Origin: a virus
Lineage: Duplodnaviria > Caudoviricetes
Length of the DNA stretch: 64,000 nt
IMG/VR virus record: IMGVR_UViG_3300022594_000001
Direction: 5' to 3' (one strand)
The notes below the pieces were generated by a model. It was not told the DNA's origin and did not search any database. It saw only the letters and a program-made list of their open reading frames with translations. Below are positions 1 to 64,000 of the stretch, piece after piece. Numbering within the stretch: position 1 is the stretch's first letter; every line of letters starts with the position of its first letter. The position numbers and the translations under genes are program-made.

Positions 1-1
1 A

Positions 2-670
2 GCAGGGCGAGAAGTTGTTGGATCTAAAGCATTGTTTATTACTAAAAAGCGTTATGCCGTACTTGTTTATGACAAAGAAGGTAAGCGTAAAGATAAAGAT
101 GGTAAACCCGGCGACATCAAAGCTATGGGGTTGGACTTAAAACGCTCAGATACTCCTGAATTTATTCAAGACTTCCTAAGCGATGTATTAGAAATGGTAC
201 TAACTGGTGCTACTGAAAAAGAAGTATTAGACTTTATTACTGAATTTAGAATTAAATTTAAGGCTCGCCCTGGTTGGGAAAAGGGTTCACCAAAACGTGC
301 CAATAACATTACTATGTATCAAGGTAAAGAAAAAGATAATGGCAAGACTAACATGCCAGGTCATGTACGTGCAAGTATTAATTGGAACACATTAAAGCGC
401 ATGTTTGATGACAAATACTCAATGAATATTACCGACGGTGCTAAAGTTATTGTATGTAAACTCAAAGCCAACCCATTAGAGTACGCAAGTGTCGCATATC
501 CAGTCGACGAATTGAGGTTACCCCAGTGGTTTAAAGATTTACCTTTTAATCATGCAGAAATGGAAGCTACTATTATCGATAAGAAGCTAGAAAACCTTAT
601 TGGTGTATTGAAGTGGCGTATTGCTGACACTGAAGAAAAGAATACATTTAACAGTTTATTCGAGTTCTAA
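2..670 (+). CDS. Family B DNA polymerase (T4 gp43-like), 5'-truncated by window edge
   Basis: Frame open from base 2 (AGREVVGSKALFITKKRYA...IKAMGLDLKRSDTP): KKRY and GLxxKRSxTP are PolB C-terminal motifs. Confidence 0.9.
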   Translation, partial: AGREVVGSKALFITKKRYAVLVYDKEGKRKDKDGKPGDIKAMGLDLKRSDTPEFIQDFLSDVLEMVLTGATEKEVLDFITEFRIKFKARPGWEKGSPKRANNITMYQGKEKDNGKTNMPGHVRASINWNTLKRMFDDKYSMNITDGAKVIVCKLKANPLEYASVAYPVDELRLPQWFKDLPFNHAEMEATIIDKKLENLIGVLKWRIADTEEKNTFNSLFEF

Positions 671-671
671 T

Positions 672-1454
672 ATGAAAATAATTATAGTAGGGTACGGATT
701 TGTTGGTAAAGCAGTATTCAACGCCCTTAAAACAAAGTACAATGTTGTTATTGTTGATCCGCAGTATACAACAAATGAAATTAAACATCATCCAGATGCT
801 GATGGTATTATCGTCTGTGTCCCTACACCTAGTTTAGACAACGGTGGATGTGATAGTAGTGCTGTTGCAAATGTGTTAGATCAAGTATTGAATGACAATA
901 CTCCTATTCTAATTAAAAGCACAGTAACCCCAGTAGTTACTGAAGCGTTAAACGAGATATATTCAAATTTAACCATTACATACAGTCCAGAATTTTTACG
1001 TGCTAAGACTGCCAACCAAGACTTCCTTGATCAGACACACGTAGTTTTTGGCGGTGTAGATCCAGATGGCTTTTGGCAAGATGTGTTTACACCAGTATTA
1101 ACTAACTGCAAACTATACTTTCACTGTAGTCCAACCGAAGCAGCATTGATAAAGTATTCACGAAACGCCTTTTTGGCAACTAAAGTGTCATTCTTTAATC
1201 AATTGTTTGACTTATGCAATGCGTCAGGTGCAGACTTTGATGTAGTTAGACAGTTAGTAGCACAAGATACTCGCATTGGTGCTGGACATAGCCTAGTACC
1301 AGGGCTAGATGGAGAAAGGGGATTCGGTGGTGCGTGTTTCCCTAAGGATACAGCAGCACTTTTACACTATGCAAATAGCAAAGGCATTAATTTAAGCGTT
1401 ATAGATTCGGCTGTTAATTACAATAAAACGGTAAGAAATTCTATTGACATTTAA
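672..1454 (+). CDS. UDP-glucose/GDP-mannose dehydrogenase family protein, short form (260 aa)
   Basis: ATG at 672; Rossmann IVGYGFVG, VCVPTP, IKSTV, SPEFLR, KYSRNAFLATKVSF, catalytic GFGGACFPKD. Confidence 0.9.
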   Translation: MKIIIVGYGFVGKAVFNALKTKYNVVIVDPQYTTNEIKHHPDADGIIVCVPTPSLDNGGCDSSAVANVLDQVLNDNTPILIKSTVTPVVTEALNEIYSNLTITYSPEFLRAKTANQDFLDQTHVVFGGVDPDGFWQDVFTPVLTNCKLYFHCSPTEAALIKYSRNAFLATKVSFFNQLFDLCNASGADFDVVRQLVAQDTRIGAGHSLVPGLDGERGFGGACFPKDTAALLHYANSKGINLSVIDSAVNYNKTVRNSIDI

Positions 1455-1472
1455 CTAAGATCTAAATAAAAT
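1444..1472 (+). promoter_or_regulatory. sigma70-type promoter overlapping a TAAATA late-type box
   Basis: TTGACA(1444-1449)-17 bp-TAAAAT(1467-1472); TAAATA at 1463-1468; GGAG RBS before ATG 1492. Confidence 0.7.
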
Positions 1473-1491
1473 CAACTATACGGAGAAAATC

Positions 1492-2223
1492 ATGAAAGAC
1501 ATTTTACAAGACATCGTAACACATACACATTCACTAGGAATTATTCCTTTGGTGAAGATTACAAGCACAACAGAAAACACAGACATTGAAGCAATGGCCG
1601 AAGATCGTTCTGTTATTGTTAACGCAACAACTAAAACACCAATTAGTAACTTTGAAGGTGTATTTGGTATGCCTAACTTAAACAAATTAGCTATCCACCT
1701 TGCTTGCCCAGAATACAAAGAAAAGGCAAAAATTACTGTGTCAACTGGACAGCGTAACGGAGAAGAAGTTCCAACAGGACTACACTTCGAAAACGAAACA
1801 GGCGACTTTCAAAACGACTATCGTTTTATGAATACAGAAGTTGTCAATGAAAAATTAAAGACTGTTAAATTCAAAGGTGCTACATGGAACATTGAATTTG
1901 AACCAAGCGCAGCAGCTATTCAACGTTTAAAGTTTCAAGCAAACGCAAATAGTGAAGAAACAGTATTCCAAGTTAGTACAGATAACGATAACTTAATTTT
2001 TAACTTTGGTGATGCAAGTACACACGCAGGTAGCTTTATTTTCGAAGCAAATGTTTCAGGTAAATTAAAACAAACTTGGGCATGGCCAGTTACACAAGTT
2101 ATGAGCATTTTATCATTAACTGGCGATAAGACTGTTCGTATTGCAGATGTAGGCGTAATGCAAATTACAGTTGACAGCGGAATGGCTGAATACAACTACT
2201 TTTTACCAGCACAAACAAAGTAA
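1492..2223 (+). CDS. Probable DNA polymerase sliding clamp (T4 gp45-like)
   Basis: 243 aa, acidic, beta-rich, next to the polymerase; size and position fit gp45; no diagnostic motif. Confidence 0.55.
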   Translation: MKDILQDIVTHTHSLGIIPLVKITSTTENTDIEAMAEDRSVIVNATTKTPISNFEGVFGMPNLNKLAIHLACPEYKEKAKITVSTGQRNGEEVPTGLHFENETGDFQNDYRFMNTEVVNEKLKTVKFKGATWNIEFEPSAAAIQRLKFQANANSEETVFQVSTDNDNLIFNFGDASTHAGSFIFEANVSGKLKQTWAWPVTQVMSILSLTGDKTVRIADVGVMQITVDSGMAEYNYFLPAQTK

Positions 2224-2426
2224 TGGAAACTCACAAAAGAACAGTTGTAAGAATGATCACCTATCGCCTAACAGCGTGGGTGTTCACTATCCTATGGACT
2301 TATTTGTTTACAGGTGACTTAGGAAGTGCTACTGGATTTGCTACAGTACTACATATTCTTTTGAGTATTGACTACTACATACACGAAAGAATCTGGCTAA
2401 AGATTAAATGGGGCAAAATTGAATAA
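2223..2426 (+). CDS. Small membrane protein, DUF2061-like
   Basis: 67 aa, two hydrophobic segments, C-terminal YYIHERIW..IKWG pattern. Confidence 0.65.
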   Translation: METHKRTVVRMITYRLTAWVFTILWTYLFTGDLGSATGFATVLHILLSIDYYIHERIWLKIKWGKIE

Positions 2427-4203
2427 GAATTTAACAGCAACACAAAACGACTACGCAGTATTTTTGCCCGCAACATCTGGATTTTATGCTACCTTTATTG
2501 GTAGACAGCACTATGGTAACTATGTAGATCCTGCACGTATACCAGCGCCATGGGCAAGTGGTATGGACGGGCTTAATTATCTAGAACCAGATAAGGGCGA
2601 GTTTTACTATAGATGGTGTTTGTATTCAGCAGGACATGCTAATTTAGATCTCACTAAACCGGATCAATGCGAAGATATGTTCCGCAAACGAGACCGTTCA
2701 ACATCTTGGGTGTTAGGCGACTCGGGCGGATTCCAGATCGGTAAAGGTGTATGGGAAGGTGAATGGAGAGATCCAACTGGTCCAGAAGTACAGGCTAAAA
2801 TGGCAGAATGTATTGCCAAAGGCATAGAGCTTGTACCCGTTATTGACGCAACCGGTAACCACGCTCTTGATAAGAAAGGCAATCCTAAGTACACTAAAGT
2901 CGATCACGTTAAGCAATATCAAGCAAAACTTGATGCGGCACATAAGAAGCGTACACAGGTGTTAACCTGGATGGACACACTTATGGACTATGGTATGGTC
3001 CTTGATATTCCAGCGTGGGTTGAACGTAGTCCAGCAGGACGTGCAGCAACTGGCATTACTAGCTATGACGAAGCTGTAGACGCAACTAGATACAATAACT
3101 CATACTGGATACAACACCGAACAGGTGCTTGTAAGTTTTTAAACGTTTTACAAGGCGAGAATCACGCACAAGCAGAAGACTGGTATCAAAAGATGAAAGA
3201 CTTTTGCGATCCTAACATCTATGGAGATAAAGCCTTTAACGGCTGGGCCATGGGTGGACAGAATATGTGCGATGTACACTTAGTACTAAAAAGATTAGTT
3301 GCATTACGATTTGACGGACTACTTGAAAAGGGTCAACATGATTGGATGCACTTCTTGGGCACCTCTAAATTAGAGTGGGCTGTTTTATTAACTGATATTC
3401 AACGAGCTGTAAGGAAATACCACAATGAAAACTTTACCATATCTTTTGACTGCGCCTCACCGTTTTTGGCAACAGCAAACGGACAAATCTACATCCAAAC
3501 AGAACTCACCGACAGACAAAAGTGGGTCTACAGAATGGTGCCGTCTGCTGATGACAAAAAGTACGCTCAAGACACAAGACTCTTCAAAGACGCAGTAATT
3601 CAAGATAAAATTTTTAGTAACTTTGATCCAAGTCCGTTAATTGATCAAGTTCGGATTAATGAAATTTGTATTTACGGTGCCGGCACACCTAAACCAGGTG
3701 TTACAAATCCAGACCCAACAAATTTAAATGATTGGTTAATTCCTCCAGACTTAAACAAGTTAGGTAAAGTTAGCAATCGCACAAGTTGGGATTCATTTAG
3801 CTATGCTATACAAATGGGTCATAATGTATGGAGTCATATCAATGCTGTGCAAACAGCTAACCAAGCATACGACAGCAACATTATGCCAGCAATGATGGAT
3901 ACAGTATACGCACATAGAAAGAAAGATTTCTTTTACGACTTGCGTTATTTTAAAGATATGGTTGAAGCTATCTTTGCAGCAACTACTAGAGACGAAGCAA
4001 ACAGACTAGTCGATCTTTATAAAAATTATTTTGATACTATTATTGGTACTAGAGGCAATACTGGTAACAAAATGACTAATGCAAGTAGTCAGTTTAGTGT
4101 ATTATTTGACATCGACGAGGACCCTGCTTCAGACGAACATGGTGATGAATTTACTGACGAAGAAATTCATAAACTTGACGACTTAGAGGATAGTGTAAAA
4201 TGA
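2419..4203 (+). CDS. dpdA: TGT-fold (queuine tRNA-ribosyltransferase-like) protein, probable DNA 7-deazaguanine transglycosylase DpdA
   Basis: TTG start; GDSGGFQ TGT motif, LDIP, LNVLQG, GWAMGG, HFLG, SFDCASP; FolE, QueD-like and QueE genes downstream. Confidence 0.75.
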   Translation: MNKNLTATQNDYAVFLPATSGFYATFIGRQHYGNYVDPARIPAPWASGMDGLNYLEPDKGEFYYRWCLYSAGHANLDLTKPDQCEDMFRKRDRSTSWVLGDSGGFQIGKGVWEGEWRDPTGPEVQAKMAECIAKGIELVPVIDATGNHALDKKGNPKYTKVDHVKQYQAKLDAAHKKRTQVLTWMDTLMDYGMVLDIPAWVERSPAGRAATGITSYDEAVDATRYNNSYWIQHRTGACKFLNVLQGENHAQAEDWYQKMKDFCDPNIYGDKAFNGWAMGGQNMCDVHLVLKRLVALRFDGLLEKGQHDWMHFLGTSKLEWAVLLTDIQRAVRKYHNENFTISFDCASPFLATANGQIYIQTELTDRQKWVYRMVPSADDKKYAQDTRLFKDAVIQDKIFSNFDPSPLIDQVRINEICIYGAGTPKPGVTNPDPTNLNDWLIPPDLNKLGKVSNRTSWDSFSYAIQMGHNVWSHINAVQTANQAYDSNIMPAMMDTVYAHRKKDFFYDLRYFKDMVEAIFAATTRDEANRLVDLYKNYFDTIIGTRGNTGNKMTNASSQFSVLFDIDEDPASDEHGDEFTDEEIHKLDDLEDSVK

Positions 4204-5420
4204 AAAGACGCATCGGAGTCATCGGTGTAGGCAGTGCAGGTATTGTTACACTATGCAAACTGCTAGCATCATTAAGTAATGAATGGGATGTTGTTTCAAT
4301 ATATAATCCAAATATTCCTATTTTAGGAATAGGTGAAAGTACTAATCCTAGTTTTATTCGACTATTAGAACTAGGAACTAGATTTTCTCTCTTAGCAGAT
4401 ACTGATAAACTTGATAGCACTTTAAAATTTGGTACACAGTTTATTAATTGGAGAGATGAGCCGTGGCTTAATCCGTTATTAAGCGGTGGAGTTGCTGTTC
4501 ATTTTAATAACTTTAAATTAAAAGAATTTGCTTTTTCCAGATTTCCAACATTGTGGCCAGAAAAATTTAAAGTTATAGAAGGAAATGTTGATAAAGTTAC
4601 TAACACTAACGATAACGTTACCTTAGAAATCAATGGCAAGGAAGAAGTATTTGATTGGGTTATTGACTGCGGTGGATTTCCTAGCGACGAAGATGAGTAC
4701 ATTAAAAGCACATGTACTATTATGAATCGCTGTTTAGTCTACAGCTTTTTGGAATTTGACCCAATACAATACACTGAGCACATTGCAACACCTAACGGTT
4801 GGATGTTTGGCATTCCACTACAATCAAGAAAAACTTACGGATACTTGTTTAACGATGTAATTACGCCTGTTGAAGAAGCTCAGAAAGATATGGCTAGCAT
4901 ATTAAAAATAGGTGTTGATCAATTAACTACCTCTAACGAGTATCGAGAATATGCATTTAACTCATACTATACATCAAAATTTGTTAACAAACGAGTAATG
5001 AAGAATGGTAATAGAGCATTGTTTTTTGAACCTATTAGTGCAACATCAATTAATCAATACATTGCCACTTGTGATTTAATAATTCAAGTGCTGCTAAATG
5101 GCATGAATGAACCAGAAGCAAATGCGCAGTTTATTCACGAATCACAAATTACTGAAGATATTCTTAATTTTTACTATCACGGTGGTACTACATTTGATAC
5201 ACCATTTTGGCGAGCTGCAAAAGAAAACTCTATCAAACAATTAGACAATAATTTTAGATTTAATTACGTGCTCGATCTTAATCAAAGAGCAATGTCATAC
5301 GGATTGCCATACAACGGACAGGCACATTTATTTTCAAACTATTCACTAGTTGTTATGGATGAGGCATTTGGATATAATTATTTCAAAGGTGCTCCTCGTC
5401 CGTTTAGCCATCCTACTTGA
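4200..5420 (+). CDS. Tryptophan halogenase-like flavin-dependent oxidoreductase
   Basis: GVGSAG FAD motif, IGESTNP, STLKFGTQFINW (conserved Lys), IDCGGF, GWMFGIPL, FFEPISATSI. Confidence 0.8.
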   Translation: MKRRIGVIGVGSAGIVTLCKLLASLSNEWDVVSIYNPNIPILGIGESTNPSFIRLLELGTRFSLLADTDKLDSTLKFGTQFINWRDEPWLNPLLSGGVAVHFNNFKLKEFAFSRFPTLWPEKFKVIEGNVDKVTNTNDNVTLEINGKEEVFDWVIDCGGFPSDEDEYIKSTCTIMNRCLVYSFLEFDPIQYTEHIATPNGWMFGIPLQSRKTYGYLFNDVITPVEEAQKDMASILKIGVDQLTTSNEYREYAFNSYYTSKFVNKRVMKNGNRALFFEPISATSINQYIATCDLIIQVLLNGMNEPEANAQFIHESQITEDILNFYYHGGTTFDTPFWRAAKENSIKQLDNNFRFNYVLDLNQRAMSYGLPYNGQAHLFSNYSLVVMDEAFGYNYFKGAPRPFSHPT

Positions 5421-5445
5421 TTTTACATTACATTTATCGTATAAT
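5417..5445 (+). promoter_or_regulatory. sigma70-type promoter
   Basis: TTGATT(5417-5422)-17 bp-TATAAT(5440-5445) just before ATG 5452. Confidence 0.7.
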
Positions 5446-5451
5446 ACACAC

Positions 5452-5712
5452 ATGACAATGCCAGACGAAAGATTCCGAGCAGTTCTGTACGCAGAAGAAT
5501 TTCTACGTGCAATAGCTGATCCAAACATTACTAAGCGTATTCCAAAAGAAATACGCCAACGTGCTCGCGGAATCCTTCGTCACTATCCTAGTACGTGGGA
5601 TATGCAACAGGCTGCAGAAGCAAGCCCGCATGTGTTTGCCGAACGGATGGAAGATGTAACTAGACTTTTTAAACAATACGAACAATCAAAGGCAAATAAG
5701 AATGAAGCGTGA
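5452..5712 (+). CDS. Small conserved hypothetical protein (BPSL0761-like MTMPDERxRAV start)
   Basis: ATG 5452 follows the promoter; the track start at 5350 overlaps the upstream gene. Confidence 0.6.
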   Translation: MTMPDERFRAVLYAEEFLRAIADPNITKRIPKEIRQRARGILRHYPSTWDMQQAAEASPHVFAERMEDVTRLFKQYEQSKANKNEA

Positions 5713-6217
5713 ACACAAAGGTGCATTTGATCCAGAAGGTGTGCGATTCTTTACAGGTAAAGAAGTAGAGCATACTCCTGCATATGGAATGGATACATTA
5801 TTTGTAATCGGTATCCAACCTACTACAGAAATAACCCCCAGACTACAAAATATAGGCACACATATCTTCTTTGGTGCTGATCATAGCTTTGATCCGAAAA
5901 CACGAGAAGATTGGAAAGAGTGGGAGGCTATGATCGAACACTATTTAAAAATGGGTATACTGTGTAGCCTTGACATTCCATTAAGTGCTGTTGAAGAATT
6001 CAACGAAGGCCCGTTAAATGAATACGATAATTTCATTCCACAAATTAGAGTTCCAATTCCTTATATTAAATTATGGAATTATAATACAATGCTTAAAATA
6101 GATGATAAAGATTTTAAAGCAACTAATCCCGGTGTGTGGACACATAGTCTACATGATTTAAAAGATCGTTCTAAGTTTACTCCTTGGGACAAATATAATA
6201 GCGACAAAACAGTATGA
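5702..6217 (+). CDS. Hypothetical protein within the deazaguanine cluster
   Basis: 171-aa ORF coupled to both neighbours (GKEVEHTPAYGMDTLFV, HIFFGADHSF). Confidence 0.7.
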   Translation: MKREHKGAFDPEGVRFFTGKEVEHTPAYGMDTLFVIGIQPTTEITPRLQNIGTHIFFGADHSFDPKTREDWKEWEAMIEHYLKMGILCSLDIPLSAVEEFNEGPLNEYDNFIPQIRVPIPYIKLWNYNTMLKIDDKDFKATNPGVWTHSLHDLKDRSKFTPWDKYNSDKTV

Positions 6218-6630
6218 TTATCAAGCAAGACATTCGCCCTTTAAAAATGATCTGGGTTAATTTCCAGAAAGAAGGCATTCACAAATATCCAGCGGCACTT
6301 ACAGATCCCGCATTAGCTACAGGAGATGAATACGATGTATCGTTTTTGGGTTATCCTCACCGTCATATTTTCCATTTCAGGGTGTGGATCAGTGTGCAGC
6401 ACAACGACAGGGACATCGAGTTCATCCAATTCAAACGTTGGCTCACTTCGTTGTATCAATCAAGTGCCGACAATAACAGTAGTCAAGATTCCGTTTTAAA
6501 TCTTGACTATAAGAGTTGTGAAATGATATCAGACGATTTGTATGATGTCATTAGCAAGAAGTATCCAAATCGCGAAGTTTGGATTGAGGTTTCCGAAGAT
6601 TCGGAAAATGGTTCATTTATCAAATATTAA
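6214..6630 (+). CDS. QueD-like T-fold protein (6-pyruvoyl-tetrahydropterin / CPH4 synthase family)
   Basis: 138 aa; His at EGIH, HRHIFH (HxH metal site), SCEM, C-terminal VSEDSEN; pathway context. Confidence 0.6.
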   Translation: MIIKQDIRPLKMIWVNFQKEGIHKYPAALTDPALATGDEYDVSFLGYPHRHIFHFRVWISVQHNDRDIEFIQFKRWLTSLYQSSADNNSSQDSVLNLDYKSCEMISDDLYDVISKKYPNREVWIEVSEDSENGSFIKY

Positions 6631-6644
6631 AATAAGAGGCTACT

Positions 6645-6911
6645 ATGGCTAAAAATTATAACGACATCGTTTATTCTGAAACTAAAAACGGTAAGGATTC
6701 CGCTGACATCTTTGATGTACTAGAAGGATATCTAGATTACTGTCGTTTTGAACTCCTTGAGTTCGACCCATCACATTACAGTGTAAGGGGTAATCATCAT
6801 CCACAATATCGTGGTTACATAAACAGTAAGAGACCACGCAAGCCATATTTAGGAAACAAGCCTAGATATAACAACAATAACAGACGCCATGAGCAGAATT
6901 TTTCTAATTGA
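6645..6911 (+). CDS. Hypothetical protein, basic C-terminus
   Basis: 88-aa ORF with GAGG RBS. Confidence 0.6.
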   Translation: MAKNYNDIVYSETKNGKDSADIFDVLEGYLDYCRFELLEFDPSHYSVRGNHHPQYRGYINSKRPRKPYLGNKPRYNNNNRRHEQNFSN

Positions 6912-7959
6912 TTTAGAAGCCGTTGAAACAAGGTACACGGGTCAGTGGAAGACCCATGTACCTGAACTCTTACGAAAGGCAGGACACAATGTTCAAATTA
7001 TCTCTGGGCCTACGGATATTCCTTCAGCCACTACTCCTGGTGCTTTTCTTAATTTTGGTGGCACCAATATATACAAGTCTAGCCAAGTTGAGCAAATGGG
7101 CCGTTTATTTTGTAGCGGATCCGTTTATCCCGGCGACCACTTTATTTTTACTGACGCTTGGCATCCGGGCATTATAAACCTAAAGTACATGAGTGAGCTA
7201 CTAGGTATTCCAGTAGTTACACATGGCTTATGGCATGCTGGTAGTTATGATCCTCAAGACTTCCTTGGACGCTTAGTCGGAGATAAGCCTTGGGTCAGAC
7301 ATGCAGAACAAAGTTTCTATCATGCGTTCGATCATAACTACTTTGCTACACAATTCCACATTGAAATGTTTGGTAAGAATCTGTTAGGCAAAGCAGGATA
7401 TGTTCCAGAAGCTAATGTAACAGGTAAAGTTGTTCGCACAGGTTGGCCTATGGAATATATGCAAGATACCTTGCTAGAATATAAGGGTATGGAAAAACGT
7501 AACCTTATTTTATTCCCACATCGAATTGCTCCAGAAAAACAAGTTGATATTTTTAGAGACTTGAAAGAACGCTTACCACAATACGAGTTTGTAGTATGCC
7601 AGGATCAACAGCTAACAAAAAATGAATATCATAATTTGTTAGGCGAATCAAAATTAGTGTTTAGTGCAAACTTACAAGAAACATTAGGTATTAGTTGGTA
7701 CGAAGGAGCAGTAGTAGATGCTATTCCTATGGTACCGGATCGCCTAAGCTATAGCGAAATGGCAATGGATGAATTCAAGTATCCAAGCAACTGGACCGAA
7801 AGCTATAACCATTATGTAGCAAATAGGAACGAAGTCTGCGATCGTATCGTAGAGTACATGGATAATTACACTAAGTATATTCCACTTGTACACAAACAAA
7901 TGGAGGTGCTACGTGACAACTTCTTCAGCGCAAGAAACATTCTCAATAACATTAACTGA
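6889..7959 (+). CDS. GT-B fold glycosyltransferase (family 4-like)
   Basis: ILFPHRIAPEKQ and QETLGISWYE (E-x7-E) plus AIPMVP are GT4 C-terminal motifs. Confidence 0.85.
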   Translation: MSRIFLIDLEAVETRYTGQWKTHVPELLRKAGHNVQIISGPTDIPSATTPGAFLNFGGTNIYKSSQVEQMGRLFCSGSVYPGDHFIFTDAWHPGIINLKYMSELLGIPVVTHGLWHAGSYDPQDFLGRLVGDKPWVRHAEQSFYHAFDHNYFATQFHIEMFGKNLLGKAGYVPEANVTGKVVRTGWPMEYMQDTLLEYKGMEKRNLILFPHRIAPEKQVDIFRDLKERLPQYEFVVCQDQQLTKNEYHNLLGESKLVFSANLQETLGISWYEGAVVDAIPMVPDRLSYSEMAMDEFKYPSNWTESYNHYVANRNEVCDRIVEYMDNYTKYIPLVHKQMEVLRDNFFSARNILNNIN

Positions 7960-8296
7960 CGAACAATTAGCAGAATTATCGAACAGTACTATAACATTAA
8001 ACGGGTCAAACTGTTATGGTACTCTTACATATCCTTGTTATACATCATCAGTAAGTTCTGTTAGTTATACTACTTCAACAACAGGTTCGACATTTTGTAT
8101 ACCAAACATTAACATCAGCAATGTTGATGTTTGGGGTAGTACTGAATGGGTCAATTCATTTCCTGCTTGGGGAAGGATCGAAGATATGTGTAAAGAGTAC
8201 CCCGGACTTAAACTTGCCTTTGAAAAATTTAAGAATACTTATAATTTAGTAAAAGACGATTTTGATTTGCCTCCGGAAAAAAGGATCAAACCATAA
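7913..8296 (+). CDS. Hypothetical protein with Ser/Thr-rich N-terminal half
   Basis: GTG at 7913 preceded by GGAGG; helical C-terminus CKEYPGLKLAFEKF. Confidence 0.6.
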   Translation: MTTSSAQETFSITLTDEQLAELSNSTITLNGSNCYGTLTYPCYTSSVSSVSYTTSTTGSTFCIPNINISNVDVWGSTEWVNSFPAWGRIEDMCKEYPGLKLAFEKFKNTYNLVKDDFDLPPEKRIKP

Positions 8297-8694
8297 TGGC
8301 TGTTATAAACTTGCCCAATAATACTAATAATACCATACCAGCCGGTGCATACTTAACTTCTGGCGGAACAAGCTACTCAACTGCATGGACTCAGCCAAGT
8401 CAAAATTTTGTAAGTAACCATGGACAGCCAATTATGACTATTCCTAACGAAGGGCAAAAAGTTGTTTTGGAAGAAAAAGCTACGCTCGAAGTTAAAGGCA
8501 ATGTTGTAATAAACGGTCAAGATTTAGAAGAACGGTTAAAGACAATCGAGCAAGTATTGCAAATTCCTACAAGAGATGTTATAATGGAAAATAAGCATCC
8601 AAAACTTGCAAAATTGTACAAACAATATATGCATGAATTGGAAAAATATCGAACATGGGAACGTATTAAAGGAGAAGATAATGGAACTACATGA
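8296..8694 (+). CDS. Hypothetical protein
   Basis: 132-aa ORF, TAATG coupling. Confidence 0.65.
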   Translation: MAVINLPNNTNNTIPAGAYLTSGGTSYSTAWTQPSQNFVSNHGQPIMTIPNEGQKVVLEEKATLEVKGNVVINGQDLEERLKTIEQVLQIPTRDVIMENKHPKLAKLYKQYMHELEKYRTWERIKGEDNGTT

Positions 8695-8911
8695 ATCAGT
8701 TAGAGATAGCTACAAAGAAATGGTTATCAAAGAATCCGAAGGCTTTCGCCTAACACTGAAGAAGCACGAAGTATTAAGTCCTAAAGGCTTGTTTAGTATC
8801 GATATGCTTCAAGAAAGTTTGAAAGACGGTGAGGTTGTTAGCTCGCAAGAATATAACTTCTTTATGACTAAAGAAGAATGTCAAGCACTAGCATATGGCC
8901 TAACTGCATGA
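8681..8911 (+). CDS. Hypothetical protein
   Basis: ATG 8681 with GGAG RBS; 76 aa. Confidence 0.6.
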   Translation: MELHESVRDSYKEMVIKESEGFRLTLKKHEVLSPKGLFSIDMLQESLKDGEVVSSQEYNFFMTKEECQALAYGLTA

Positions 8912-9435
8912 AGAAAGTCTATTATTCTTGGCAACAAGTACAAGGTGCCTGTTTAGATATTGCTAGACAATTACGCAAAGATAAATGGGCACCTGACTAT
9001 ATCGTTGGCATTACCAGAGGAGGAGCAGTTCCTGCCATACTGTTAAGTCAATATTTAGATGTACCAATGCGCCCACTACAAGTAAGTTTACGAGATGGTG
9101 GAGAATGTGTTAGCGATTGCGGAATGGCTGAAGATGCGTTTGGACATCTCATTTACGATCCAATGTGCTCCGGCGACGGCAAGAAAAAGATCCTAGTCGT
9201 CGATGATATTAACGATCAAGGATCAACTATTGCTTGGATTAAACAAGACTGGCAAGCAAGTTGTCATCCAAACGACGAACGTTGGCTTAACGAAATATGG
9301 GGACGAAATGTCCGCTTTGCTACACTTACCGACAATATTGCTAGCAAAGAAACTGTTGACTACTCAGTGTGGGAAGTTAACAAGGCAGAAGAAGATTGTT
9401 GGTTAGTTTATCCTTGGGAGGATTTTTGGAAATGA
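8908..9435 (+). CDS. Type I phosphoribosyltransferase (xanthine/guanine PRTase-like)
   Basis: IVGITRGG loop and PRPP-binding motif ILVVDDINDQGSTI; ATGA overlap at 8908. Confidence 0.88.
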   Translation: MKKVYYSWQQVQGACLDIARQLRKDKWAPDYIVGITRGGAVPAILLSQYLDVPMRPLQVSLRDGGECVSDCGMAEDAFGHLIYDPMCSGDGKKKILVVDDINDQGSTIAWIKQDWQASCHPNDERWLNEIWGRNVRFATLTDNIASKETVDYSVWEVNKAEEDCWLVYPWEDFWK

Positions 9436-9626
9436 TTAACGCACTATTTAAACTAATTTTAGGCATTACACTAATTGTATTTGTAATTGTTGTAGGACCA
9501 TTAGCAGGCATCTGGTCTCTTAATACACTATTCCCAGTATTGCATATTCCATACACATGGGAAACTTGGTTGGCATTTTTGTTACTCTTTGGTAGTGCAA
9601 CTGGATTGAGATTCGGGAAGAAATAA
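9432..9626 (+). CDS. Small membrane protein
   Basis: 64 aa, almost entirely hydrophobic. Confidence 0.6.
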   Translation: MINALFKLILGITLIVFVIVVGPLAGIWSLNTLFPVLHIPYTWETWLAFLLLFGSATGLRFGKK

Positions 9627-9808
9627 TGCCAGAACTAACTGTAGCAGAACTCGAAGCAAAGATTAAAAAAGCTAAACAAGATTCCGAATCTCTCAGAGCA
9701 ACAGGGGAAAGTAGTCGAAAGATGGAAGTGCTTTCCGAGTATATTGAAATGCTAGAAGAAGACTTGTACAATGCACGTAAACAAGAAAATTCACAAGAAA
9801 AAAGATAA
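9626..9808 (+). CDS. Small coiled-coil hypothetical protein
   Basis: 60-aa ORF, TAATG coupling. Confidence 0.55.
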   Translation: MPELTVAELEAKIKKAKQDSESLRATGESSRKMEVLSEYIEMLEEDLYNARKQENSQEKR

Positions 9809-9821
9809 AAGAATAAAAATA

Positions 9822-10031
9822 ATGTCTGATGGATTTACTCATATGGTGCAAGTGCCTTGGCATAGTCAATCAGGTAAATGGTGGAACGAAGCATGTGCTG
9901 ACGTTATAGAAGTATTTGGATTACCAGGTGATCGTTTTACAAGTTATGCCAAAATGGAATCTATGGAGTTTTATTTTAAATCAAACAGGGATGCAGAATT
10001 ATGCAAGATACTTCTAAGCGACAAGATTTAG
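9822..10031 (+). CDS. Hypothetical protein
   Basis: ATG 9822 after the previous stop; WWNEACADVIEVFGLPG. Confidence 0.55.
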   Translation: MSDGFTHMVQVPWHSQSGKWWNEACADVIEVFGLPGDRFTSYAKMESMEFYFKSNRDAELCKILLSDKI

Positions 10032-10228
10032 ATTTTTACTTAGTTTTAGTGTTAGGGTTTTTAGGAATGGTGTTTGCCATTTACTGGAACTATACACACC
10101 CACATGTAACAGTTAGATATGATTGCTCGATTGCAGAGATTAGTCCAGACTATCCAGTTCAAGTTAAGGAAGGATGTCGCAAACTTCGAGCAAAATATTT
10201 TGAAGAAAATTTGCAAAAACCTAAATAA
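10001..10228 (+). CDS. Small membrane-anchored protein
   Basis: Hydrophobic segment FYLVLVLGFLGMVFAIYW; two Cys in C-terminal part. Confidence 0.55.
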   Translation: MQDTSKRQDLDFYLVLVLGFLGMVFAIYWNYTHPHVTVRYDCSIAEISPDYPVQVKEGCRKLRAKYFEENLQKPK

Positions 10229-10239
10229 AAGTATAAAAT
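10211..10239 (+). promoter_or_regulatory. sigma70-type promoter with a TAAATA box in the spacer
   Basis: TTGCAA(10211-10216)-17 bp-TAAAAT(10234-10239); TAAATA 10222-10227; AGGAG RBS before folE. Confidence 0.55.
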
Positions 10240-10258
10240 TAAAGCATTAGGAGATATA

Positions 10259-10954
10259 ATGTCAGAAAAAAACTTATCACAAGTAATACGCGAACAAATG
10301 AAACGACAAGGCAAACGTTTCTGGGCTGGCGACAATATTAGCGATTATGTCGATGAAGAACAAAAAGAAGTATTAATCGAAGAAGCTACTGTAGCTTTTG
10401 AAAAGGTACTAGATACACTTTTGATTGATAGAGAAACAGATCCAAATTCGCACGGTACTGCAAAGCGCCTAGCTAAAATGTATTTTAATGAAATTATGTC
10501 AGGGCGTTATGATCCTGCACCAGACGCAACAGCGTTTCCAAATGATAGTGAGGATAGATATGAAGGCATGTTGGTTGTTCGTAGTGAGTTGCGTAGTATG
10601 TGTAGTCATCATCACCAACCCGTTACTGGCGTTGCTTATATTGGCATTATTGCCGCTCAAAAACTTATTGGCTTATCTAAGTACACCCGAATCGCACAGT
10701 GGTGTGCTAGAAGAGGTACACTCCAGGAGGAACTTTGTAATGATATTGCTAGGGAAATCGCAAAAGCAACAGAAGCTAGAGACATAGGTGTTTATGTACA
10801 AGCTGTACACGGGTGCTGTGAGAATCGCGGAATTATGGCTAAAAGTAGTTTAACACAAACTACTGTACTTAAAGGTGCGTTTAAAGAAGATGCAGGTACA
10901 AAGAAAGAATTCTTTGACAACATTAAAATGCAACAGGAGTACGCCTCAAAATGA
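10259..10954 (+). CDS. folE: GTP cyclohydrolase I
   Basis: GTAKRLAKMY, SMCSHHHQP, IGLSKYTRI, LQEEL, HGCCENRGI. Confidence 0.95.
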   Translation: MSEKNLSQVIREQMKRQGKRFWAGDNISDYVDEEQKEVLIEEATVAFEKVLDTLLIDRETDPNSHGTAKRLAKMYFNEIMSGRYDPAPDATAFPNDSEDRYEGMLVVRSELRSMCSHHHQPVTGVAYIGIIAAQKLIGLSKYTRIAQWCARRGTLQEELCNDIAREIAKATEARDIGVYVQAVHGCCENRGIMAKSSLTQTTVLKGAFKEDAGTKKEFFDNIKMQQEYASK

Positions 10955-11172
10955 CAACAGCTAAAGACTTAACAGATCAATTAATTAATCGTGCTAAAAA
11001 CTTACAAGAATTTATAGTTGAACGCGAGTTCAACGAAATTCCACTTAATGGTGTGGTTAAGTTTGATGTACAACATAGTAAAGGACACCCAGCTCGAATC
11101 TTTGTTCATGCCCTTACACAACAAGAAGCTGAAGAAATGGTTAACGAGTGGTTTGAAGAAGCAAATGACTAA
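10951..11172 (+). CDS. Hypothetical protein
   Basis: 73-aa ORF, ATGA overlap with folE. Confidence 0.6.
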   Translation: MTTAKDLTDQLINRAKNLQEFIVEREFNEIPLNGVVKFDVQHSKGHPARIFVHALTQQEAEEMVNEWFEEAND

Positions 11173-11563
11173 TCCACAAGTTCCAGCCGAAGGTATCCTA
11201 ATTAGAAAGGATTATGGCGATGCCAAAAGTTACACTGTACCGTGTGAATGCTGTGGCTCCAATTGCGAGCACAATGTCTGGGTCGAAGCAGACGAAACAG
11301 GAGTCACAGTCACAACATACACCCAACAAAAAACAAAATGGTGGGAACTTAACAGATGGCAAGTCATTTGGCGATTGCTTACAACAGGCTATGTCGAATA
11401 TGAAGCGTCCATTATAATGTCCAAACAACAAGCTCTTAACTACTCAGCCGTGTTACAATCATCTGTTAACGATATAGAGCAGTTTGAAAAAGATCGTAAA
11501 TGGAAACAAGATTTAGTTAATAAAATTGCTACTAGATTAGCCAATGAAGGTGATTGTGAATGA
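11165..11563 (+). CDS. Hypothetical protein with Cys/His cluster (CECCGSNCEH)
   Basis: ATG 11165 overlapping previous stop; possible Zn site. Confidence 0.6.
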   Translation: MTNPQVPAEGILIRKDYGDAKSYTVPCECCGSNCEHNVWVEADETGVTVTTYTQQKTKWWELNRWQVIWRLLTTGYVEYEASIIMSKQQALNYSAVLQSSVNDIEQFEKDRKWKQDLVNKIATRLANEGDCE

Positions 11564-12411
11564 GTAAAATTAAAATTGCAGAACTATTTTATAGTGTACA
11601 AGGTGAAGGACGTTACATGGGTGTACCGTCTGTTTTCTTACGTACATTTGGATGTAACTTTAAATGTGCCGGCTTCGGTATGCCTCGAGGCGAACTAAGC
11701 ATAGAAGCAGAGGACATTGCACAAGTTGCACACTTATACAACAAATATGAAGAACTTCCTTTGGTTACTACGGGGTGTGACAGTTATGCTAGTTGGCATC
11801 CTAGTTTTAAAGAACTTAGTCCAATGCTCACTTCAGACGCAATCGCCGATAGAATCTCGGAAATTATTCCGTTCGGCGAATGGAAAGATGAACACTTGGT
11901 AATCACAGGCGGTGAGCCATTGCTAGGTTGGCAACGTGCTTATCCAGACTTGCTAGATCATCCTAAGATGAAAGGCTTGAAAGAAATTACCTTTGAAACA
12001 AACGGTACTCAAAAACTTACACAAGACTTTAAAAATTATTTAGGTGTATGGAAAGGTCTTCCAAGACAAAAACGTGAAATTACATTTAGTGTAAGTGCCA
12101 AGTTGCCGTGCAGTGGCGAAAAGTGGGAAGAAGCTATTCAACCAGACATTGTATGCGAATACGAAGAAGTTGGAACTGCATACTTAAAATTTGTTATTTC
12201 TACAGAACAAGATTTTGAGGATGCTCAACGTGCAGTTGCTGAGTATCGTAAAGCAGGATTTACAGGACACGTTTATCTAATGCCGGTTGGTGGTGTTGAA
12301 AGTGTTTATGCATTAAACAATAAAGCAGTAGCTATTATGGCAATGAAAGCAGGTTTACGGTATAGTGATAGATTGCAAGTGCCATTATTTAAAAATGAAT
12401 GGGGAACCTAA
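11560..12411 (+). CDS. queE: 7-carboxy-7-deazaguanine synthase, radical SAM
   Basis: IAELFYSVQGEG, VFLRTFGCNFKC, GCDS, VITGGEP, FETNGT, SVSAK, LKFV, YLMP, YSDRLQ. Confidence 0.9.
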   Translation: MSKIKIAELFYSVQGEGRYMGVPSVFLRTFGCNFKCAGFGMPRGELSIEAEDIAQVAHLYNKYEELPLVTTGCDSYASWHPSFKELSPMLTSDAIADRISEIIPFGEWKDEHLVITGGEPLLGWQRAYPDLLDHPKMKGLKEITFETNGTQKLTQDFKNYLGVWKGLPRQKREITFSVSAKLPCSGEKWEEAIQPDIVCEYEEVGTAYLKFVISTEQDFEDAQRAVAEYRKAGFTGHVYLMPVGGVESVYALNNKAVAIMAMKAGLRYSDRLQVPLFKNEWGT

Positions 12412-12605
12412 TGTTACATATTAGAAAAGAAGGCGGAACTGTACGCAATGGATTTAATTTTTATCCATTGACCGATAAAGGTAGTTTTGGATTTTTATTT
12501 AGATATGGTCCTAAAGATCCGATATTTAATCTAGGTCAAAAAGTATTTTGGTTTCGATACAGCAAGCAAACTAAAAAATGGATTATAGGAAAGCACAATG
12601 ATTAA
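12411..12605 (+). CDS. Small hypothetical protein, aromatic-rich
   Basis: ATG 12411 overlapping the queE stop. Confidence 0.5.
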   Translation: MLHIRKEGGTVRNGFNFYPLTDKGSFGFLFRYGPKDPIFNLGQKVFWFRYSKQTKKWIIGKHND

Positions 12606-13053
12606 GAATTTTTTTAGAAAAATTACAGGACTAGATGCATTAGATAAAGCTAAAGAGCAAGCACTAGAAGAAGCCCGTGCCGCTGTTAAGTTAGCTGCAC
12701 ACGCACAAGCAGAATTAGAAGCTGCTAAGGCAGCAGAGGAGGCAGCAAAACTGGGCCCAAAAGAACGTGCAACTGCCCAAGGGATGCCTTATGTAGCTGT
12801 TTTAGATACGCACGTAAATAAAGACAACATTCGCAATGGATTCTTTGAGCTAGACTGGAATGATCAATTTATTGTAGAACTTAAAACTGCTGGATATGGA
12901 TTTGACGGTGATCCAGACGAAGAGATTGTGGATCGTTGGTTTAGAGATCTAGCGGCAAACATGCTAGCAGAAGCAGGCGAAGATCCATCTAGACATACTG
13001 CTGGATTTATTAACGTTAACAGAATTAATCCTAATCGTTCAGAGATTTCTTAA
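12598..13053 (+). CDS. Hypothetical protein (N-terminal Ala-rich coiled coil)
   Basis: 151-aa ORF in operon. Confidence 0.7.
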   Translation: MIKNFFRKITGLDALDKAKEQALEEARAAVKLAAHAQAELEAAKAAEEAAKLGPKERATAQGMPYVAVLDTHVNKDNIRNGFFELDWNDQFIVELKTAGYGFDGDPDEEIVDRWFRDLAANMLAEAGEDPSRHTAGFINVNRINPNRSEIS

Positions 13054-13634
13054 TGCACACTGTATTAGAAAATAACGAATACATCGACCAGTACAACTGG
13101 TCGTCTTTAATTACGCAAGAAGATAATATGCAATTAATGACTATTGCTAAAAGTATCATTGATGCAGGCGATTATTTTACTAATAGTCCTAAGTTTCAAA
13201 CTAGACAAAATTTATTTGCAAGACCAGAACCAGTCTTTTTAAAGATGCGTCAAAGTTTTATATACTCTTGTTTTATGTTTTTAGAAAAAGAAGTTCGTAT
13301 TAAAAACATTATGAGTTGGGTTTTTATGACTAACAACAAGACTACGGAAAATAGAGATGATTTTTGGCATAACCATCATATTAGCGATAATGACGGTACT
13401 ACGGATACACTTAGTGGAATTTGGTACGTGCATATTCCCAAAGTTCAAAATCAAGATATTACCGGAACCGAATATTCAATGGCAGGGCCTCCCAACTTTA
13501 ACGACACATTCTTTTTAAAACCAAAAGAGTTGACTTGGAACGTATATCCTAGTAAACTGTGGCATAGACCCGGAATCACAGATTCAGACGATTACCGGTT
13601 TGTTTTTGCAGCAGACATGGAATACTATAAATGA
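13053..13634 (+). CDS. Putative 2OG-Fe(II) oxygenase / cupin-fold protein
   Basis: WHNHH, LSGIWYV, YPSKLWHRP, RFVFAAD follow the HxH...SGxxY...PSxLxH...R pattern of phage 2OG oxygenases. Confidence 0.6.
   Translation: MHTVLENNEYIDQYNWSSLITQEDNMQLMTIAKSIIDAGDYFTNSPKFQTRQNLFARPEPVFLKMRQSFIYSCFMFLEKEVRIKNIMSWVFMTNNKTTENRDDFWHNHHISDNDGTTDTLSGIWYVHIPKVQNQDITGTEYSMAGPPNFNDTFFLKPKELTWNVYPSKLWHRPGITDSDDYRFVFAADMEYYK
13530..13558 (+). promoter_or_regulatory. sigma70-type promoter inside the preceding gene, upstream of RNase H
   Basis: TTGACT(13530-13535)-17 bp-TAAACT(13553-13558). Confidence 0.5.
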
Positions 13635-14650
13635 CATATATTTTGGTTGATACAGCCAACACATTCTTTCGTGCTAGACACGTAGTTCAAGGTAATGCCG
13701 ACATTAAGCTCGGCATGGCATTCCATATTACATTTAATTCAATTAAAAAAGCGTGGCAAGACTTTGATGGGAAACATGTTGTGTTTGCATTAGAAGGTCG
13801 TTCGTGGCGTAAAGACTTTTACAAGCCTTACAAAGCACAACGAGCAGAAGCCCGTGCAGCAGCAACAGAACGCGAACAAGAAGAAGATACATTATTTTGG
13901 GAAGCCTTTGATGAATTTAAAAAGTTCATTACAGAAAAGACTAATGTAACAGTCTTACATCACCCACAACTTGAAGCAGACGATTTAATTGCTGGATTTG
14001 TACAAGCCCATCCAAATGAGAAACATGTTATCATTAGCAGCGATGGAGACTTTGCACAGTTAATTGCACCAAATGTTCAACAGTACAACGGAATTGCTGA
14101 AGTAACAACAACTCACGAAGGGTACTTTGATGCAAAAGGCAAAAGAATTAAAGATAAAAAAACAGGCGAAGATAAGCCAGCACCTAATCCAACATGGCTC
14201 TTGTTTGAAAAATGTATGCGTGGTGATACCAGTGATAATGTCTTCTCGGCGTATCCAGGTGTGCGTACTAAAGGCAGTAAAAACAAAGTGGGTCTTACTG
14301 AAGCGTTTGAAGATCGTAACAGCAAAGGATTTTCGTGGAACAATCTCATGTTGCAGAGATGGGTTGACCACAATGGTGTAGAACATCGTGTTCTAGACGA
14401 CTATCAACGCAATGTAACATTGTGCGATTTATCAGCGCAGCCGGCAGATATACGTGCATTAATTAACGAAACAATTGACACAAACGCAGTACCAAAAGAT
14501 ATTACTCAAGTAGGTATTCGTATGTTAAAATTCTGCAATACATGGGACATGAAGAAGATTGCAGACAACATACAATCGTATGCTGAACCGTTCCAAGCAA
14601 AGTACCCAGAGTCATCTGTTACTTTACGTAAACTTAACCAGGAGTATTAA
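13631..14650 (+). CDS. rnh: T4 RNase H-like 5'-3' exonuclease (FEN family)
   Basis: ILVDTAN, VVFALEG, WRKDFYKPYKAQR, LEADDLIA, IISSDGDFAQL, GDTSDNV. Confidence 0.9.
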   Translation: MTYILVDTANTFFRARHVVQGNADIKLGMAFHITFNSIKKAWQDFDGKHVVFALEGRSWRKDFYKPYKAQRAEARAAATEREQEEDTLFWEAFDEFKKFITEKTNVTVLHHPQLEADDLIAGFVQAHPNEKHVIISSDGDFAQLIAPNVQQYNGIAEVTTTHEGYFDAKGKRIKDKKTGEDKPAPNPTWLLFEKCMRGDTSDNVFSAYPGVRTKGSKNKVGLTEAFEDRNSKGFSWNNLMLQRWVDHNGVEHRVLDDYQRNVTLCDLSAQPADIRALINETIDTNAVPKDITQVGIRMLKFCNTWDMKKIADNIQSYAEPFQAKYPESSVTLRKLNQEY

Positions 14651-14651
14651 A

Positions 14652-14846
14652 ATGAGTGCAATTACAGAAAAACTATCTAAAGCAAATGAAAGCTTCACTA
14701 TTAATCGTTATGATAACGGTTTTATGATTGAAGTCGGTGGTCGTGATGATAATGACGATTGGAAAAACGCTAAAGTTATTGTTGGTACTGAAGACGAACT
14801 AATCGAACTAATTAAAGAAACCCTTTCGTTACCATTGGCGGACTAA
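14652..14846 (+). CDS. Small acidic hypothetical protein
   Basis: ATG 14652 with AGGAG RBS; 64 aa. Confidence 0.65.
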   Translation: MSAITEKLSKANESFTINRYDNGFMIEVGGRDDNDDWKNAKVIVGTEDELIELIKETLSLPLAD

Positions 14847-14848
14847 TT

Positions 14849-14995
14849 ATGCGTTGCAACGCTTGCGGTGAAGATACCGTTAAGAAAATCAATTGTGATT
14901 GGAGACAAGGACGGTGTCCACATCGTCCTGTTACTGATTATCATTTAAGATTTTATAATTTGTTACAATTCATCAAAGGACTATTTAAGAAATGA
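14849..14995 (+). CDS. 48-aa Cys-rich peptide, absent from the ORF track
   Basis: MRCNACGEDTVKKINCDWRQGRCPHRPVTDYHLRFYNLLQFIKGLFKK fills the intergenic gap exactly and ends with ATGA overlap. Confidence 0.55.
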   Translation: MRCNACGEDTVKKINCDWRQGRCPHRPVTDYHLRFYNLLQFIKGLFKK

Positions 14996-15471
14996 CAGAG
15001 ATACACGCAAAGCCCATCGTTGATGGAAAGTTTTGGATCGTAGAAGAAGACGGCGTTAAGATTGCTACTCTTCATAAAAAAGAAAACAACAAATTTGTCT
15101 TAAGCAGCACTAATGGCGAAGTAATGTTTAACAAAAAAGATGATTTAACTAAGACATTCGGTAAAGGATTCTTTGTGTCTAATGATAAAATCATTGTTAC
15201 ACAAGCAGAACCAAATGAATGCCACGGATATCCTACTAGTTGTAAACCATATAATGCAATGTATGACGTACAGAGAAAGCTACCATTGTTTACAAAGAGT
15301 AATGCTAGCAAAAGTCTATACTGTGCAGGTTACTACACTATTAAATTTGACAAAGGTTGGGTAAGATCGTTCTGTCCTAAAGCAATTACTGTTGAACGTT
15401 ATCCATTTAAAGGTCCGTTTAAAAGTGAACTAGAAATGAAGAGTGTACTAGCAAATGCAAAATCCGATTAA
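14992..15471 (+). CDS. Hypothetical protein
   Basis: 159-aa ORF in operon. Confidence 0.7.
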   Translation: MTEIHAKPIVDGKFWIVEEDGVKIATLHKKENNKFVLSSTNGEVMFNKKDDLTKTFGKGFFVSNDKIIVTQAEPNECHGYPTSCKPYNAMYDVQRKLPLFTKSNASKSLYCAGYYTIKFDKGWVRSFCPKAITVERYPFKGPFKSELEMKSVLANAKSD

Positions 15472-15700
15472 TTTAACTCCTATAACTCAATTTATACAGT
15501 CAGTACGTAGTGCAGAACTAACACAGGCTAAAGAAGTTAAGTTATCACTACAGCAAGCAAGGTTACTAAGCCTTGCTTTAGCTGAAATACAAGATAAGCT
15601 AGTACAAGACTATGAGACTATGTTTAACGATCTTAAAAAGAGCATAGACTCAGGAGTGGTTACAGTAACAATGGACGGCGGCGGGTTCGACGACAAGTAA
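15455..15700 (+). CDS. Hypothetical protein
   Basis: 81-aa helical ORF. Confidence 0.65.
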   Translation: MQNPINLTPITQFIQSVRSAELTQAKEVKLSLQQARLLSLALAEIQDKLVQDYETMFNDLKKSIDSGVVTVTMDGGGFDDK

Positions 15701-15706
15701 AAAGAG

Positions 15707-15713
15707 ATAAATA
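15707..15713 (+). promoter_or_regulatory. T4-type late promoter (ATAAATA)
   Basis: GATAAATA 29 nt upstream of ATG 15742; same motif precedes the structural genes. Confidence 0.65.
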
Positions 15714-15741
15714 TATGCGTATATAATCGAGGATACGCATT

Positions 15742-16026
15742 ATGAGTCGCCCAAAGCCAGAAGTATTGTTAGAATACGTAAACAAAAAAACATACAAAGC
15801 AGAACAAGTTCTTGAAGCAGAAGCCATCTGGGCTGTCTTTTACAAAGGCGCACCTTTTAATTTAAAGAGCTTTAATAGTCTTACTAGCTATCCTGGTCCT
15901 AAATACAAGAAAGTATCATTTAGCAATCCCGGACATGCACACAACCTAGCTAAAAAACTTAATTTAACCTTTGGATGCACTGACTTCCAAGTGGTTAAAT
16001 TAACTAGCGGCACCGTAGTAGTATGA
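15742..16026 (+). CDS. Hypothetical protein
   Basis: 94-aa basic ORF with GAGG RBS. Confidence 0.7.
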   Translation: MSRPKPEVLLEYVNKKTYKAEQVLEAEAIWAVFYKGAPFNLKSFNSLTSYPGPKYKKVSFSNPGHAHNLAKKLNLTFGCTDFQVVKLTSGTVVV

Positions 16027-16421
16027 TATCACGTGATGCCTTAACAAAGATATTCCTTCAACAATGGGGTAAAAGCACCGATGATGCTAATGTTAAGATG
16101 TATTCACGTACTTGGTGGCAAACAAACCGTACAAACAAGCAAGATGCGTTCCGATTAACCGACAAAGGTTACGAATTTTTGGTTCGAGAATTGGATTTAC
16201 AGGAGTATGAAATCCCATTTACCGAGCCAATTGAGCTTAGTCCGCAGACAATTATCTTCTTAGAACGCTATGTTGACTGCCCTTATTTCCTTACAAATCA
16301 AAGCATTACAGTATTTTCTGAGAAAAAAAGCTTCGAATTGTACCTATTTTCCGACGATATCCGTAAATTTGGGCTAGTTAAAGCCATGAATGAACGACAA
16401 AAAGATCTAAATAATTCCTAA
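16023..16421 (+). CDS. Hypothetical protein
   Basis: 132-aa ORF overlapping the previous stop. Confidence 0.7.
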   Translation: MISRDALTKIFLQQWGKSTDDANVKMYSRTWWQTNRTNKQDAFRLTDKGYEFLVRELDLQEYEIPFTEPIELSPQTIIFLERYVDCPYFLTNQSITVFSEKKSFELYLFSDDIRKFGLVKAMNERQKDLNNS

Positions 16422-16427
16422 AAACGG

Positions 16428-16456
16428 TTGACGCACTAGTTGTTTTGCCTTATAAT
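16428..16456 (+). promoter_or_regulatory. sigma70-type promoter
   Basis: TTGACG(16428-16433)-17 bp-TATAAT(16451-16456). Confidence 0.8.
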
Positions 16457-16500
16457 AGAGGCTACAAAACAGTTTTTCAACAACCTTTTAAGGAACTAAA

Positions 16501-17592
16501 ATGGCAGAAATTAACAGCCGCACCGTTGGCCCTAAAGATGCAAAAAAGTCTTTGCGTAAAGCGTTTAAAAATCAGCGTCCTATCTTTATTTGGGGTCCTC
16601 CAGGTATTGGTAAGTCAGACATTATTAAGCAACTTGGCGGCGAGCTAGAAGCTCATGTAATCGACGTGCGCCTTTCACTGTGGGAACCTACTGACATTAA
16701 AGGTATTCCTTACTTTGACAGCAACGACGGTACTATGCGTTGGGCACCTCCAGGCGAATTGCCAAGCAAAGAGTTTGCTGCTAACCACAAACAAATCATC
16801 TTGTTCTTGGATGAAATGAACTCAGCTGCACCATCAGTACAAGCTGCTGCATATCAATTGGTGTTGAACCGCAAAGTTGGCACATATGAGTTGCCAGCAA
16901 ACGTTGTAATTGTTGCAGCTGGTAACCGTGAGTCTGACAAAGGTGTTACATACCGTATGCCTGCTCCGTTGGCTAACCGTTTCGTTCACTTGGAAATGGC
17001 TGTTGATTGGGACGACTGGTTTGACTGGGCTACTGACAACCGCACACACAAAGACGTTGTTGGTTTCTTGACTTTCTCTAAGAAAGACTTGTACGACTTT
17101 GATCCAAAGTCTAGCTCACGTGCATTTGCTACACCACGTAGCTGGTCATTTGTTAGCGAATTGTTGCATGATGACGATACCGATCACGACACTTTGATGA
17201 ATTTGGTTACTGGTTCAGTTGGTGAGGGCTTGGCTTCTAAGTTTATGGCACACCGTAAACATGCTAGCAAGTTGCCTAACCCACGTGACATCTTGTCAGG
17301 CAAAGTTAACAAGCTGGATACTAAAGAGATTTCAGCACAGTATTCACTAGTTGTTAGCTTGTGCTACGAGTTGAAAGACTCATGCGATAAGAAAGCTAAA
17401 GACTGGAACGATCAAGTTAACTGCTTCTTCGAGTTCATGATGAAGAACTTTGAAACAGAATTGGTTATCATGGGTACTAAGTTGGCATTGTCTAGCTACA
17501 AGTTGCCGCTGGATCCAGATGAAATCAAGTGCTTTGATGATTTCCATGCTAAGTTCGGTAAGTATATTTCGGCAGCTACCGATAAAAACTAA
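16501..17592 (+). CDS. MoxR-type AAA+ ATPase
   Basis: Walker A GPPGIGKS, Walker B ILFLDEMN, AAGNR, arginine finger PLANRF. Confidence 0.9.
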   Translation: MAEINSRTVGPKDAKKSLRKAFKNQRPIFIWGPPGIGKSDIIKQLGGELEAHVIDVRLSLWEPTDIKGIPYFDSNDGTMRWAPPGELPSKEFAANHKQIILFLDEMNSAAPSVQAAAYQLVLNRKVGTYELPANVVIVAAGNRESDKGVTYRMPAPLANRFVHLEMAVDWDDWFDWATDNRTHKDVVGFLTFSKKDLYDFDPKSSSRAFATPRSWSFVSELLHDDDTDHDTLMNLVTGSVGEGLASKFMAHRKHASKLPNPRDILSGKVNKLDTKEISAQYSLVVSLCYELKDSCDKKAKDWNDQVNCFFEFMMKNFETELVIMGTKLALSSYKLPLDPDEIKCFDDFHAKFGKYISAATDKN

Positions 17593-17608
17593 TCCAAAAT
17601 CGAACCAT

Positions 17609-17637
17609 TTGACACCACCTTCGGGTGGTGTTATAAT
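17609..17637 (+). promoter_or_regulatory. Perfect-consensus sigma70 promoter with a palindromic spacer
   Basis: TTGACA(17609-17614)-17 bp-TATAAT(17632-17637); ACACCACC-TTCG-GGTGGTGT. Confidence 0.85.
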
Positions 17638-17667
17638 ATATACTATAGTAAAACTTTAGGAGCAGAC

Positions 17668-18861
17668 ATGGCACACGCCGATCCAATCATTGACAAAATT
17701 ATTGTTGCACGAGTAGGTTTGCTACTGCGTCACCCGTTCTTTGGCAACCTTGCTACACGTATGCAAATCAAAGAAGGTTGGAACAGTTTGACTACTGCGG
17801 CTACTGACGGTCGTACAATTTATTTTAATCGTGAATTCTTTACACCTCTTACTAATAAACAAGTAGAGTTTGTACTTGCTCACGAAATCCTTCATGCTGT
17901 GTTTGATCATATGGGCCGTCGTGAAGGTCGTGATCCAAAAATCTTTAACATTGCATGTGACTACGCAGTTAACGGACAAATTGTTCGTGATAAAATTGGC
18001 GATCACAAACTGCCAGACATTACTATCTACCATGACACTAAGTACTACGGCATGGGTGCAGAAGAAATCTATGACGCAATTTACGAAAAGATGGATGAGC
18101 AACAATTAGCAGCACTTGGTCAAATGCTCGACGAGCATCTTGACGGAGAAGGCGATGCTGACGGAGACGATGACGGTCGTCCAAAGTACACTAAAGAAGA
18201 ACTTAAACAGATTCGCGACGAAATGCGAGAAGCTGTAATGGCTGCTGCACAAGCGGCAGGTGCAGGTAATGTTCCTGCATCAATTGCACGTATGATTAAG
18301 GATTTGACCGAGCCTAAAATGAATTGGCGTCAAATCCTTCGTCAACAAATCCAAAGTACTATCAAGAACGATTTTACATTTATGCGTCCTAACCGTAAAG
18401 GTTGGCACATGAACGCTGTTCTTCCGGGCCAGCAGTTCCAAGAAACTATTGATATCTGCATTAGCATTGACATGTCTGGTTCCATCGGTGACGACCAAGC
18501 AAAAGATTTTCTAACAGAAATCAAAGGTATCATGGACGAGTACAAAGATTTTAAAATTAAACTTTGGACTTTTGATACAAGTGTCTACGGTGAAGCCGAC
18601 TTCGATGGATTCACTATGGAAGACTTTGCCGAATACCACTGCAAAGGCGGTGGCGGTACTGACTTCGATGTTAACTGGGAATACATGAAAGAAAACAATA
18701 TTAACCCTAAAAAGTTTATTATGTTTACTGACGGGTATCCTTTTGGTAGCTGGGGTGACGAACTGTATTGCGATACTGTGTTTATTATTCACGGCAACAA
18801 CACTATTGTTCCTCCATTCGGCGAATACGCATACTACGAAGAAGTTAAAGAAAACGCATAA
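17668..18861 (+). CDS. Metallopeptidase-like plus VWA domain protein (DUF2201-type), partner of the AAA+ ATPase
   Basis: TAATDG, AHEILH (HExxH), NIACDYAVN; MIDAS IDMSGS, GGGTDF, MFTDG. Confidence 0.85.
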   Translation: MAHADPIIDKIIVARVGLLLRHPFFGNLATRMQIKEGWNSLTTAATDGRTIYFNREFFTPLTNKQVEFVLAHEILHAVFDHMGRREGRDPKIFNIACDYAVNGQIVRDKIGDHKLPDITIYHDTKYYGMGAEEIYDAIYEKMDEQQLAALGQMLDEHLDGEGDADGDDDGRPKYTKEELKQIRDEMREAVMAAAQAAGAGNVPASIARMIKDLTEPKMNWRQILRQQIQSTIKNDFTFMRPNRKGWHMNAVLPGQQFQETIDICISIDMSGSIGDDQAKDFLTEIKGIMDEYKDFKIKLWTFDTSVYGEADFDGFTMEDFAEYHCKGGGGTDFDVNWEYMKENNINPKKFIMFTDGYPFGSWGDELYCDTVFIIHGNNTIVPPFGEYAYYEEVKENA

Positions 18862-19148
18862 TGGCTCTAAAGAATGGTAAACCAAATCCATTAAATTACT
18901 TTGATTTGAGGAGAGTGGAGTTTCCCGCTCCTCATTTCAAGTATACTAGCTTGGAAAAATACAGTCCAATGCTAGCTAAAAATTTAGATTACTGGATTAA
19001 AACTAATTTAAATCATCGTTATTACATAGGTCAAAGTATTGCGCTTGATAGTACAAACACTATCATTTACAACACTCGGATAGGGTTCGAATCAGAAAAA
19101 GAACTTAGCTTCTTCAAGATTGCCTGTCCGCACTTGCAAATGAGATAA
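18861..19148 (+). CDS. Hypothetical protein
   Basis: 95-aa ORF, TAATG coupling. Confidence 0.65.
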   Translation: MALKNGKPNPLNYFDLRRVEFPAPHFKYTSLEKYSPMLAKNLDYWIKTNLNHRYYIGQSIALDSTNTIIYNTRIGFESEKELSFFKIACPHLQMR

Positions 19149-19176
19149 TTATATATGTACTTTACAAGGAGATATC

Positions 19177-19413
19177 ATGACTGAAAACGTACAAGATACT
19201 AGCACTACTACAGACGCAACTGCACCCGAACAAGCAAGTGCAGAACTTAATATTAACGACTTGAACGCAATGAAAGTTATTATTGACATTGCAAGTTCAC
19301 GTGGCGCATTTAAACCAAACGAAATGGCTGTAGTTGGACAGACTTATAACAAACTAACAACATTCTTAGATACTGTGGCTAAGCAGGCAGAAGCGTCTAA
19401 ACAAGGAGCCTAA
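19177..19413 (+). CDS. Hypothetical protein
   Basis: 78 aa, AAGGAG RBS. Confidence 0.7.
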   Translation: MTENVQDTSTTTDATAPEQASAELNINDLNAMKVIIDIASSRGAFKPNEMAVVGQTYNKLTTFLDTVAKQAEASKQGA

Positions 19414-19414
19414 T

Positions 19415-20053
19415 ATGGCACAATCACTAAAACACGTAGGTAGAATGAAAGCTTCTAATAAGAAAGTATTAGTAGCATATAGAACACTACCAGGGGACGC
19501 ATATAACGCCCTTGTTATTCCAACAGAAAGTTTAACAGACGATCAACACAATGCTATTATTAATTTAGTAGAAAGCCCAGCAGCTCAAGAAGCATACGAG
19601 TTTGCAGAAGCATTAGATCGTACACAATTCCCAGATGGTAGCAGAATGTTACCTAACTTACACGGAAACGGCAGACTTGTTAAAGTCCCAACAGATCAAG
19701 TTGAAATGTTGCCTGTTCCAGGTACATCAATTTTGTTATCTGAACTAAATCAAATCATTGCTGAACAGCGTGGTATTGCAGTTGACGATTTATCTTTAAA
19801 GCCAAATGGAATGGAACGTGTTAAAGCAGAAGTTACAGAAGTTGCAACTGCTAGAGAACTGCCTAAAGAAACAGCAGATGTAGGTAAGACTACATCAGCT
19901 AGTGTAAACGAATCAGTTGAAACACAAACTACATTTGACAGCCCAGAAGCTGAAGCAAAATACTATCGTAGCCAAGCAGACAAGCTAGCAAAAGAAGCAG
20001 CAGCAATGCGTCGCAAAGCCGAGGAGTTGGTTCCTACCAAAAAGACTAAATGA
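19415..20053 (+). CDS. Hypothetical protein with C-terminal coiled coil
   Basis: 212 aa, AAGGAG RBS. Confidence 0.7.
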   Translation: MAQSLKHVGRMKASNKKVLVAYRTLPGDAYNALVIPTESLTDDQHNAIINLVESPAAQEAYEFAEALDRTQFPDGSRMLPNLHGNGRLVKVPTDQVEMLPVPGTSILLSELNQIIAEQRGIAVDDLSLKPNGMERVKAEVTEVATARELPKETADVGKTTSASVNESVETQTTFDSPEAEAKYYRSQADKLAKEAAAMRRKAEELVPTKKTK

Positions 20054-20370
20054 CATCAACTGGGAAAACCCTTCCCAAAGAAGTCATTGAGTGTTGGCCA
20101 GAAGTGTTCGGAGAGGTAAAACTAAATGTAATGCCTCTCAAGTACCTACACGCTGTTGAAATCACTTTCAAAGATGGTAAAGTTTGGGAAATAAAAGTAA
20201 CAACAAAAACAAAAAATAGCGACTGGGATACATTTGAAAAATCACTATCAGAACTATGTAAAGCATATGAAGCAAGAATTAAAAGCATAGACTTTAAATT
20301 AGATACTGAACGTGTTAAAAAAGATATCAAACGTGGAACTGAACAATTTTTAAAAAAGAAAAAACTCTAA
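20050..20370 (+). CDS. Hypothetical protein
   Basis: 106 aa, ATGA overlap. Confidence 0.65.
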   Translation: MTSTGKTLPKEVIECWPEVFGEVKLNVMPLKYLHAVEITFKDGKVWEIKVTTKTKNSDWDTFEKSLSELCKAYEARIKSIDFKLDTERVKKDIKRGTEQFLKKKKL

Positions 20371-21065
20371 TGAATGTTAAACTAATATCATCAAGTAAAC
20401 CAAGTAGAGAAATGAGTAGTGAAGGTATGTACGATGTGCAAGAGCTTATTGCTTTTTGTGCCCGTGTTAGTAATCCAGCTAATCAGTTTAATACAGAAAC
20501 TAGTGAAAAACTAATTCGTTACTTAATCAAACATCAGCATTGGTCACCGTTGGAAATGGTAAGTGCATGTTTAGAAATTACAACTACTAGAGATATTGCT
20601 CGTCAAATTCTCCGTCACCGTAGTTTTAGTTTCCAAGAATTTAGTCAGCGTTATGCTGATCCAACAGCAGAACTAGATGATGCATTTGTATTACGTGAAG
20701 CACGATTCCAAGATACTAAGAATAGACAAAACAGTGTAGAACTAGATATGTCTGACGAAGCTCAGAAGCAGCTTGCTTACGAATGGGAACGTGCTCAAAA
20801 ACGTGTACTATTTGCAGTTAAGCAAGAATATGTGTGGGCTATTAAAAATGGAATTGCCAAAGAACAAGCCCGAGCAGTGTTGCCAGAGGGTCTTACTGTA
20901 AGTCGTTTGTATATGAACGGAACACTGCGTAGTTGGATTCACTTTATTGAATTACGCAGTTCTAATGGTACACAAAAAGAGCACATGGAGGTTGCCCGTG
21001 CATGTGCTCAAGTTATTGCAGAAATATTTCCTATGGCTGGTGAATTTGTTCAAACTGATTCTTAA
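20370..21065 (+). CDS. thyX: FAD-dependent thymidylate synthase
   Basis: HQHWSPLE, RQILRHRSFSFQEFSQRY, ARAVLP, QKEH. Confidence 0.95.
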   Translation: MNVKLISSSKPSREMSSEGMYDVQELIAFCARVSNPANQFNTETSEKLIRYLIKHQHWSPLEMVSACLEITTTRDIARQILRHRSFSFQEFSQRYADPTAELDDAFVLREARFQDTKNRQNSVELDMSDEAQKQLAYEWERAQKRVLFAVKQEYVWAIKNGIAKEQARAVLPEGLTVSRLYMNGTLRSWIHFIELRSSNGTQKEHMEVARACAQVIAEIFPMAGEFVQTDS

Positions 21066-21699
21066 GCCAATCAAAGTCATTGATTAAAGATAGTGCCGCT
21101 TTATTAGCGGCATTTTCTTGACCATAGCTACAACCTGCTAAAGCGCCGTTTAAAGCGTTTTCTGCAAAATCACCTGTCGCAGTACTAGTCCAAGTATTTA
21201 AACGCTGTAAGGACTCTGTATCGCTGTTTAAAGCTAGTTTGCAGCATTCACGGAACGCACTACGCCACGTAGTAAAAGGATCTGTATTAAATGCAGTAAT
21301 ATTACTTACTTCTTCCATTGCTTTAAATTTAGTACTAATGTTTAAAGTCATGTCTGTAGTACTAGTATCCATATTAATAGTCAACGTGCGAGGAAGCAAC
21401 TTAACACCACCATATCCGTATTCCAATCCATTAATCGGATTTTGACTGCGCCAAACATGCACTACGTCTAAATCAAAGTTATTAACTTCATGATTAAAAT
21501 TAAAAGTATCTAGTACTGCTGCGTCACCGTCAACTACCCAAAACATTTTTGTAAAACATTTTTTGGCAGCGGCTATGTGCGCTTGATGTATACCCTTAAC
21601 ACCGTCAACCCGTTTAGATAATGGGAACCGAGATTTTAGAATCTCATAATTTGCATCTGCATTAGGCTCGTTATAACTAATAAAAACTATATCGTACAT
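21031..21699 (-). CDS. GT-A-like glycosyltransferase, paralog A1
   Basis: DIVFISYNEPNA, FWVVDGD (DxD), YGYGGVK, WRSAFRE. Confidence 0.65.
   Translation of the reverse strand: MYDIVFISYNEPNADANYEILKSRFPLSKRVDGVKGIHQAHIAAAKKCFTKMFWVVDGDAAVLDTFNFNHEVNNFDLDVVHVWRSQNPINGLEYGYGGVKLLPRTLTINMDTSTTDMTLNISTKFKAMEEVSNITAFNTDPFTTWRSAFRECCKLALNSDTESLQRLNTWTSTATGDFAENALNGALAGCSYGQENAANKAALSLINDFDWLKNQFEQIHQP
21094..21119 (+). terminator. Rho-independent terminator at the convergence of the two arms
   Basis: TGCCGCT-TTATT-AGCGGCA followed by TTTTCTT, 29 nt after the thyX stop and inside the 3' end of the opposite CDS. Confidence 0.6.
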
Positions 21700-22595
21700 T
21701 ATCTTTTACGTATAATTCTAGGGCTGTTACTAAACACTGTTCTAAAAAACTTGCTACCTTCTTCGTCTAGATCAGTTAGCTCTAAAGCACATTCATGTTT
21801 AAGTGTTTCACCCAATCCCATAATTTCATATGGTAACATCTTTTCTGTAACTTTACTATATTTTTCATTCCATTGATTTGTAAGCCATTCAAAATCTCGT
21901 ACATTGGCGTAATCCCAATCAGTACAATTGGTTAAGTAGGCACCTTCTCTAGCACCGTATATACTCCATTGTCCATTTGGTATGTCTGCACCAATGTTAC
22001 ACCAGATAAGTAATCTATGATAATTTTGCCACCATACCTTCTTAAGGTCGTCTACCTTTCCGCCTTGATCCAGCGACATCTTAACGCCTTCGCGGAATCC
22101 AGCTCTCCATGCTTGGAATGGACTTCCAGTAATAATGCTTTCACTATAGTTTTCATTAAACTGATAATACTTGTCATCAAAGCAAAATTCAACTAACCCT
22201 TTTGCATCGTTAGGATCACTGTTTTCATGTGTACGCATGTTGTTTACAAACTTACGTGTCCACATTTTTAATCCACCGTTGCCATACATTAATCCGTTAA
22301 CGTTAACTTTACCGCACCAGCTAAACACATGATCAGGTGTTAATCCTAGTTCATCTATGTCTACTTCTACTTCTAAGAACGCAGGATCAATAATGTTATC
22401 TGCATCTACTGTAACAAAGTATTCTGTTTCACTTAGTGCAGCGCAGGCTTTGTGAGCGGCATCACTACCTTTAACTCCATGTACACGCTTTGCCCATGGT
22501 ACCTTAGTCAGCAAGTCTGCATAATTCTTTTCAGCATTAGGTTCGTCATAACTGAGGAAAATAATGTCTTGTTCTATAACTTTAATCTTGTTCAT
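21699..22595 (-). CDS. GT-A-like glycosyltransferase, paralog A2
   Basis: DIIFLSYDEPNA, FVTVDAD (DxD), YGNGGLK, WRAGFRE; clear paralog of 21031-21699. Confidence 0.65.
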   Translation of the reverse strand: MNKIKVIEQDIIFLSYDEPNAEKNYADLLTKVPWAKRVHGVKGSDAAHKACAALSETEYFVTVDADNIIDPAFLEVEVDIDELGLTPDHVFSWCGKVNVNGLMYGNGGLKMWTRKFVNNMRTHENSDPNDAKGLVEFCFDDKYYQFNENYSESIITGSPFQAWRAGFREGVKMSLDQGGKVDDLKKVWWQNYHRLLIWCNIGADIPNGQWSIYGAREGAYLTNCTDWDYANVRDFEWLTNQWNEKYSKVTEKMLPYEIMGLGETLKHECALELTDLDEEGSKFFRTVFSNSPRIIRKR

Positions 22596-23145
22596 ATACT
22601 ACCTTTAATTTGTAATTCTTAAAATTCATTCTAGTTGAGATAGAAATCTTAGTTATATCTTTTTCGATTTCATGTTCAAATAGAACTCCAATATGAAAAT
22701 TACTTATTAAACTATCTGCATCTATTGTTATTGTTCTAATTAAAAAATCATGATCAGATTCTAATGTTATAAAGAGTGATAACTTAGAATTAAAAATTCC
22801 ATTAATAGTTGTTTTATAAGACGGGTCTAATTGAAAATACCAGCTTGAATTTGGTAAATTCCATTCAACAATAAATTCAGCAAACCCATCTTTGATTGTT
22901 ATTAAATCAAGTTCGTTGTTTTCAAAATTAACGCTCTGATCAATATTTGATATAATTGCAAGCTCAGATGTGCCTGCAATGTAATCAATTACAAAATCTT
23001 TAAAGTGCCATCTACCATCTAAAAATTTTTCAATTTCGTCAAAACTAACTACAATTGCATCTTGGTGCAAATCAGATAATTGATTACTAACGGAAACAAT
23101 TCCTTTTGTTTTTTTATCATAATAGACATAATACTTAGTGTCCAT
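22582..23145 (-). CDS. Hypothetical protein in the GT cluster
   Basis: 187-aa acidic ORF overlapping both neighbours. Confidence 0.65.
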   Translation of the reverse strand: MDTKYYVYYDKKTKGIVSVSNQLSDLHQDAIVVSFDEIEKFLDGRWHFKDFVIDYIAGTSELAIISNIDQSVNFENNELDLITIKDGFAEFIVEWNLPNSSWYFQLDPSYKTTINGIFNSKLSLFITLESDHDFLIRTITIDADSLISNFHIGVLFEHEIEKDITKISISTRMNFKNYKLKVVYEQD

Positions 23146-23965
23146 ATACTAGCTCCAATTTTTGCAATAGTTTATCAGATAAAAAATCTTTTTCTATGTA
23201 ATGAAATACTCTAGACTGCTTGATGTTACCAACTACTAACTCGCCTTTTGAATTTAAAATAGCAGAAACAGAACGCTGCCACGACGATGATGGAGCTACC
23301 CAGCCTTGCAATGCAGGACGCATATGTATAAATTCTAACGGGCTAGCTGCATCAATCGCATCAATACCAGACAATTGGATAGTAATTGCAACCGCTTTGT
23401 CCATACTTAAAAAATCTTCATATAATTCAGGTGCAAATATTGTATAACATTCTTGCCAGTTATTGCACACAAATTCTAAACATTTATAAAACTCATCTGC
23501 AACTAACGACTTTTTAAAATAATGCAACGCACAATACGAATTAGGTAAATTGTTTACAACAAAAGACTGTCTATATACAGTATCAACAACTGGGTCTAAT
23601 TTATAATTCTTAATCTTAGAGCAATAATTAACATCATAAGTACTACACTGTTCCCACCACGAACTAATGTCTTCTAACATTAGCATGTCGGCATCTAAAA
23701 CAATCGTTTCTTCATACGGTGTTACATGATATAGTTTCCATCTGTTTTCAGCCTTATATCTCGAATCTGTGTTGTCTGTCCACGGGATTGGAATAATTTG
23801 ATCAAATACGTGCTTATAGTTTTCCGGAACTTGATCATTTGTTACTAACGACACTGCATTAGTTATACGTTGACTAATTTTTATGCTCAATGCTAACGCA
23901 TATGCTTGTTTGAGATAATCAACGTCTTTAGTATTCTGAACTAGTATTAAAAATCCTTTAGACAC
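23135..23965 (-). CDS. GT8-like glycosyltransferase, paralog B1
   Basis: GTG start at 23965 after GGAGGT; AYALALSIK, TPYEETIVLDADML (DxD), late HY. Confidence 0.65.
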   Translation of the reverse strand: MSKGFLILVQNTKDVDYLKQAYALALSIKISQRITNAVSLVTNDQVPENYKHVFDQIIPIPWTDNTDSRYKAENRWKLYHVTPYEETIVLDADMLMLEDISSWWEQCSTYDVNYCSKIKNYKLDPVVDTVYRQSFVVNNLPNSYCALHYFKKSLVADEFYKCLEFVCNNWQECYTIFAPELYEDFLSMDKAVAITIQLSGIDAIDAASPLEFIHMRPALQGWVAPSSSWQRSVSAILNSKGELVVGNIKQSRVFHYIEKDFLSDKLLQKLELVYGH

Positions 23966-24803
23966 CTGCACCTCCATCAATTACACGACTTAGGCTCATT
24001 TTATTCATAACATGAACATCTATTCCAGATGTCTTTGCTGCAATGTATTCACCGAGGTAATTTTGTTTTTCAACAAGGAATTGCATATCAGTATCGTTAA
24101 TGCTAATTAATAGATCCCTGTCTTGCACGTAAGACATAATACCCGGCAAATGTGTTGCAAATTCTCCATTTGTTTTTCCATTCATAATATGTATTGCAAT
24201 ACTAAATGCAAAATCATTTCTAAAAATAGTAGACCCCATACTGTATAACATTCTAAAATATACCCAATTAGACTTTATATAAGTTACTAAATCAAAGAAA
24301 GCTTCGACTATAGGGTCTTTCTGAAATACAAAAACTGTTGCCCAATAAAAAGGAATAGAATAAGGATTTATTCTCTTAAAGTATGTAGTATCACGCCATC
24401 CTGAAATATCAAAACTATCTCGATATATTTGGAATACATCATCACGTTTAAGAGCAATTTTAAGTATGTCTGAGTTAATAATATAATCGCTATCTAATAC
24501 TAATGTCTTATCGTACGGTGTTAACTCATACGCTCTATTTCTAGTAACATTTTTCCACTCAAGTCTTTTAGATGTTAGTGATCCATCATAAAAATCTTTT
24601 TTATTATACTCAGTCAATTCTGTGCTAATAACTTTATCAAAATTATGATCAGGGATAGTGCTAGTTAGCCAATCAGGGCTGTCAGTAACAATGCTAACAG
24701 GAATGTCTAAGAACTTCTTTACGCGACTTGCTGCAAAATTTGCAATTTTTACATAATCCACATTTGAATTATTATGAGCAAAAATTAAAGCACCTGTAGT
24801 CAT
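23958..24803 (-). CDS. GT8-like glycosyltransferase, paralog B2
   Basis: TPYDKTLVLDSDY (DxD), WATVFVFQK, RNDFAFSIA, HVMNK. Confidence 0.65.
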   Translation of the reverse strand: MTTGALIFAHNNSNVDYVKIANFAASRVKKFLDIPVSIVTDSPDWLTSTIPDHNFDKVISTELTEYNKKDFYDGSLTSKRLEWKNVTRNRAYELTPYDKTLVLDSDYIINSDILKIALKRDDVFQIYRDSFDISGWRDTTYFKRINPYSIPFYWATVFVFQKDPIVEAFFDLVTYIKSNWVYFRMLYSMGSTIFRNDFAFSIAIHIMNGKTNGEFATHLPGIMSYVQDRDLLISINDTDMQFLVEKQNYLGEYIAAKTSGIDVHVMNKMSLSRVIDGGAGV

Positions 24804-25150
24804 AGCTTAACAATATCCTCAATTTTTCTTTTGGATTTTATTTCTGCAAACTTTGCAGCATACTCATTAATTGCTTGAAAGTAAGTTTCTACAATATTAT
24901 TGTAAAACTCTTGGACGTTATTAATTAAGATTGGAAAATTGTTAGAATCAATAAAAGGAACATCAGTATTATGTCCTAATTCCAAAACAGATTTTGTAAA
25001 TGTAATCAAGTCAGTTGAAACTTTAAAAGTTCCGCCATTTTGATAGTAGACTAATTTTTGATTAAATTCTTCTAGTATTATGCGCCGTTGGTTTGACAAT
25101 GTTGCCATGTAATTAGCAACACCAAATGCTTTTTCTATTCTTTCATCCAT
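24800..25150 (-). CDS. Hypothetical protein heading the GT cluster
   Basis: 116 aa, GAGGT RBS 6 nt upstream. Confidence 0.7.
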   Translation of the reverse strand: MDERIEKAFGVANYMATLSNQRRIILEEFNQKLVYYQNGGTFKVSTDLITFTKSVLELGHNTDVPFIDSNNFPILINNVQEFYNNIVETYFQAINEYAAKFAEIKSKRKIEDIVKL

Positions 25151-25173
25151 AAAGATACCTCAAGTAGTATAAT

Positions 25174-25202
25174 AGTTTATACTAGTTGAGGTATAATGTC
25201 AA
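25174..25202 (-). promoter_or_regulatory. sigma70-type promoter for the GT cluster, inside a 17-bp inverted repeat
   Basis: Minus strand TTGACA(25202-25197)-17 bp-TAAACT(25179-25174). Confidence 0.65.
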
Positions 25203-25212
25203 GCGTTATTGG

Positions 25213-26334
25213 TTAACCAATACTTGAAGATGTTGCTGGCGGAACTGATATTGATACGTTTGATGTTGACGGACGACGTATTTGTACAAAGCTAGTAACA
25301 GTGCCTCCTACTGATTCGTCAATTCCCCAACCGCCTGGGCTAGAATCATCACGCCATTGAAGTACAAATTGCAATTGTGATGATGTTGGAGCCGAAGCAA
25401 GGATAACAAACTTGTTTGGATAATATGTTGAACCCGATACGTCTTTTTCAAAAATTTGTACTTGGGTAGATGTTAAATTTGAAAAACCATAGCTAGATCC
25501 AGTGCCGCTGGCAGCAGTTGTCGATCCGTATCCAAAAACAATAGTACCCATAGAACTTAAAATTGTTCTCCAAGTATCGTCTTTGCCGCCTGGTGCAGAA
25601 CTGCCGCCGGTTAATGAAGCACTAAATTGTATTTGAGAACCTGAATTAAAACAGTAACGTGCAGCATTTGCATCAGTAAAATTAACTGTAACTGTTTGTT
25701 GAACTATACCGTTCCAACCCGGTGCTCGAGTTTGTTGAGTAACTAAATTATCTACAGAAACTTCACCGCTTGGAGGTACTGCTAATCGATTAGTTGTAAT
25801 AGTATCAGCTAGTGCATTATAAGCAGAACGATCAGATTCTGTAATTGTAATGCCGCCGAATCGACAAGTCATTGATCCGGATGCCGTTGTTAATGCAAAT
25901 ACTGCTCCGCCTTTACTTGCACTAATAGTAAATTGCGAACTTGTATCAACTGTAAGTACGTAGTAGGTTGTTCCTGCAACAATTCCGCCAAATGTAGTTC
26001 CACTAAATGTAATAGCTAATCCAACTGCTAGTCTAGCAGTGTTAGAAGTTGTTAATCTATTTGTTGCAACATCAGATGCAGTTACGGTAATACTAATTGC
26101 AGGATCAGTTAATAAACTTGATTGATCGCCACCAATTTGATGTTGACGAGCACGTAGTAAGTCTGAACGCAAATTTGCCCATTGTGTCATGGAAATTTTT
26201 GCATTTGCCGATACGGAAGAACTTGCTACGCTTTGCCCGTAACCGTAATCTCCAGAGCCAGATCCTAATACTAATGCAATTTTTCCTTGAATAGTATTAT
26301 AATCCGCTGCTGCAATTTTTGATCCTACTGCCAT
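25213..26334 (-). CDS. Virion structural / tail-fibre-like protein
   Basis: 373 aa, Ser/Thr/Gly/Ala-rich beta composition; ATAAATA promoter upstream. Confidence 0.65.
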   Translation of the reverse strand: MAVGSKIAAADYNTIQGKIALVLGSGSGDYGYGQSVASSSVSANAKISMTQWANLRSDLLRARQHQIGGDQSSLLTDPAISITVTASDVATNRLTTSNTARLAVGLAITFSGTTFGGIVAGTTYYVLTVDTSSQFTISASKGGAVFALTTASGSMTCRFGGITITESDRSAYNALADTITTNRLAVPPSGEVSVDNLVTQQTRAPGWNGIVQQTVTVNFTDANAARYCFNSGSQIQFSASLTGGSSAPGGKDDTWRTILSSMGTIVFGYGSTTAASGTGSSYGFSNLTSTQVQIFEKDVSGSTYYPNKFVILASAPTSSQLQFVLQWRDDSSPGGWGIDESVGGTVTSFVQIRRPSTSNVSISVPPATSSSIG

Positions 26335-26359
26335 AAGTTATCCTTTTATCTACGTAGAT

Positions 26360-26366
26360 TATTTAT
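26360..26366 (-). promoter_or_regulatory. Late promoter ATAAATA
   Basis: tatttat on + strand, 26 nt upstream of ATG 26334. Confidence 0.65.
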
Positions 26367-26368
26367 TT

Positions 26369-27892
26369 TTAAAGGATCAAGCATTCTACTAATCTGACTT
26401 CAATGTCATTGCTAGTTTCTAAAGCAATTGCAAAAGTATCAGCAGTATTACCCATAGCCGCTTGTGCTGTTCCGTTTGGACCAGCAACTAATCTTTGTCC
26501 TTTAATGACTGATCCAGTAATTTTAACAGGAACACGCCCTTTTAGAGCAATATATGTTCCGCCTTCTAATTCACTGTTCATCATATACGCTGGTTTTTCT
26601 GATACTGGACCAACTGCACGGAATCCAACTGCACACGCAGTTACTTCTTTTTCTCCGCCTACCATTAGTACTGTACCAATTTCGTACTCTGCATCTGCTA
26701 AGTATTTCTCAGCTAAGTCAGCATAGTTGGCGCTTGTTGCTGTACCAACAAAATATGTACCTTTAACTGCACCAGCAGTAATTGTAGTGCCATTGATTAC
26801 TTCATCAATAGCAGTACGAGCAACAATAGTTCCAACACTTGATGCAGAACTTGCTGTTACATAATTTCCTGCTACTGCTAATGAGTCAGCTTGTGTTGCT
26901 GTACCATTAAACGAACTAGCATAAACAGTTGCAAACTTCTTAGAGGCCGAACCAATGTTACTTGGAGTAGCAGATTGTGCATCTGCACCAGGCAATACAT
27001 CATTGCCTACTAGTTGCATTGGAGTTTTTGTTACTGATGATACAGTTGTCTGGAAAACAATAGTATCGTTTAATTGGTTTTGAATTGTAGGCGTAGTGTT
27101 AGAGCTATTAAACACACGTAATTTCGGTGTTGCTCCAACAGTAAAACCAACATCGTCAAATTGTACTAATGTGTTAAAACTTGCAGAACCAGCACGAATA
27201 TAGCTACTTGCATCGTATCCGCCTAATTTGTCAGAATCTGTAGAAGTTCCATAGAATCTGTGACTATCAGTAGTATGCCCTGTTGAATTAGTGTACGCAA
27301 GTGTAATACCTTGATGGATGTCAGTAAACCCAGTAATTGGGTTTGTACCAGTGTCCAATGTAAATGTTGAATCTGGGCTTACTACAAACACTGTTTGATA
27401 TGTGCCTGCGCCTGTACCAACTCTAGCTTCAATAATAGCATGTGTTGTAGATGAACCAGATTCCTTAACACTTCGTGAAATCATTTGTGTTGTGCCAGAT
27501 CCAGCAACACCCTGAGGACCAATCAGAGTAAAATCAGTACCATTCCATGAATACAATTGCTTGTTTGCTGTGTCAAACCAGAAATCACCAACTGTTAACC
27601 CTGTAGGTTGAGTTGTTCCAATTTCAGCACCACCTGTTGTACGGAATTTACTTCCGTCATAAAATTTCAGCTTCGAATTAGTGCTATCGTACCAAATCTG
27701 TCCGCTCAAAGGCTTTGATGGGGGATTTGGATTTGAGAAATTTTCTAGTAAAAATAAGAAGTTCTCGTTTTGAATTTCTCCGTAACCAGCGTAATTTTTA
27801 CCGATTAGCTTAAGGTCAGTAGTTGTATCTACTGTACCGTCAGCAACTGTAGTTACGACTGATCCGTTATATCTATTAATGGTATATGGCAT
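26369..27892 (-). CDS. Tail-fibre/baseplate-attached protein, paralog 1
   Basis: N-terminal GKNYAGYG...ENF..LLENF module; C-terminal ANYADLAEKY...GRVPVK resembles fibre maturation domains. Confidence 0.7.
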   Translation of the reverse strand: MPYTINRYNGSVVTTVADGTVDTTTDLKLIGKNYAGYGEIQNENFLFLLENFSNPNPPSKPLSGQIWYDSTNSKLKFYDGSKFRTTGGAEIGTTQPTGLTVGDFWFDTANKQLYSWNGTDFTLIGPQGVAGSGTTQMISRSVKESGSSTTHAIIEARVGTGAGTYQTVFVVSPDSTFTLDTGTNPITGFTDIHQGITLAYTNSTGHTTDSHRFYGTSTDSDKLGGYDASSYIRAGSASFNTLVQFDDVGFTVGATPKLRVFNSSNTTPTIQNQLNDTIVFQTTVSSVTKTPMQLVGNDVLPGADAQSATPSNIGSASKKFATVYASSFNGTATQADSLAVAGNYVTASSASSVGTIVARTAIDEVINGTTITAGAVKGTYFVGTATSANYADLAEKYLADAEYEIGTVLMVGGEKEVTACAVGFRAVGPVSEKPAYMMNSELEGGTYIALKGRVPVKITGSVIKGQRLVAGPNGTAQAAMGNTADTFAIALETSNDIEVRLVECLIL

Positions 27893-27914
27893 TTCTATTA
27901 TTCCTTGGTCCTAG

Positions 27915-27921
27915 TATTTAT
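27915..27921 (-). promoter_or_regulatory. Late promoter ATAAATA
   Basis: tatttat 23 nt upstream of ATG 27892; AGGA RBS. Confidence 0.65.
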
Positions 27922-27948
27922 GCTGTTTTGGCTAGTACTAGCCGCTCC

Positions 27949-29598
27949 TTAAATATCGATTCCGCTACCCCAAACACCGCTGGATAAGGTAAACTGTTTA
28001 GCAGAAGATAAATCGATACACCAAATTCTACAAATAGCCCCGTCTTGATGCTCTGCAGGTGGATAAATCTTAGTGATAATGTTTAACGCAATTTGTGGAT
28101 TTGTCAAACTTCCCACATTAATAGAAAGCCCTAGCGGTGCTGTTTGTACAGAATATACTAGCGTTTCTAAATTTACGGCATCTGTTCCATCTATTGGAGT
28201 TGCTAAATTTGTAATCTTTTTGTTACTTACACTTACTGATCCGGACCCTTTTGGTACTAAAACTACATCACCGTTTGCAAGGCTCGGGTTCTGATAGTTA
28301 ATTGTGTTATCATTAAAGTATAAGTAATCGACAGTTAAAGAATTTAACTGCCCGATTGAATTTAACCCTAACGCACTAGTAACTGTTGTTCCTAATGCTG
28401 TTTGGCTTAGTACTGAAAATCCGTTAACATGGTACTCTTTGCCTGATGCTAAATTAAAATCTTCTGAGCTTGTCCACGCTGTTGTTGCAGAAAGCCACTC
28501 GATAGTTTTATTTCCATCAATTCCAGCTTGCAAACTAATACCGCCGCCATCTGCTGTTGTATTTGTCGGTGTATCTGTTTTTCCTAATTCAATTAACTTA
28601 TCTTCAATTTGTAAATTTGCAGTATTAATTGTTGTTAAGTTTCCTTCAACAGTTAAACTACCTCTAATTCTCGTATCGCCGTTAACATCTAATGTTGCAG
28701 TCGGTAAATCTGTGTATAATCCAATGAACTGATCTTGAGCAGTCACATGAACTGCTGGCAATAATCCACTAGCGTTTAATAAATTTATTTCAAAATTTTG
28801 ATTTGAAATATTAGAATTAATCTGGGTTATTCCAGTGTTTACGTTTACTTCAATGTTCTGATTAACACCTAATATTAGAGGTGTTGAATTTGCAATAGTA
28901 AGTGTACCAGATGTTCCAGTATTATCAATTGCCGAAACAAAACTTTCTGCACTTCTTAAAGAGCTATCGGCACCAATTAAATAAGATGCCGAAGAAACTG
29001 GAACATTGAATTTAACTCCAGTATAGCTACTTGCATTAAATCCAATTTCAATATTCCCCGAATAACCAGGAATAGGTTCCGACGGTGTAAACGCATCTTT
29101 ACTAAAAATACCCAATAAAGTTCTAGCAACATAAACTAAGACAATAGTACGAGGAATAGTATTAGTATCTAAAACATCAATTGCTTGTAAGCCACTAATG
29201 CCTTGCTGTGCCGTATATACTGGTCCGGCAAGAACGGTATCAACACCGTCATTAAAATATAATTGTTGTCTTAAACTATCGATCCAGATGTCACCTTGTA
29301 CCATTGTTGGCACTGTCGGTGACACAATTGTACCGCCGGATACTTTAAATCCGTTCCCGTCATAAACTTTTAGACGACCTTCACTTGTGTCATACCATAA
29401 TTGTCCAGTAATTCGGTGAGGAGGCTCAGATGTGTTAGCAAAATTCTCTAGCAAATGAACAAAGTTTTCATTAAATAACTCACCATACGAACTAGCATTT
29501 TTACCAACTAAAGTAAGATCCGTTGCTGTTTGATCAATAGTACCGTCAACTATTTCTGTTAAAACAGATCCATCAGTTTTGTTTATAATATAGCTCAT
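27949..29598 (-). CDS. Tail-fibre/baseplate-attached protein, paralog 2
   Basis: Same N-terminal module (VGKNASSYG...ENFVHLLENF); KITNLATPIDGTDAVN fibre repeat. Confidence 0.7.
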   Translation of the reverse strand: MSYIINKTDGSVLTEIVDGTIDQTATDLTLVGKNASSYGELFNENFVHLLENFANTSEPPHRITGQLWYDTSEGRLKVYDGNGFKVSGGTIVSPTVPTMVQGDIWIDSLRQQLYFNDGVDTVLAGPVYTAQQGISGLQAIDVLDTNTIPRTIVLVYVARTLLGIFSKDAFTPSEPIPGYSGNIEIGFNASSYTGVKFNVPVSSASYLIGADSSLRSAESFVSAIDNTGTSGTLTIANSTPLILGVNQNIEVNVNTGITQINSNISNQNFEINLLNASGLLPAVHVTAQDQFIGLYTDLPTATLDVNGDTRIRGSLTVEGNLTTINTANLQIEDKLIELGKTDTPTNTTADGGGISLQAGIDGNKTIEWLSATTAWTSSEDFNLASGKEYHVNGFSVLSQTALGTTVTSALGLNSIGQLNSLTVDYLYFNDNTINYQNPSLANGDVVLVPKGSGSVSVSNKKITNLATPIDGTDAVNLETLVYSVQTAPLGLSINVGSLTNPQIALNIITKIYPPAEHQDGAICRIWCIDLSSAKQFTLSSGVWGSGIDI

Positions 29599-31724
29599 AG
29601 ATATACACCAGTATAGATAATATAGTTAATTGTCTGATATGGGTTCATAACAGACAACGGTTGACTTGTAGTACTCGAAATAACGCCTCCGGTGTTTGGA
29701 ACTGCTAAACCAGCACTTGTTGACTGCGGTCCTGGAGGGCTAACTCCGTTTGTATCAGTTGTTAAACCTGGACGACCAATGGCAAAATAATCTGCTTGTC
29801 CTGATGACAATGTATGTTTGTGATCAGGCAAGTTGCTAACTGATAGTGTTCTAGTTTCTGAACCCGAACCAGATCCCAAAGTATCAGCAGTTACATCAGT
29901 AACACGATTAGCACTTCCGCCACCTGCATCAATTAGTACATTAGGATTATTCTTATCAGGTACTGTTGTACCGTTATCCATGTTATCGCGACCTAATGGG
30001 AATCTACCGCGCAAGTCAGGTAAGGCAAACGTATTTTTACCAGTTAATAGTACCGCTGGTCTGTAAGTGTATCCAATGATTGAGAATAAAGATGAATACG
30101 CTCCAATCTGTACCTCGCTACCGTCACACAACAAGTATCCTGTTGGGGCGCTTGAACCTGCATAAGGCATAACTGCACCAATTGGCACTGTTGGAATATT
30201 CGATACTAACGTTTGTTTAGATACTTTTCTTAAACCTACACTAGGTCTATAAATTAGTAGCTCGTCTGTATCATTAGAATCTGTAGCTTCTGTTTTATTT
30301 TGAATAAGGTCTTGACTAATAGTTGTCAAAAACGTAGCAGTACCGTTAGTAGTTTGCCCGTTAAATGCAATAGCGTTACTTGATACATCCCCTGTTAAAC
30401 TAAAAACAGTAGGACTTGCTAACTTAGCGGCAGAACCTGTGATATCACCAGCTAATGCACCAGTAAAGGATCCTGTAAAATTACCAACAAATGTTTGTGC
30501 ATAGATATTTCTAAATGTTCTTGTTGAAGAACCAATGTCATATAATGCATCAGCAGCGTCGCTTCCCGGAAGAATAACACTGCCGCCGACTGGGTTTTCT
30601 TGACTGTCTAAATTATTTAAATTAATCGGACCGTAACTAGAAATATTGCCACCAACTGTTAAGTTTTTAGCAATGCTTACACCACCGTCAGCAATAAGAC
30701 TGCCAACTCCGATATCAGTTGAATCAGTAGTGTTAGAAATTGTTACTACGCCCGAAACTAACGCTGTTCCTAGTACATCTAATGTAGCTTGAGGGTTTGT
30801 GTTGTTTGGGCCAACACCAACTCTGTTTCTTGAATCAACGTGCAGAACTGTATTTGTGCCACTAGATGAATTAAGTTTTAAATCAATACTTGCACCACTA
30901 GTTTTGTTGTACAATACTGTACCAGAAGTATCTGTGCTTAGGTTAAAACTCAAATCACTACCGATTGTAAGTCCACTATTGTTTCTAATATTAAAAGAAT
31001 AACCTGTAGTACTAGATTGATCGCTTCTTAAAAAATTACTAGCCGATATAACAGAGCCGTTTACATTTAATGCATCAGCTGTACTTGCTGCACCCCAAAA
31101 CTTTGTTGGTGCTGTAGAACTTGCTGCATCAGTAGAGCTTAGATTGACACCTTGTCCAATTGTAGAAAAACCAGAAATTGTCTGTTTAGGTGTAAATGAT
31201 TCTTTACTAATAATCAACATTCTGTTGCTATTAGCATACATAGTAACTACACTATGATCAACGTTTGCCGTGTCGGCTAAAATTTCAACTACTGGTCCGG
31301 ATTGTGTACCAGCACTATACTGAGGTCCAATTAGCAGCCAGTTAGATCCGGAGAACATATAAAGCTGTTGGTTGTTTGTATCAACCCATAAGTCGCCTTT
31401 AATACTGCTGGATACATCGGGTGCAGTTGTTGCTTTTTTAACGCTGCCTGCCGCACTCCAGCTAGTACCGTCATAAACTTTTAATAAATTGATACCGGCA
31501 TTATTATCAAACCATAATTGTCCTTGAACTGGGTTTGACGGTGCGGTTGGTGCTGCAAAATTTTCTAATAAATGTAAAAAATTTCCAGCAATTACTGGAC
31601 CATACCCTGCATAATTTTTACCAGGATATTGTAAAGACGTTTGAGAATTAAGCTGTCCGTCGTTGACAGTAATCGGTGGTTTTGCAGGGTTAGAGGTTTC
31701 TGTATATGTAACTTGATAAGTCAT
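29595..31724 (-). CDS. Tail-fibre protein with tail collar domain, paralog 3
   Basis: Same N-terminal module; PIGAVMPYAG..APTGYLLCDG...FALPDLRGRF collar domain. Confidence 0.8.
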   Translation of the reverse strand: MTYQVTYTETSNPAKPPITVNDGQLNSQTSLQYPGKNYAGYGPVIAGNFLHLLENFAAPTAPSNPVQGQLWFDNNAGINLLKVYDGTSWSAAGSVKKATTAPDVSSSIKGDLWVDTNNQQLYMFSGSNWLLIGPQYSAGTQSGPVVEILADTANVDHSVVTMYANSNRMLIISKESFTPKQTISGFSTIGQGVNLSSTDAASSTAPTKFWGAASTADALNVNGSVISASNFLRSDQSSTTGYSFNIRNNSGLTIGSDLSFNLSTDTSGTVLYNKTSGASIDLKLNSSSGTNTVLHVDSRNRVGVGPNNTNPQATLDVLGTALVSGVVTISNTTDSTDIGVGSLIADGGVSIAKNLTVGGNISSYGPINLNNLDSQENPVGGSVILPGSDAADALYDIGSSTRTFRNIYAQTFVGNFTGSFTGALAGDITGSAAKLASPTVFSLTGDVSSNAIAFNGQTTNGTATFLTTISQDLIQNKTEATDSNDTDELLIYRPSVGLRKVSKQTLVSNIPTVPIGAVMPYAGSSAPTGYLLCDGSEVQIGAYSSLFSIIGYTYRPAVLLTGKNTFALPDLRGRFPLGRDNMDNGTTVPDKNNPNVLIDAGGGSANRVTDVTADTLGSGSGSETRTLSVSNLPDHKHTLSSGQADYFAIGRPGLTTDTNGVSPPGPQSTSAGLAVPNTGGVISSTTSQPLSVMNPYQTINYIIYTGVYL

Positions 31725-31739
31725 TTATTTCGCTCCTGC

Positions 31740-32345
31740 TTAACCTGTTAGACTCTGAATACGAACCGTATAATCAATTTGAATTAAACGGTTTAATGAT
31801 TTTTGTACTGGATGGAAAACAACGTGTGTTAAAAGCATTCCTGTTCCATCCGGATTGTACGATTTAAGCCCTAACTCATCAAACACATATGCGCTTTCAT
31901 TATTAGTTGTAGTATCGTATGCCTGCTGCCCGCCCGGCTCGCCGTAATCTAGCAAACAGGTAATAAACACATCTGTGTAATTTGTTCCAGTTACGTGACG
32001 TGTTTCAATAAAATTGCGTGTTGGGTCTGTATTATTACTAGACTTATCGTCGACTACTTTAGTGTAAGTTTCGTTATACAAGCTAGCATTTGAACCAGAA
32101 CTGTTTGGTGTTAAGTATGTAATGATTCCAGTTGGGTCAACTGCTGTACCGCCGTTGCCAAACGCCATTTGATAGATAAAACCCTGGCCACTATCGGCAA
32201 TACTTTTAGCGAGTGCAATACTCATATTTTCGTAGTGAATGGCGTTACCTTTGTCCTGAAGCACTATAATATTATCAGGCTCAGTTACATCGGTAATTTT
32301 AATGTGGCCTCGAATAGCCAGTCCTGTCATGTCGTTACACTGCAT
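31740..32345 (-). CDS. Probable virion structural protein
   Basis: 201 aa with late promoter upstream; FDELGL, HVVFHPVQKS. Confidence 0.6.
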   Translation of the reverse strand: MQCNDMTGLAIRGHIKITDVTEPDNIIVLQDKGNAIHYENMSIALAKSIADSGQGFIYQMAFGNGGTAVDPTGIITYLTPNSSGSNASLYNETYTKVVDDKSSNNTDPTRNFIETRHVTGTNYTDVFITCLLDYGEPGGQQAYDTTTNNESAYVFDELGLKSYNPDGTGMLLTHVVFHPVQKSLNRLIQIDYTVRIQSLTG

Positions 32346-32365
32346 AGTAATCTCTCTTTATCTTA

Positions 32366-32372
32366 TATTTAT
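32366..32372 (-). promoter_or_regulatory. Late promoter GATAAATA
   Basis: tatttatc 21 nt upstream of ATG 32345. Confidence 0.65.
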
Positions 32373-32394
32373 CTAGTGTCATTATCTGCTATGT

Positions 32395-35300
32395 TTATAT
32401 ATTCTTGAATTCCGAGTACCAAATACCAGGCTCTGCTCGTAAGAATTGTGCAATTTTGTTACTGTCGTTTTGAATATTAACTGTAGAATCCCAATCTGTT
32501 CCTACTCGTTTTACTACTGTAATTCGTGTTCCGAACACAGGAGCATCACGTAAAGTAATTTGATTTGATATTCCATCTACTGTAAATTCTGGTGCAAACG
32601 CTTCGTCGCCTTCTGGACTATCTGGATGTAGTTGCGGATTGTAAACACTATACGCATGTTTTTTAAGTCTACGTCCGCCTGCAAATACTTCAATATCGTT
32701 AACACTTGCTGGCGTAAAATCTAATAAAACTAACTGTGTGCCATCAGAATCAATATTCTTAGTAATAGTTTCTTCAGTATAAGGTAATGTTTCGCTTACT
32801 CCAATTTCTTGGACAATCGAACCAACTTTATGTAACTCACGTACCCCTGTTCCTAACGTACCTCTACGTAATTGCCCTAGAACATTACCATTTAATGTAA
32901 AGTACTCAATTCTCTCTCCCGCTATTTCAATAATACCAGGTTTGTTATTGCTAGGGCTAGGAGGATCAAAGCTACTTGAATCAGCAACGTGAATTGTTAC
33001 ATCGGTAGGCTTTAATTCTTGTGTTAGCATAGTTTGTTTCATCTTGTTTAGACGTTTAAATATTGTTCTATTCAAGATGTCCTTAAATTGCATGTAAGCA
33101 ATGCCAGAGGTAAGAATATTAGTACCAAATGTAATGATTGTAAATTCATCATTTAAGTTAGGATCAAATGCTAATTTGATACTTTGCTTATCTTGATTTA
33201 GTTTAAAATCAATACCAGGTGTTAATAATGTTCCGTTTTTAATTACCCAGACATAGTTATCATTTAAAACTGCTCTATCCAAGTGTAATAAACCACTAGA
33301 TAGTCCTCTATATCTGTAATATTCTTCTGTCGAAGCTGTTAATGACAAATTAGAAGTAATATTAATTGCTGTTCTTTGAATATCAAGAACATCGTGCTTG
33401 TAAGAACTGATGACTTCAATTTCATCTGCTGAAGTATATACTTGACTTGTAATTAATGCAGGCGGAATACCTGGAACATATTGATATCCATCATTTTGTT
33501 TAATACTAATAATCAATTCTTTTCCAGAATATTTCTTGTAAACCGACTTATTGATTTTTACAGTAATTCCGCTTAAATCTAAAATATAATCAGTAGCTGG
33601 GCTTAACAAAATTCCATTAGCTAACACAGCGATGTCATTAGCCGACACAGTGTATGGCAAGAATTTAGTTGGGTCAACTGTATAATTTAATTTGTTGCTC
33701 TTAATTGTAAAATAACTGTTATTAGGAGCAAGTAAAATTTGCTGATTAACTCTAACAATCATATTTGATTCTAGTGGCAATGCATCACCGACAACGTTAG
33801 CTAACGTATAAGTGTCAGTTCCGTTGCCTCTAAACATTTCAGATTTAGTAATAGCAAACGATTGCTGTGTTCCGCTAACAATTACAAAAGTAATTAACGC
33901 CTGGTCCTTAGGAGCATCAATAAATCTAATTCCAATTCTATTAGTACTTTCATACGATGAATCTGTTTTAAATAAAACAACATTAGCAGGTTGTCCATCA
34001 ACATATACCATGTGTGATACTGTTTCTAACCACGGTGCTTTTGTAATAAACTCAGTAGTATTTCCGTTACCAATAAAATAATCTAAATCTAAAATATTAG
34101 ATCCGTTAAATCCTAAACTAAACACCGACAATGTAACTCCGTTAGCCGGAGGTGTTACTGTGTTAATAGTTTTATTTGTGTAATCAAATGTATAATCTAC
34201 ATCACGTTCTAAAATATAAGACTGTCTGCTAGGAATTCCATTAATGTCGACAATCTTTTCTACAGTTTTAACAATAACTGCTTGGTTGCTGTTAGGTAAT
34301 TGACTAATTCCAAACTGGGTTCTTTCACTGTCGCCCAAGTAACTATCTACTTTAATTACAGCACTACCGCTAGACGGTCTGTCATAAATTTTAATCGACA
34401 CTGCATCAGCTACTTGCCCCGGAACTACCTCTTCAGGTGCCGAACCGCTCGTAACTGTGTGGAAGCCGTCGCCATCAATTATAATCTCGTCAGCTGTTTT
34501 ACCAGTTGCTGTTGAATAGATACCGCCAACATTTGCTAGTGTTCCGCCTGTTAAGGATGTATCATAATCGTCAGTCTGTGGTGTTATACTACCATCGCTA
34601 GTACTTTGACGAATTATAAACTTATCGCCTTCATTTACCTGGAAAGTATCTGGTATTGTTATTGTACTAGATATACCGTCAGCGATATGAGGAAGCATTA
34701 TTGCATATGGATTGGTTTGATCAACTGTTCCGTAGTTTGGATCGTCAAGTCTAATTTTATTTAAGTATGCTTTAATTTCAAACTTTGCATGTTGTACTAA
34801 TGGTTCAGTTAATTGAACTAAACCATTAGTATTAATAACATAATCAGTTGGGTACAGCATTGTTCGTGTAAAGATTGCTGTTGAACCCGATGGAATAGTT
34901 CTAAATAAAATCTGATCAAGTTTAACAAGACGAGTAGAATTAATAATTTGTACAATCTTACAATTATAAGCAACACCGTTAAGCACTGACGGAATAGTTA
35001 GCACGTCACCTGCTTTTAATCCTGTAACATCGTTTAACACAATAGTATCAATACCTAAATTACTAACCTGAGAAACTGTTCTAGTAATTGTAGCAACTAC
35101 AGATAACGGAGCATTATCGTAAACACTAAATGCATACTCAGTAGTAACACCATCAGTATCTAATGTAGAGTCAACATTTAATAATGAATAATAAACATTT
35201 ATCTCAGTACCAGCTTCAGGAACATATCCTAAATCAAAAGAATGTGTATCAGCAGCAACCGTAGCAATAACATCATTGTATGATTCGTCTAAACTTGCCC

Positions 35301-38300
35301 ATTTATCTGTGTAGTATGGTAGGTTATCCCATCCGCCGTTAACATCAAACCCTAAACCACTAACAATAACTCCGCCGTAATCAATTCCATTCATTAACTG
35401 TGCTAAGTCTTTGCCTAGTTCGCCAGTTGCTGGATCATAATAGAATTGAACTCTATCAGCAGAATTCAATAATGACCAGTCCTTCAAATAAGTAATTTTA
35501 ATTTCAGAACCAGTTGCTGGTGCTACTGTAAATGTAATAGACCCGCTATAACTTGTGTATCCTTTAGAGGTTGATTTAACAATAGACAATTTATAGTTGT
35601 CTCGTAACGCATCAACACCGTTAACAGTAACAGTCGATTTTCCAATACGGACATCAGGGCCCCAAACTAACGGGAACTGTAGTCGACTACCTGTACCGTA
35701 ATGGGTTTCAGTTTGTTCTAAAGTATCAAGGACATAGTTGTTTGTGATTCTATCAAACTTCATTTTAATTAAAGTTGAACGAACCGCGCTATTTCCGATA
35801 ATTGCAACTGCTCTAGCAGGAGTACCATCTGATGCAACTCCACCATCAATTACAATTCTTGGCGCACTTAGGTAACCACTTCCAGGTGTTAGAAGAACTA
35901 TTCTATTAACTTTTCCATTAGCAATAAATGCTCTTGCAGTTGCACCAGAACCCGAATCGCTAACGAATCTTACAACTGGTTCTGTTAGATAGCCCGATCC
36001 AGAACTGACTAATTTAATATCAGTAATTTCAAAACTTGCATTATCTAACCAATGCTTCCACGGATAAGATTGTACAGCACTATCATATGCCACAATCTTT
36101 CCATTAGATACAGTAGCATCAACTGTAGTTACCGAACCATTTTCATACACCGGTGGTAAATCAAAGTCAGTCACCGACATCATGCCAGTATCTAAATTGC
36201 TATAGTTGCTAATATACTCTCGAATTTTTGTTCTGTAAGGCTTGACTTCATTTACATATGCTTCAAAGTCTGGTAGATTATCATTAGAGTAAGTAACTTT
36301 TTGTTTTAGCTCTCCAATATTATGATGAACTTTAACAAAACTAGTTTTAAATGCCCAATCAATATTACCTTGTTCTGCAAATGCATAACGCAAGTTAGCA
36401 AAGAATAAACTTAGGTATTCTGTCTTTAAATCGTCAATTAAAATATTATTCTTAATTGTTAATAATATGTTTCTTAATTCAACCGATGCAGAGTTATCAA
36501 AGATTCCGCCGTCATATAATGCACCGTCGTAACCATATATACTGCCTTCAAAATTATATAAACTAGGTAAGAACTGAATCGTTCCGTTTTGTAAACCTAT
36601 CACTTCATAACTTTGTGTCCAATCAATGGATGTTGAATCAGCATACTTGCGCAATAATACCCAATTACCGGAATTGTTTGTTAAAACTTTAACAATCTGT
36701 CCAACCTTTGCAGAAATATTGTTAAGTTCAGACAGCACACTAACTGCATAATCAGCTGCTACATATTGACTGATACCTTCTGCATACCAATCAACAAATT
36801 CCCAATATTTTCTTGTATCGTATGTTTGTCCATAAATGCGTGACCATACTTGAGTAGTTGGTTCGTACGCATAAATGCTCCAATTGTTATTTGCCTGGCT
36901 ATCACTATGAACTAGTACAGAATAATTTCTTACTAATAAAATTGTGTTGTCATTATAACCTTCACCAGCATTTTCTATAGTGACGCCAACAATCTGACCC
37001 TTAGCATTTATTTTTGTACGAATCTTTGCATTGATACCTGTACCAACAATATCAATATAAGGAGCAACTAAGTAACCGTTACCTTTTTCAAGAATATTAA
37101 CACCTGTAATTTTACCATCTTCGATAATAGGTGTTAACGAAGGTTTAATAAAAGTACTAATTACAGCAAAGCGCAATTCTAAGTCAGTATCTAATACAGT
37201 ATCATACGTGCCCTTAATGATATTAGGTTCTACATCATATGTTTCTAATAACGCTAAATTTCTGTCTTCCGCTATTTGATTGTTAATCAATACTCTGTTA
37301 ACTTGTTCGATAAATTGTTTCAACGCTTCGAAACGATTCACAAACATGCTTTGACGTGGACGGTTTTCAATACCGTAACGTAATTTAATCGGCAATGAAG
37401 TATCAGGAACAACACGTCCGCTAGCATCTTTACCGCAAAGACTATCAAACCATTTTTGTTCAATTGCAGATGGCAACTCTGATTCAACGTCATTGCTAAT
37501 CATTTTCCATTCAGTATGGATGTTTCTTGTAGAACTATCAACAGTCCAATACTCAACAGATAAAGCAACATTATCGCTCTGTAATAGCGGCTTAACGTTA
37601 ACTAAACTGAAACTATTTGCACTAGTTAGCGCAAGGTATTCATAACCCTGACCTCTTGGGTTTTCTATTAAACTAGCAACATCCTTGGCAGAAAGATTTC
37701 TGCTTATTAAATTAGGAACTGTTGTTTTATTTTTAACCCAATAATAATATGTTTTCTTGTATGTCTTAGATATGTTATCGTATCGTTTTATAACACTATA
37801 AACTGTATCATCATATAAGGTTGTTCCGCTAATACCAAGTGATAATCCCTCTTCGGTATCAGTAATTGCATTCCATGCGGACGGCAACAATGTAGAGCTT
37901 ACCCATTCGTAAACATCTATACTTGCTCCTGGGAATAACGTATTCCATGTGCTGTTTCTGTAAACAACATCATTATCCGAACTGTCAATAAATTTAGCAG
38001 TTCTTAAATCCCACCACAACGTACCAACTTGTGTTTTAGCCCATGCTGTTCCATCATCTACATTAAGATCAGTTGTTCCTACAGAATATACTGCCGGGTC
38101 ATAAAACGTTTTATACTTAATTTCTTGTTCAGCAACGCCTGGTATTTTACCTTGTGTGGAATCAATTACATCAAGATAGGTAATTAATTTATTTGTATTT
38201 GTGTTGTACAAGAACGCTTGTTTAATCTTAGTTACATCTACCTTATCAATTTGATAATGCAACACTTCCCAACTTGATGTGTTGTTTAATTTTGCATATG

Positions 38301-41300
38301 AATAAACTTTACCAGATACAATGCCTTGATCTAAAGCTGTTGGAGCACTTACAAAAATTACATTTGACCCAACACTAAATCCGTGTCCAAAATTATCAGA
38401 CTGGTTTGACGGATTAGAGATTGTTTCTCCATATATCCATTGAGTTACATATTTGTCATATACATCAATTTGGCCATGAAGAGCGTTAACGGCGTTGCTA
38501 AGAATAACGAGTGTTCGGCTATCGTTCATTAACGCAACTTTTGTTCCAAAGTAACTATTATTTGTAGGAACATTTTGTGTTATAGCTTGTAACACTGTAG
38601 TTGTGGTACCATCATATCCATAAATTGCAACAACACCTTGATTGGAATTTGCCGTGGCATCAGATACTACAAGATAATTTCCATTGTTAGATACTGCAAC
38701 ACTAGATCCGCCCGATACTGAAGTTATCGATTGGTATTGTCCATTAACATTAGAGTATACATATGTCTTTAAAGGTACCGCAGTTGTAACTAACAGTGTC
38801 GAACTATCATTGCTCATTGCTAATGCAGATCCAAATCCAACTTCTCCATTAGTAGGAAATAACACATTATCAACATACTGCCACTGTGTTAGCGTAAATT
38901 GTAATTGTCCAGATGGAGTAGAGTCAGGCAAACTACTTACGATGATTGTTGTCGAATCAATTACTTGCTGGACTGTTTGACCGCTAGTAAACCCAGTACC
39001 AACAATAGTCATTCCCTCAACAATTGTTCCAGTTCCTGCTGATAATTTTACAGTATATGCTGAACTACCAACTGGATTGTAAGAAGCTGTTGCGTTTGTA
39101 GATGTTACATATTCTAATTGATATACAATATTGCCACCTGGCGCAGTAACAAATAAAGTATTATTTCCAAATACTAAACTTGCTCCAAATTGTTCATCGT
39201 TATCGGGATATTGGCTAGCAAATGTATGAACCGCTGTAAAAATATTATTACTATCCTTACGATAGATTGTTACAACTCCGTGATTTGTTAAACCAGAATC
39301 GGTTCCTAAATCATCAACAATATTTAATACACCGTCGTATCTTATCAATGCGTCTGTTGCTAATGGTACTCCGACTGCTAGCCATGTACTGTCTGCAGAC
39401 AATGCAATAACATCGCCAGTTTGAGTTTCCGGTGTTGGGTTAGACAATCCTGGAGTAGAAATAAATGGTGGCAGAATAGCTTGGCGCTGCACCCATGGTG
39501 CTGATGCTCCAATTCTATCGTAGACAACAATTTCTCCAGCTGCGTTTGATATAATAGAAATTGTACCAGTGTTGTTAACTAAAACCTTTCTACCATAATA
39601 GGTATCTACTTGAGGAATTGTATTAACAATCTCAGATTCTTTATAGACATTGTTGTGCTGCCATACAGCCCATTTGCCGTTACCGTTATTGTCAGTCCAG
39701 ATTTTTTCATTCTCAATTAGTGTTGCAGGTAGAATTTGTGAAGCATTATCAATAGAGTCAACACGTTGAGTTAGTATTGATGAAATTGTTATTGTACTTA
39801 AATCTATTAAAGGTGTCCAAGCTGGGATGGTAGCAGATACGCTAAATGTGCCCTCGCCAGTATTAGTAACTTGATAGAATCCATTTAATATTGTTGCTCC
39901 GCTAATACCAACATAATCGCCTATTGAGAAAGGGATAGTGTTTGCAGAAATTGTTAAAACTTTATTAGAATAGGTTGCACCCGATACTAATAAGTTAGCA
40001 TTAGTATATCGATAAACATTCCAGAAATGCGGAGGATTATCAAATGCGCACCAAATGTAGCTGCCTTCGCTAAACTTAGATATATCTTGATTTAATATAT
40101 CGCTTAGATTTGCAAGAGTAACTGTAACATCTTCTGTTCTTACATAACCCGGAGTGCGAAGATAAGGTTTAAAATTCTTGATTAAAGGCCAAGGTGCATT
40201 GTTATAACCTAAAGGTTTTAAGTATACATCATTTGGTGTTTGACGAATAATAAAATCAACTAGAGATGTGTTTACTGAATTAACTAGTTCAACTCCTTGA
40301 GGATTTGACTTAAACAATTCTTCACTTAAAATAAATTCAATGTTTTCATATGCTGCATTTGAACCGTACTGACCAAGACGCAATGCCCATTCTTCGTAGA
40401 ATGATAAACTATCTTGATTAGCAGAGCTTAATACATCAAATAATTTGTTGAGAACATTTTGTGTACCCTTTTCAGCAATCATACCTTGATAGAATTTAAA
40501 TTCACTAACATCATCTTTAATAATGTTATCAAGATATTGACGCTTTTGATATCCGACTAAATGTTGAGCTAGTTGTTGCTGTGACGAATCAAAGTTATCA
40601 CTATCTAGACTATAAAAGTCCATAAACTGCCCGGCTTTGTATGTCCAGTTTGGTAACAATTCTTGTGTTGGTGGGTTGATATCTTTAACCCAATCAGTTG
40701 GGTTAAACGTTTCTGTTCCTGCAACAAACGACTGAGCACTGTAATAAAACTCTTTGTACTTGACAATATCGCCCAATGCATAATCTTGCCATGCTTGCCA
40801 CTCTTGAACAACTGCTCTATCAAATATAAATCCAGGCACATCAAAACCACCGTACCAGTTGGTGCTTATGTATCCAGCAACTTTGATACGCTCTTGTCGA
40901 TATCCGCTAGCAGGACTATAAATTACGTCGTTAAACATAGTTGTATTGTTAATAATTACAACTTGCTCTTGCTGTATTAGATAAAAACTTGCACCAAAGA
41001 TCCCGTTTGAATCTCTCGGAGAATAGCTTACTGCGTTGTCTTCTCTATACGAATTTAAAAAGTGTGGCTGCAACGGAGAACCGTCAACTTTAAAAATTTC
41101 GTAACTGTTAAATGCGTTTGAAATATCGTCAACTACACTTAACGGTGTTGAAAATGTAATCTTTGTTGCGCTTGGGCTTAAAGAAATAACCGAGCTGCCA
41201 ACGGTGCTTAAACCATCTAATTTATCGTAGTCTACCTCATCGAAAATATCAGTAGCTTCGATATTTCGTACTGCACGATAATAGTCACCGTTGTATCGTA

Positions 41301-44300
41301 CAATCTCATTAAATTTAATTTGTTGTGACGGATTCCACTCTTTCCATTTGTCTTCGCCTGTGCTCCAGTTTTGTGTAGTCCAGAATAAAAACTCTTTAGC
41401 ACTAGTTTCCCAATTTGTTATAGTGTTTAAAGTAGTGTTAAATTCATCAAAAATAAATCCTTGATCCTTTAAATACTCTCCGTATCCTTGTAAGAAATCA
41501 ACTACTTCTTGCACTGAACTAAATTTAGTTCCATAAGGAACAATGATTGGTTCTCTATTCCAAGTTTTTCTTAAAATTGCATTCTTGCCTCCAATGATAG
41601 GCAACGAATCTAACAATTGATAGTTAGTTGGATCAAACTGTGAGGTAGTTGTATGCAAGACTTTAGATCTGTAAAATCTCTTGTTGTATTGAACAATTTT
41701 TCCAACAGCATATTGTACACCAGCAGTCCATGTTGAATAACTTTCTGAGATACCACCAACGTTAATAGTAATACCAGACTGTGTCCAAGCGTAATATTTA
41801 AAATATGGCTCGGTTAGACTATAGCCCTTAATGTCATAACCGTCACTAAATTTTGTAATAATAACTGCACTATAACTAATCTTTTTAATAGGGCTAGAAC
41901 TGTTAAGAATAATATTGTAATCTTCTTGAGGTACAAATACACTACCCTGACTTAAAGGTGTTTTACTATCTAATAAAAGATTAAACTTTTCTTTACTTGT
42001 AAATGCGCCAACACGATAGCTTAACTTTGCTGTTATATTTTGTAAATCGTTAACGTATGCGTTATATGATTTTAAATTGTCACTTAAAATATAATCAACA
42101 ACATAATTTATAATTCCAGCAGTTTGTACAAATGAAGTGCTTGAATAAATGCTTGGAAGAATAATGTCTTTAGGTGTAATTCTTAAATTAGTATCTTTAT
42201 AAATTAATTGTCCAGCAATATTTCTGACAATACGAGATCTGTCTAAAACTAAGCCAAATGTTTTTGCAGGTTGTAGAAGCATTGATGTAATTAGTACGCT
42301 GAATGGATAGTAGCTGCTACGTCTCCATGCTGCTTCGACCGGGCTTACATCACCAAATACAAAATCTCCTGCTGTAGATGTTGTGGTAATACCTTGTGAC
42401 AATCCAGAAATTAACGGACTTGCAATGTTTCCATCTTCGTCAACTGGACAATAATTTTCTAAATATGATCTTACATACTGAGGTAACACAACTGGCGGGA
42501 CACCCGGTTCTCTAACAGTACCGGTTGCTAAATCATTCCACAATGGTTTATTATCTTTTGTATAAGGTGCAGGACCGTATACCTGTGTCCACCAAGATGG
42601 CTCTTCGCTAAATCCTAACATTTCCCAAGGACATAGATTAGGACGATCTGTTCCTAATAACCAGCGATATACACCTCTCCAATATCCAGGAGTTTCACGG
42701 CCGTCAGGAGCAGAGTGTCCCCTATAATTAAATGTTAAAGGATTATTTCTATCATAGCTAAGTGGCTTTGTAAAATCTTTATCAACTAGTGTTAACCACT
42801 TGTAAAAGTTTGGAGCTAATGCTGTGTTGAATTCATCTAAAGAATAATCTGATTCTCTGTTATAAAGAGGAACAACAGTATCTACATCAAAAATATCAGG
42901 ATTATACTTTATTTTAATGTTATTATAGATTCGTTTTTCTAATTCTAGAATTAAATCATCGCGGTAATCACCGTATGCAAGAGTCTGACTACCGTCATGT
43001 CCCTGTATCATCACTCTAGGTGTTAGCAATGTTGTGTCAGTATAAATCTTAGGCTCATACTTTGGCCAGATACCTAACTTTGTAGGTGTCTCGGGAACAA
43101 AACAGCCATTAGTGTTATCGTATTCAACAATAGTTACAGTATCACCGTTTGTTAAATCAACACTATTGTCAATTACAATAAACCCCTGAGCATCAAATGT
43201 ATATTGTCTGTTAGCTAATAACTGAACATTATTTAAATATACACCAACTGCTTTAGTAGACAATGTGTCAAGGCTAAAATAATTTGTCAATGGATATGTT
43301 TTAATTCTATAATCTACTACAGTAAGAGGTGTAATAACTTTTGCACCGTATGGCACCATATCACTAAAATAAAACGGAGCAGAATTAGGAGTGTCCTTGT
43401 TAATTTTTTCTAAAATTAAATCTACGTGAGATACTGTGTCAGTATCAACACCTAATTTTTCTGCAATGTTAATAAAGTTTCTTTTAAACTTTCCATACTG
43501 CTCTCGAGCATATTCGATAGATCGAATAATATTATTGTTTTCGCTAGTAATATGATATAAACTTAAACTTGCAGGGCCGCTATGCTGTACAAATTTTGTG
43601 CCGTAGGGTGTTACACTTCCTAAATCACGTAAGTTACTTGCGCCCGGAAAGGCTCCAACAAAGTTAATTAAATTTTCTACAATAGAATTAACGTGATCGT
43701 TTACTTCACCTAAAGTAAAAGAAGTAATAGACTCATTTAACGGATTGTTTTGTAAATTAACAGGGATTTCGTAGTATCCATTGCCATTAATAGGCTGGCT
43801 TGCAAATGCTTTAATAGTTAAAACGTCTGTTGCAGAAATATCAGAAGCTAAGATAACACGTTTAAAAATAACTCCGTTAACTAAGTTCCACTTTGACGGG
43901 TCAAGGCGTATACCGTTAACATAAATTCTTACAACTAAATCATCTAAATTGTCAATGTTATCAAAAATATCAAGATCAAAGTTATTAACTTTATTTGAAT
44001 TTTTATATATTCTAATTGCAGGTTGAGTAGTTTCAGTTTTGCAAATTTCCCAACCATTAACATATGTTATAGAATTGTCAGTATTTGTTTTCTTTAAAAA
44101 TCCAACATCAGTTGTTAGAGTTTTAACTGAGGCAATATCTTTATACTGGAATGAATCACTTAAAATATTAAAATTAAAAACAATATCGCCGATATTATTA
44201 ATATTTTTGTAACTTAAAGCAAATCCTAAATTGTTATCAACTGTACCAGTTCCCACTTTATAAGAAAATAATGTTGTTCCTTTAAATGTTGAACCATTAT

Positions 44301-45987
44301 AGATATCAGTGTTACCAAAACTGTATCCACTTTCGTCAAACATGTCAAAGTAAGGAGTCTGATTAAGAGTTGTTTTTTGCTGCCCAACATTCCACGTTGT
44401 ACCATCGTACCAATACATAGATCCTTGCGCTTTAACACCTTGTTTAACAAGCACAACATTGCCATCAACTGGCTCAGTTTCTAATTCAAGATGAATCTGA
44501 CGACGTCCTTGTATTGTTACAAATGTAACTCGATAAATTTTATTCTTAACAAGTCTGTCAGTGTCAGCAGTAAACAACACACGCTGATTTTGATTTAACT
44601 GAATACCGTCTACATTATAACCGAGACTTCCTTCGATTGTTGAAAATACATCAGTTGTGTAAGTATCAATTAAGTCAACATCTGGAACTGCCATAGTTCC
44701 AAAGTTGAATAATTTAATGTCTGCTTCAAATTCAATAATTGGTCTAACGGCTCTAAAACTTTGATTAATAGATGGCACTTGTCCATTATATTTTGCACTA
44801 GCTTCAATAACATCTTTGTGGAACCAACGATTAATTCTGCTCCACGGGTTATGATCTTTACTTGCTCTGTTAACTACAATGTAATCACGTGTACCAGCAA
44901 ACGAAGTTGCATCTTCCCAAGGCATAGTATCAAATGGTGTAGAATCAAATTGAATATTTTCGTTTACTGTATACTGACTAACAATTTCAAGGATAGATTC
45001 GGGTATCAATCGAATAGATCTGCCAACACCTTCAACATAATAGAAACCTGATGCATAGCTTTCAGGTATTACATTGCCGATAAATCGAACTTTCATACCA
45101 TTGCTCAATGCTGTTCCATCAGGCAATGTAAAATTAACCTTACCTAATACATCTTGTTCAACATTAATTTCTGTATTATCGTTAATCGAAACAATTTCAA
45201 ATAGTCCACCTAAGTCACTATCAGTTTCACTCATGTAAAATAATACATCAGGACAACTGTATGGCACTGTAAACGTTATAGTTCCGTCTTCAACACCTTG
45301 TTGATCAATATCAGGAGTATCATAAAGGTCCTGTGCATAAGGTGTTCTACGAGTCTTAATGCTAAAAGGGTTTCCAGGGCTACTAATTTTAAATTTGTAT
45401 GTTTGCCCTCTTACTAATTTAAGAGTAGGGTTTCTTGTAAGATCGCTAGGAGCAAATAGATATACATTGTTGTCGCCCTCGGCTTCAATTGAAACTGTAT
45501 ACTCACTTATAATCCCTTCTTGCTGTCCAAAGATTGTGATAGGATCTGGGCCGTAAGGCAACCAATAGTAGTTTTGGAAGTTGCTAAACTTGTCCCAATC
45601 AATGTGCGGGTTCCAACTGTACATCTCTTGTTTGTTTATACGAGGATGATTTGTAACATCAGTTCCGAATACATTTAGCTGATTGATATAATCTTGATAA
45701 TCTTTAAAAAATGTAGTATTACCCAGTGCATCTTGTACAGTTAATCCGGGTTCTAGTTGATAATTTTGTCTTTGCGCACTTGGTGCATTAAGGAATACAT
45801 CATTCCCAGATGTTGCTTTTGCATTTTGTCTACCAATGTATCCGTTAACCTTATTGACAGTCCCAGGCTGAACTAGTTGATCAATCGTAGCTTGTAAGAA
45901 TTTCTTATTAGCATCTGATTGAAAAAACTTCGGTAAAAACTCATAGCTTTTGCCGCGGTTTGGATTTGGGTTGGTGTTGTCAGCCAT
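32395..45987 (-). CDS. Giant (4530 aa) baseplate wedge/structural protein
   Basis: Uninterrupted 13.6-kb ORF directly after the gp6-like gene; GxGY Ig-like repeats, FG-GAP-like blades, CBM-like motifs. Confidence 0.75.
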   Translation of the reverse strand: MADNTNPNPNRGKSYEFLPKFFQSDANKKFLQATIDQLVQPGTVNKVNGYIGRQNAKATSGNDVFLNAPSAQRQNYQLEPGLTVQDALGNTTFFKDYQDYINQLNVFGTDVTNHPRINKQEMYSWNPHIDWDKFSNFQNYYWLPYGPDPITIFGQQEGIISEYTVSIEAEGDNNVYLFAPSDLTRNPTLKLVRGQTYKFKISSPGNPFSIKTRRTPYAQDLYDTPDIDQQGVEDGTITFTVPYSCPDVLFYMSETDSDLGGLFEIVSINDNTEINVEQDVLGKVNFTLPDGTALSNGMKVRFIGNVIPESYASGFYYVEGVGRSIRLIPESILEIVSQYTVNENIQFDSTPFDTMPWEDATSFAGTRDYIVVNRASKDHNPWSRINRWFHKDVIEASAKYNGQVPSINQSFRAVRPIIEFEADIKLFNFGTMAVPDVDLIDTYTTDVFSTIEGSLGYNVDGIQLNQNQRVLFTADTDRLVKNKIYRVTFVTIQGRRQIHLELETEPVDGNVVLVKQGVKAQGSMYWYDGTTWNVGQQKTTLNQTPYFDMFDESGYSFGNTDIYNGSTFKGTTLFSYKVGTGTVDNNLGFALSYKNINNIGDIVFNFNILSDSFQYKDIASVKTLTTDVGFLKKTNTDNSITYVNGWEICKTETTQPAIRIYKNSNKVNNFDLDIFDNIDNLDDLVVRIYVNGIRLDPSKWNLVNGVIFKRVILASDISATDVLTIKAFASQPINGNGYYEIPVNLQNNPLNESITSFTLGEVNDHVNSIVENLINFVGAFPGASNLRDLGSVTPYGTKFVQHSGPASLSLYHITSENNNIIRSIEYAREQYGKFKRNFINIAEKLGVDTDTVSHVDLILEKINKDTPNSAPFYFSDMVPYGAKVITPLTVVDYRIKTYPLTNYFSLDTLSTKAVGVYLNNVQLLANRQYTFDAQGFIVIDNSVDLTNGDTVTIVEYDNTNGCFVPETPTKLGIWPKYEPKIYTDTTLLTPRVMIQGHDGSQTLAYGDYRDDLILELEKRIYNNIKIKYNPDIFDVDTVVPLYNRESDYSLDEFNTALAPNFYKWLTLVDKDFTKPLSYDRNNPLTFNYRGHSAPDGRETPGYWRGVYRWLLGTDRPNLCPWEMLGFSEEPSWWTQVYGPAPYTKDNKPLWNDLATGTVREPGVPPVVLPQYVRSYLENYCPVDEDGNIASPLISGLSQGITTTSTAGDFVFGDVSPVEAAWRRSSYYPFSVLITSMLLQPAKTFGLVLDRSRIVRNIAGQLIYKDTNLRITPKDIILPSIYSSTSFVQTAGIINYVVDYILSDNLKSYNAYVNDLQNITAKLSYRVGAFTSKEKFNLLLDSKTPLSQGSVFVPQEDYNIILNSSSPIKKISYSAVIITKFSDGYDIKGYSLTEPYFKYYAWTQSGITINVGGISESYSTWTAGVQYAVGKIVQYNKRFYRSKVLHTTTSQFDPTNYQLLDSLPIIGGKNAILRKTWNREPIIVPYGTKFSSVQEVVDFLQGYGEYLKDQGFIFDEFNTTLNTITNWETSAKEFLFWTTQNWSTGEDKWKEWNPSQQIKFNEIVRYNGDYYRAVRNIEATDIFDEVDYDKLDGLSTVGSSVISLSPSATKITFSTPLSVVDDISNAFNSYEIFKVDGSPLQPHFLNSYREDNAVSYSPRDSNGIFGASFYLIQQEQVVIINNTTMFNDVIYSPASGYRQERIKVAGYISTNWYGGFDVPGFIFDRAVVQEWQAWQDYALGDIVKYKEFYYSAQSFVAGTETFNPTDWVKDINPPTQELLPNWTYKAGQFMDFYSLDSDNFDSSQQQLAQHLVGYQKRQYLDNIIKDDVSEFKFYQGMIAEKGTQNVLNKLFDVLSSANQDSLSFYEEWALRLGQYGSNAAYENIEFILSEELFKSNPQGVELVNSVNTSLVDFIIRQTPNDVYLKPLGYNNAPWPLIKNFKPYLRTPGYVRTEDVTVTLANLSDILNQDISKFSEGSYIWCAFDNPPHFWNVYRYTNANLLVSGATYSNKVLTISANTIPFSIGDYVGISGATILNGFYQVTNTGEGTFSVSATIPAWTPLIDLSTITISSILTQRVDSIDNASQILPATLIENEKIWTDNNGNGKWAVWQHNNVYKESEIVNTIPQVDTYYGRKVLVNNTGTISIISNAAGEIVVYDRIGASAPWVQRQAILPPFISTPGLSNPTPETQTGDVIALSADSTWLAVGVPLATDALIRYDGVLNIVDDLGTDSGLTNHGVVTIYRKDSNNIFTAVHTFASQYPDNDEQFGASLVFGNNTLFVTAPGGNIVYQLEYVTSTNATASYNPVGSSAYTVKLSAGTGTIVEGMTIVGTGFTSGQTVQQVIDSTTIIVSSLPDSTPSGQLQFTLTQWQYVDNVLFPTNGEVGFGSALAMSNDSSTLLVTTAVPLKTYVYSNVNGQYQSITSVSGGSSVAVSNNGNYLVVSDATANSNQGVVAIYGYDGTTTTVLQAITQNVPTNNSYFGTKVALMNDSRTLVILSNAVNALHGQIDVYDKYVTQWIYGETISNPSNQSDNFGHGFSVGSNVIFVSAPTALDQGIVSGKVYSYAKLNNTSSWEVLHYQIDKVDVTKIKQAFLYNTNTNKLITYLDVIDSTQGKIPGVAEQEIKYKTFYDPAVYSVGTTDLNVDDGTAWAKTQVGTLWWDLRTAKFIDSSDNDVVYRNSTWNTLFPGASIDVYEWVSSTLLPSAWNAITDTEEGLSLGISGTTLYDDTVYSVIKRYDNISKTYKKTYYYWVKNKTTVPNLISRNLSAKDVASLIENPRGQGYEYLALTSANSFSLVNVKPLLQSDNVALSVEYWTVDSSTRNIHTEWKMISNDVESELPSAIEQKWFDSLCGKDASGRVVPDTSLPIKLRYGIENRPRQSMFVNRFEALKQFIEQVNRVLINNQIAEDRNLALLETYDVEPNIIKGTYDTVLDTDLELRFAVISTFIKPSLTPIIEDGKITGVNILEKGNGYLVAPYIDIVGTGINAKIRTKINAKGQIVGVTIENAGEGYNDNTILLVRNYSVLVHSDSQANNNWSIYAYEPTTQVWSRIYGQTYDTRKYWEFVDWYAEGISQYVAADYAVSVLSELNNISAKVGQIVKVLTNNSGNWVLLRKYADSTSIDWTQSYEVIGLQNGTIQFLPSLYNFEGSIYGYDGALYDGGIFDNSASVELRNILLTIKNNILIDDLKTEYLSLFFANLRYAFAEQGNIDWAFKTSFVKVHHNIGELKQKVTYSNDNLPDFEAYVNEVKPYRTKIREYISNYSNLDTGMMSVTDFDLPPVYENGSVTTVDATVSNGKIVAYDSAVQSYPWKHWLDNASFEITDIKLVSSGSGYLTEPVVRFVSDSGSGATARAFIANGKVNRIVLLTPGSGYLSAPRIVIDGGVASDGTPARAVAIIGNSAVRSTLIKMKFDRITNNYVLDTLEQTETHYGTGSRLQFPLVWGPDVRIGKSTVTVNGVDALRDNYKLSIVKSTSKGYTSYSGSITFTVAPATGSEIKITYLKDWSLLNSADRVQFYYDPATGELGKDLAQLMNGIDYGGVIVSGLGFDVNGGWDNLPYYTDKWASLDESYNDVIATVAADTHSFDLGYVPEAGTEINVYYSLLNVDSTLDTDGVTTEYAFSVYDNAPLSVVATITRTVSQVSNLGIDTIVLNDVTGLKAGDVLTIPSVLNGVAYNCKIVQIINSTRLVKLDQILFRTIPSGSTAIFTRTMLYPTDYVINTNGLVQLTEPLVQHAKFEIKAYLNKIRLDDPNYGTVDQTNPYAIMLPHIADGISSTITIPDTFQVNEGDKFIIRQSTSDGSITPQTDDYDTSLTGGTLANVGGIYSTATGKTADEIIIDGDGFHTVTSGSAPEEVVPGQVADAVSIKIYDRPSSGSAVIKVDSYLGDSERTQFGISQLPNSNQAVIVKTVEKIVDINGIPSRQSYILERDVDYTFDYTNKTINTVTPPANGVTLSVFSLGFNGSNILDLDYFIGNGNTTEFITKAPWLETVSHMVYVDGQPANVVLFKTDSSYESTNRIGIRFIDAPKDQALITFVIVSGTQQSFAITKSEMFRGNGTDTYTLANVVGDALPLESNMIVRVNQQILLAPNNSYFTIKSNKLNYTVDPTKFLPYTVSANDIAVLANGILLSPATDYILDLSGITVKINKSVYKKYSGKELIISIKQNDGYQYVPGIPPALITSQVYTSADEIEVISSYKHDVLDIQRTAINITSNLSLTASTEEYYRYRGLSSGLLHLDRAVLNDNYVWVIKNGTLLTPGIDFKLNQDKQSIKLAFDPNLNDEFTIITFGTNILTSGIAYMQFKDILNRTIFKRLNKMKQTMLTQELKPTDVTIHVADSSSFDPPSPSNNKPGIIEIAGERIEYFTLNGNVLGQLRRGTLGTGVRELHKVGSIVQEIGVSETLPYTEETITKNIDSDGTQLVLLDFTPASVNDIEVFAGGRRLKKHAYSVYNPQLHPDSPEGDEAFAPEFTVDGISNQITLRDAPVFGTRITVVKRVGTDWDSTVNIQNDSNKIAQFLRAEPGIWYSEFKNI

Positions 45988-48900
45988 TAATTGCTACTCC
46001 CGTAATTCGAACTTGTAATTGTTTGTTGTGATGAAATATTAGATGTCACTGTTGTACCTGCAATTGCTTTAATTCCACTTGCAGTAATTCCAGAAATGAT
46101 TTCTACATCATTAACTGTTGCGCTGCTAATAAAAAGCTCATCGCTTCCAGATTTAATTTCAAATAAGCTACCAAAACTTAATCCATTTTGCTTTGGTACA
46201 ATAACAAAACTAGAAATGTCTGGACTTAGTTGTGTGACAACATATGTAGATAATTCAGTAAAATAAAATGTATCGCCAAAATCCCAGTTGTTTAAGGAAA
46301 AGAACTGGTTAATTGCACTAATAACTCGTGCCTTAATATCGTTATCTGATACTACTTGACTGCTATTTTTAACTACTTTAAATGTTGCTTGTAACTCAGG
46401 TGTTGCTGAGTCACCAAATAATAATTTGTACTTAACTGGATGATAAATGATTTCGTCGCTCACTGATTTTATTAAATTTAAATTAGGAGACAACATGTCA
46501 TATAACTCATCAGTACCCGGAGGTAAAGGTTCTGTAGTTATGGAACCAGCAATCCATTGTCTAAACATAGTGTCATATTGTTTAGTTAAAACATAAACAT
46601 CAATAATATTGCTTGCGCCAGAATCAATTCTTGAATTATAATCAGCACTGTGTATATACTGGAATTTTAATCCACTTCTTCCTTGGTATACTTTATAATC
46701 AAGCGTTGCAGAGAACACGCCGGTCGATGCGGCGTACTGCATTACAACACCAGTAGTTGTAAAATAAAAATATTGCCCGTCAGTTTTTTCAAGATACGTT
46801 ACATTTTCTTTTCTATCTTTAATAATAACTGGTCCAGTTACTGGATCATTTGAAACATACTTGTAATCTTCTTGTCCGGTTGTTATTAAATATTTTTGTT
46901 GAATAATGTATTTTGTTGTTGGCAGGTAAGAAGGTTGAACAATGTTTAAAAACACTTCTGGGTTATCAACTACGCCGTCATCGTCAGTATCTGCAAAAGA
47001 TACAACTAATTTTTTAGTATCAACATATCCGTCTAGTCCAACATACTCGCTAATAATATCCCATTTTTGATCCACAGTAAATGGTGATGTGCCCATTGGC
47101 TCAAGGCTGCTTGTTGGTTTTGTGTTAATACTTAAAACGTTGATGACGTCTTTAACTACTGTTTCTGTTCGAGTATCATAAATTTTTCTTGAAGAGTCAA
47201 AGTAAAATCTAATTTGTGCATCGCTTTCAAATATATAACGCTGTTCTCTAGATGTAACAGTGTAAGAAATATTATCAGTAGTAAACAATAACATCCAACT
47301 TGAGTCTTGTTGTTGATTGCTATTATCGCCTTGTTTAGTTAGACTAAAATCACTAGACGAATCTAAATTTACTTCAAAGATAATTTGCCATGATTGAGTT
47401 GATGCATTGTAGCTTAATCCAAATGGCTTGTTAGCAAAAATTAAATCAATCATTGTTGTAATGACTGTGCTATCAATAACTGTTCTCCACTTTGGAATAA
47501 CTTGCGAAACGATTGCACTTGTTGGAACTTCTGTGTTAAGTGTAATGGCTCCAAAGCCAACAGCAGTAACACCGGTATTACTAACACCAGTTCCGTCGTT
47601 TACTACAGAAACTACTTCTGCCCAGATACTAGTCACTGCTCCGGCAGGAGTTGCATCACCTAATACTAGTGCGTTTGATTTTGCTGTATCAAAGTAATAC
47701 CCTGTTGGTGCAGTAAATTTAACTAAAGATCCAGAAGTAATATATTTTAAACCAGTATTAGTGTACGATCCTACTTTATAAACTGTAGAACTGCTAATAC
47801 CGTTAATGTAACCAGTTGACGAATTTGTATCGTCTGTTACTCGGATCCATTCAATGTTTAATAAACTTTCAGAAATTAAATTAATATAATTTGAATAGTA
47901 AAAGTTTCTTAGATTCTTTCTTTTTAGGACATCAAATATAGTGTTATAAACAATGCCTTCAATATCTGTTTTAACGGTATAACTAAAATTAGTTTGATTT
48001 AAATAATTTTCTAAGTACACTACTCCGTCATCAGCAAATAAATTTGTAGAACTGTATTTGCCGGTTGGATCAATTAAGTCAAAGTAACGGCTAATCCCGC
48101 TGCTTGTTCTATTAATAGATTTAATCTTAGATACTAGATTGTTTGCAGACAACGGACTAATATTATAGTCTTCGCCTGTAATCATTCTGTTTTGTGTATA
48201 GAATGTTGCAGGTGCATTTGCCTTAATACTAGCATTCGATTCAGTAACTGTTGCATTGGAAACACTAGTTGCTAAATTCATAGTAACTGTTAATGTTTCA
48301 ACTTGGTTAGTTGCAGATACATAAGGGAATGATATTGATACATTTCTGACATCAGAAGTATTAATAGTATATGCTAGCCCGTTACTAACACGATAATATG
48401 TTCGGAAAGTTCCTAATGGAAGATTACCAAATGTGCCGTCGCTAAATTGTAAACTAACTGCATCATTGGTGCGAGTTAATACTGCAAAAATATTTTTAAT
48501 ATTTTTATTAACACTGTTATAAATGATGTTATTTGATTCAAAGTTTGATACGGCGGTCCACTCTTCTGACTCTAAGCCGTTTGTGTCTAACTTGTATAAC
48601 CAAACATCATCGTTATTAATATTTTGTGCATCAATGTCAATTGACTGATTGCTGCTAGGTTGTGTAACTGTAAATGTTCCAGTGTTTAATGTACCTTGAA
48701 CAAATCTTAAAAAGAATCCGTTGCCAGGACTGCTTGCACCTTTACCGTCATCTCTGTACACACAGTTTAACTGATTTCCTACTTTTGGAGCGTCTTCATA
48801 TATAAAAGTTTGTCCGCTGAATGTTGTACTAACAATTTCAAAATTCATAGGGCGACCGGCTACTGTTTTTGTAAAACTAAAAACAGGAATGCCAGATGTT

Positions 48901-49475
48901 GCGCTATTAAATGTATACTGAGAAGTTGGTATTCCGTAAATTGTTGCAGAATCTGCAGGATTTCCAAACTGTTGAATTTGCGGGAAACTTGCGTTCATTA
49001 CCTTAATGAACTGATCGTACCAGTTAGAGTTAGACGGATCATTCCATCCGATAACTTGATTTGATAAATTTCTGCCGTTGCTATCAAGAACGTTTTCAGT
49101 AGTGCTAATAGTATTGAACTTTAATAGTCCGCTGCCAGCAGTAGTACGTTTAGCGTTGTAGCTAATTAATCGGGCAAGGCGTAGGACACTATCACGGCGC
49201 TCTGCTAGCTCTAAAAAGTTTTCACGAGCATTTAAATCAACACGGAAAGCTATGCTTTGGCCCAAGAATGCTATCAAATCTATAAGGGCAAGGTATTCGC
49301 TAGACTCGATATAATCGTTAAAATCTTCTGGAAAATTAACTCGAATATAGTCAATCATAGAACGGCGTAAATTTTCAAAGTCATAGCTTTGAAAATCAGC
49401 ATTTCGGAAACTTTGATAAATTTTCTTCCAGTCTTCTGCGACTAATAGTCTGTTTTGTCTAGTTGTTACGCTCAT
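45987..49475 (-). CDS. Baseplate wedge subunit (T4 gp6-like)
   Basis: SYDFENLRRSMIDY, DFNDYIESS, NARENFLELAERRDSVLRLA..ISY, QNRMITGEDY. Confidence 0.85.
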   Translation of the reverse strand: MSVTTRQNRLLVAEDWKKIYQSFRNADFQSYDFENLRRSMIDYIRVNFPEDFNDYIESSEYLALIDLIAFLGQSIAFRVDLNARENFLELAERRDSVLRLARLISYNAKRTTAGSGLLKFNTISTTENVLDSNGRNLSNQVIGWNDPSNSNWYDQFIKVMNASFPQIQQFGNPADSATIYGIPTSQYTFNSATSGIPVFSFTKTVAGRPMNFEIVSTTFSGQTFIYEDAPKVGNQLNCVYRDDGKGASSPGNGFFLRFVQGTLNTGTFTVTQPSSNQSIDIDAQNINNDDVWLYKLDTNGLESEEWTAVSNFESNNIIYNSVNKNIKNIFAVLTRTNDAVSLQFSDGTFGNLPLGTFRTYYRVSNGLAYTINTSDVRNVSISFPYVSATNQVETLTVTMNLATSVSNATVTESNASIKANAPATFYTQNRMITGEDYNISPLSANNLVSKIKSINRTSSGISRYFDLIDPTGKYSSTNLFADDGVVYLENYLNQTNFSYTVKTDIEGIVYNTIFDVLKRKNLRNFYYSNYINLISESLLNIEWIRVTDDTNSSTGYINGISSSTVYKVGSYTNTGLKYITSGSLVKFTAPTGYYFDTAKSNALVLGDATPAGAVTSIWAEVVSVVNDGTGVSNTGVTAVGFGAITLNTEVPTSAIVSQVIPKWRTVIDSTVITTMIDLIFANKPFGLSYNASTQSWQIIFEVNLDSSSDFSLTKQGDNSNQQQDSSWMLLFTTDNISYTVTSREQRYIFESDAQIRFYFDSSRKIYDTRTETVVKDVINVLSINTKPTSSLEPMGTSPFTVDQKWDIISEYVGLDGYVDTKKLVVSFADTDDDGVVDNPEVFLNIVQPSYLPTTKYIIQQKYLITTGQEDYKYVSNDPVTGPVIIKDRKENVTYLEKTDGQYFYFTTTGVVMQYAASTGVFSATLDYKVYQGRSGLKFQYIHSADYNSRIDSGASNIIDVYVLTKQYDTMFRQWIAGSITTEPLPPGTDELYDMLSPNLNLIKSVSDEIIYHPVKYKLLFGDSATPELQATFKVVKNSSQVVSDNDIKARVISAINQFFSLNNWDFGDTFYFTELSTYVVTQLSPDISSFVIVPKQNGLSFGSLFEIKSGSDELFISSATVNDVEIISGITASGIKAIAGTTVTSNISSQQTITSSNYGSSN

Positions 49476-49493
49476 GATTTGTCCTAATAATGA

Positions 49494-49500
49494 TATTTAT
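49494..49500 (-). promoter_or_regulatory. Late promoter GATAAATA
   Basis: tatttatc 19 nt upstream of ATG 49475. Confidence 0.65.
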
Positions 49501-49522
49501 CGAATAAAATTATGTGCGTATT

Positions 49523-49963
49523 TTATAATAACATTCCGTTTGCTTGATCAAAACGCACTTGCATGGCTTGACTAACATTGTACGGAAGATAAGTTAGCAC
49601 ACATTCAAGCTGGATTCCAGATTCATAACTAGTAACCATAACTTGATTTGCTTGAACTCGAGGGTCGTAGTTAATAATTCTATTAACATTTTCAATAATT
49701 GCATTTTGCACTTCGGCAGTTAGTGGCTCATACAAGAAGTCCCAAATAACACAACCAAACTCTGGATTCATTAAACGCTCACCTTGACGAGTGTTAAAAT
49801 GATTTAATATATCTTGTTGTATTAGATAAAAATCGTACAAATTAAAATTTTCAGATTTAGAATTAATTGTACTAAAACCCCTGTACATTTTTGGTGTAGG
49901 CGGAGTTCCGTTGATTGCAGGGTTTAAAACAATCTTATTGTATAAGTTTGTATTAGAAGTCAT
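49523..49963 (-). CDS. Baseplate wedge subunit (T4 gp25-like)
   Basis: FNTRQGERLMNPEFGC..WDFLYEPL, YDPRV. Confidence 0.85.
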   Translation of the reverse strand: MTSNTNLYNKIVLNPAINGTPPTPKMYRGFSTINSKSENFNLYDFYLIQQDILNHFNTRQGERLMNPEFGCVIWDFLYEPLTAEVQNAIIENVNRIINYDPRVQANQVMVTSYESGIQLECVLTYLPYNVSQAMQVRFDQANGMLL

Positions 49964-51321
49964 TATTGTGTCTCCGCAGGTTTAACCTGTTCAAATGTAT
50001 CAGTTACTGTTGTATATTGTTTAAATGCTGTCGGACTTGGCTCAGTAGGCGAATCTGATGCTTGAGTAGCGTCAGGAGTAAAGCTAGCAGGATCTAAGTT
50101 TTCATGCCCTGCCCAAGGTTCAGTTTGTGGAACTCTGTTTGTTTTGCTTGCAGGCACTGCCTTTCCTGAATTTAAATGAATTTCGCCGCCATCAATGTTT
50201 GTGTTAGCAGCAAGAACTTCTAAATTTCCGTTAGGATTTAGTTTAATAGCTCCGCCAATGTTTACGTTCATATCACCCAATGCTGTAAAATTAATATCTC
50301 TATCAGCAGTGAAATTTAAATCATTTTCAGAGTGAACACTAATGCTGTCTTTAGAATATATGTCTATCTTTCCATTACTAGTCATTTCAATCCAAGCTGT
50401 GCCTCGACTATTAGTAATATAAATTAAGTCTTCGCTATTGTGTAATAAAATCTGATGCCCGGTGCGTGTGCGAATTCTAAACAATTCATTATGAGGAATT
50501 GTAGGATCTCCACCGTCTTCGCCTTGTTCAATTGCGGCGTATTCCGGAGGACCATCGCCGGCTTTAGTTTTACGTAAAAATTTATCGTCGCCGTCATCCA
50601 TAACAAATGTTGTTCCGCCTAGGCGGCTAACAAATGTGTTAATTTTCTCATCGCCTTTACCAACTTTACCTTTTTTAGCATTACTTCGTTTGTCAACTGG
50701 TCCAGGAGTTGATATTCCAAAAACTGCACTTGGAACTTCACGACGTGCGCTACTTGTTGTTATACCTCGAATATCATCGTTAAGTAATCCCTGTGCCTCT
50801 AGTACATCTGCAAGGGGATGCGTAGGTTTTTTAATTTTTGTAGCATTAGTAACTTGAGAAGTAACGGCTTTGTTGTATTCAGCTACCGGAACTCTTCCGC
50901 TGCCATCAGTTGAAAATTTTGTAGCAGCAATACCAGGAACCATAAAATTCATATTTTCATCAGGTACACAACCTATCCAATAACCCATCTTAGGATTATT
51001 GTCAACAAAGATTACCATAACTGTTGTACCTACATCGGGAGGTATTGCCCACCAACCATAACTTTTTTGTGTGTTATTATAGTCGTCTGGGTCTTCGGCA
51101 ACAAAGTCAACACTAGTTACTCCATAGAAGGGACTCATGTATTTGACTGTATGCAGTTGCCCAGCATCGTCTGATCCACCGACTACACGAAGTAATCGAA
51201 CTTCTAACATTCCCATATAGGTCGGATCAAGGTGACTAACAACTTTAGCTAAGTACGGACCTGATTTAAATTCCGTTTGCGTTGCTGCTATTGTGTCTAC
51301 GTTATTATCTGTTTGCGCCAT
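49963..51321 (-). CDS. Baseplate hub/spike protein (gp5/VgrG-like OB fold plus beta-helix)
   Basis: DPTYMGMLEVR, PPDVGTTVMV, YWIGC, RTRTGHQILLH, AWIEMTSNGKIDI; no lysozyme domain seen. Confidence 0.75.
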   Translation of the reverse strand: MAQTDNNVDTIAATQTEFKSGPYLAKVVSHLDPTYMGMLEVRLLRVVGGSDDAGQLHTVKYMSPFYGVTSVDFVAEDPDDYNNTQKSYGWWAIPPDVGTTVMVIFVDNNPKMGYWIGCVPDENMNFMVPGIAATKFSTDGSGRVPVAEYNKAVTSQVTNATKIKKPTHPLADVLEAQGLLNDDIRGITTSSARREVPSAVFGISTPGPVDKRSNAKKGKVGKGDEKINTFVSRLGGTTFVMDDGDDKFLRKTKAGDGPPEYAAIEQGEDGGDPTIPHNELFRIRTRTGHQILLHNSEDLIYITNSRGTAWIEMTSNGKIDIYSKDSISVHSENDLNFTADRDINFTALGDMNVNIGGAIKLNPNGNLEVLAANTNIDGGEIHLNSGKAVPASKTNRVPQTEPWAGHENLDPASFTPDATQASDSPTEPSPTAFKQYTTVTDTFEQVKPAETQ

Positions 51322-53720
51322 TATGTTCCACTTTGTTCTTGATTATTATTAGATCCGCCGTAATCTGCTGCCGAATCTGGCATCGATACTTGCGTTGCAC
51401 TACTAGTAACAGATTGAATTGCTGACGAAATACTTGACCCGACTGATGAAATCGCTGACGAAACTTTGCCAGCAACATCTGATACTATATCTGGAATGTT
51501 TGAACTTAGTCCGCCTTGTGCAGTCGGCGTTGCATTTGATTCGTACATCTTGCGTCGTGATCCATGCAGGGTTTGTCTAAACTCACCTTGTCTAAAATGA
51601 TTTGTCACTGTAATGATACGATATAATCCTTTAAATCCAATTGCTCCATCTGAATTCGCACCAAGTCCGCCTGCATATCCAAACGATTTAAAATCGTATA
51701 GGCCGGTTGTTTGATTAATGTCTAATGGGTTTTTAAAATTAACAAAGATATCCACTTCAGTATTTTGCCAGTTAACTGACCCACAAGATGTTAGGTATCT
51801 CGACATAGGCGCTTGTTTAGCTGTGTAATTTCCCATTCCACTGTTAACAATCCAATACGGGTCACCAACGATTTCCATATTCAAGACAAGCATATCTAAC
51901 GGTGTTGTAATAGCCTGATGCCATGATTTAGCAGCACGATTAATTTCCGAGTCCTTGCCGCCTCCGCCAACTCCGTCGCTAGGTGTTGAAGTTCCAGATG
52001 CTTTAGTACTAGTGTTTCCAACACCAGGTTCTGTTGAAGGTGTGTTCCCAGGAGGATTTTGATTAACTGTTTTTTGTTCTTCGTTTTGTCCGCCGCCAGA
52101 TTTTGTTGTAAGAACATCAACGTTTTGTCTTCCGCCATCTGCTGCTAGTACGTTTGCAAAACTAATACTAAAATCTATATCAAATTTAATAATTTCGGTA
52201 TTTTTACCAGTGAAGATATAGTCGTAATTTTTACAAACTTGTTTCTTCATTTTATCAAATCCAACAGTCTTTTGGTTAACTGAAGCTGCTGTACTAGAAT
52301 GAGTGTCGTACGGTACAACTCGGTAAACAATTACCTTTGGCACTGTACCTGTTGTCTTCATGTTTTCTTTACTGTCAATGTAATAAACCTGTGTGTCAAT
52401 TCTCCACCAAGGTTTAAATCCGTCTTTTTGATTGTCAGTGTCTAATGCCGTTGATGGATAATCACTTGCTAACATTACTGTGTTAATGACCGTTGGAATA
52501 TCTACGTTTTGTGCAAAGCGTAAACTACCTTCTGCAGGATTTGTAATAACATCGCCGCGGGTCCATACTCCATTTTTAAGAACAGCAGTTTCTTTCGATG
52601 TTGTTGCATCGCCCATTCTAGAAAGATCATAACCCATACTGGCTGATCCTAATCTGTTTGTTTGTCCTTCTGCCTGGACATGGGTTTGATTTGTTGAACT
52701 TTCAATTACACCTAGTTTGCTAAAAACAGAACTGGCGCTAGAAGATAGCCCTGGATTAATTGTTGCTGTAGTGTTAGGTACTTGTCCACTAAATGATGAT
52801 CCCGAACCTGCGCTAGAAATATCTGTTGGGAATAAAATAACAACTTCGTCAGCAACTTTCTTGTCTTTGTTGTTTACTGCTTCTTTTAATTTTTTATTAA
52901 TAACGGCTTGTAAACTTTGTTCTCCAGTTTGTAAAACTTCTTGTACTGTTTTACCTTTAATTGTCATGTCTGTTTTTAAACTAGCATGTTCTACAGTTAA
53001 TGCTTGCGCATGTGTAGCATAGGCGTTAAACGCATATGTAGATCCTTGTTCGTTTGCTTTAAAAAGCATCTTTGTAAGTTTAATAGGAATATGTCGAGTA
53101 GAATTCGGAACTGTAGACATTGTGCCGTTTTCTTTGTTTCCTCTAAATTCAATAGTGAGTAGAAAAGGTGCTTCGCGCCAGTTTCTCCAACCTTGTTTAT
53201 TTGCTGCTGTTTGTAACGCTAAAGGAAACATACCTAAACTATAAGGTTCAAAAATATCAAACTGAACTGTAGTTACATTAGTTGCTTTAGCAGATTTTAA
53301 TCCAATTGCTGTTTCAAATTTAAGATTATCTAAATAAAATTCAAACTTACCAAATTTTGTCTGTATTCTGTTATTAGGATCTTTACTTGCAGTTGCACAA
53401 ATGATAGGTAAACGTTTGCCTGCCTTGTATGAAGAGTCTGGAAAATTATGATCCTTAAACGACATTGCACTTAATGTAATAACATAATCATAACTTGCAT
53501 ACGCCGAAAGTGGATTTGGCATTGGTAACTTTGTCACGCCAGCAGGATTAGATCCAATGGATCCAAGGAACGAGTTTACTGCACCCAATGCATCTGATAC
53601 TCCACTTGTAATACCAGACAACGCAGATGCTGGCCCGTCACCAATTAATGATGTAGCAGCATTAGCTGCACTATTAACTGCTGTTGTTGCTCCAGTAATT
53701 CCAGATATATCAATACCCAT
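51321..53720 (-). CDS. Baseplate hub-like structural protein
   Basis: 799 aa between gp53-like and gp5-like genes; EPYSLGMF, IVGDPYWI. Confidence 0.55.
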   Translation of the reverse strand: MGIDISGITGATTAVNSAANAATSLIGDGPASALSGITSGVSDALGAVNSFLGSIGSNPAGVTKLPMPNPLSAYASYDYVITLSAMSFKDHNFPDSSYKAGKRLPIICATASKDPNNRIQTKFGKFEFYLDNLKFETAIGLKSAKATNVTTVQFDIFEPYSLGMFPLALQTAANKQGWRNWREAPFLLTIEFRGNKENGTMSTVPNSTRHIPIKLTKMLFKANEQGSTYAFNAYATHAQALTVEHASLKTDMTIKGKTVQEVLQTGEQSLQAVINKKLKEAVNNKDKKVADEVVILFPTDISSAGSGSSFSGQVPNTTATINPGLSSSASSVFSKLGVIESSTNQTHVQAEGQTNRLGSASMGYDLSRMGDATTSKETAVLKNGVWTRGDVITNPAEGSLRFAQNVDIPTVINTVMLASDYPSTALDTDNQKDGFKPWWRIDTQVYYIDSKENMKTTGTVPKVIVYRVVPYDTHSSTAASVNQKTVGFDKMKKQVCKNYDYIFTGKNTEIIKFDIDFSISFANVLAADGGRQNVDVLTTKSGGGQNEEQKTVNQNPPGNTPSTEPGVGNTSTKASGTSTPSDGVGGGGKDSEINRAAKSWHQAITTPLDMLVLNMEIVGDPYWIVNSGMGNYTAKQAPMSRYLTSCGSVNWQNTEVDIFVNFKNPLDINQTTGLYDFKSFGYAGGLGANSDGAIGFKGLYRIITVTNHFRQGEFRQTLHGSRRKMYESNATPTAQGGLSSNIPDIVSDVAGKVSSAISSVGSSISSAIQSVTSSATQVSMPDSAADYGGSNNNQEQSGT

Positions 53721-53721
53721 A

Positions 53722-54024
53722 TTAAATTCCTAACACTGTTCGTAAACTACTACCTTTTGGTAGATAAATTTTTGTACCTGGTACAAAATCAAAAATTGGA
53801 TCTTGTAATACGTCTAAGTTACGCTGTGTGAATACCCACCAAAGAGCTGGATCCCCATACAATGCATACGCTAATAAATCCGGTCTGTATGCAAACTTTG
53901 CATCAATCGAATATAAGATATCGTCTGGTTCGGCACTAACTGGTCGAATAGTTAAAATGTCTAAGTAATTTTGTTTTATGTTTGTAGTAAACCAAGGACT
54001 GTTATTAGAATAGTTAGCTGTCAT
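53722..54024 (-). CDS. LysM-like baseplate protein (gp53/tail X-like)
   Basis: RPDLLAYALYGDPALWWVF. Confidence 0.75.
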   Translation of the reverse strand: MTANYSNNSPWFTTNIKQNYLDILTIRPVSAEPDDILYSIDAKFAYRPDLLAYALYGDPALWWVFTQRNLDVLQDPIFDFVPGTKIYLPKGSSLRTVLGI

Positions 54025-54026
54025 GA

Positions 54027-55052
54027 TTAAATGTATCCAAATGGGTTATTTAAATATCCACCTTGAACAAATCTATCAAGGCTAAATGTTCTAATGGAGT
54101 TTCTGCTGTACATAGGAACCAGTGTTACTGTAAACTGGCTCTTTGTCGGAACATATGCTAGTCCACCGCTAGTTGTACCGCCTAGCCCAAAAGTACCAGC
54201 AAGGTTAGCAACAGATCCAACAAAGCCAGATGCTTCGCTTACTACTCCGGCTATATCGCCAAGTGCTCCGCCAAATGCTCCGCCGAAACTTCCGCCAATC
54301 GAATCAGCTAAATTACCAACACTATCTGCAACTCCAGACACTGCACCTGCTGCACTTCCAACAACATCAGTTGAAATATAATCGCAGTCTTGTGGCAATG
54401 TAGTATTAAATGATTGAATTGCAACAGGAATATTCTTAAACACATAATTGCCATAACCGTTTAAGAATACAATCGGTGGAGGATTTCCAGCCTTTGGATC
54501 AGATCCGCTGAACATTTTAGATGCGGATCTTAAATAGTGTACACATGCAATCCAATATAGCGCCTGCGTTGGATCTTCAACGTTCATAGGCGCAGTAATA
54601 GTGATAGTTCCAGGGTCACTATTTTTATAAGCATTAAACTGAAAGTTCGTATGAACTGTACTGCCAGGAGTATATTTTGCACCAGAATTAATTGTAACTT
54701 GTGGTGTGTATGGAAATATTAGTCCGCCTGCATCAACCAATGGTTTTAATACAGGACTATTTTTAAAACTTTGCCATTTAGGAATGCTTAATCTAACTCG
54801 CCAATCGTTATCACTAGCTTCATTGCCGCCAAACATAGCAACTGCGTCCATGACATCGCCAACAGCTTCTGCTCCTTGTGATAGTCCTGTACCACTTAAT
54901 AGCTTGTCTGCTAGTCCCCCAACGCTACCACTTAATAGTCCGCTGGCTGTTCCGACTGCGTTTGTAACGGCGCCGAATGTAGCGGTTGCTGCTGTGATTG
55001 ACGATGTAATTCCCTGGCCCATTGGCGCAGAAGACGATTTGGCTCTTGTCAT
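54027..55052 (-). CDS. Tail tube-like baseplate protein (gp48/gp54-like)
   Basis: ATG at 55052 (MTRAKSS); LIFPYTPQV, NPPPIVFLNGYG..VFKNIPVAI. Confidence 0.6.
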   Translation of the reverse strand: MTRAKSSSAPMGQGITSSITAATATFGAVTNAVGTASGLLSGSVGGLADKLLSGTGLSQGAEAVGDVMDAVAMFGGNEASDNDWRVRLSIPKWQSFKNSPVLKPLVDAGGLIFPYTPQVTINSGAKYTPGSTVHTNFQFNAYKNSDPGTITITAPMNVEDPTQALYWIACVHYLRSASKMFSGSDPKAGNPPPIVFLNGYGNYVFKNIPVAIQSFNTTLPQDCDYISTDVVGSAAGAVSGVADSVGNLADSIGGSFGGAFGGALGDIAGVVSEASGFVGSVANLAGTFGLGGTTSGGLAYVPTKSQFTVTLVPMYSRNSIRTFSLDRFVQGGYLNNPFGYI

Positions 55053-55053
55053 A

Positions 55054-55082
55054 ATAAATACCCTCTTTGGCAAAGTATTTAT
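55054..55082. promoter_or_regulatory. Crossed pair of late promoters: ATAAATA on + (55054-55060) and on - (55082-55076)
   Basis: ataaata-ccctctttggcaaag-tatttat. Confidence 0.6.
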
Positions 55083-55111
55083 TTGACTTTATTATCTGCG
55101 TAGTTTATTAT
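55083..55111 (+). promoter_or_regulatory. sigma70-type promoter of the late sigma factor gene
   Basis: TTGACT(55083-55088)-17 bp-TATTAT(55106-55111). Confidence 0.7.
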
Positions 55112-55132
55112 TACAGTTCCGGAGACTCTATT

Positions 55133-55987
55133 TTGACAACAATACCAATAACAACAACCAAGGTTAATTACCTCAACAACAAGGATATGTTAGCAGAGAT
55201 ACACAGAAGCAAAAATACATACTGTAGTTTTACTAAACCTGAGTATCACCAATACGACATCATTTTACCTAGCGTAGACAAGATTAATATACGCACAATA
55301 GCAGAAGCTAAACGTAATAAGGCTAAACGTTTAGGAGACGAAGAATACGCTAGACGTAAGCGAGCAGGCGAAAAAGTTAAACAAGCCGATTGCGAAGTTG
55401 ATTACAAAAAAATCACTAAAGAAGAGTTAGTATTTAGGATTATGACATTTGATCATATTCCACTAAACACTACTCGTAAGAAGAATCCAAAAAGTCTAGC
55501 GGATCATAGAGACAAAGTAAATTTTCCTCCATTCCAGCATTTTAAATTTAATGACGAAGACGAACTAATTTGTGTTGGTAAGAGTCATTGGAAGGGAGGA
55601 ATGAAAACCGGGCATTTCGACAAAGACTGCGGGCAAATTACTAACAATCTAGCTCGCATGATGATTAAACTTTGTGAAAGGTATGCTACCCGAGGAAACG
55701 TTCGAGGTTATACCTATAATGACGAAATGAAGGGCCAAGCTATTTTACAATTAACACAAATAGGGTTACAATTTGATGAGAGCAAATCAGATAATCCGTT
55801 TGCATATTTTACAGCAGCGGTAACTAACTCGTTTGTTCGTGTTATTAATATAGAGAAGCGTAATCAAAACATTCGTGATGATATTCTTGAAATGAACGGT
55901 ATGAATCCATCATACTCACGTACAGGTCAAGGCGAACACGAAGCAGCGTTGAAGCGCCATAATGCAGAGGGCGAATCTAGTGAGTAA
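55133..55987 (+). CDS. Late-transcription sigma factor (T4 gp55-like)
   Basis: TTG 55133 after GGAG; YLNNKDML, YTYNDEM, FDESKSDNPFAYFT, IEKRNQ. Confidence 0.8.
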   Translation: MTTIPITTTKVNYLNNKDMLAEIHRSKNTYCSFTKPEYHQYDIILPSVDKINIRTIAEAKRNKAKRLGDEEYARRKRAGEKVKQADCEVDYKKITKEELVFRIMTFDHIPLNTTRKKNPKSLADHRDKVNFPPFQHFKFNDEDELICVGKSHWKGGMKTGHFDKDCGQITNNLARMMIKLCERYATRGNVRGYTYNDEMKGQAILQLTQIGLQFDESKSDNPFAYFTAAVTNSFVRVINIEKRNQNIRDDILEMNGMNPSYSRTGQGEHEAALKRHNAEGESSE

Positions 55988-56993
55988 TTTATTTAAAAAA
56001 GTAGCATGTTTCACAGACATACATTTTGGGTTGAAGTCAAACAGCAGCGTACATAATCAAGACTGCTTAGACTTTGTAGATTGGTATATTGCAAAAGCTA
56101 AGGAGGAAGGTTGTGACACTGGAATTTTTATGGGCGATTGGCATCATAATCGTAATAGTCTTAATATCACTACTATGGACTATAGCCTTAGGGCCTTGGA
56201 AAAGCTCGGTGCGGCGTTCGATCAATTTTATTTTTTCCCTGGTAATCATGATTTATATTACAAAGACAAACGGGATATTCACTCCGTTGAGTTTGGAAAA
56301 TATATTCCCGGAATTACCGTGGTACACGAACCGACTACCATTGGGGACGTTACACTCTGTCCGTGGCTTGTAGGAGAAGAGTGGAAGCAAATTGGTAAGA
56401 AACAAGCAAAATATATCTTTGGACATTTTGAACTACCACACTTTTATATGAACGCTATGGTACAGATGCCTGATACTGGAGAGATACAGTTAGATAGCTT
56501 TAATGGCTACGAATTAGGCTTTAGCGGACATTTCCATAAACGTCAAAGCAAAGGCAATATGCACTATATTGGCAATTCGTTCCCACATAACTATGCAGAT
56601 GCTTGGGATGATGATCGTGGTATGATGATTTTAGAATGGGGTGGTGAACCAGAATACTACTCGTGGCCAGGACAACCTACTTTTAGGACAACAACACTTA
56701 GTAGGTTAATTGATGAAGCAGATACATTAATACTACCAAAGCAACATCTTCGAGTTACTTTAGATATCGATATTACCTACGAAGAAGCAAGCTTCATTAA
56801 AGAAAACTTTATTGCCAACTATGATATTAGAGAACTTACACTGATTGCTGAAAAGAAAGCTGTCGAAATTAATACAGACATCGACATTCAAACTTTCGAG
56901 TCGGTTGACCAGATTGTAAGTAACCAATTAGTCAGCATTGAGAGTGACACGTACGATAGAAATGTGTTACTATCAATATATAACAGCCTATGA
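55980..56993 (+). CDS. Mre11/SbcD-like recombination nuclease (T4 gp47-like)
   Basis: GTG 55980; FTDIHFG, GDWHH, PGNHD, GHFE, SGHFH. Confidence 0.92.
   Translation: MSNLFKKVACFTDIHFGLKSNSSVHNQDCLDFVDWYIAKAKEEGCDTGIFMGDWHHNRNSLNITTMDYSLRALEKLGAAFDQFYFFPGNHDLYYKDKRDIHSVEFGKYIPGITVVHEPTTIGDVTLCPWLVGEEWKQIGKKQAKYIFGHFELPHFYMNAMVQMPDTGEIQLDSFNGYELGFSGHFHKRQSKGNMHYIGNSFPHNYADAWDDDRGMMILEWGGEPEYYSWPGQPTFRTTTLSRLIDEADTLILPKQHLRVTLDIDITYEEASFIKENFIANYDIRELTLIAEKKAVEINTDIDIQTFESVDQIVSNQLVSIESDTYDRNVLLSIYNSL

Positions 56994-64000: not shown

Follow-up and report, generated by a model that had tools for sequence, protein, structure and literature searches.

What does a glycosyltransferase do among the 7-deazaguanine genes of an uncultured giant tailed phage? 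The window, a stretch of 64,000 nucleotides from IMG/VR record IMGVR_UViG_3300022594_000001, carries such a gene. The initial annotation proposed that its product puts a sugar on the C7 substituent of a deazaguanine in DNA.

P0001 is a GT4-like glycosyltransferase with a GT-B fold

The gene runs from ATG to TAA (6889..7959, + strand) and encodes P0001, a GT-B, GT4-like (retaining-type) glycosyltransferase of 356 residues. It is a real, conserved gene, because the open reading frame is complete and metagenomes yielded over 8000 close relatives of it, as well as 1129 clusters at 50% identity. P0001 itself had no match in Pfam, NCBIfam, PHROGs, PADLOC or PDB sequences, and a Pfam search at E values up to 10 gave nothing beyond a chance match to Rhodopsin_N. 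PF00534 was matched by 43 of 66 relatives (best E 4.5e-9) and PF13439 by 4 of 66. As P0001 has no family match of its own, the term GT4-like rests on the fold, the motifs and the Pfam matches of its relatives. The initial annotation had called a complete gene of this type here, and all three lines of evidence agreed with it.

The 3D structure of P0001 was modeled using AlphaFold 2 (pLDDT 95.4, pTM 0.92). The model has the two Rossmann-like domains of the GT-B fold, and Foldseek matched it to GT-B structures with a probability of 1.0. In VIA comparisons, the model aligned with sucrose-phosphate synthase 6kih (Z 26.3, rmsd 3.2, 316 residues aligned), BshA 6d9t (Z 25.2, rmsd 2.9, 301 residues aligned), MshA (Z 24.5) and the pterin glucosyltransferase BGluT (Z 21.4). 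Judged by this model, the nearest structures are retaining GT4 enzymes with Z scores of 24–26. The family profile of P0001 also matched the GT4 structure 8xsg (E 2.8e-5).

Conservation was analyzed in the 66 relatives. The E-x7-E donor motif, which reads QETLGISWYEG in the window and aligns with the same motif of 8xsg, contains E264, at least 90% conserved, and E272, which is invariant. The basic pair R212 and K217 (R-x4-K, sequence HRIAPEKQ) is also at least 90% conserved. We read the 8xsg/6eji alignment as placing this pair at the position of GRLxxxKG, so it would be the counterpart of that donor-diphosphate-binding motif. H116-A-G118 is conserved as well. In the N-terminal half, the conserved residues are mainly aromatic and acidic (E10, Y16, W20, D89, W91, D121, D124, E140 and D148). 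The protein is acidic, with a pI of 5.9 and a family median of 5.7.

The gene lies in a QueC-less, DpdL-type module

The genes around P0001 were assigned from motifs and family matches; those described here are on the + strand, from 621 to 12411. Upstream of P0001 is a T-fold gene (6214..6630) that the initial annotation had called QueD-like and placed directly before the glycosyltransferase gene. Its product contains LxxxHRHxF (6346-6372) and no CxxxHGH. LxxxHRHxF is the DpdL motif that replaces the CxxxHGH of QueD (PMC10516641). Because it has the former motif and not the latter, we assigned the gene as DpdL as defined by Cui et al. 2023, a proposed decarboxylase of 7-carboxy-7-deazaguanine (CDG). 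It gave a weak homologue match to phiST CGPG_00067. The neighbour was thus correctly seen to lie upstream, but it is DpdL, and a small basic ORF of 88 aa (6645..6911) lies between the two genes and overlaps the glycosyltransferase start by 23 nt. This ORF had no family match and is kept in 116 of 138 close loci.

A long DNA transglycosylase of the TGT superfamily (2419..4203, 594 aa) is DpdA-like and contains DSGGFQ. It is 32% identical to a protein located just upstream of the glycosyltransferase gene in the PA5oct group. In the PDB, the only chains matched by a profile of such long DpdA-like proteins (A3) were those of tRNA-guanine transglycosylases (best E 0.0055). D101, D196 and D344 are invariant in all eight A3 sequences and probably correspond to the catalytic and substrate-binding Asp residues of TGT.

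GTP cyclohydrolase I (FolE; 10259..10954, PF01227, E 5.6e-39) and 7-carboxy-7-deazaguanine synthase (QueE; 11560..12411, NCBIfam QueE models, E 2e-15) are encoded downstream. No QueC motif SGGxDS was found in the window. A sibling IMG/VR record, G001 (94% complete), was used to stand in for the genome-wide gene content of the window's phage. In G001, the QueC model gave only partial matches inside ORFs of 390–409 aa, none a true QueC, and QueD is encoded elsewhere in the genome, as it is in other phages with this glycosyltransferase. By sequence, the module is a QueC-less, DpdL-type 7-deazaguanine set with FolE, QueE, DpdL, the long DpdA-like protein and a QueD encoded elsewhere.

Other neighbours are less easily placed. 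P0273 (5702..6217, 171 aa) has no predicted function. It is present in 111 of 113 close loci and is 29% identical to an ORF upstream of the ACP17 dpdA. Its AlphaFold 2 model (pLDDT 76) gave no clear fold match (best Z 6.6). Matches to QueE chains were weak (Z 5.4–5.9 over 117–127 residues), profile comparison with the window's QueE detected no similarity, and a search of the ESM Atlas gave sub-threshold leads only. A purine-type phosphoribosyltransferase gene (8878..9435, PF00156, E 3e-12) is found in 94 of 118 close loci and has a weak homologue in the PA5oct-group cluster. A flavin-dependent halogenase-like gene (4200..5420, PF04820, E 3e-30) was rejected as a core module step; just 3 of 99 close loci have it, and it is an accessory passenger.

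A gene at 621..1454 encodes a UDP-glucose/GDP-mannose dehydrogenase-like protein (PF00984, PF03721) with an intact GGACFPKD and without the C-terminal UDP-binding domain. It occurs in 36 of the 94 close loci that could be assessed for it. Sugar-nucleotide dehydrogenase genes adjoin the glycosyltransferase gene repeatedly across loci, and in locus L163 a full-length homologue overlaps its stop codon. The protein at 621..1454 is a possible accessory supplier of the sugar donor.

Linkage with DpdA and DpdL is conserved in phages and bacteria

The close set comprised 138 IMG/VR loci, and each gene was counted among the loci assessable for that gene. The glycosyltransferase gene was linked to DpdA in 85/85 loci, DpdL in 117/117, FolE in 99/104 and QueE in 85/87. 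Homologues with only 23–50% identity were still linked to DpdL and/or DpdA in Phosso, the PA5oct group, ACP17, BUDD/X1 and BCSR5, where the gene orders differ. DpdL homologues adjoin the glycosyltransferase gene in Phosso, the PA5oct group, ACP17, BUDD and BCSR5; in ACP17, it lies between dpdA and dpdL. The IMG/VR clade L098-L100 has the same pairing. Part of the synteny among phages may reflect common ancestry of T4-like replication modules.

In genome assemblies, DpdA and/or DpdL were encoded within 6 kb of the glycosyltransferase gene in all 33 well-flanked loci, and DpdA in 30 of them. About 30 of the 33 loci sit on contigs of bacterial chromosomes; the others resemble phage contigs that were placed in MAG bins. 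Strains of Methylobacterium, Magnetospirillum and Pelagibacterium are among the carriers of the island. The loci have at least four architectures. A gene for a YhhQ/Vut_1-like transporter (a weak match) is directly upstream of the glycosyltransferase gene in 20 of 32 bacterial loci. In Roseobacter-type loci, the reading frames of the glycosyltransferase and DpdA overlap. Distances between glycosyltransferases and between DpdA proteins co-vary (r 0.80, Mantel p 0.001, 40 pairs). The linkage thus survives gene-order rearrangements in both phages and bacteria, indicating that the glycosyltransferase belongs to a 7-deazaguanine DNA-modification module, as the initial annotation had supposed.

Alignment-based scans returned only the closest clade, and scans of viral contigs with three distant members as single queries gave no match. 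Vibrio phage 2.275.O has a long DpdA in a QueC/QueF (preQ1-type) cluster. The 370-aa ORF beside it was considered as a homologue of the glycosyltransferase and rejected, as the two are not homologous, indicating that long DpdA proteins also occur without this glycosyltransferase.

Possible acceptors of the glycosyltransferase

The best reading, to which we give about an even chance, is that P0001 adds a sugar to a base derived from 7-deazaguanine and that this base finally becomes part of the DNA. We infer catalytic activity, acceptor, sugar, attachment site and order of steps as follows. FolE, QueD and QueE would convert GTP to 7-carboxy-7-deazaguanine, and DpdL would reshape this compound, probably by decarboxylation to 7-deazaguanine. 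The long DpdA-like transglycosylase would exchange guanine in phage DNA for the deazapurine. P0001, as an active retaining-type GT-B enzyme, would transfer a sugar from a nucleotide sugar to the deazaguanine-derived base, which could still be free at that point or already part of the DNA. A UDP-hexose or UDP-hexuronate is a possible donor, since UDP-sugar dehydrogenase genes recur as neighbours. The sugar may be attached to the CDG carboxylate, to N2 as in huimycin, through C-glycosylation or to some other side chain. The glycosylated 7-deazapurine would give packaged DNA a second layer of protection, both from restriction enzymes and from defences that recognise plain deazaguanine.

Two published observations are in favour of this pathway. 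PA5oct DNA resists five restriction enzymes with G in their sites, and a modified G of unidentified structure is suspected (PMC12191111). ACP17 dpdA and dpdL produced no dDG when expressed together in E. coli; according to the authors, other enzymes may be needed (PMC10516641). In our literature search, no report of glycosylated deazaguanine in DNA was found.

Several findings count against the proposed pathway. DpdL systems without this glycosyltransferase are present in phiST, RHph_I1_18 and Ahp1; such systems function without it, indicating that the glycosyltransferase is an add-on. If DpdL is a CDG decarboxylase, as the dDG of phiST suggests, C7 would have no group to glycosylate. The C7 substituent named as acceptor in the initial annotation therefore gained no specific support: the module is without QueC and with DpdL, whose proposed activity would leave C7-H (dDG). 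The acidity of P0001 is unlike the usual DNA-binding surface and counts against a DNA acceptor, and the enzymes nearest to it in structure all have small molecules or lipids as substrates.

These last features would better fit an enzyme that glycosylates a free deazapurine or pterin intermediate, with a glycoside that never enters DNA. The product could be a soluble compound, a stored or detoxified form, or a short-lived activated intermediate. An acidic protein, with nearest folds among small-molecule GT4 enzymes including BGluT, is consistent with this, and the aromatic and acidic N-terminal residues would suit a pocket for a 2-amino-4-oxo heterocycle. The YhhQ-like base-transporter gene of the bacterial loci also points to a free base, and HuiG of the huimycin pathway is a precedent. 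However, the invariant partner DpdA inserts its base into nucleic acid, a soluble deazapurine glycoside has no obvious use to phages, and BGluT is no closer to P0001 than dozens of other GT4 structures. We regard a free-base product as unlikely.

Another macromolecule, such as DpdA or another protein, queuosine tRNA of host or phage, or the DNA backbone or an abasic intermediate, is a less probable acceptor still. QTMAN is a GT4 enzyme that acts on 7-deazaguanine in tRNA (queuosine, in animals), which favours tRNA. TGT-family enzymes can also modify proteins, and the overlapping frames in Roseobacter-type loci are compatible with a physical complex of glycosyltransferase and DpdA. However, the N-terminal domain of QTMAN, which we take to be PF12038, was not matched by P0001 in Pfam at E values up to 10. 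The window gives no pointer to a tRNA role for the glycosyltransferase, and the resistance of PA5oct to restriction enzymes speaks for DNA.

Most GT4 enzymes typically build glycans, and P0001 might act on the host envelope, virion proteins or other cell-surface acceptors. We consider this very unlikely, because the linkage with DpdA and DpdL holds across phages and bacteria despite shuffled gene order, and the gene is in the replication/nucleotide module rather than among structural or lysis genes. This location agrees with the distance from structural genes noted in the initial annotation.

The weakest possibility, that P0001 glucosylates hydroxymethyl-pyrimidines like T4 AGT and BGT and lies among deazaguanine genes by coincidence, has the GT-B fold, the replication-module location and a ThyA-family gene in some phages with the glycosyltransferase (Phosso, PAC2, PhiXhv-15 and G002) in its favour, but it was rejected as scarcely credible, because genome-wide searches found no ThyA family (PF00303) in G001, ACP17, BUDD or BCSR5, all of which have the glycosyltransferase. 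The absence of ThyA-type hydroxymethylases from these four genomes indicates that the acceptor is not generally hmC or hmU. The ThyA-family matches that do exist score 258–419 bits against the ThyA model, no hydroxymethylase is encoded near the glycosyltransferase–DpdA pair in bacterial islands, and ThyX, noted in the initial annotation and located at 20370-21065 in the window, implies ordinary dTMP synthesis. A gene block on the opposite strand begins at about 21 kb.

Significance

More broadly, and at slightly below even confidence, we propose that glycosylated 7-deazapurine is present in the DNA of at least seven phage lineages (including the cultured PA5oct-like phages, ACP17, Phosso, BUDD/X1 and BCSR5) and of mobile islands in many Alphaproteobacteria. 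It would be made by a pair of DpdA and GT4-like glycosyltransferase, and the heterocycle would come from DpdL or from an imported base. To our knowledge, natural DNA glycosylation has so far been found on pyrimidines only (glucosyl- and arabinosyl-hmC, base J and the SP15 base), and the natural 7-deazaguanine modifications of DNA that we know of all have small groups at C7. Both chemistries would be joined by a dedicated glycosyltransferase tied to DpdA in phages and bacterial islands. If the proposal is true, natural DNA would have its first known purine analogue with a sugar, a purine counterpart of glucosyl-hmC and base J. It could explain the suspected modified G of PA5oct and the lack of dDG from ACP17 dpdA and dpdL in E. 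coli. A new modified base would bear on sequencing, on restriction and defence studies and on enzymology. The hypothesis is directly testable, as some of the phages and bacteria with the glycosyltransferase are already in culture.

Comparison with known systems

The closest module is the dDG system of Cellulophaga phage phiST, with FolE, QueD, QueE, DpdL and DpdA3 (Cui, Hutinet et al. 2023, PMC10516641). Both systems have FolE, QueE, a QueD (elsewhere in the genome in the case of the window), DpdL with LxxxHRHxF and a TGT-family transglycosylase, both lack QueC, and both adjoin replication genes. The differences are that phiST has no homologue of P0001 (tblastn, E<=1e-5) and that its DpdA3 is 259 aa long, whereas the transglycosylase of the window is 594 aa. 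The product of phiST is plain dDG, while the window's module has an extra glycosyltransferase.

The T4 alpha- and beta-glucosyltransferases (GT72 and GT63), which act on hmC in DNA, resemble P0001 in the GT-B fold and in being encoded in the replication module. They likely follow the same logic of a second layer upon a first DNA modification. The likeness to AGT and BGT raised in the initial annotation extends no further than this fold in the matches listed, the nearest structures being BshA, MshA and sucrose-phosphate synthase. Neither AGT nor BGT was among the Foldseek or VIA matches listed for P0001, and a cyanophage 'DNA alpha-GT' appeared only at rank 49 in BFVD. P0001 has no detectable sequence relation to the T4 enzymes and no hydroxymethylase partner, it is acidic, and its acceptor would be a purine analogue.

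The GT4 enzymes BshA, MshA, PimA and PglA share with P0001 the two-domain GT-B fold (Z 21–25), E-x7-E and a His-x-Gly N-terminal loop. In the R-x4-K motif, P0001 has HRIAPEKQ and this family has GRLxxxKG. P0001 departs from them in several ways. E10...R15-Y16 takes the place of the N-terminal glycine loop, and a distinct set of aromatic and acidic residues is conserved in the acceptor domain. Its genomic partners are DNA-modification genes, and the protein itself is below Pfam detection.

HuiG, a GT4-type enzyme likened to P0001 by description only, adds GlcNAc to a preQ0-derived 7-deazapurine base. As proposed for P0001, its acceptor is a 7-deazaguanine-derived base made via FolE, QueD and QueE. 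However, HuiG belongs to a gene cluster for a secondary metabolite, of a kind recognised by its lack of dpdA, and makes a free small molecule.

In the Salmonella Dpd system, DpdA/B insert preQ0 and DpdC turns it into ADG in DNA. Like it, the bacterial glycosyltransferase islands combine a DpdA-family enzyme with a tailoring enzyme. The islands had no PADLOC matches to DpdB, DpdC or DpdD-K. Their tailoring enzyme is instead a glycosyltransferase, and its partners are DpdL, the YhhQ-like transporter and a MASE1 histidine kinase with a LuxR-type regulator.

Putative glycosyltransferase gene and its predicted product

The putative glycosyltransferase (GT) gene at 6889-7959 (+) is a complete ORF of 356 aa. 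Its first 23 nt are shared with the 3' end of an 88-aa ORF (6645-6911). A strong Shine-Dalgarno sequence was not found upstream of its start. A complete HMMER search of 1.8 billion cluster representatives yielded 1129 related clusters. Metagenomes contained more than 8000 relatives with about 75-88% identity, on contigs up to 345 kb. Judged from sequence, the ORF is clearly a genuine gene.

The GT sequence itself had no match in Pfam, NCBIfam, PHROG, PADLOC, or PDB sequences. Pfam Glycos_transf_1 was matched by 43 of 66 relatives, and the family profile matched the GT4 structure 8xsg (E 2.8e-5) across the conserved donor-motif region. The 3D structure was modeled using AlphaFold2 with an alignment of 66 diverse relatives, giving a two-domain GT-B fold (pLDDT 95.4, pTM 0.92). 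Foldseek matched the model to GT4 enzymes at probability 1.0. The best VIA-align match was sucrose-phosphate synthase (Z 26.3, rmsd 3.2, 316 aligned), followed by BshA (Z 25.2), MshA (Z 24.5), and PglA, PimA, and glycogen synthase (Z 21-23).

Conserved columns included E264 and E272 of an E-x7-E motif (QETLGISWYEG in the window), H116-A-G118, and R212 and K217 within HRIAPEKQ, which we read as the equivalent of the GRLxxxKG of the GT4 family. With these motifs and the GT4 profile and Pfam matches, the donor site looks intact and the predicted enzyme is probably active. The initial annotation had called the product GT4-like, and fold, motifs, and profile matches all bear this out. The N-terminal (acceptor) half is idiosyncratic: other residues take the place of the usual glycine loop, and an aromatic/acidic set is conserved (E10, R15, Y16, W20, K63, Q66, D89, W91, D121, D124, E140, and D148).

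Deazaguanine module in the window

The upstream part of the window contains the 3' end of a family-B DNA polymerase gene, a UDP-glucose/GDP-mannose dehydrogenase-like gene (621-1454), and a sliding clamp gene. The 594-aa product of 2419-4203 carries the TGT motif DSGGFQ. When it was aligned with phage counterparts (eight sequences), PDB matches were tRNA-guanine transglycosylases only, and D101, D196, and D344 were invariant; these are taken as the TGT catalytic and substrate-binding Asp residues. From these features, the product is assigned as a long DpdA-like transglycosylase.

The start of a flavin-dependent halogenase-like gene (4200-5420) overlaps the dpdA stop. Of 99 related loci, just 3 had this gene, which marks it as an accessory passenger in the window. 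P0273, a conserved 171-aa protein (5702-6217), is encoded between this gene and DpdL. Its model (pLDDT 76) had no clear fold match; the longest, weak alignments were to QueE chains (Z 5.4-5.9) and had no sequence-profile support. A P0273 homologue is located upstream of the dpdA of phage ACP17.

The gene at 6214-6630, initially called QueD-like, carries LxxxHRHxF, the signature of DpdL, a proposed 7-carboxy-7-deazaguanine (CDG) decarboxylase (Cui et al. 2023, PMC10516641), and is reassigned as DpdL. Downstream of the GT are small ORFs, then genes for a purine-type phosphoribosyltransferase, FolE, and QueE. The DpdA-like, DpdL, FolE, and QueE genes confirm a deazaguanine operon. No QueC motif was found in the 64-kb window, and canonical QueD is encoded elsewhere in the sibling genome G001. 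ThyX is encoded at 20370-21065. A single 4530-aa ORF occupies 32395-45987 (-), and ORFs of 1162 and 799 aa come next on that strand; these presumably encode virion or injected proteins of this giant phage.

Linkage of the GT to DpdA and DpdL

The close clade comprised 138 IMG/VR loci with GTs 74-85% identical. Among assessable loci, the GT was accompanied by DpdA in 85/85, DpdL in 117/117, P0273 in 111/113, FolE in 99/104, QueE in 85/87, the phosphoribosyltransferase in 94/118, and the dehydrogenase in 36/94. In isolated phages whose GTs were only 23-50% identical, the GT was still beside DpdL and/or DpdA, in differing orders: DpdL-GT in Phosso, DpdA-GT-DpdL in the PA5oct group and ACP17, GT-DpdA-DpdL in BUDD/X1, and GT-DpdA in BCSR5. 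A 197-kb IMG/VR phage (GT 31% identical) had DpdL-GT-x-DpdA.

All 33 well-flanked loci from genome assemblies had DpdA and/or DpdL within 6 kb of the GT (DpdA in 30). About 30 came from contigs of bacterial chromosomes; the remaining few resemble phage contigs that were binned into MAGs. Alphaproteobacteria had compact islands of GT and DpdA, with or without DpdL (L167-L195, e.g. L192:9410-12566 and L185:9977-13088), in at least four architectures: DpdA-YhhQ-GT, DpdA-YhhQ-DpdL-GT, HK-GT-DpdL-DpdA-QueD, and HK-YhhQ-GT-DpdA. In 20 of 32 loci, the gene directly 5' of the GT was that of a Vut_1/YhhQ-like transporter, a weak match with Pfam scores just under the gathering cut-off. Also nearby were genes for a MASE1 histidine kinase together with a LuxR-type regulator, and integrase-family genes, including a small one in the alphaproteobacterial islands. 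Some loci added a C5 methylase, a HEPN protein, or a CoiA-like nuclease. Neighbours of these kinds are seen in mobile or defence islands. PADLOC models matched none of the alphaproteobacterial island components.

GT and DpdA distances co-varied (r 0.80, Mantel p 0.001), a figure to which shared ancestry contributes. Because the linkage outlasts so much rearrangement, it is strong evidence for a shared function of the GT with DpdA/DpdL.

DpdL was also found without the GT, in phiST, RHph_I1_18, Ahp1, and others. PhiST DNA is proven to contain the 7-deazaguanine nucleoside dDG (Cui et al. 2023, PMC10516641). The long DpdA profile had no match in RHph_I1_18 or Ahp1. The former, a Rhizobium phage, has a macro-domain (Appr-1-p processing) gene next after DpdL (L156:9408-10232). 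Vibrio phage 2.275.O has a long DpdA-like gene with QueF, Vut_1 transporter, QueC, and Gat-like genes (L210:6905-12336) and no GT; a 370-aa ORF adjoining its DpdA is unrelated to the GT family. Since DpdL and long DpdA each occur without it, the GT adds an optional layer to DpdA systems and is not required for dDG synthesis.

Proposed acceptor and sugar

The reading with the best support, given an even chance, is that the GT glycosylates a 7-deazaguanine-derived base destined for DNA. Glycosylation might follow DpdA action, on the base in DNA, or precede it, on the free base, which the unusually long DpdA would then insert. The acidic protein (pI 5.9; family median 5.7) and its small-molecule nearest structural neighbours leave room for a free-base acceptor. 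A base or pterin glycoside remaining in solution is unlikely. Action on another macromolecule is less probable still, and no link of the GT to structural or envelope functions was found. The remaining alternatives rank lower again. Hydroxymethyl-pyrimidines cannot be the general acceptor, because ThyA-family genes, the only route to hmC or hmU known to us, were absent from four GT-bearing genomes (G001, 94% complete; ACP17; BUDD; BCSR5).

For the glycosylated deazapurine in DNA, the initial annotation had proposed the C7 substituent as acceptor. The predicted loss of the C7 carboxyl through DpdL speaks against this site unless the acceptor is CDG itself or DpdL acts differently here. The earlier observation stands with small corrections, and its interpretation only in part. 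For N2-glycosylation, huimycin (HuiG) offers a natural-product precedent, but an N2-linked sugar would fall in the minor groove. For C-glycosylation at the electron-rich C7, we know of no GT4 precedent.

A hint that the donor is a hexuronate or something related comes from the repeated occurrence of UDP-glucose/GDP-mannose dehydrogenase genes. A full-length one overlaps the GT stop codon at L163:11074-12318; in the window copy and its relatives (257-277 aa), the catalytic GGACFPKD is intact, but the C-terminal UDP-binding domain is consistently missing. In PhiXhv-type Xanthomonas phages, which encode long DpdA and FolE elsewhere, a distant GT subgroup adjoins GlmS and an LmbE/BshB-type deacetylase (PhiXhv-15, L086:5669-8903), suggesting a GlcNAc-then-deacetylate route for this subgroup.

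Comparison with known systems

DpdL and DpdA3 have been described, and ACP17 dpdA and dpdL together produced no dDG in E. coli (Cui et al. 2023, PMC10516641). The ACP17 GT lies exactly between these two genes. Literature searches found no report of glycosylated deazaguanine in DNA. The GT-deazaguanine module occurs widely, and cultured phages and bacteria allow it to be tested directly. It would join two kinds of modification already known, deazaguanine DNA modification and DNA glycosylation. The IMG/VR contig L098 carries two GT-family paralogues (1584-2639 and 10001-11092; mutual identity 29%). One precedes FolE; the other follows DpdL and has D-x7-E instead of E-x7-E. They form a pair that recalls the paired alpha- and beta-glucosyltransferases of T4.
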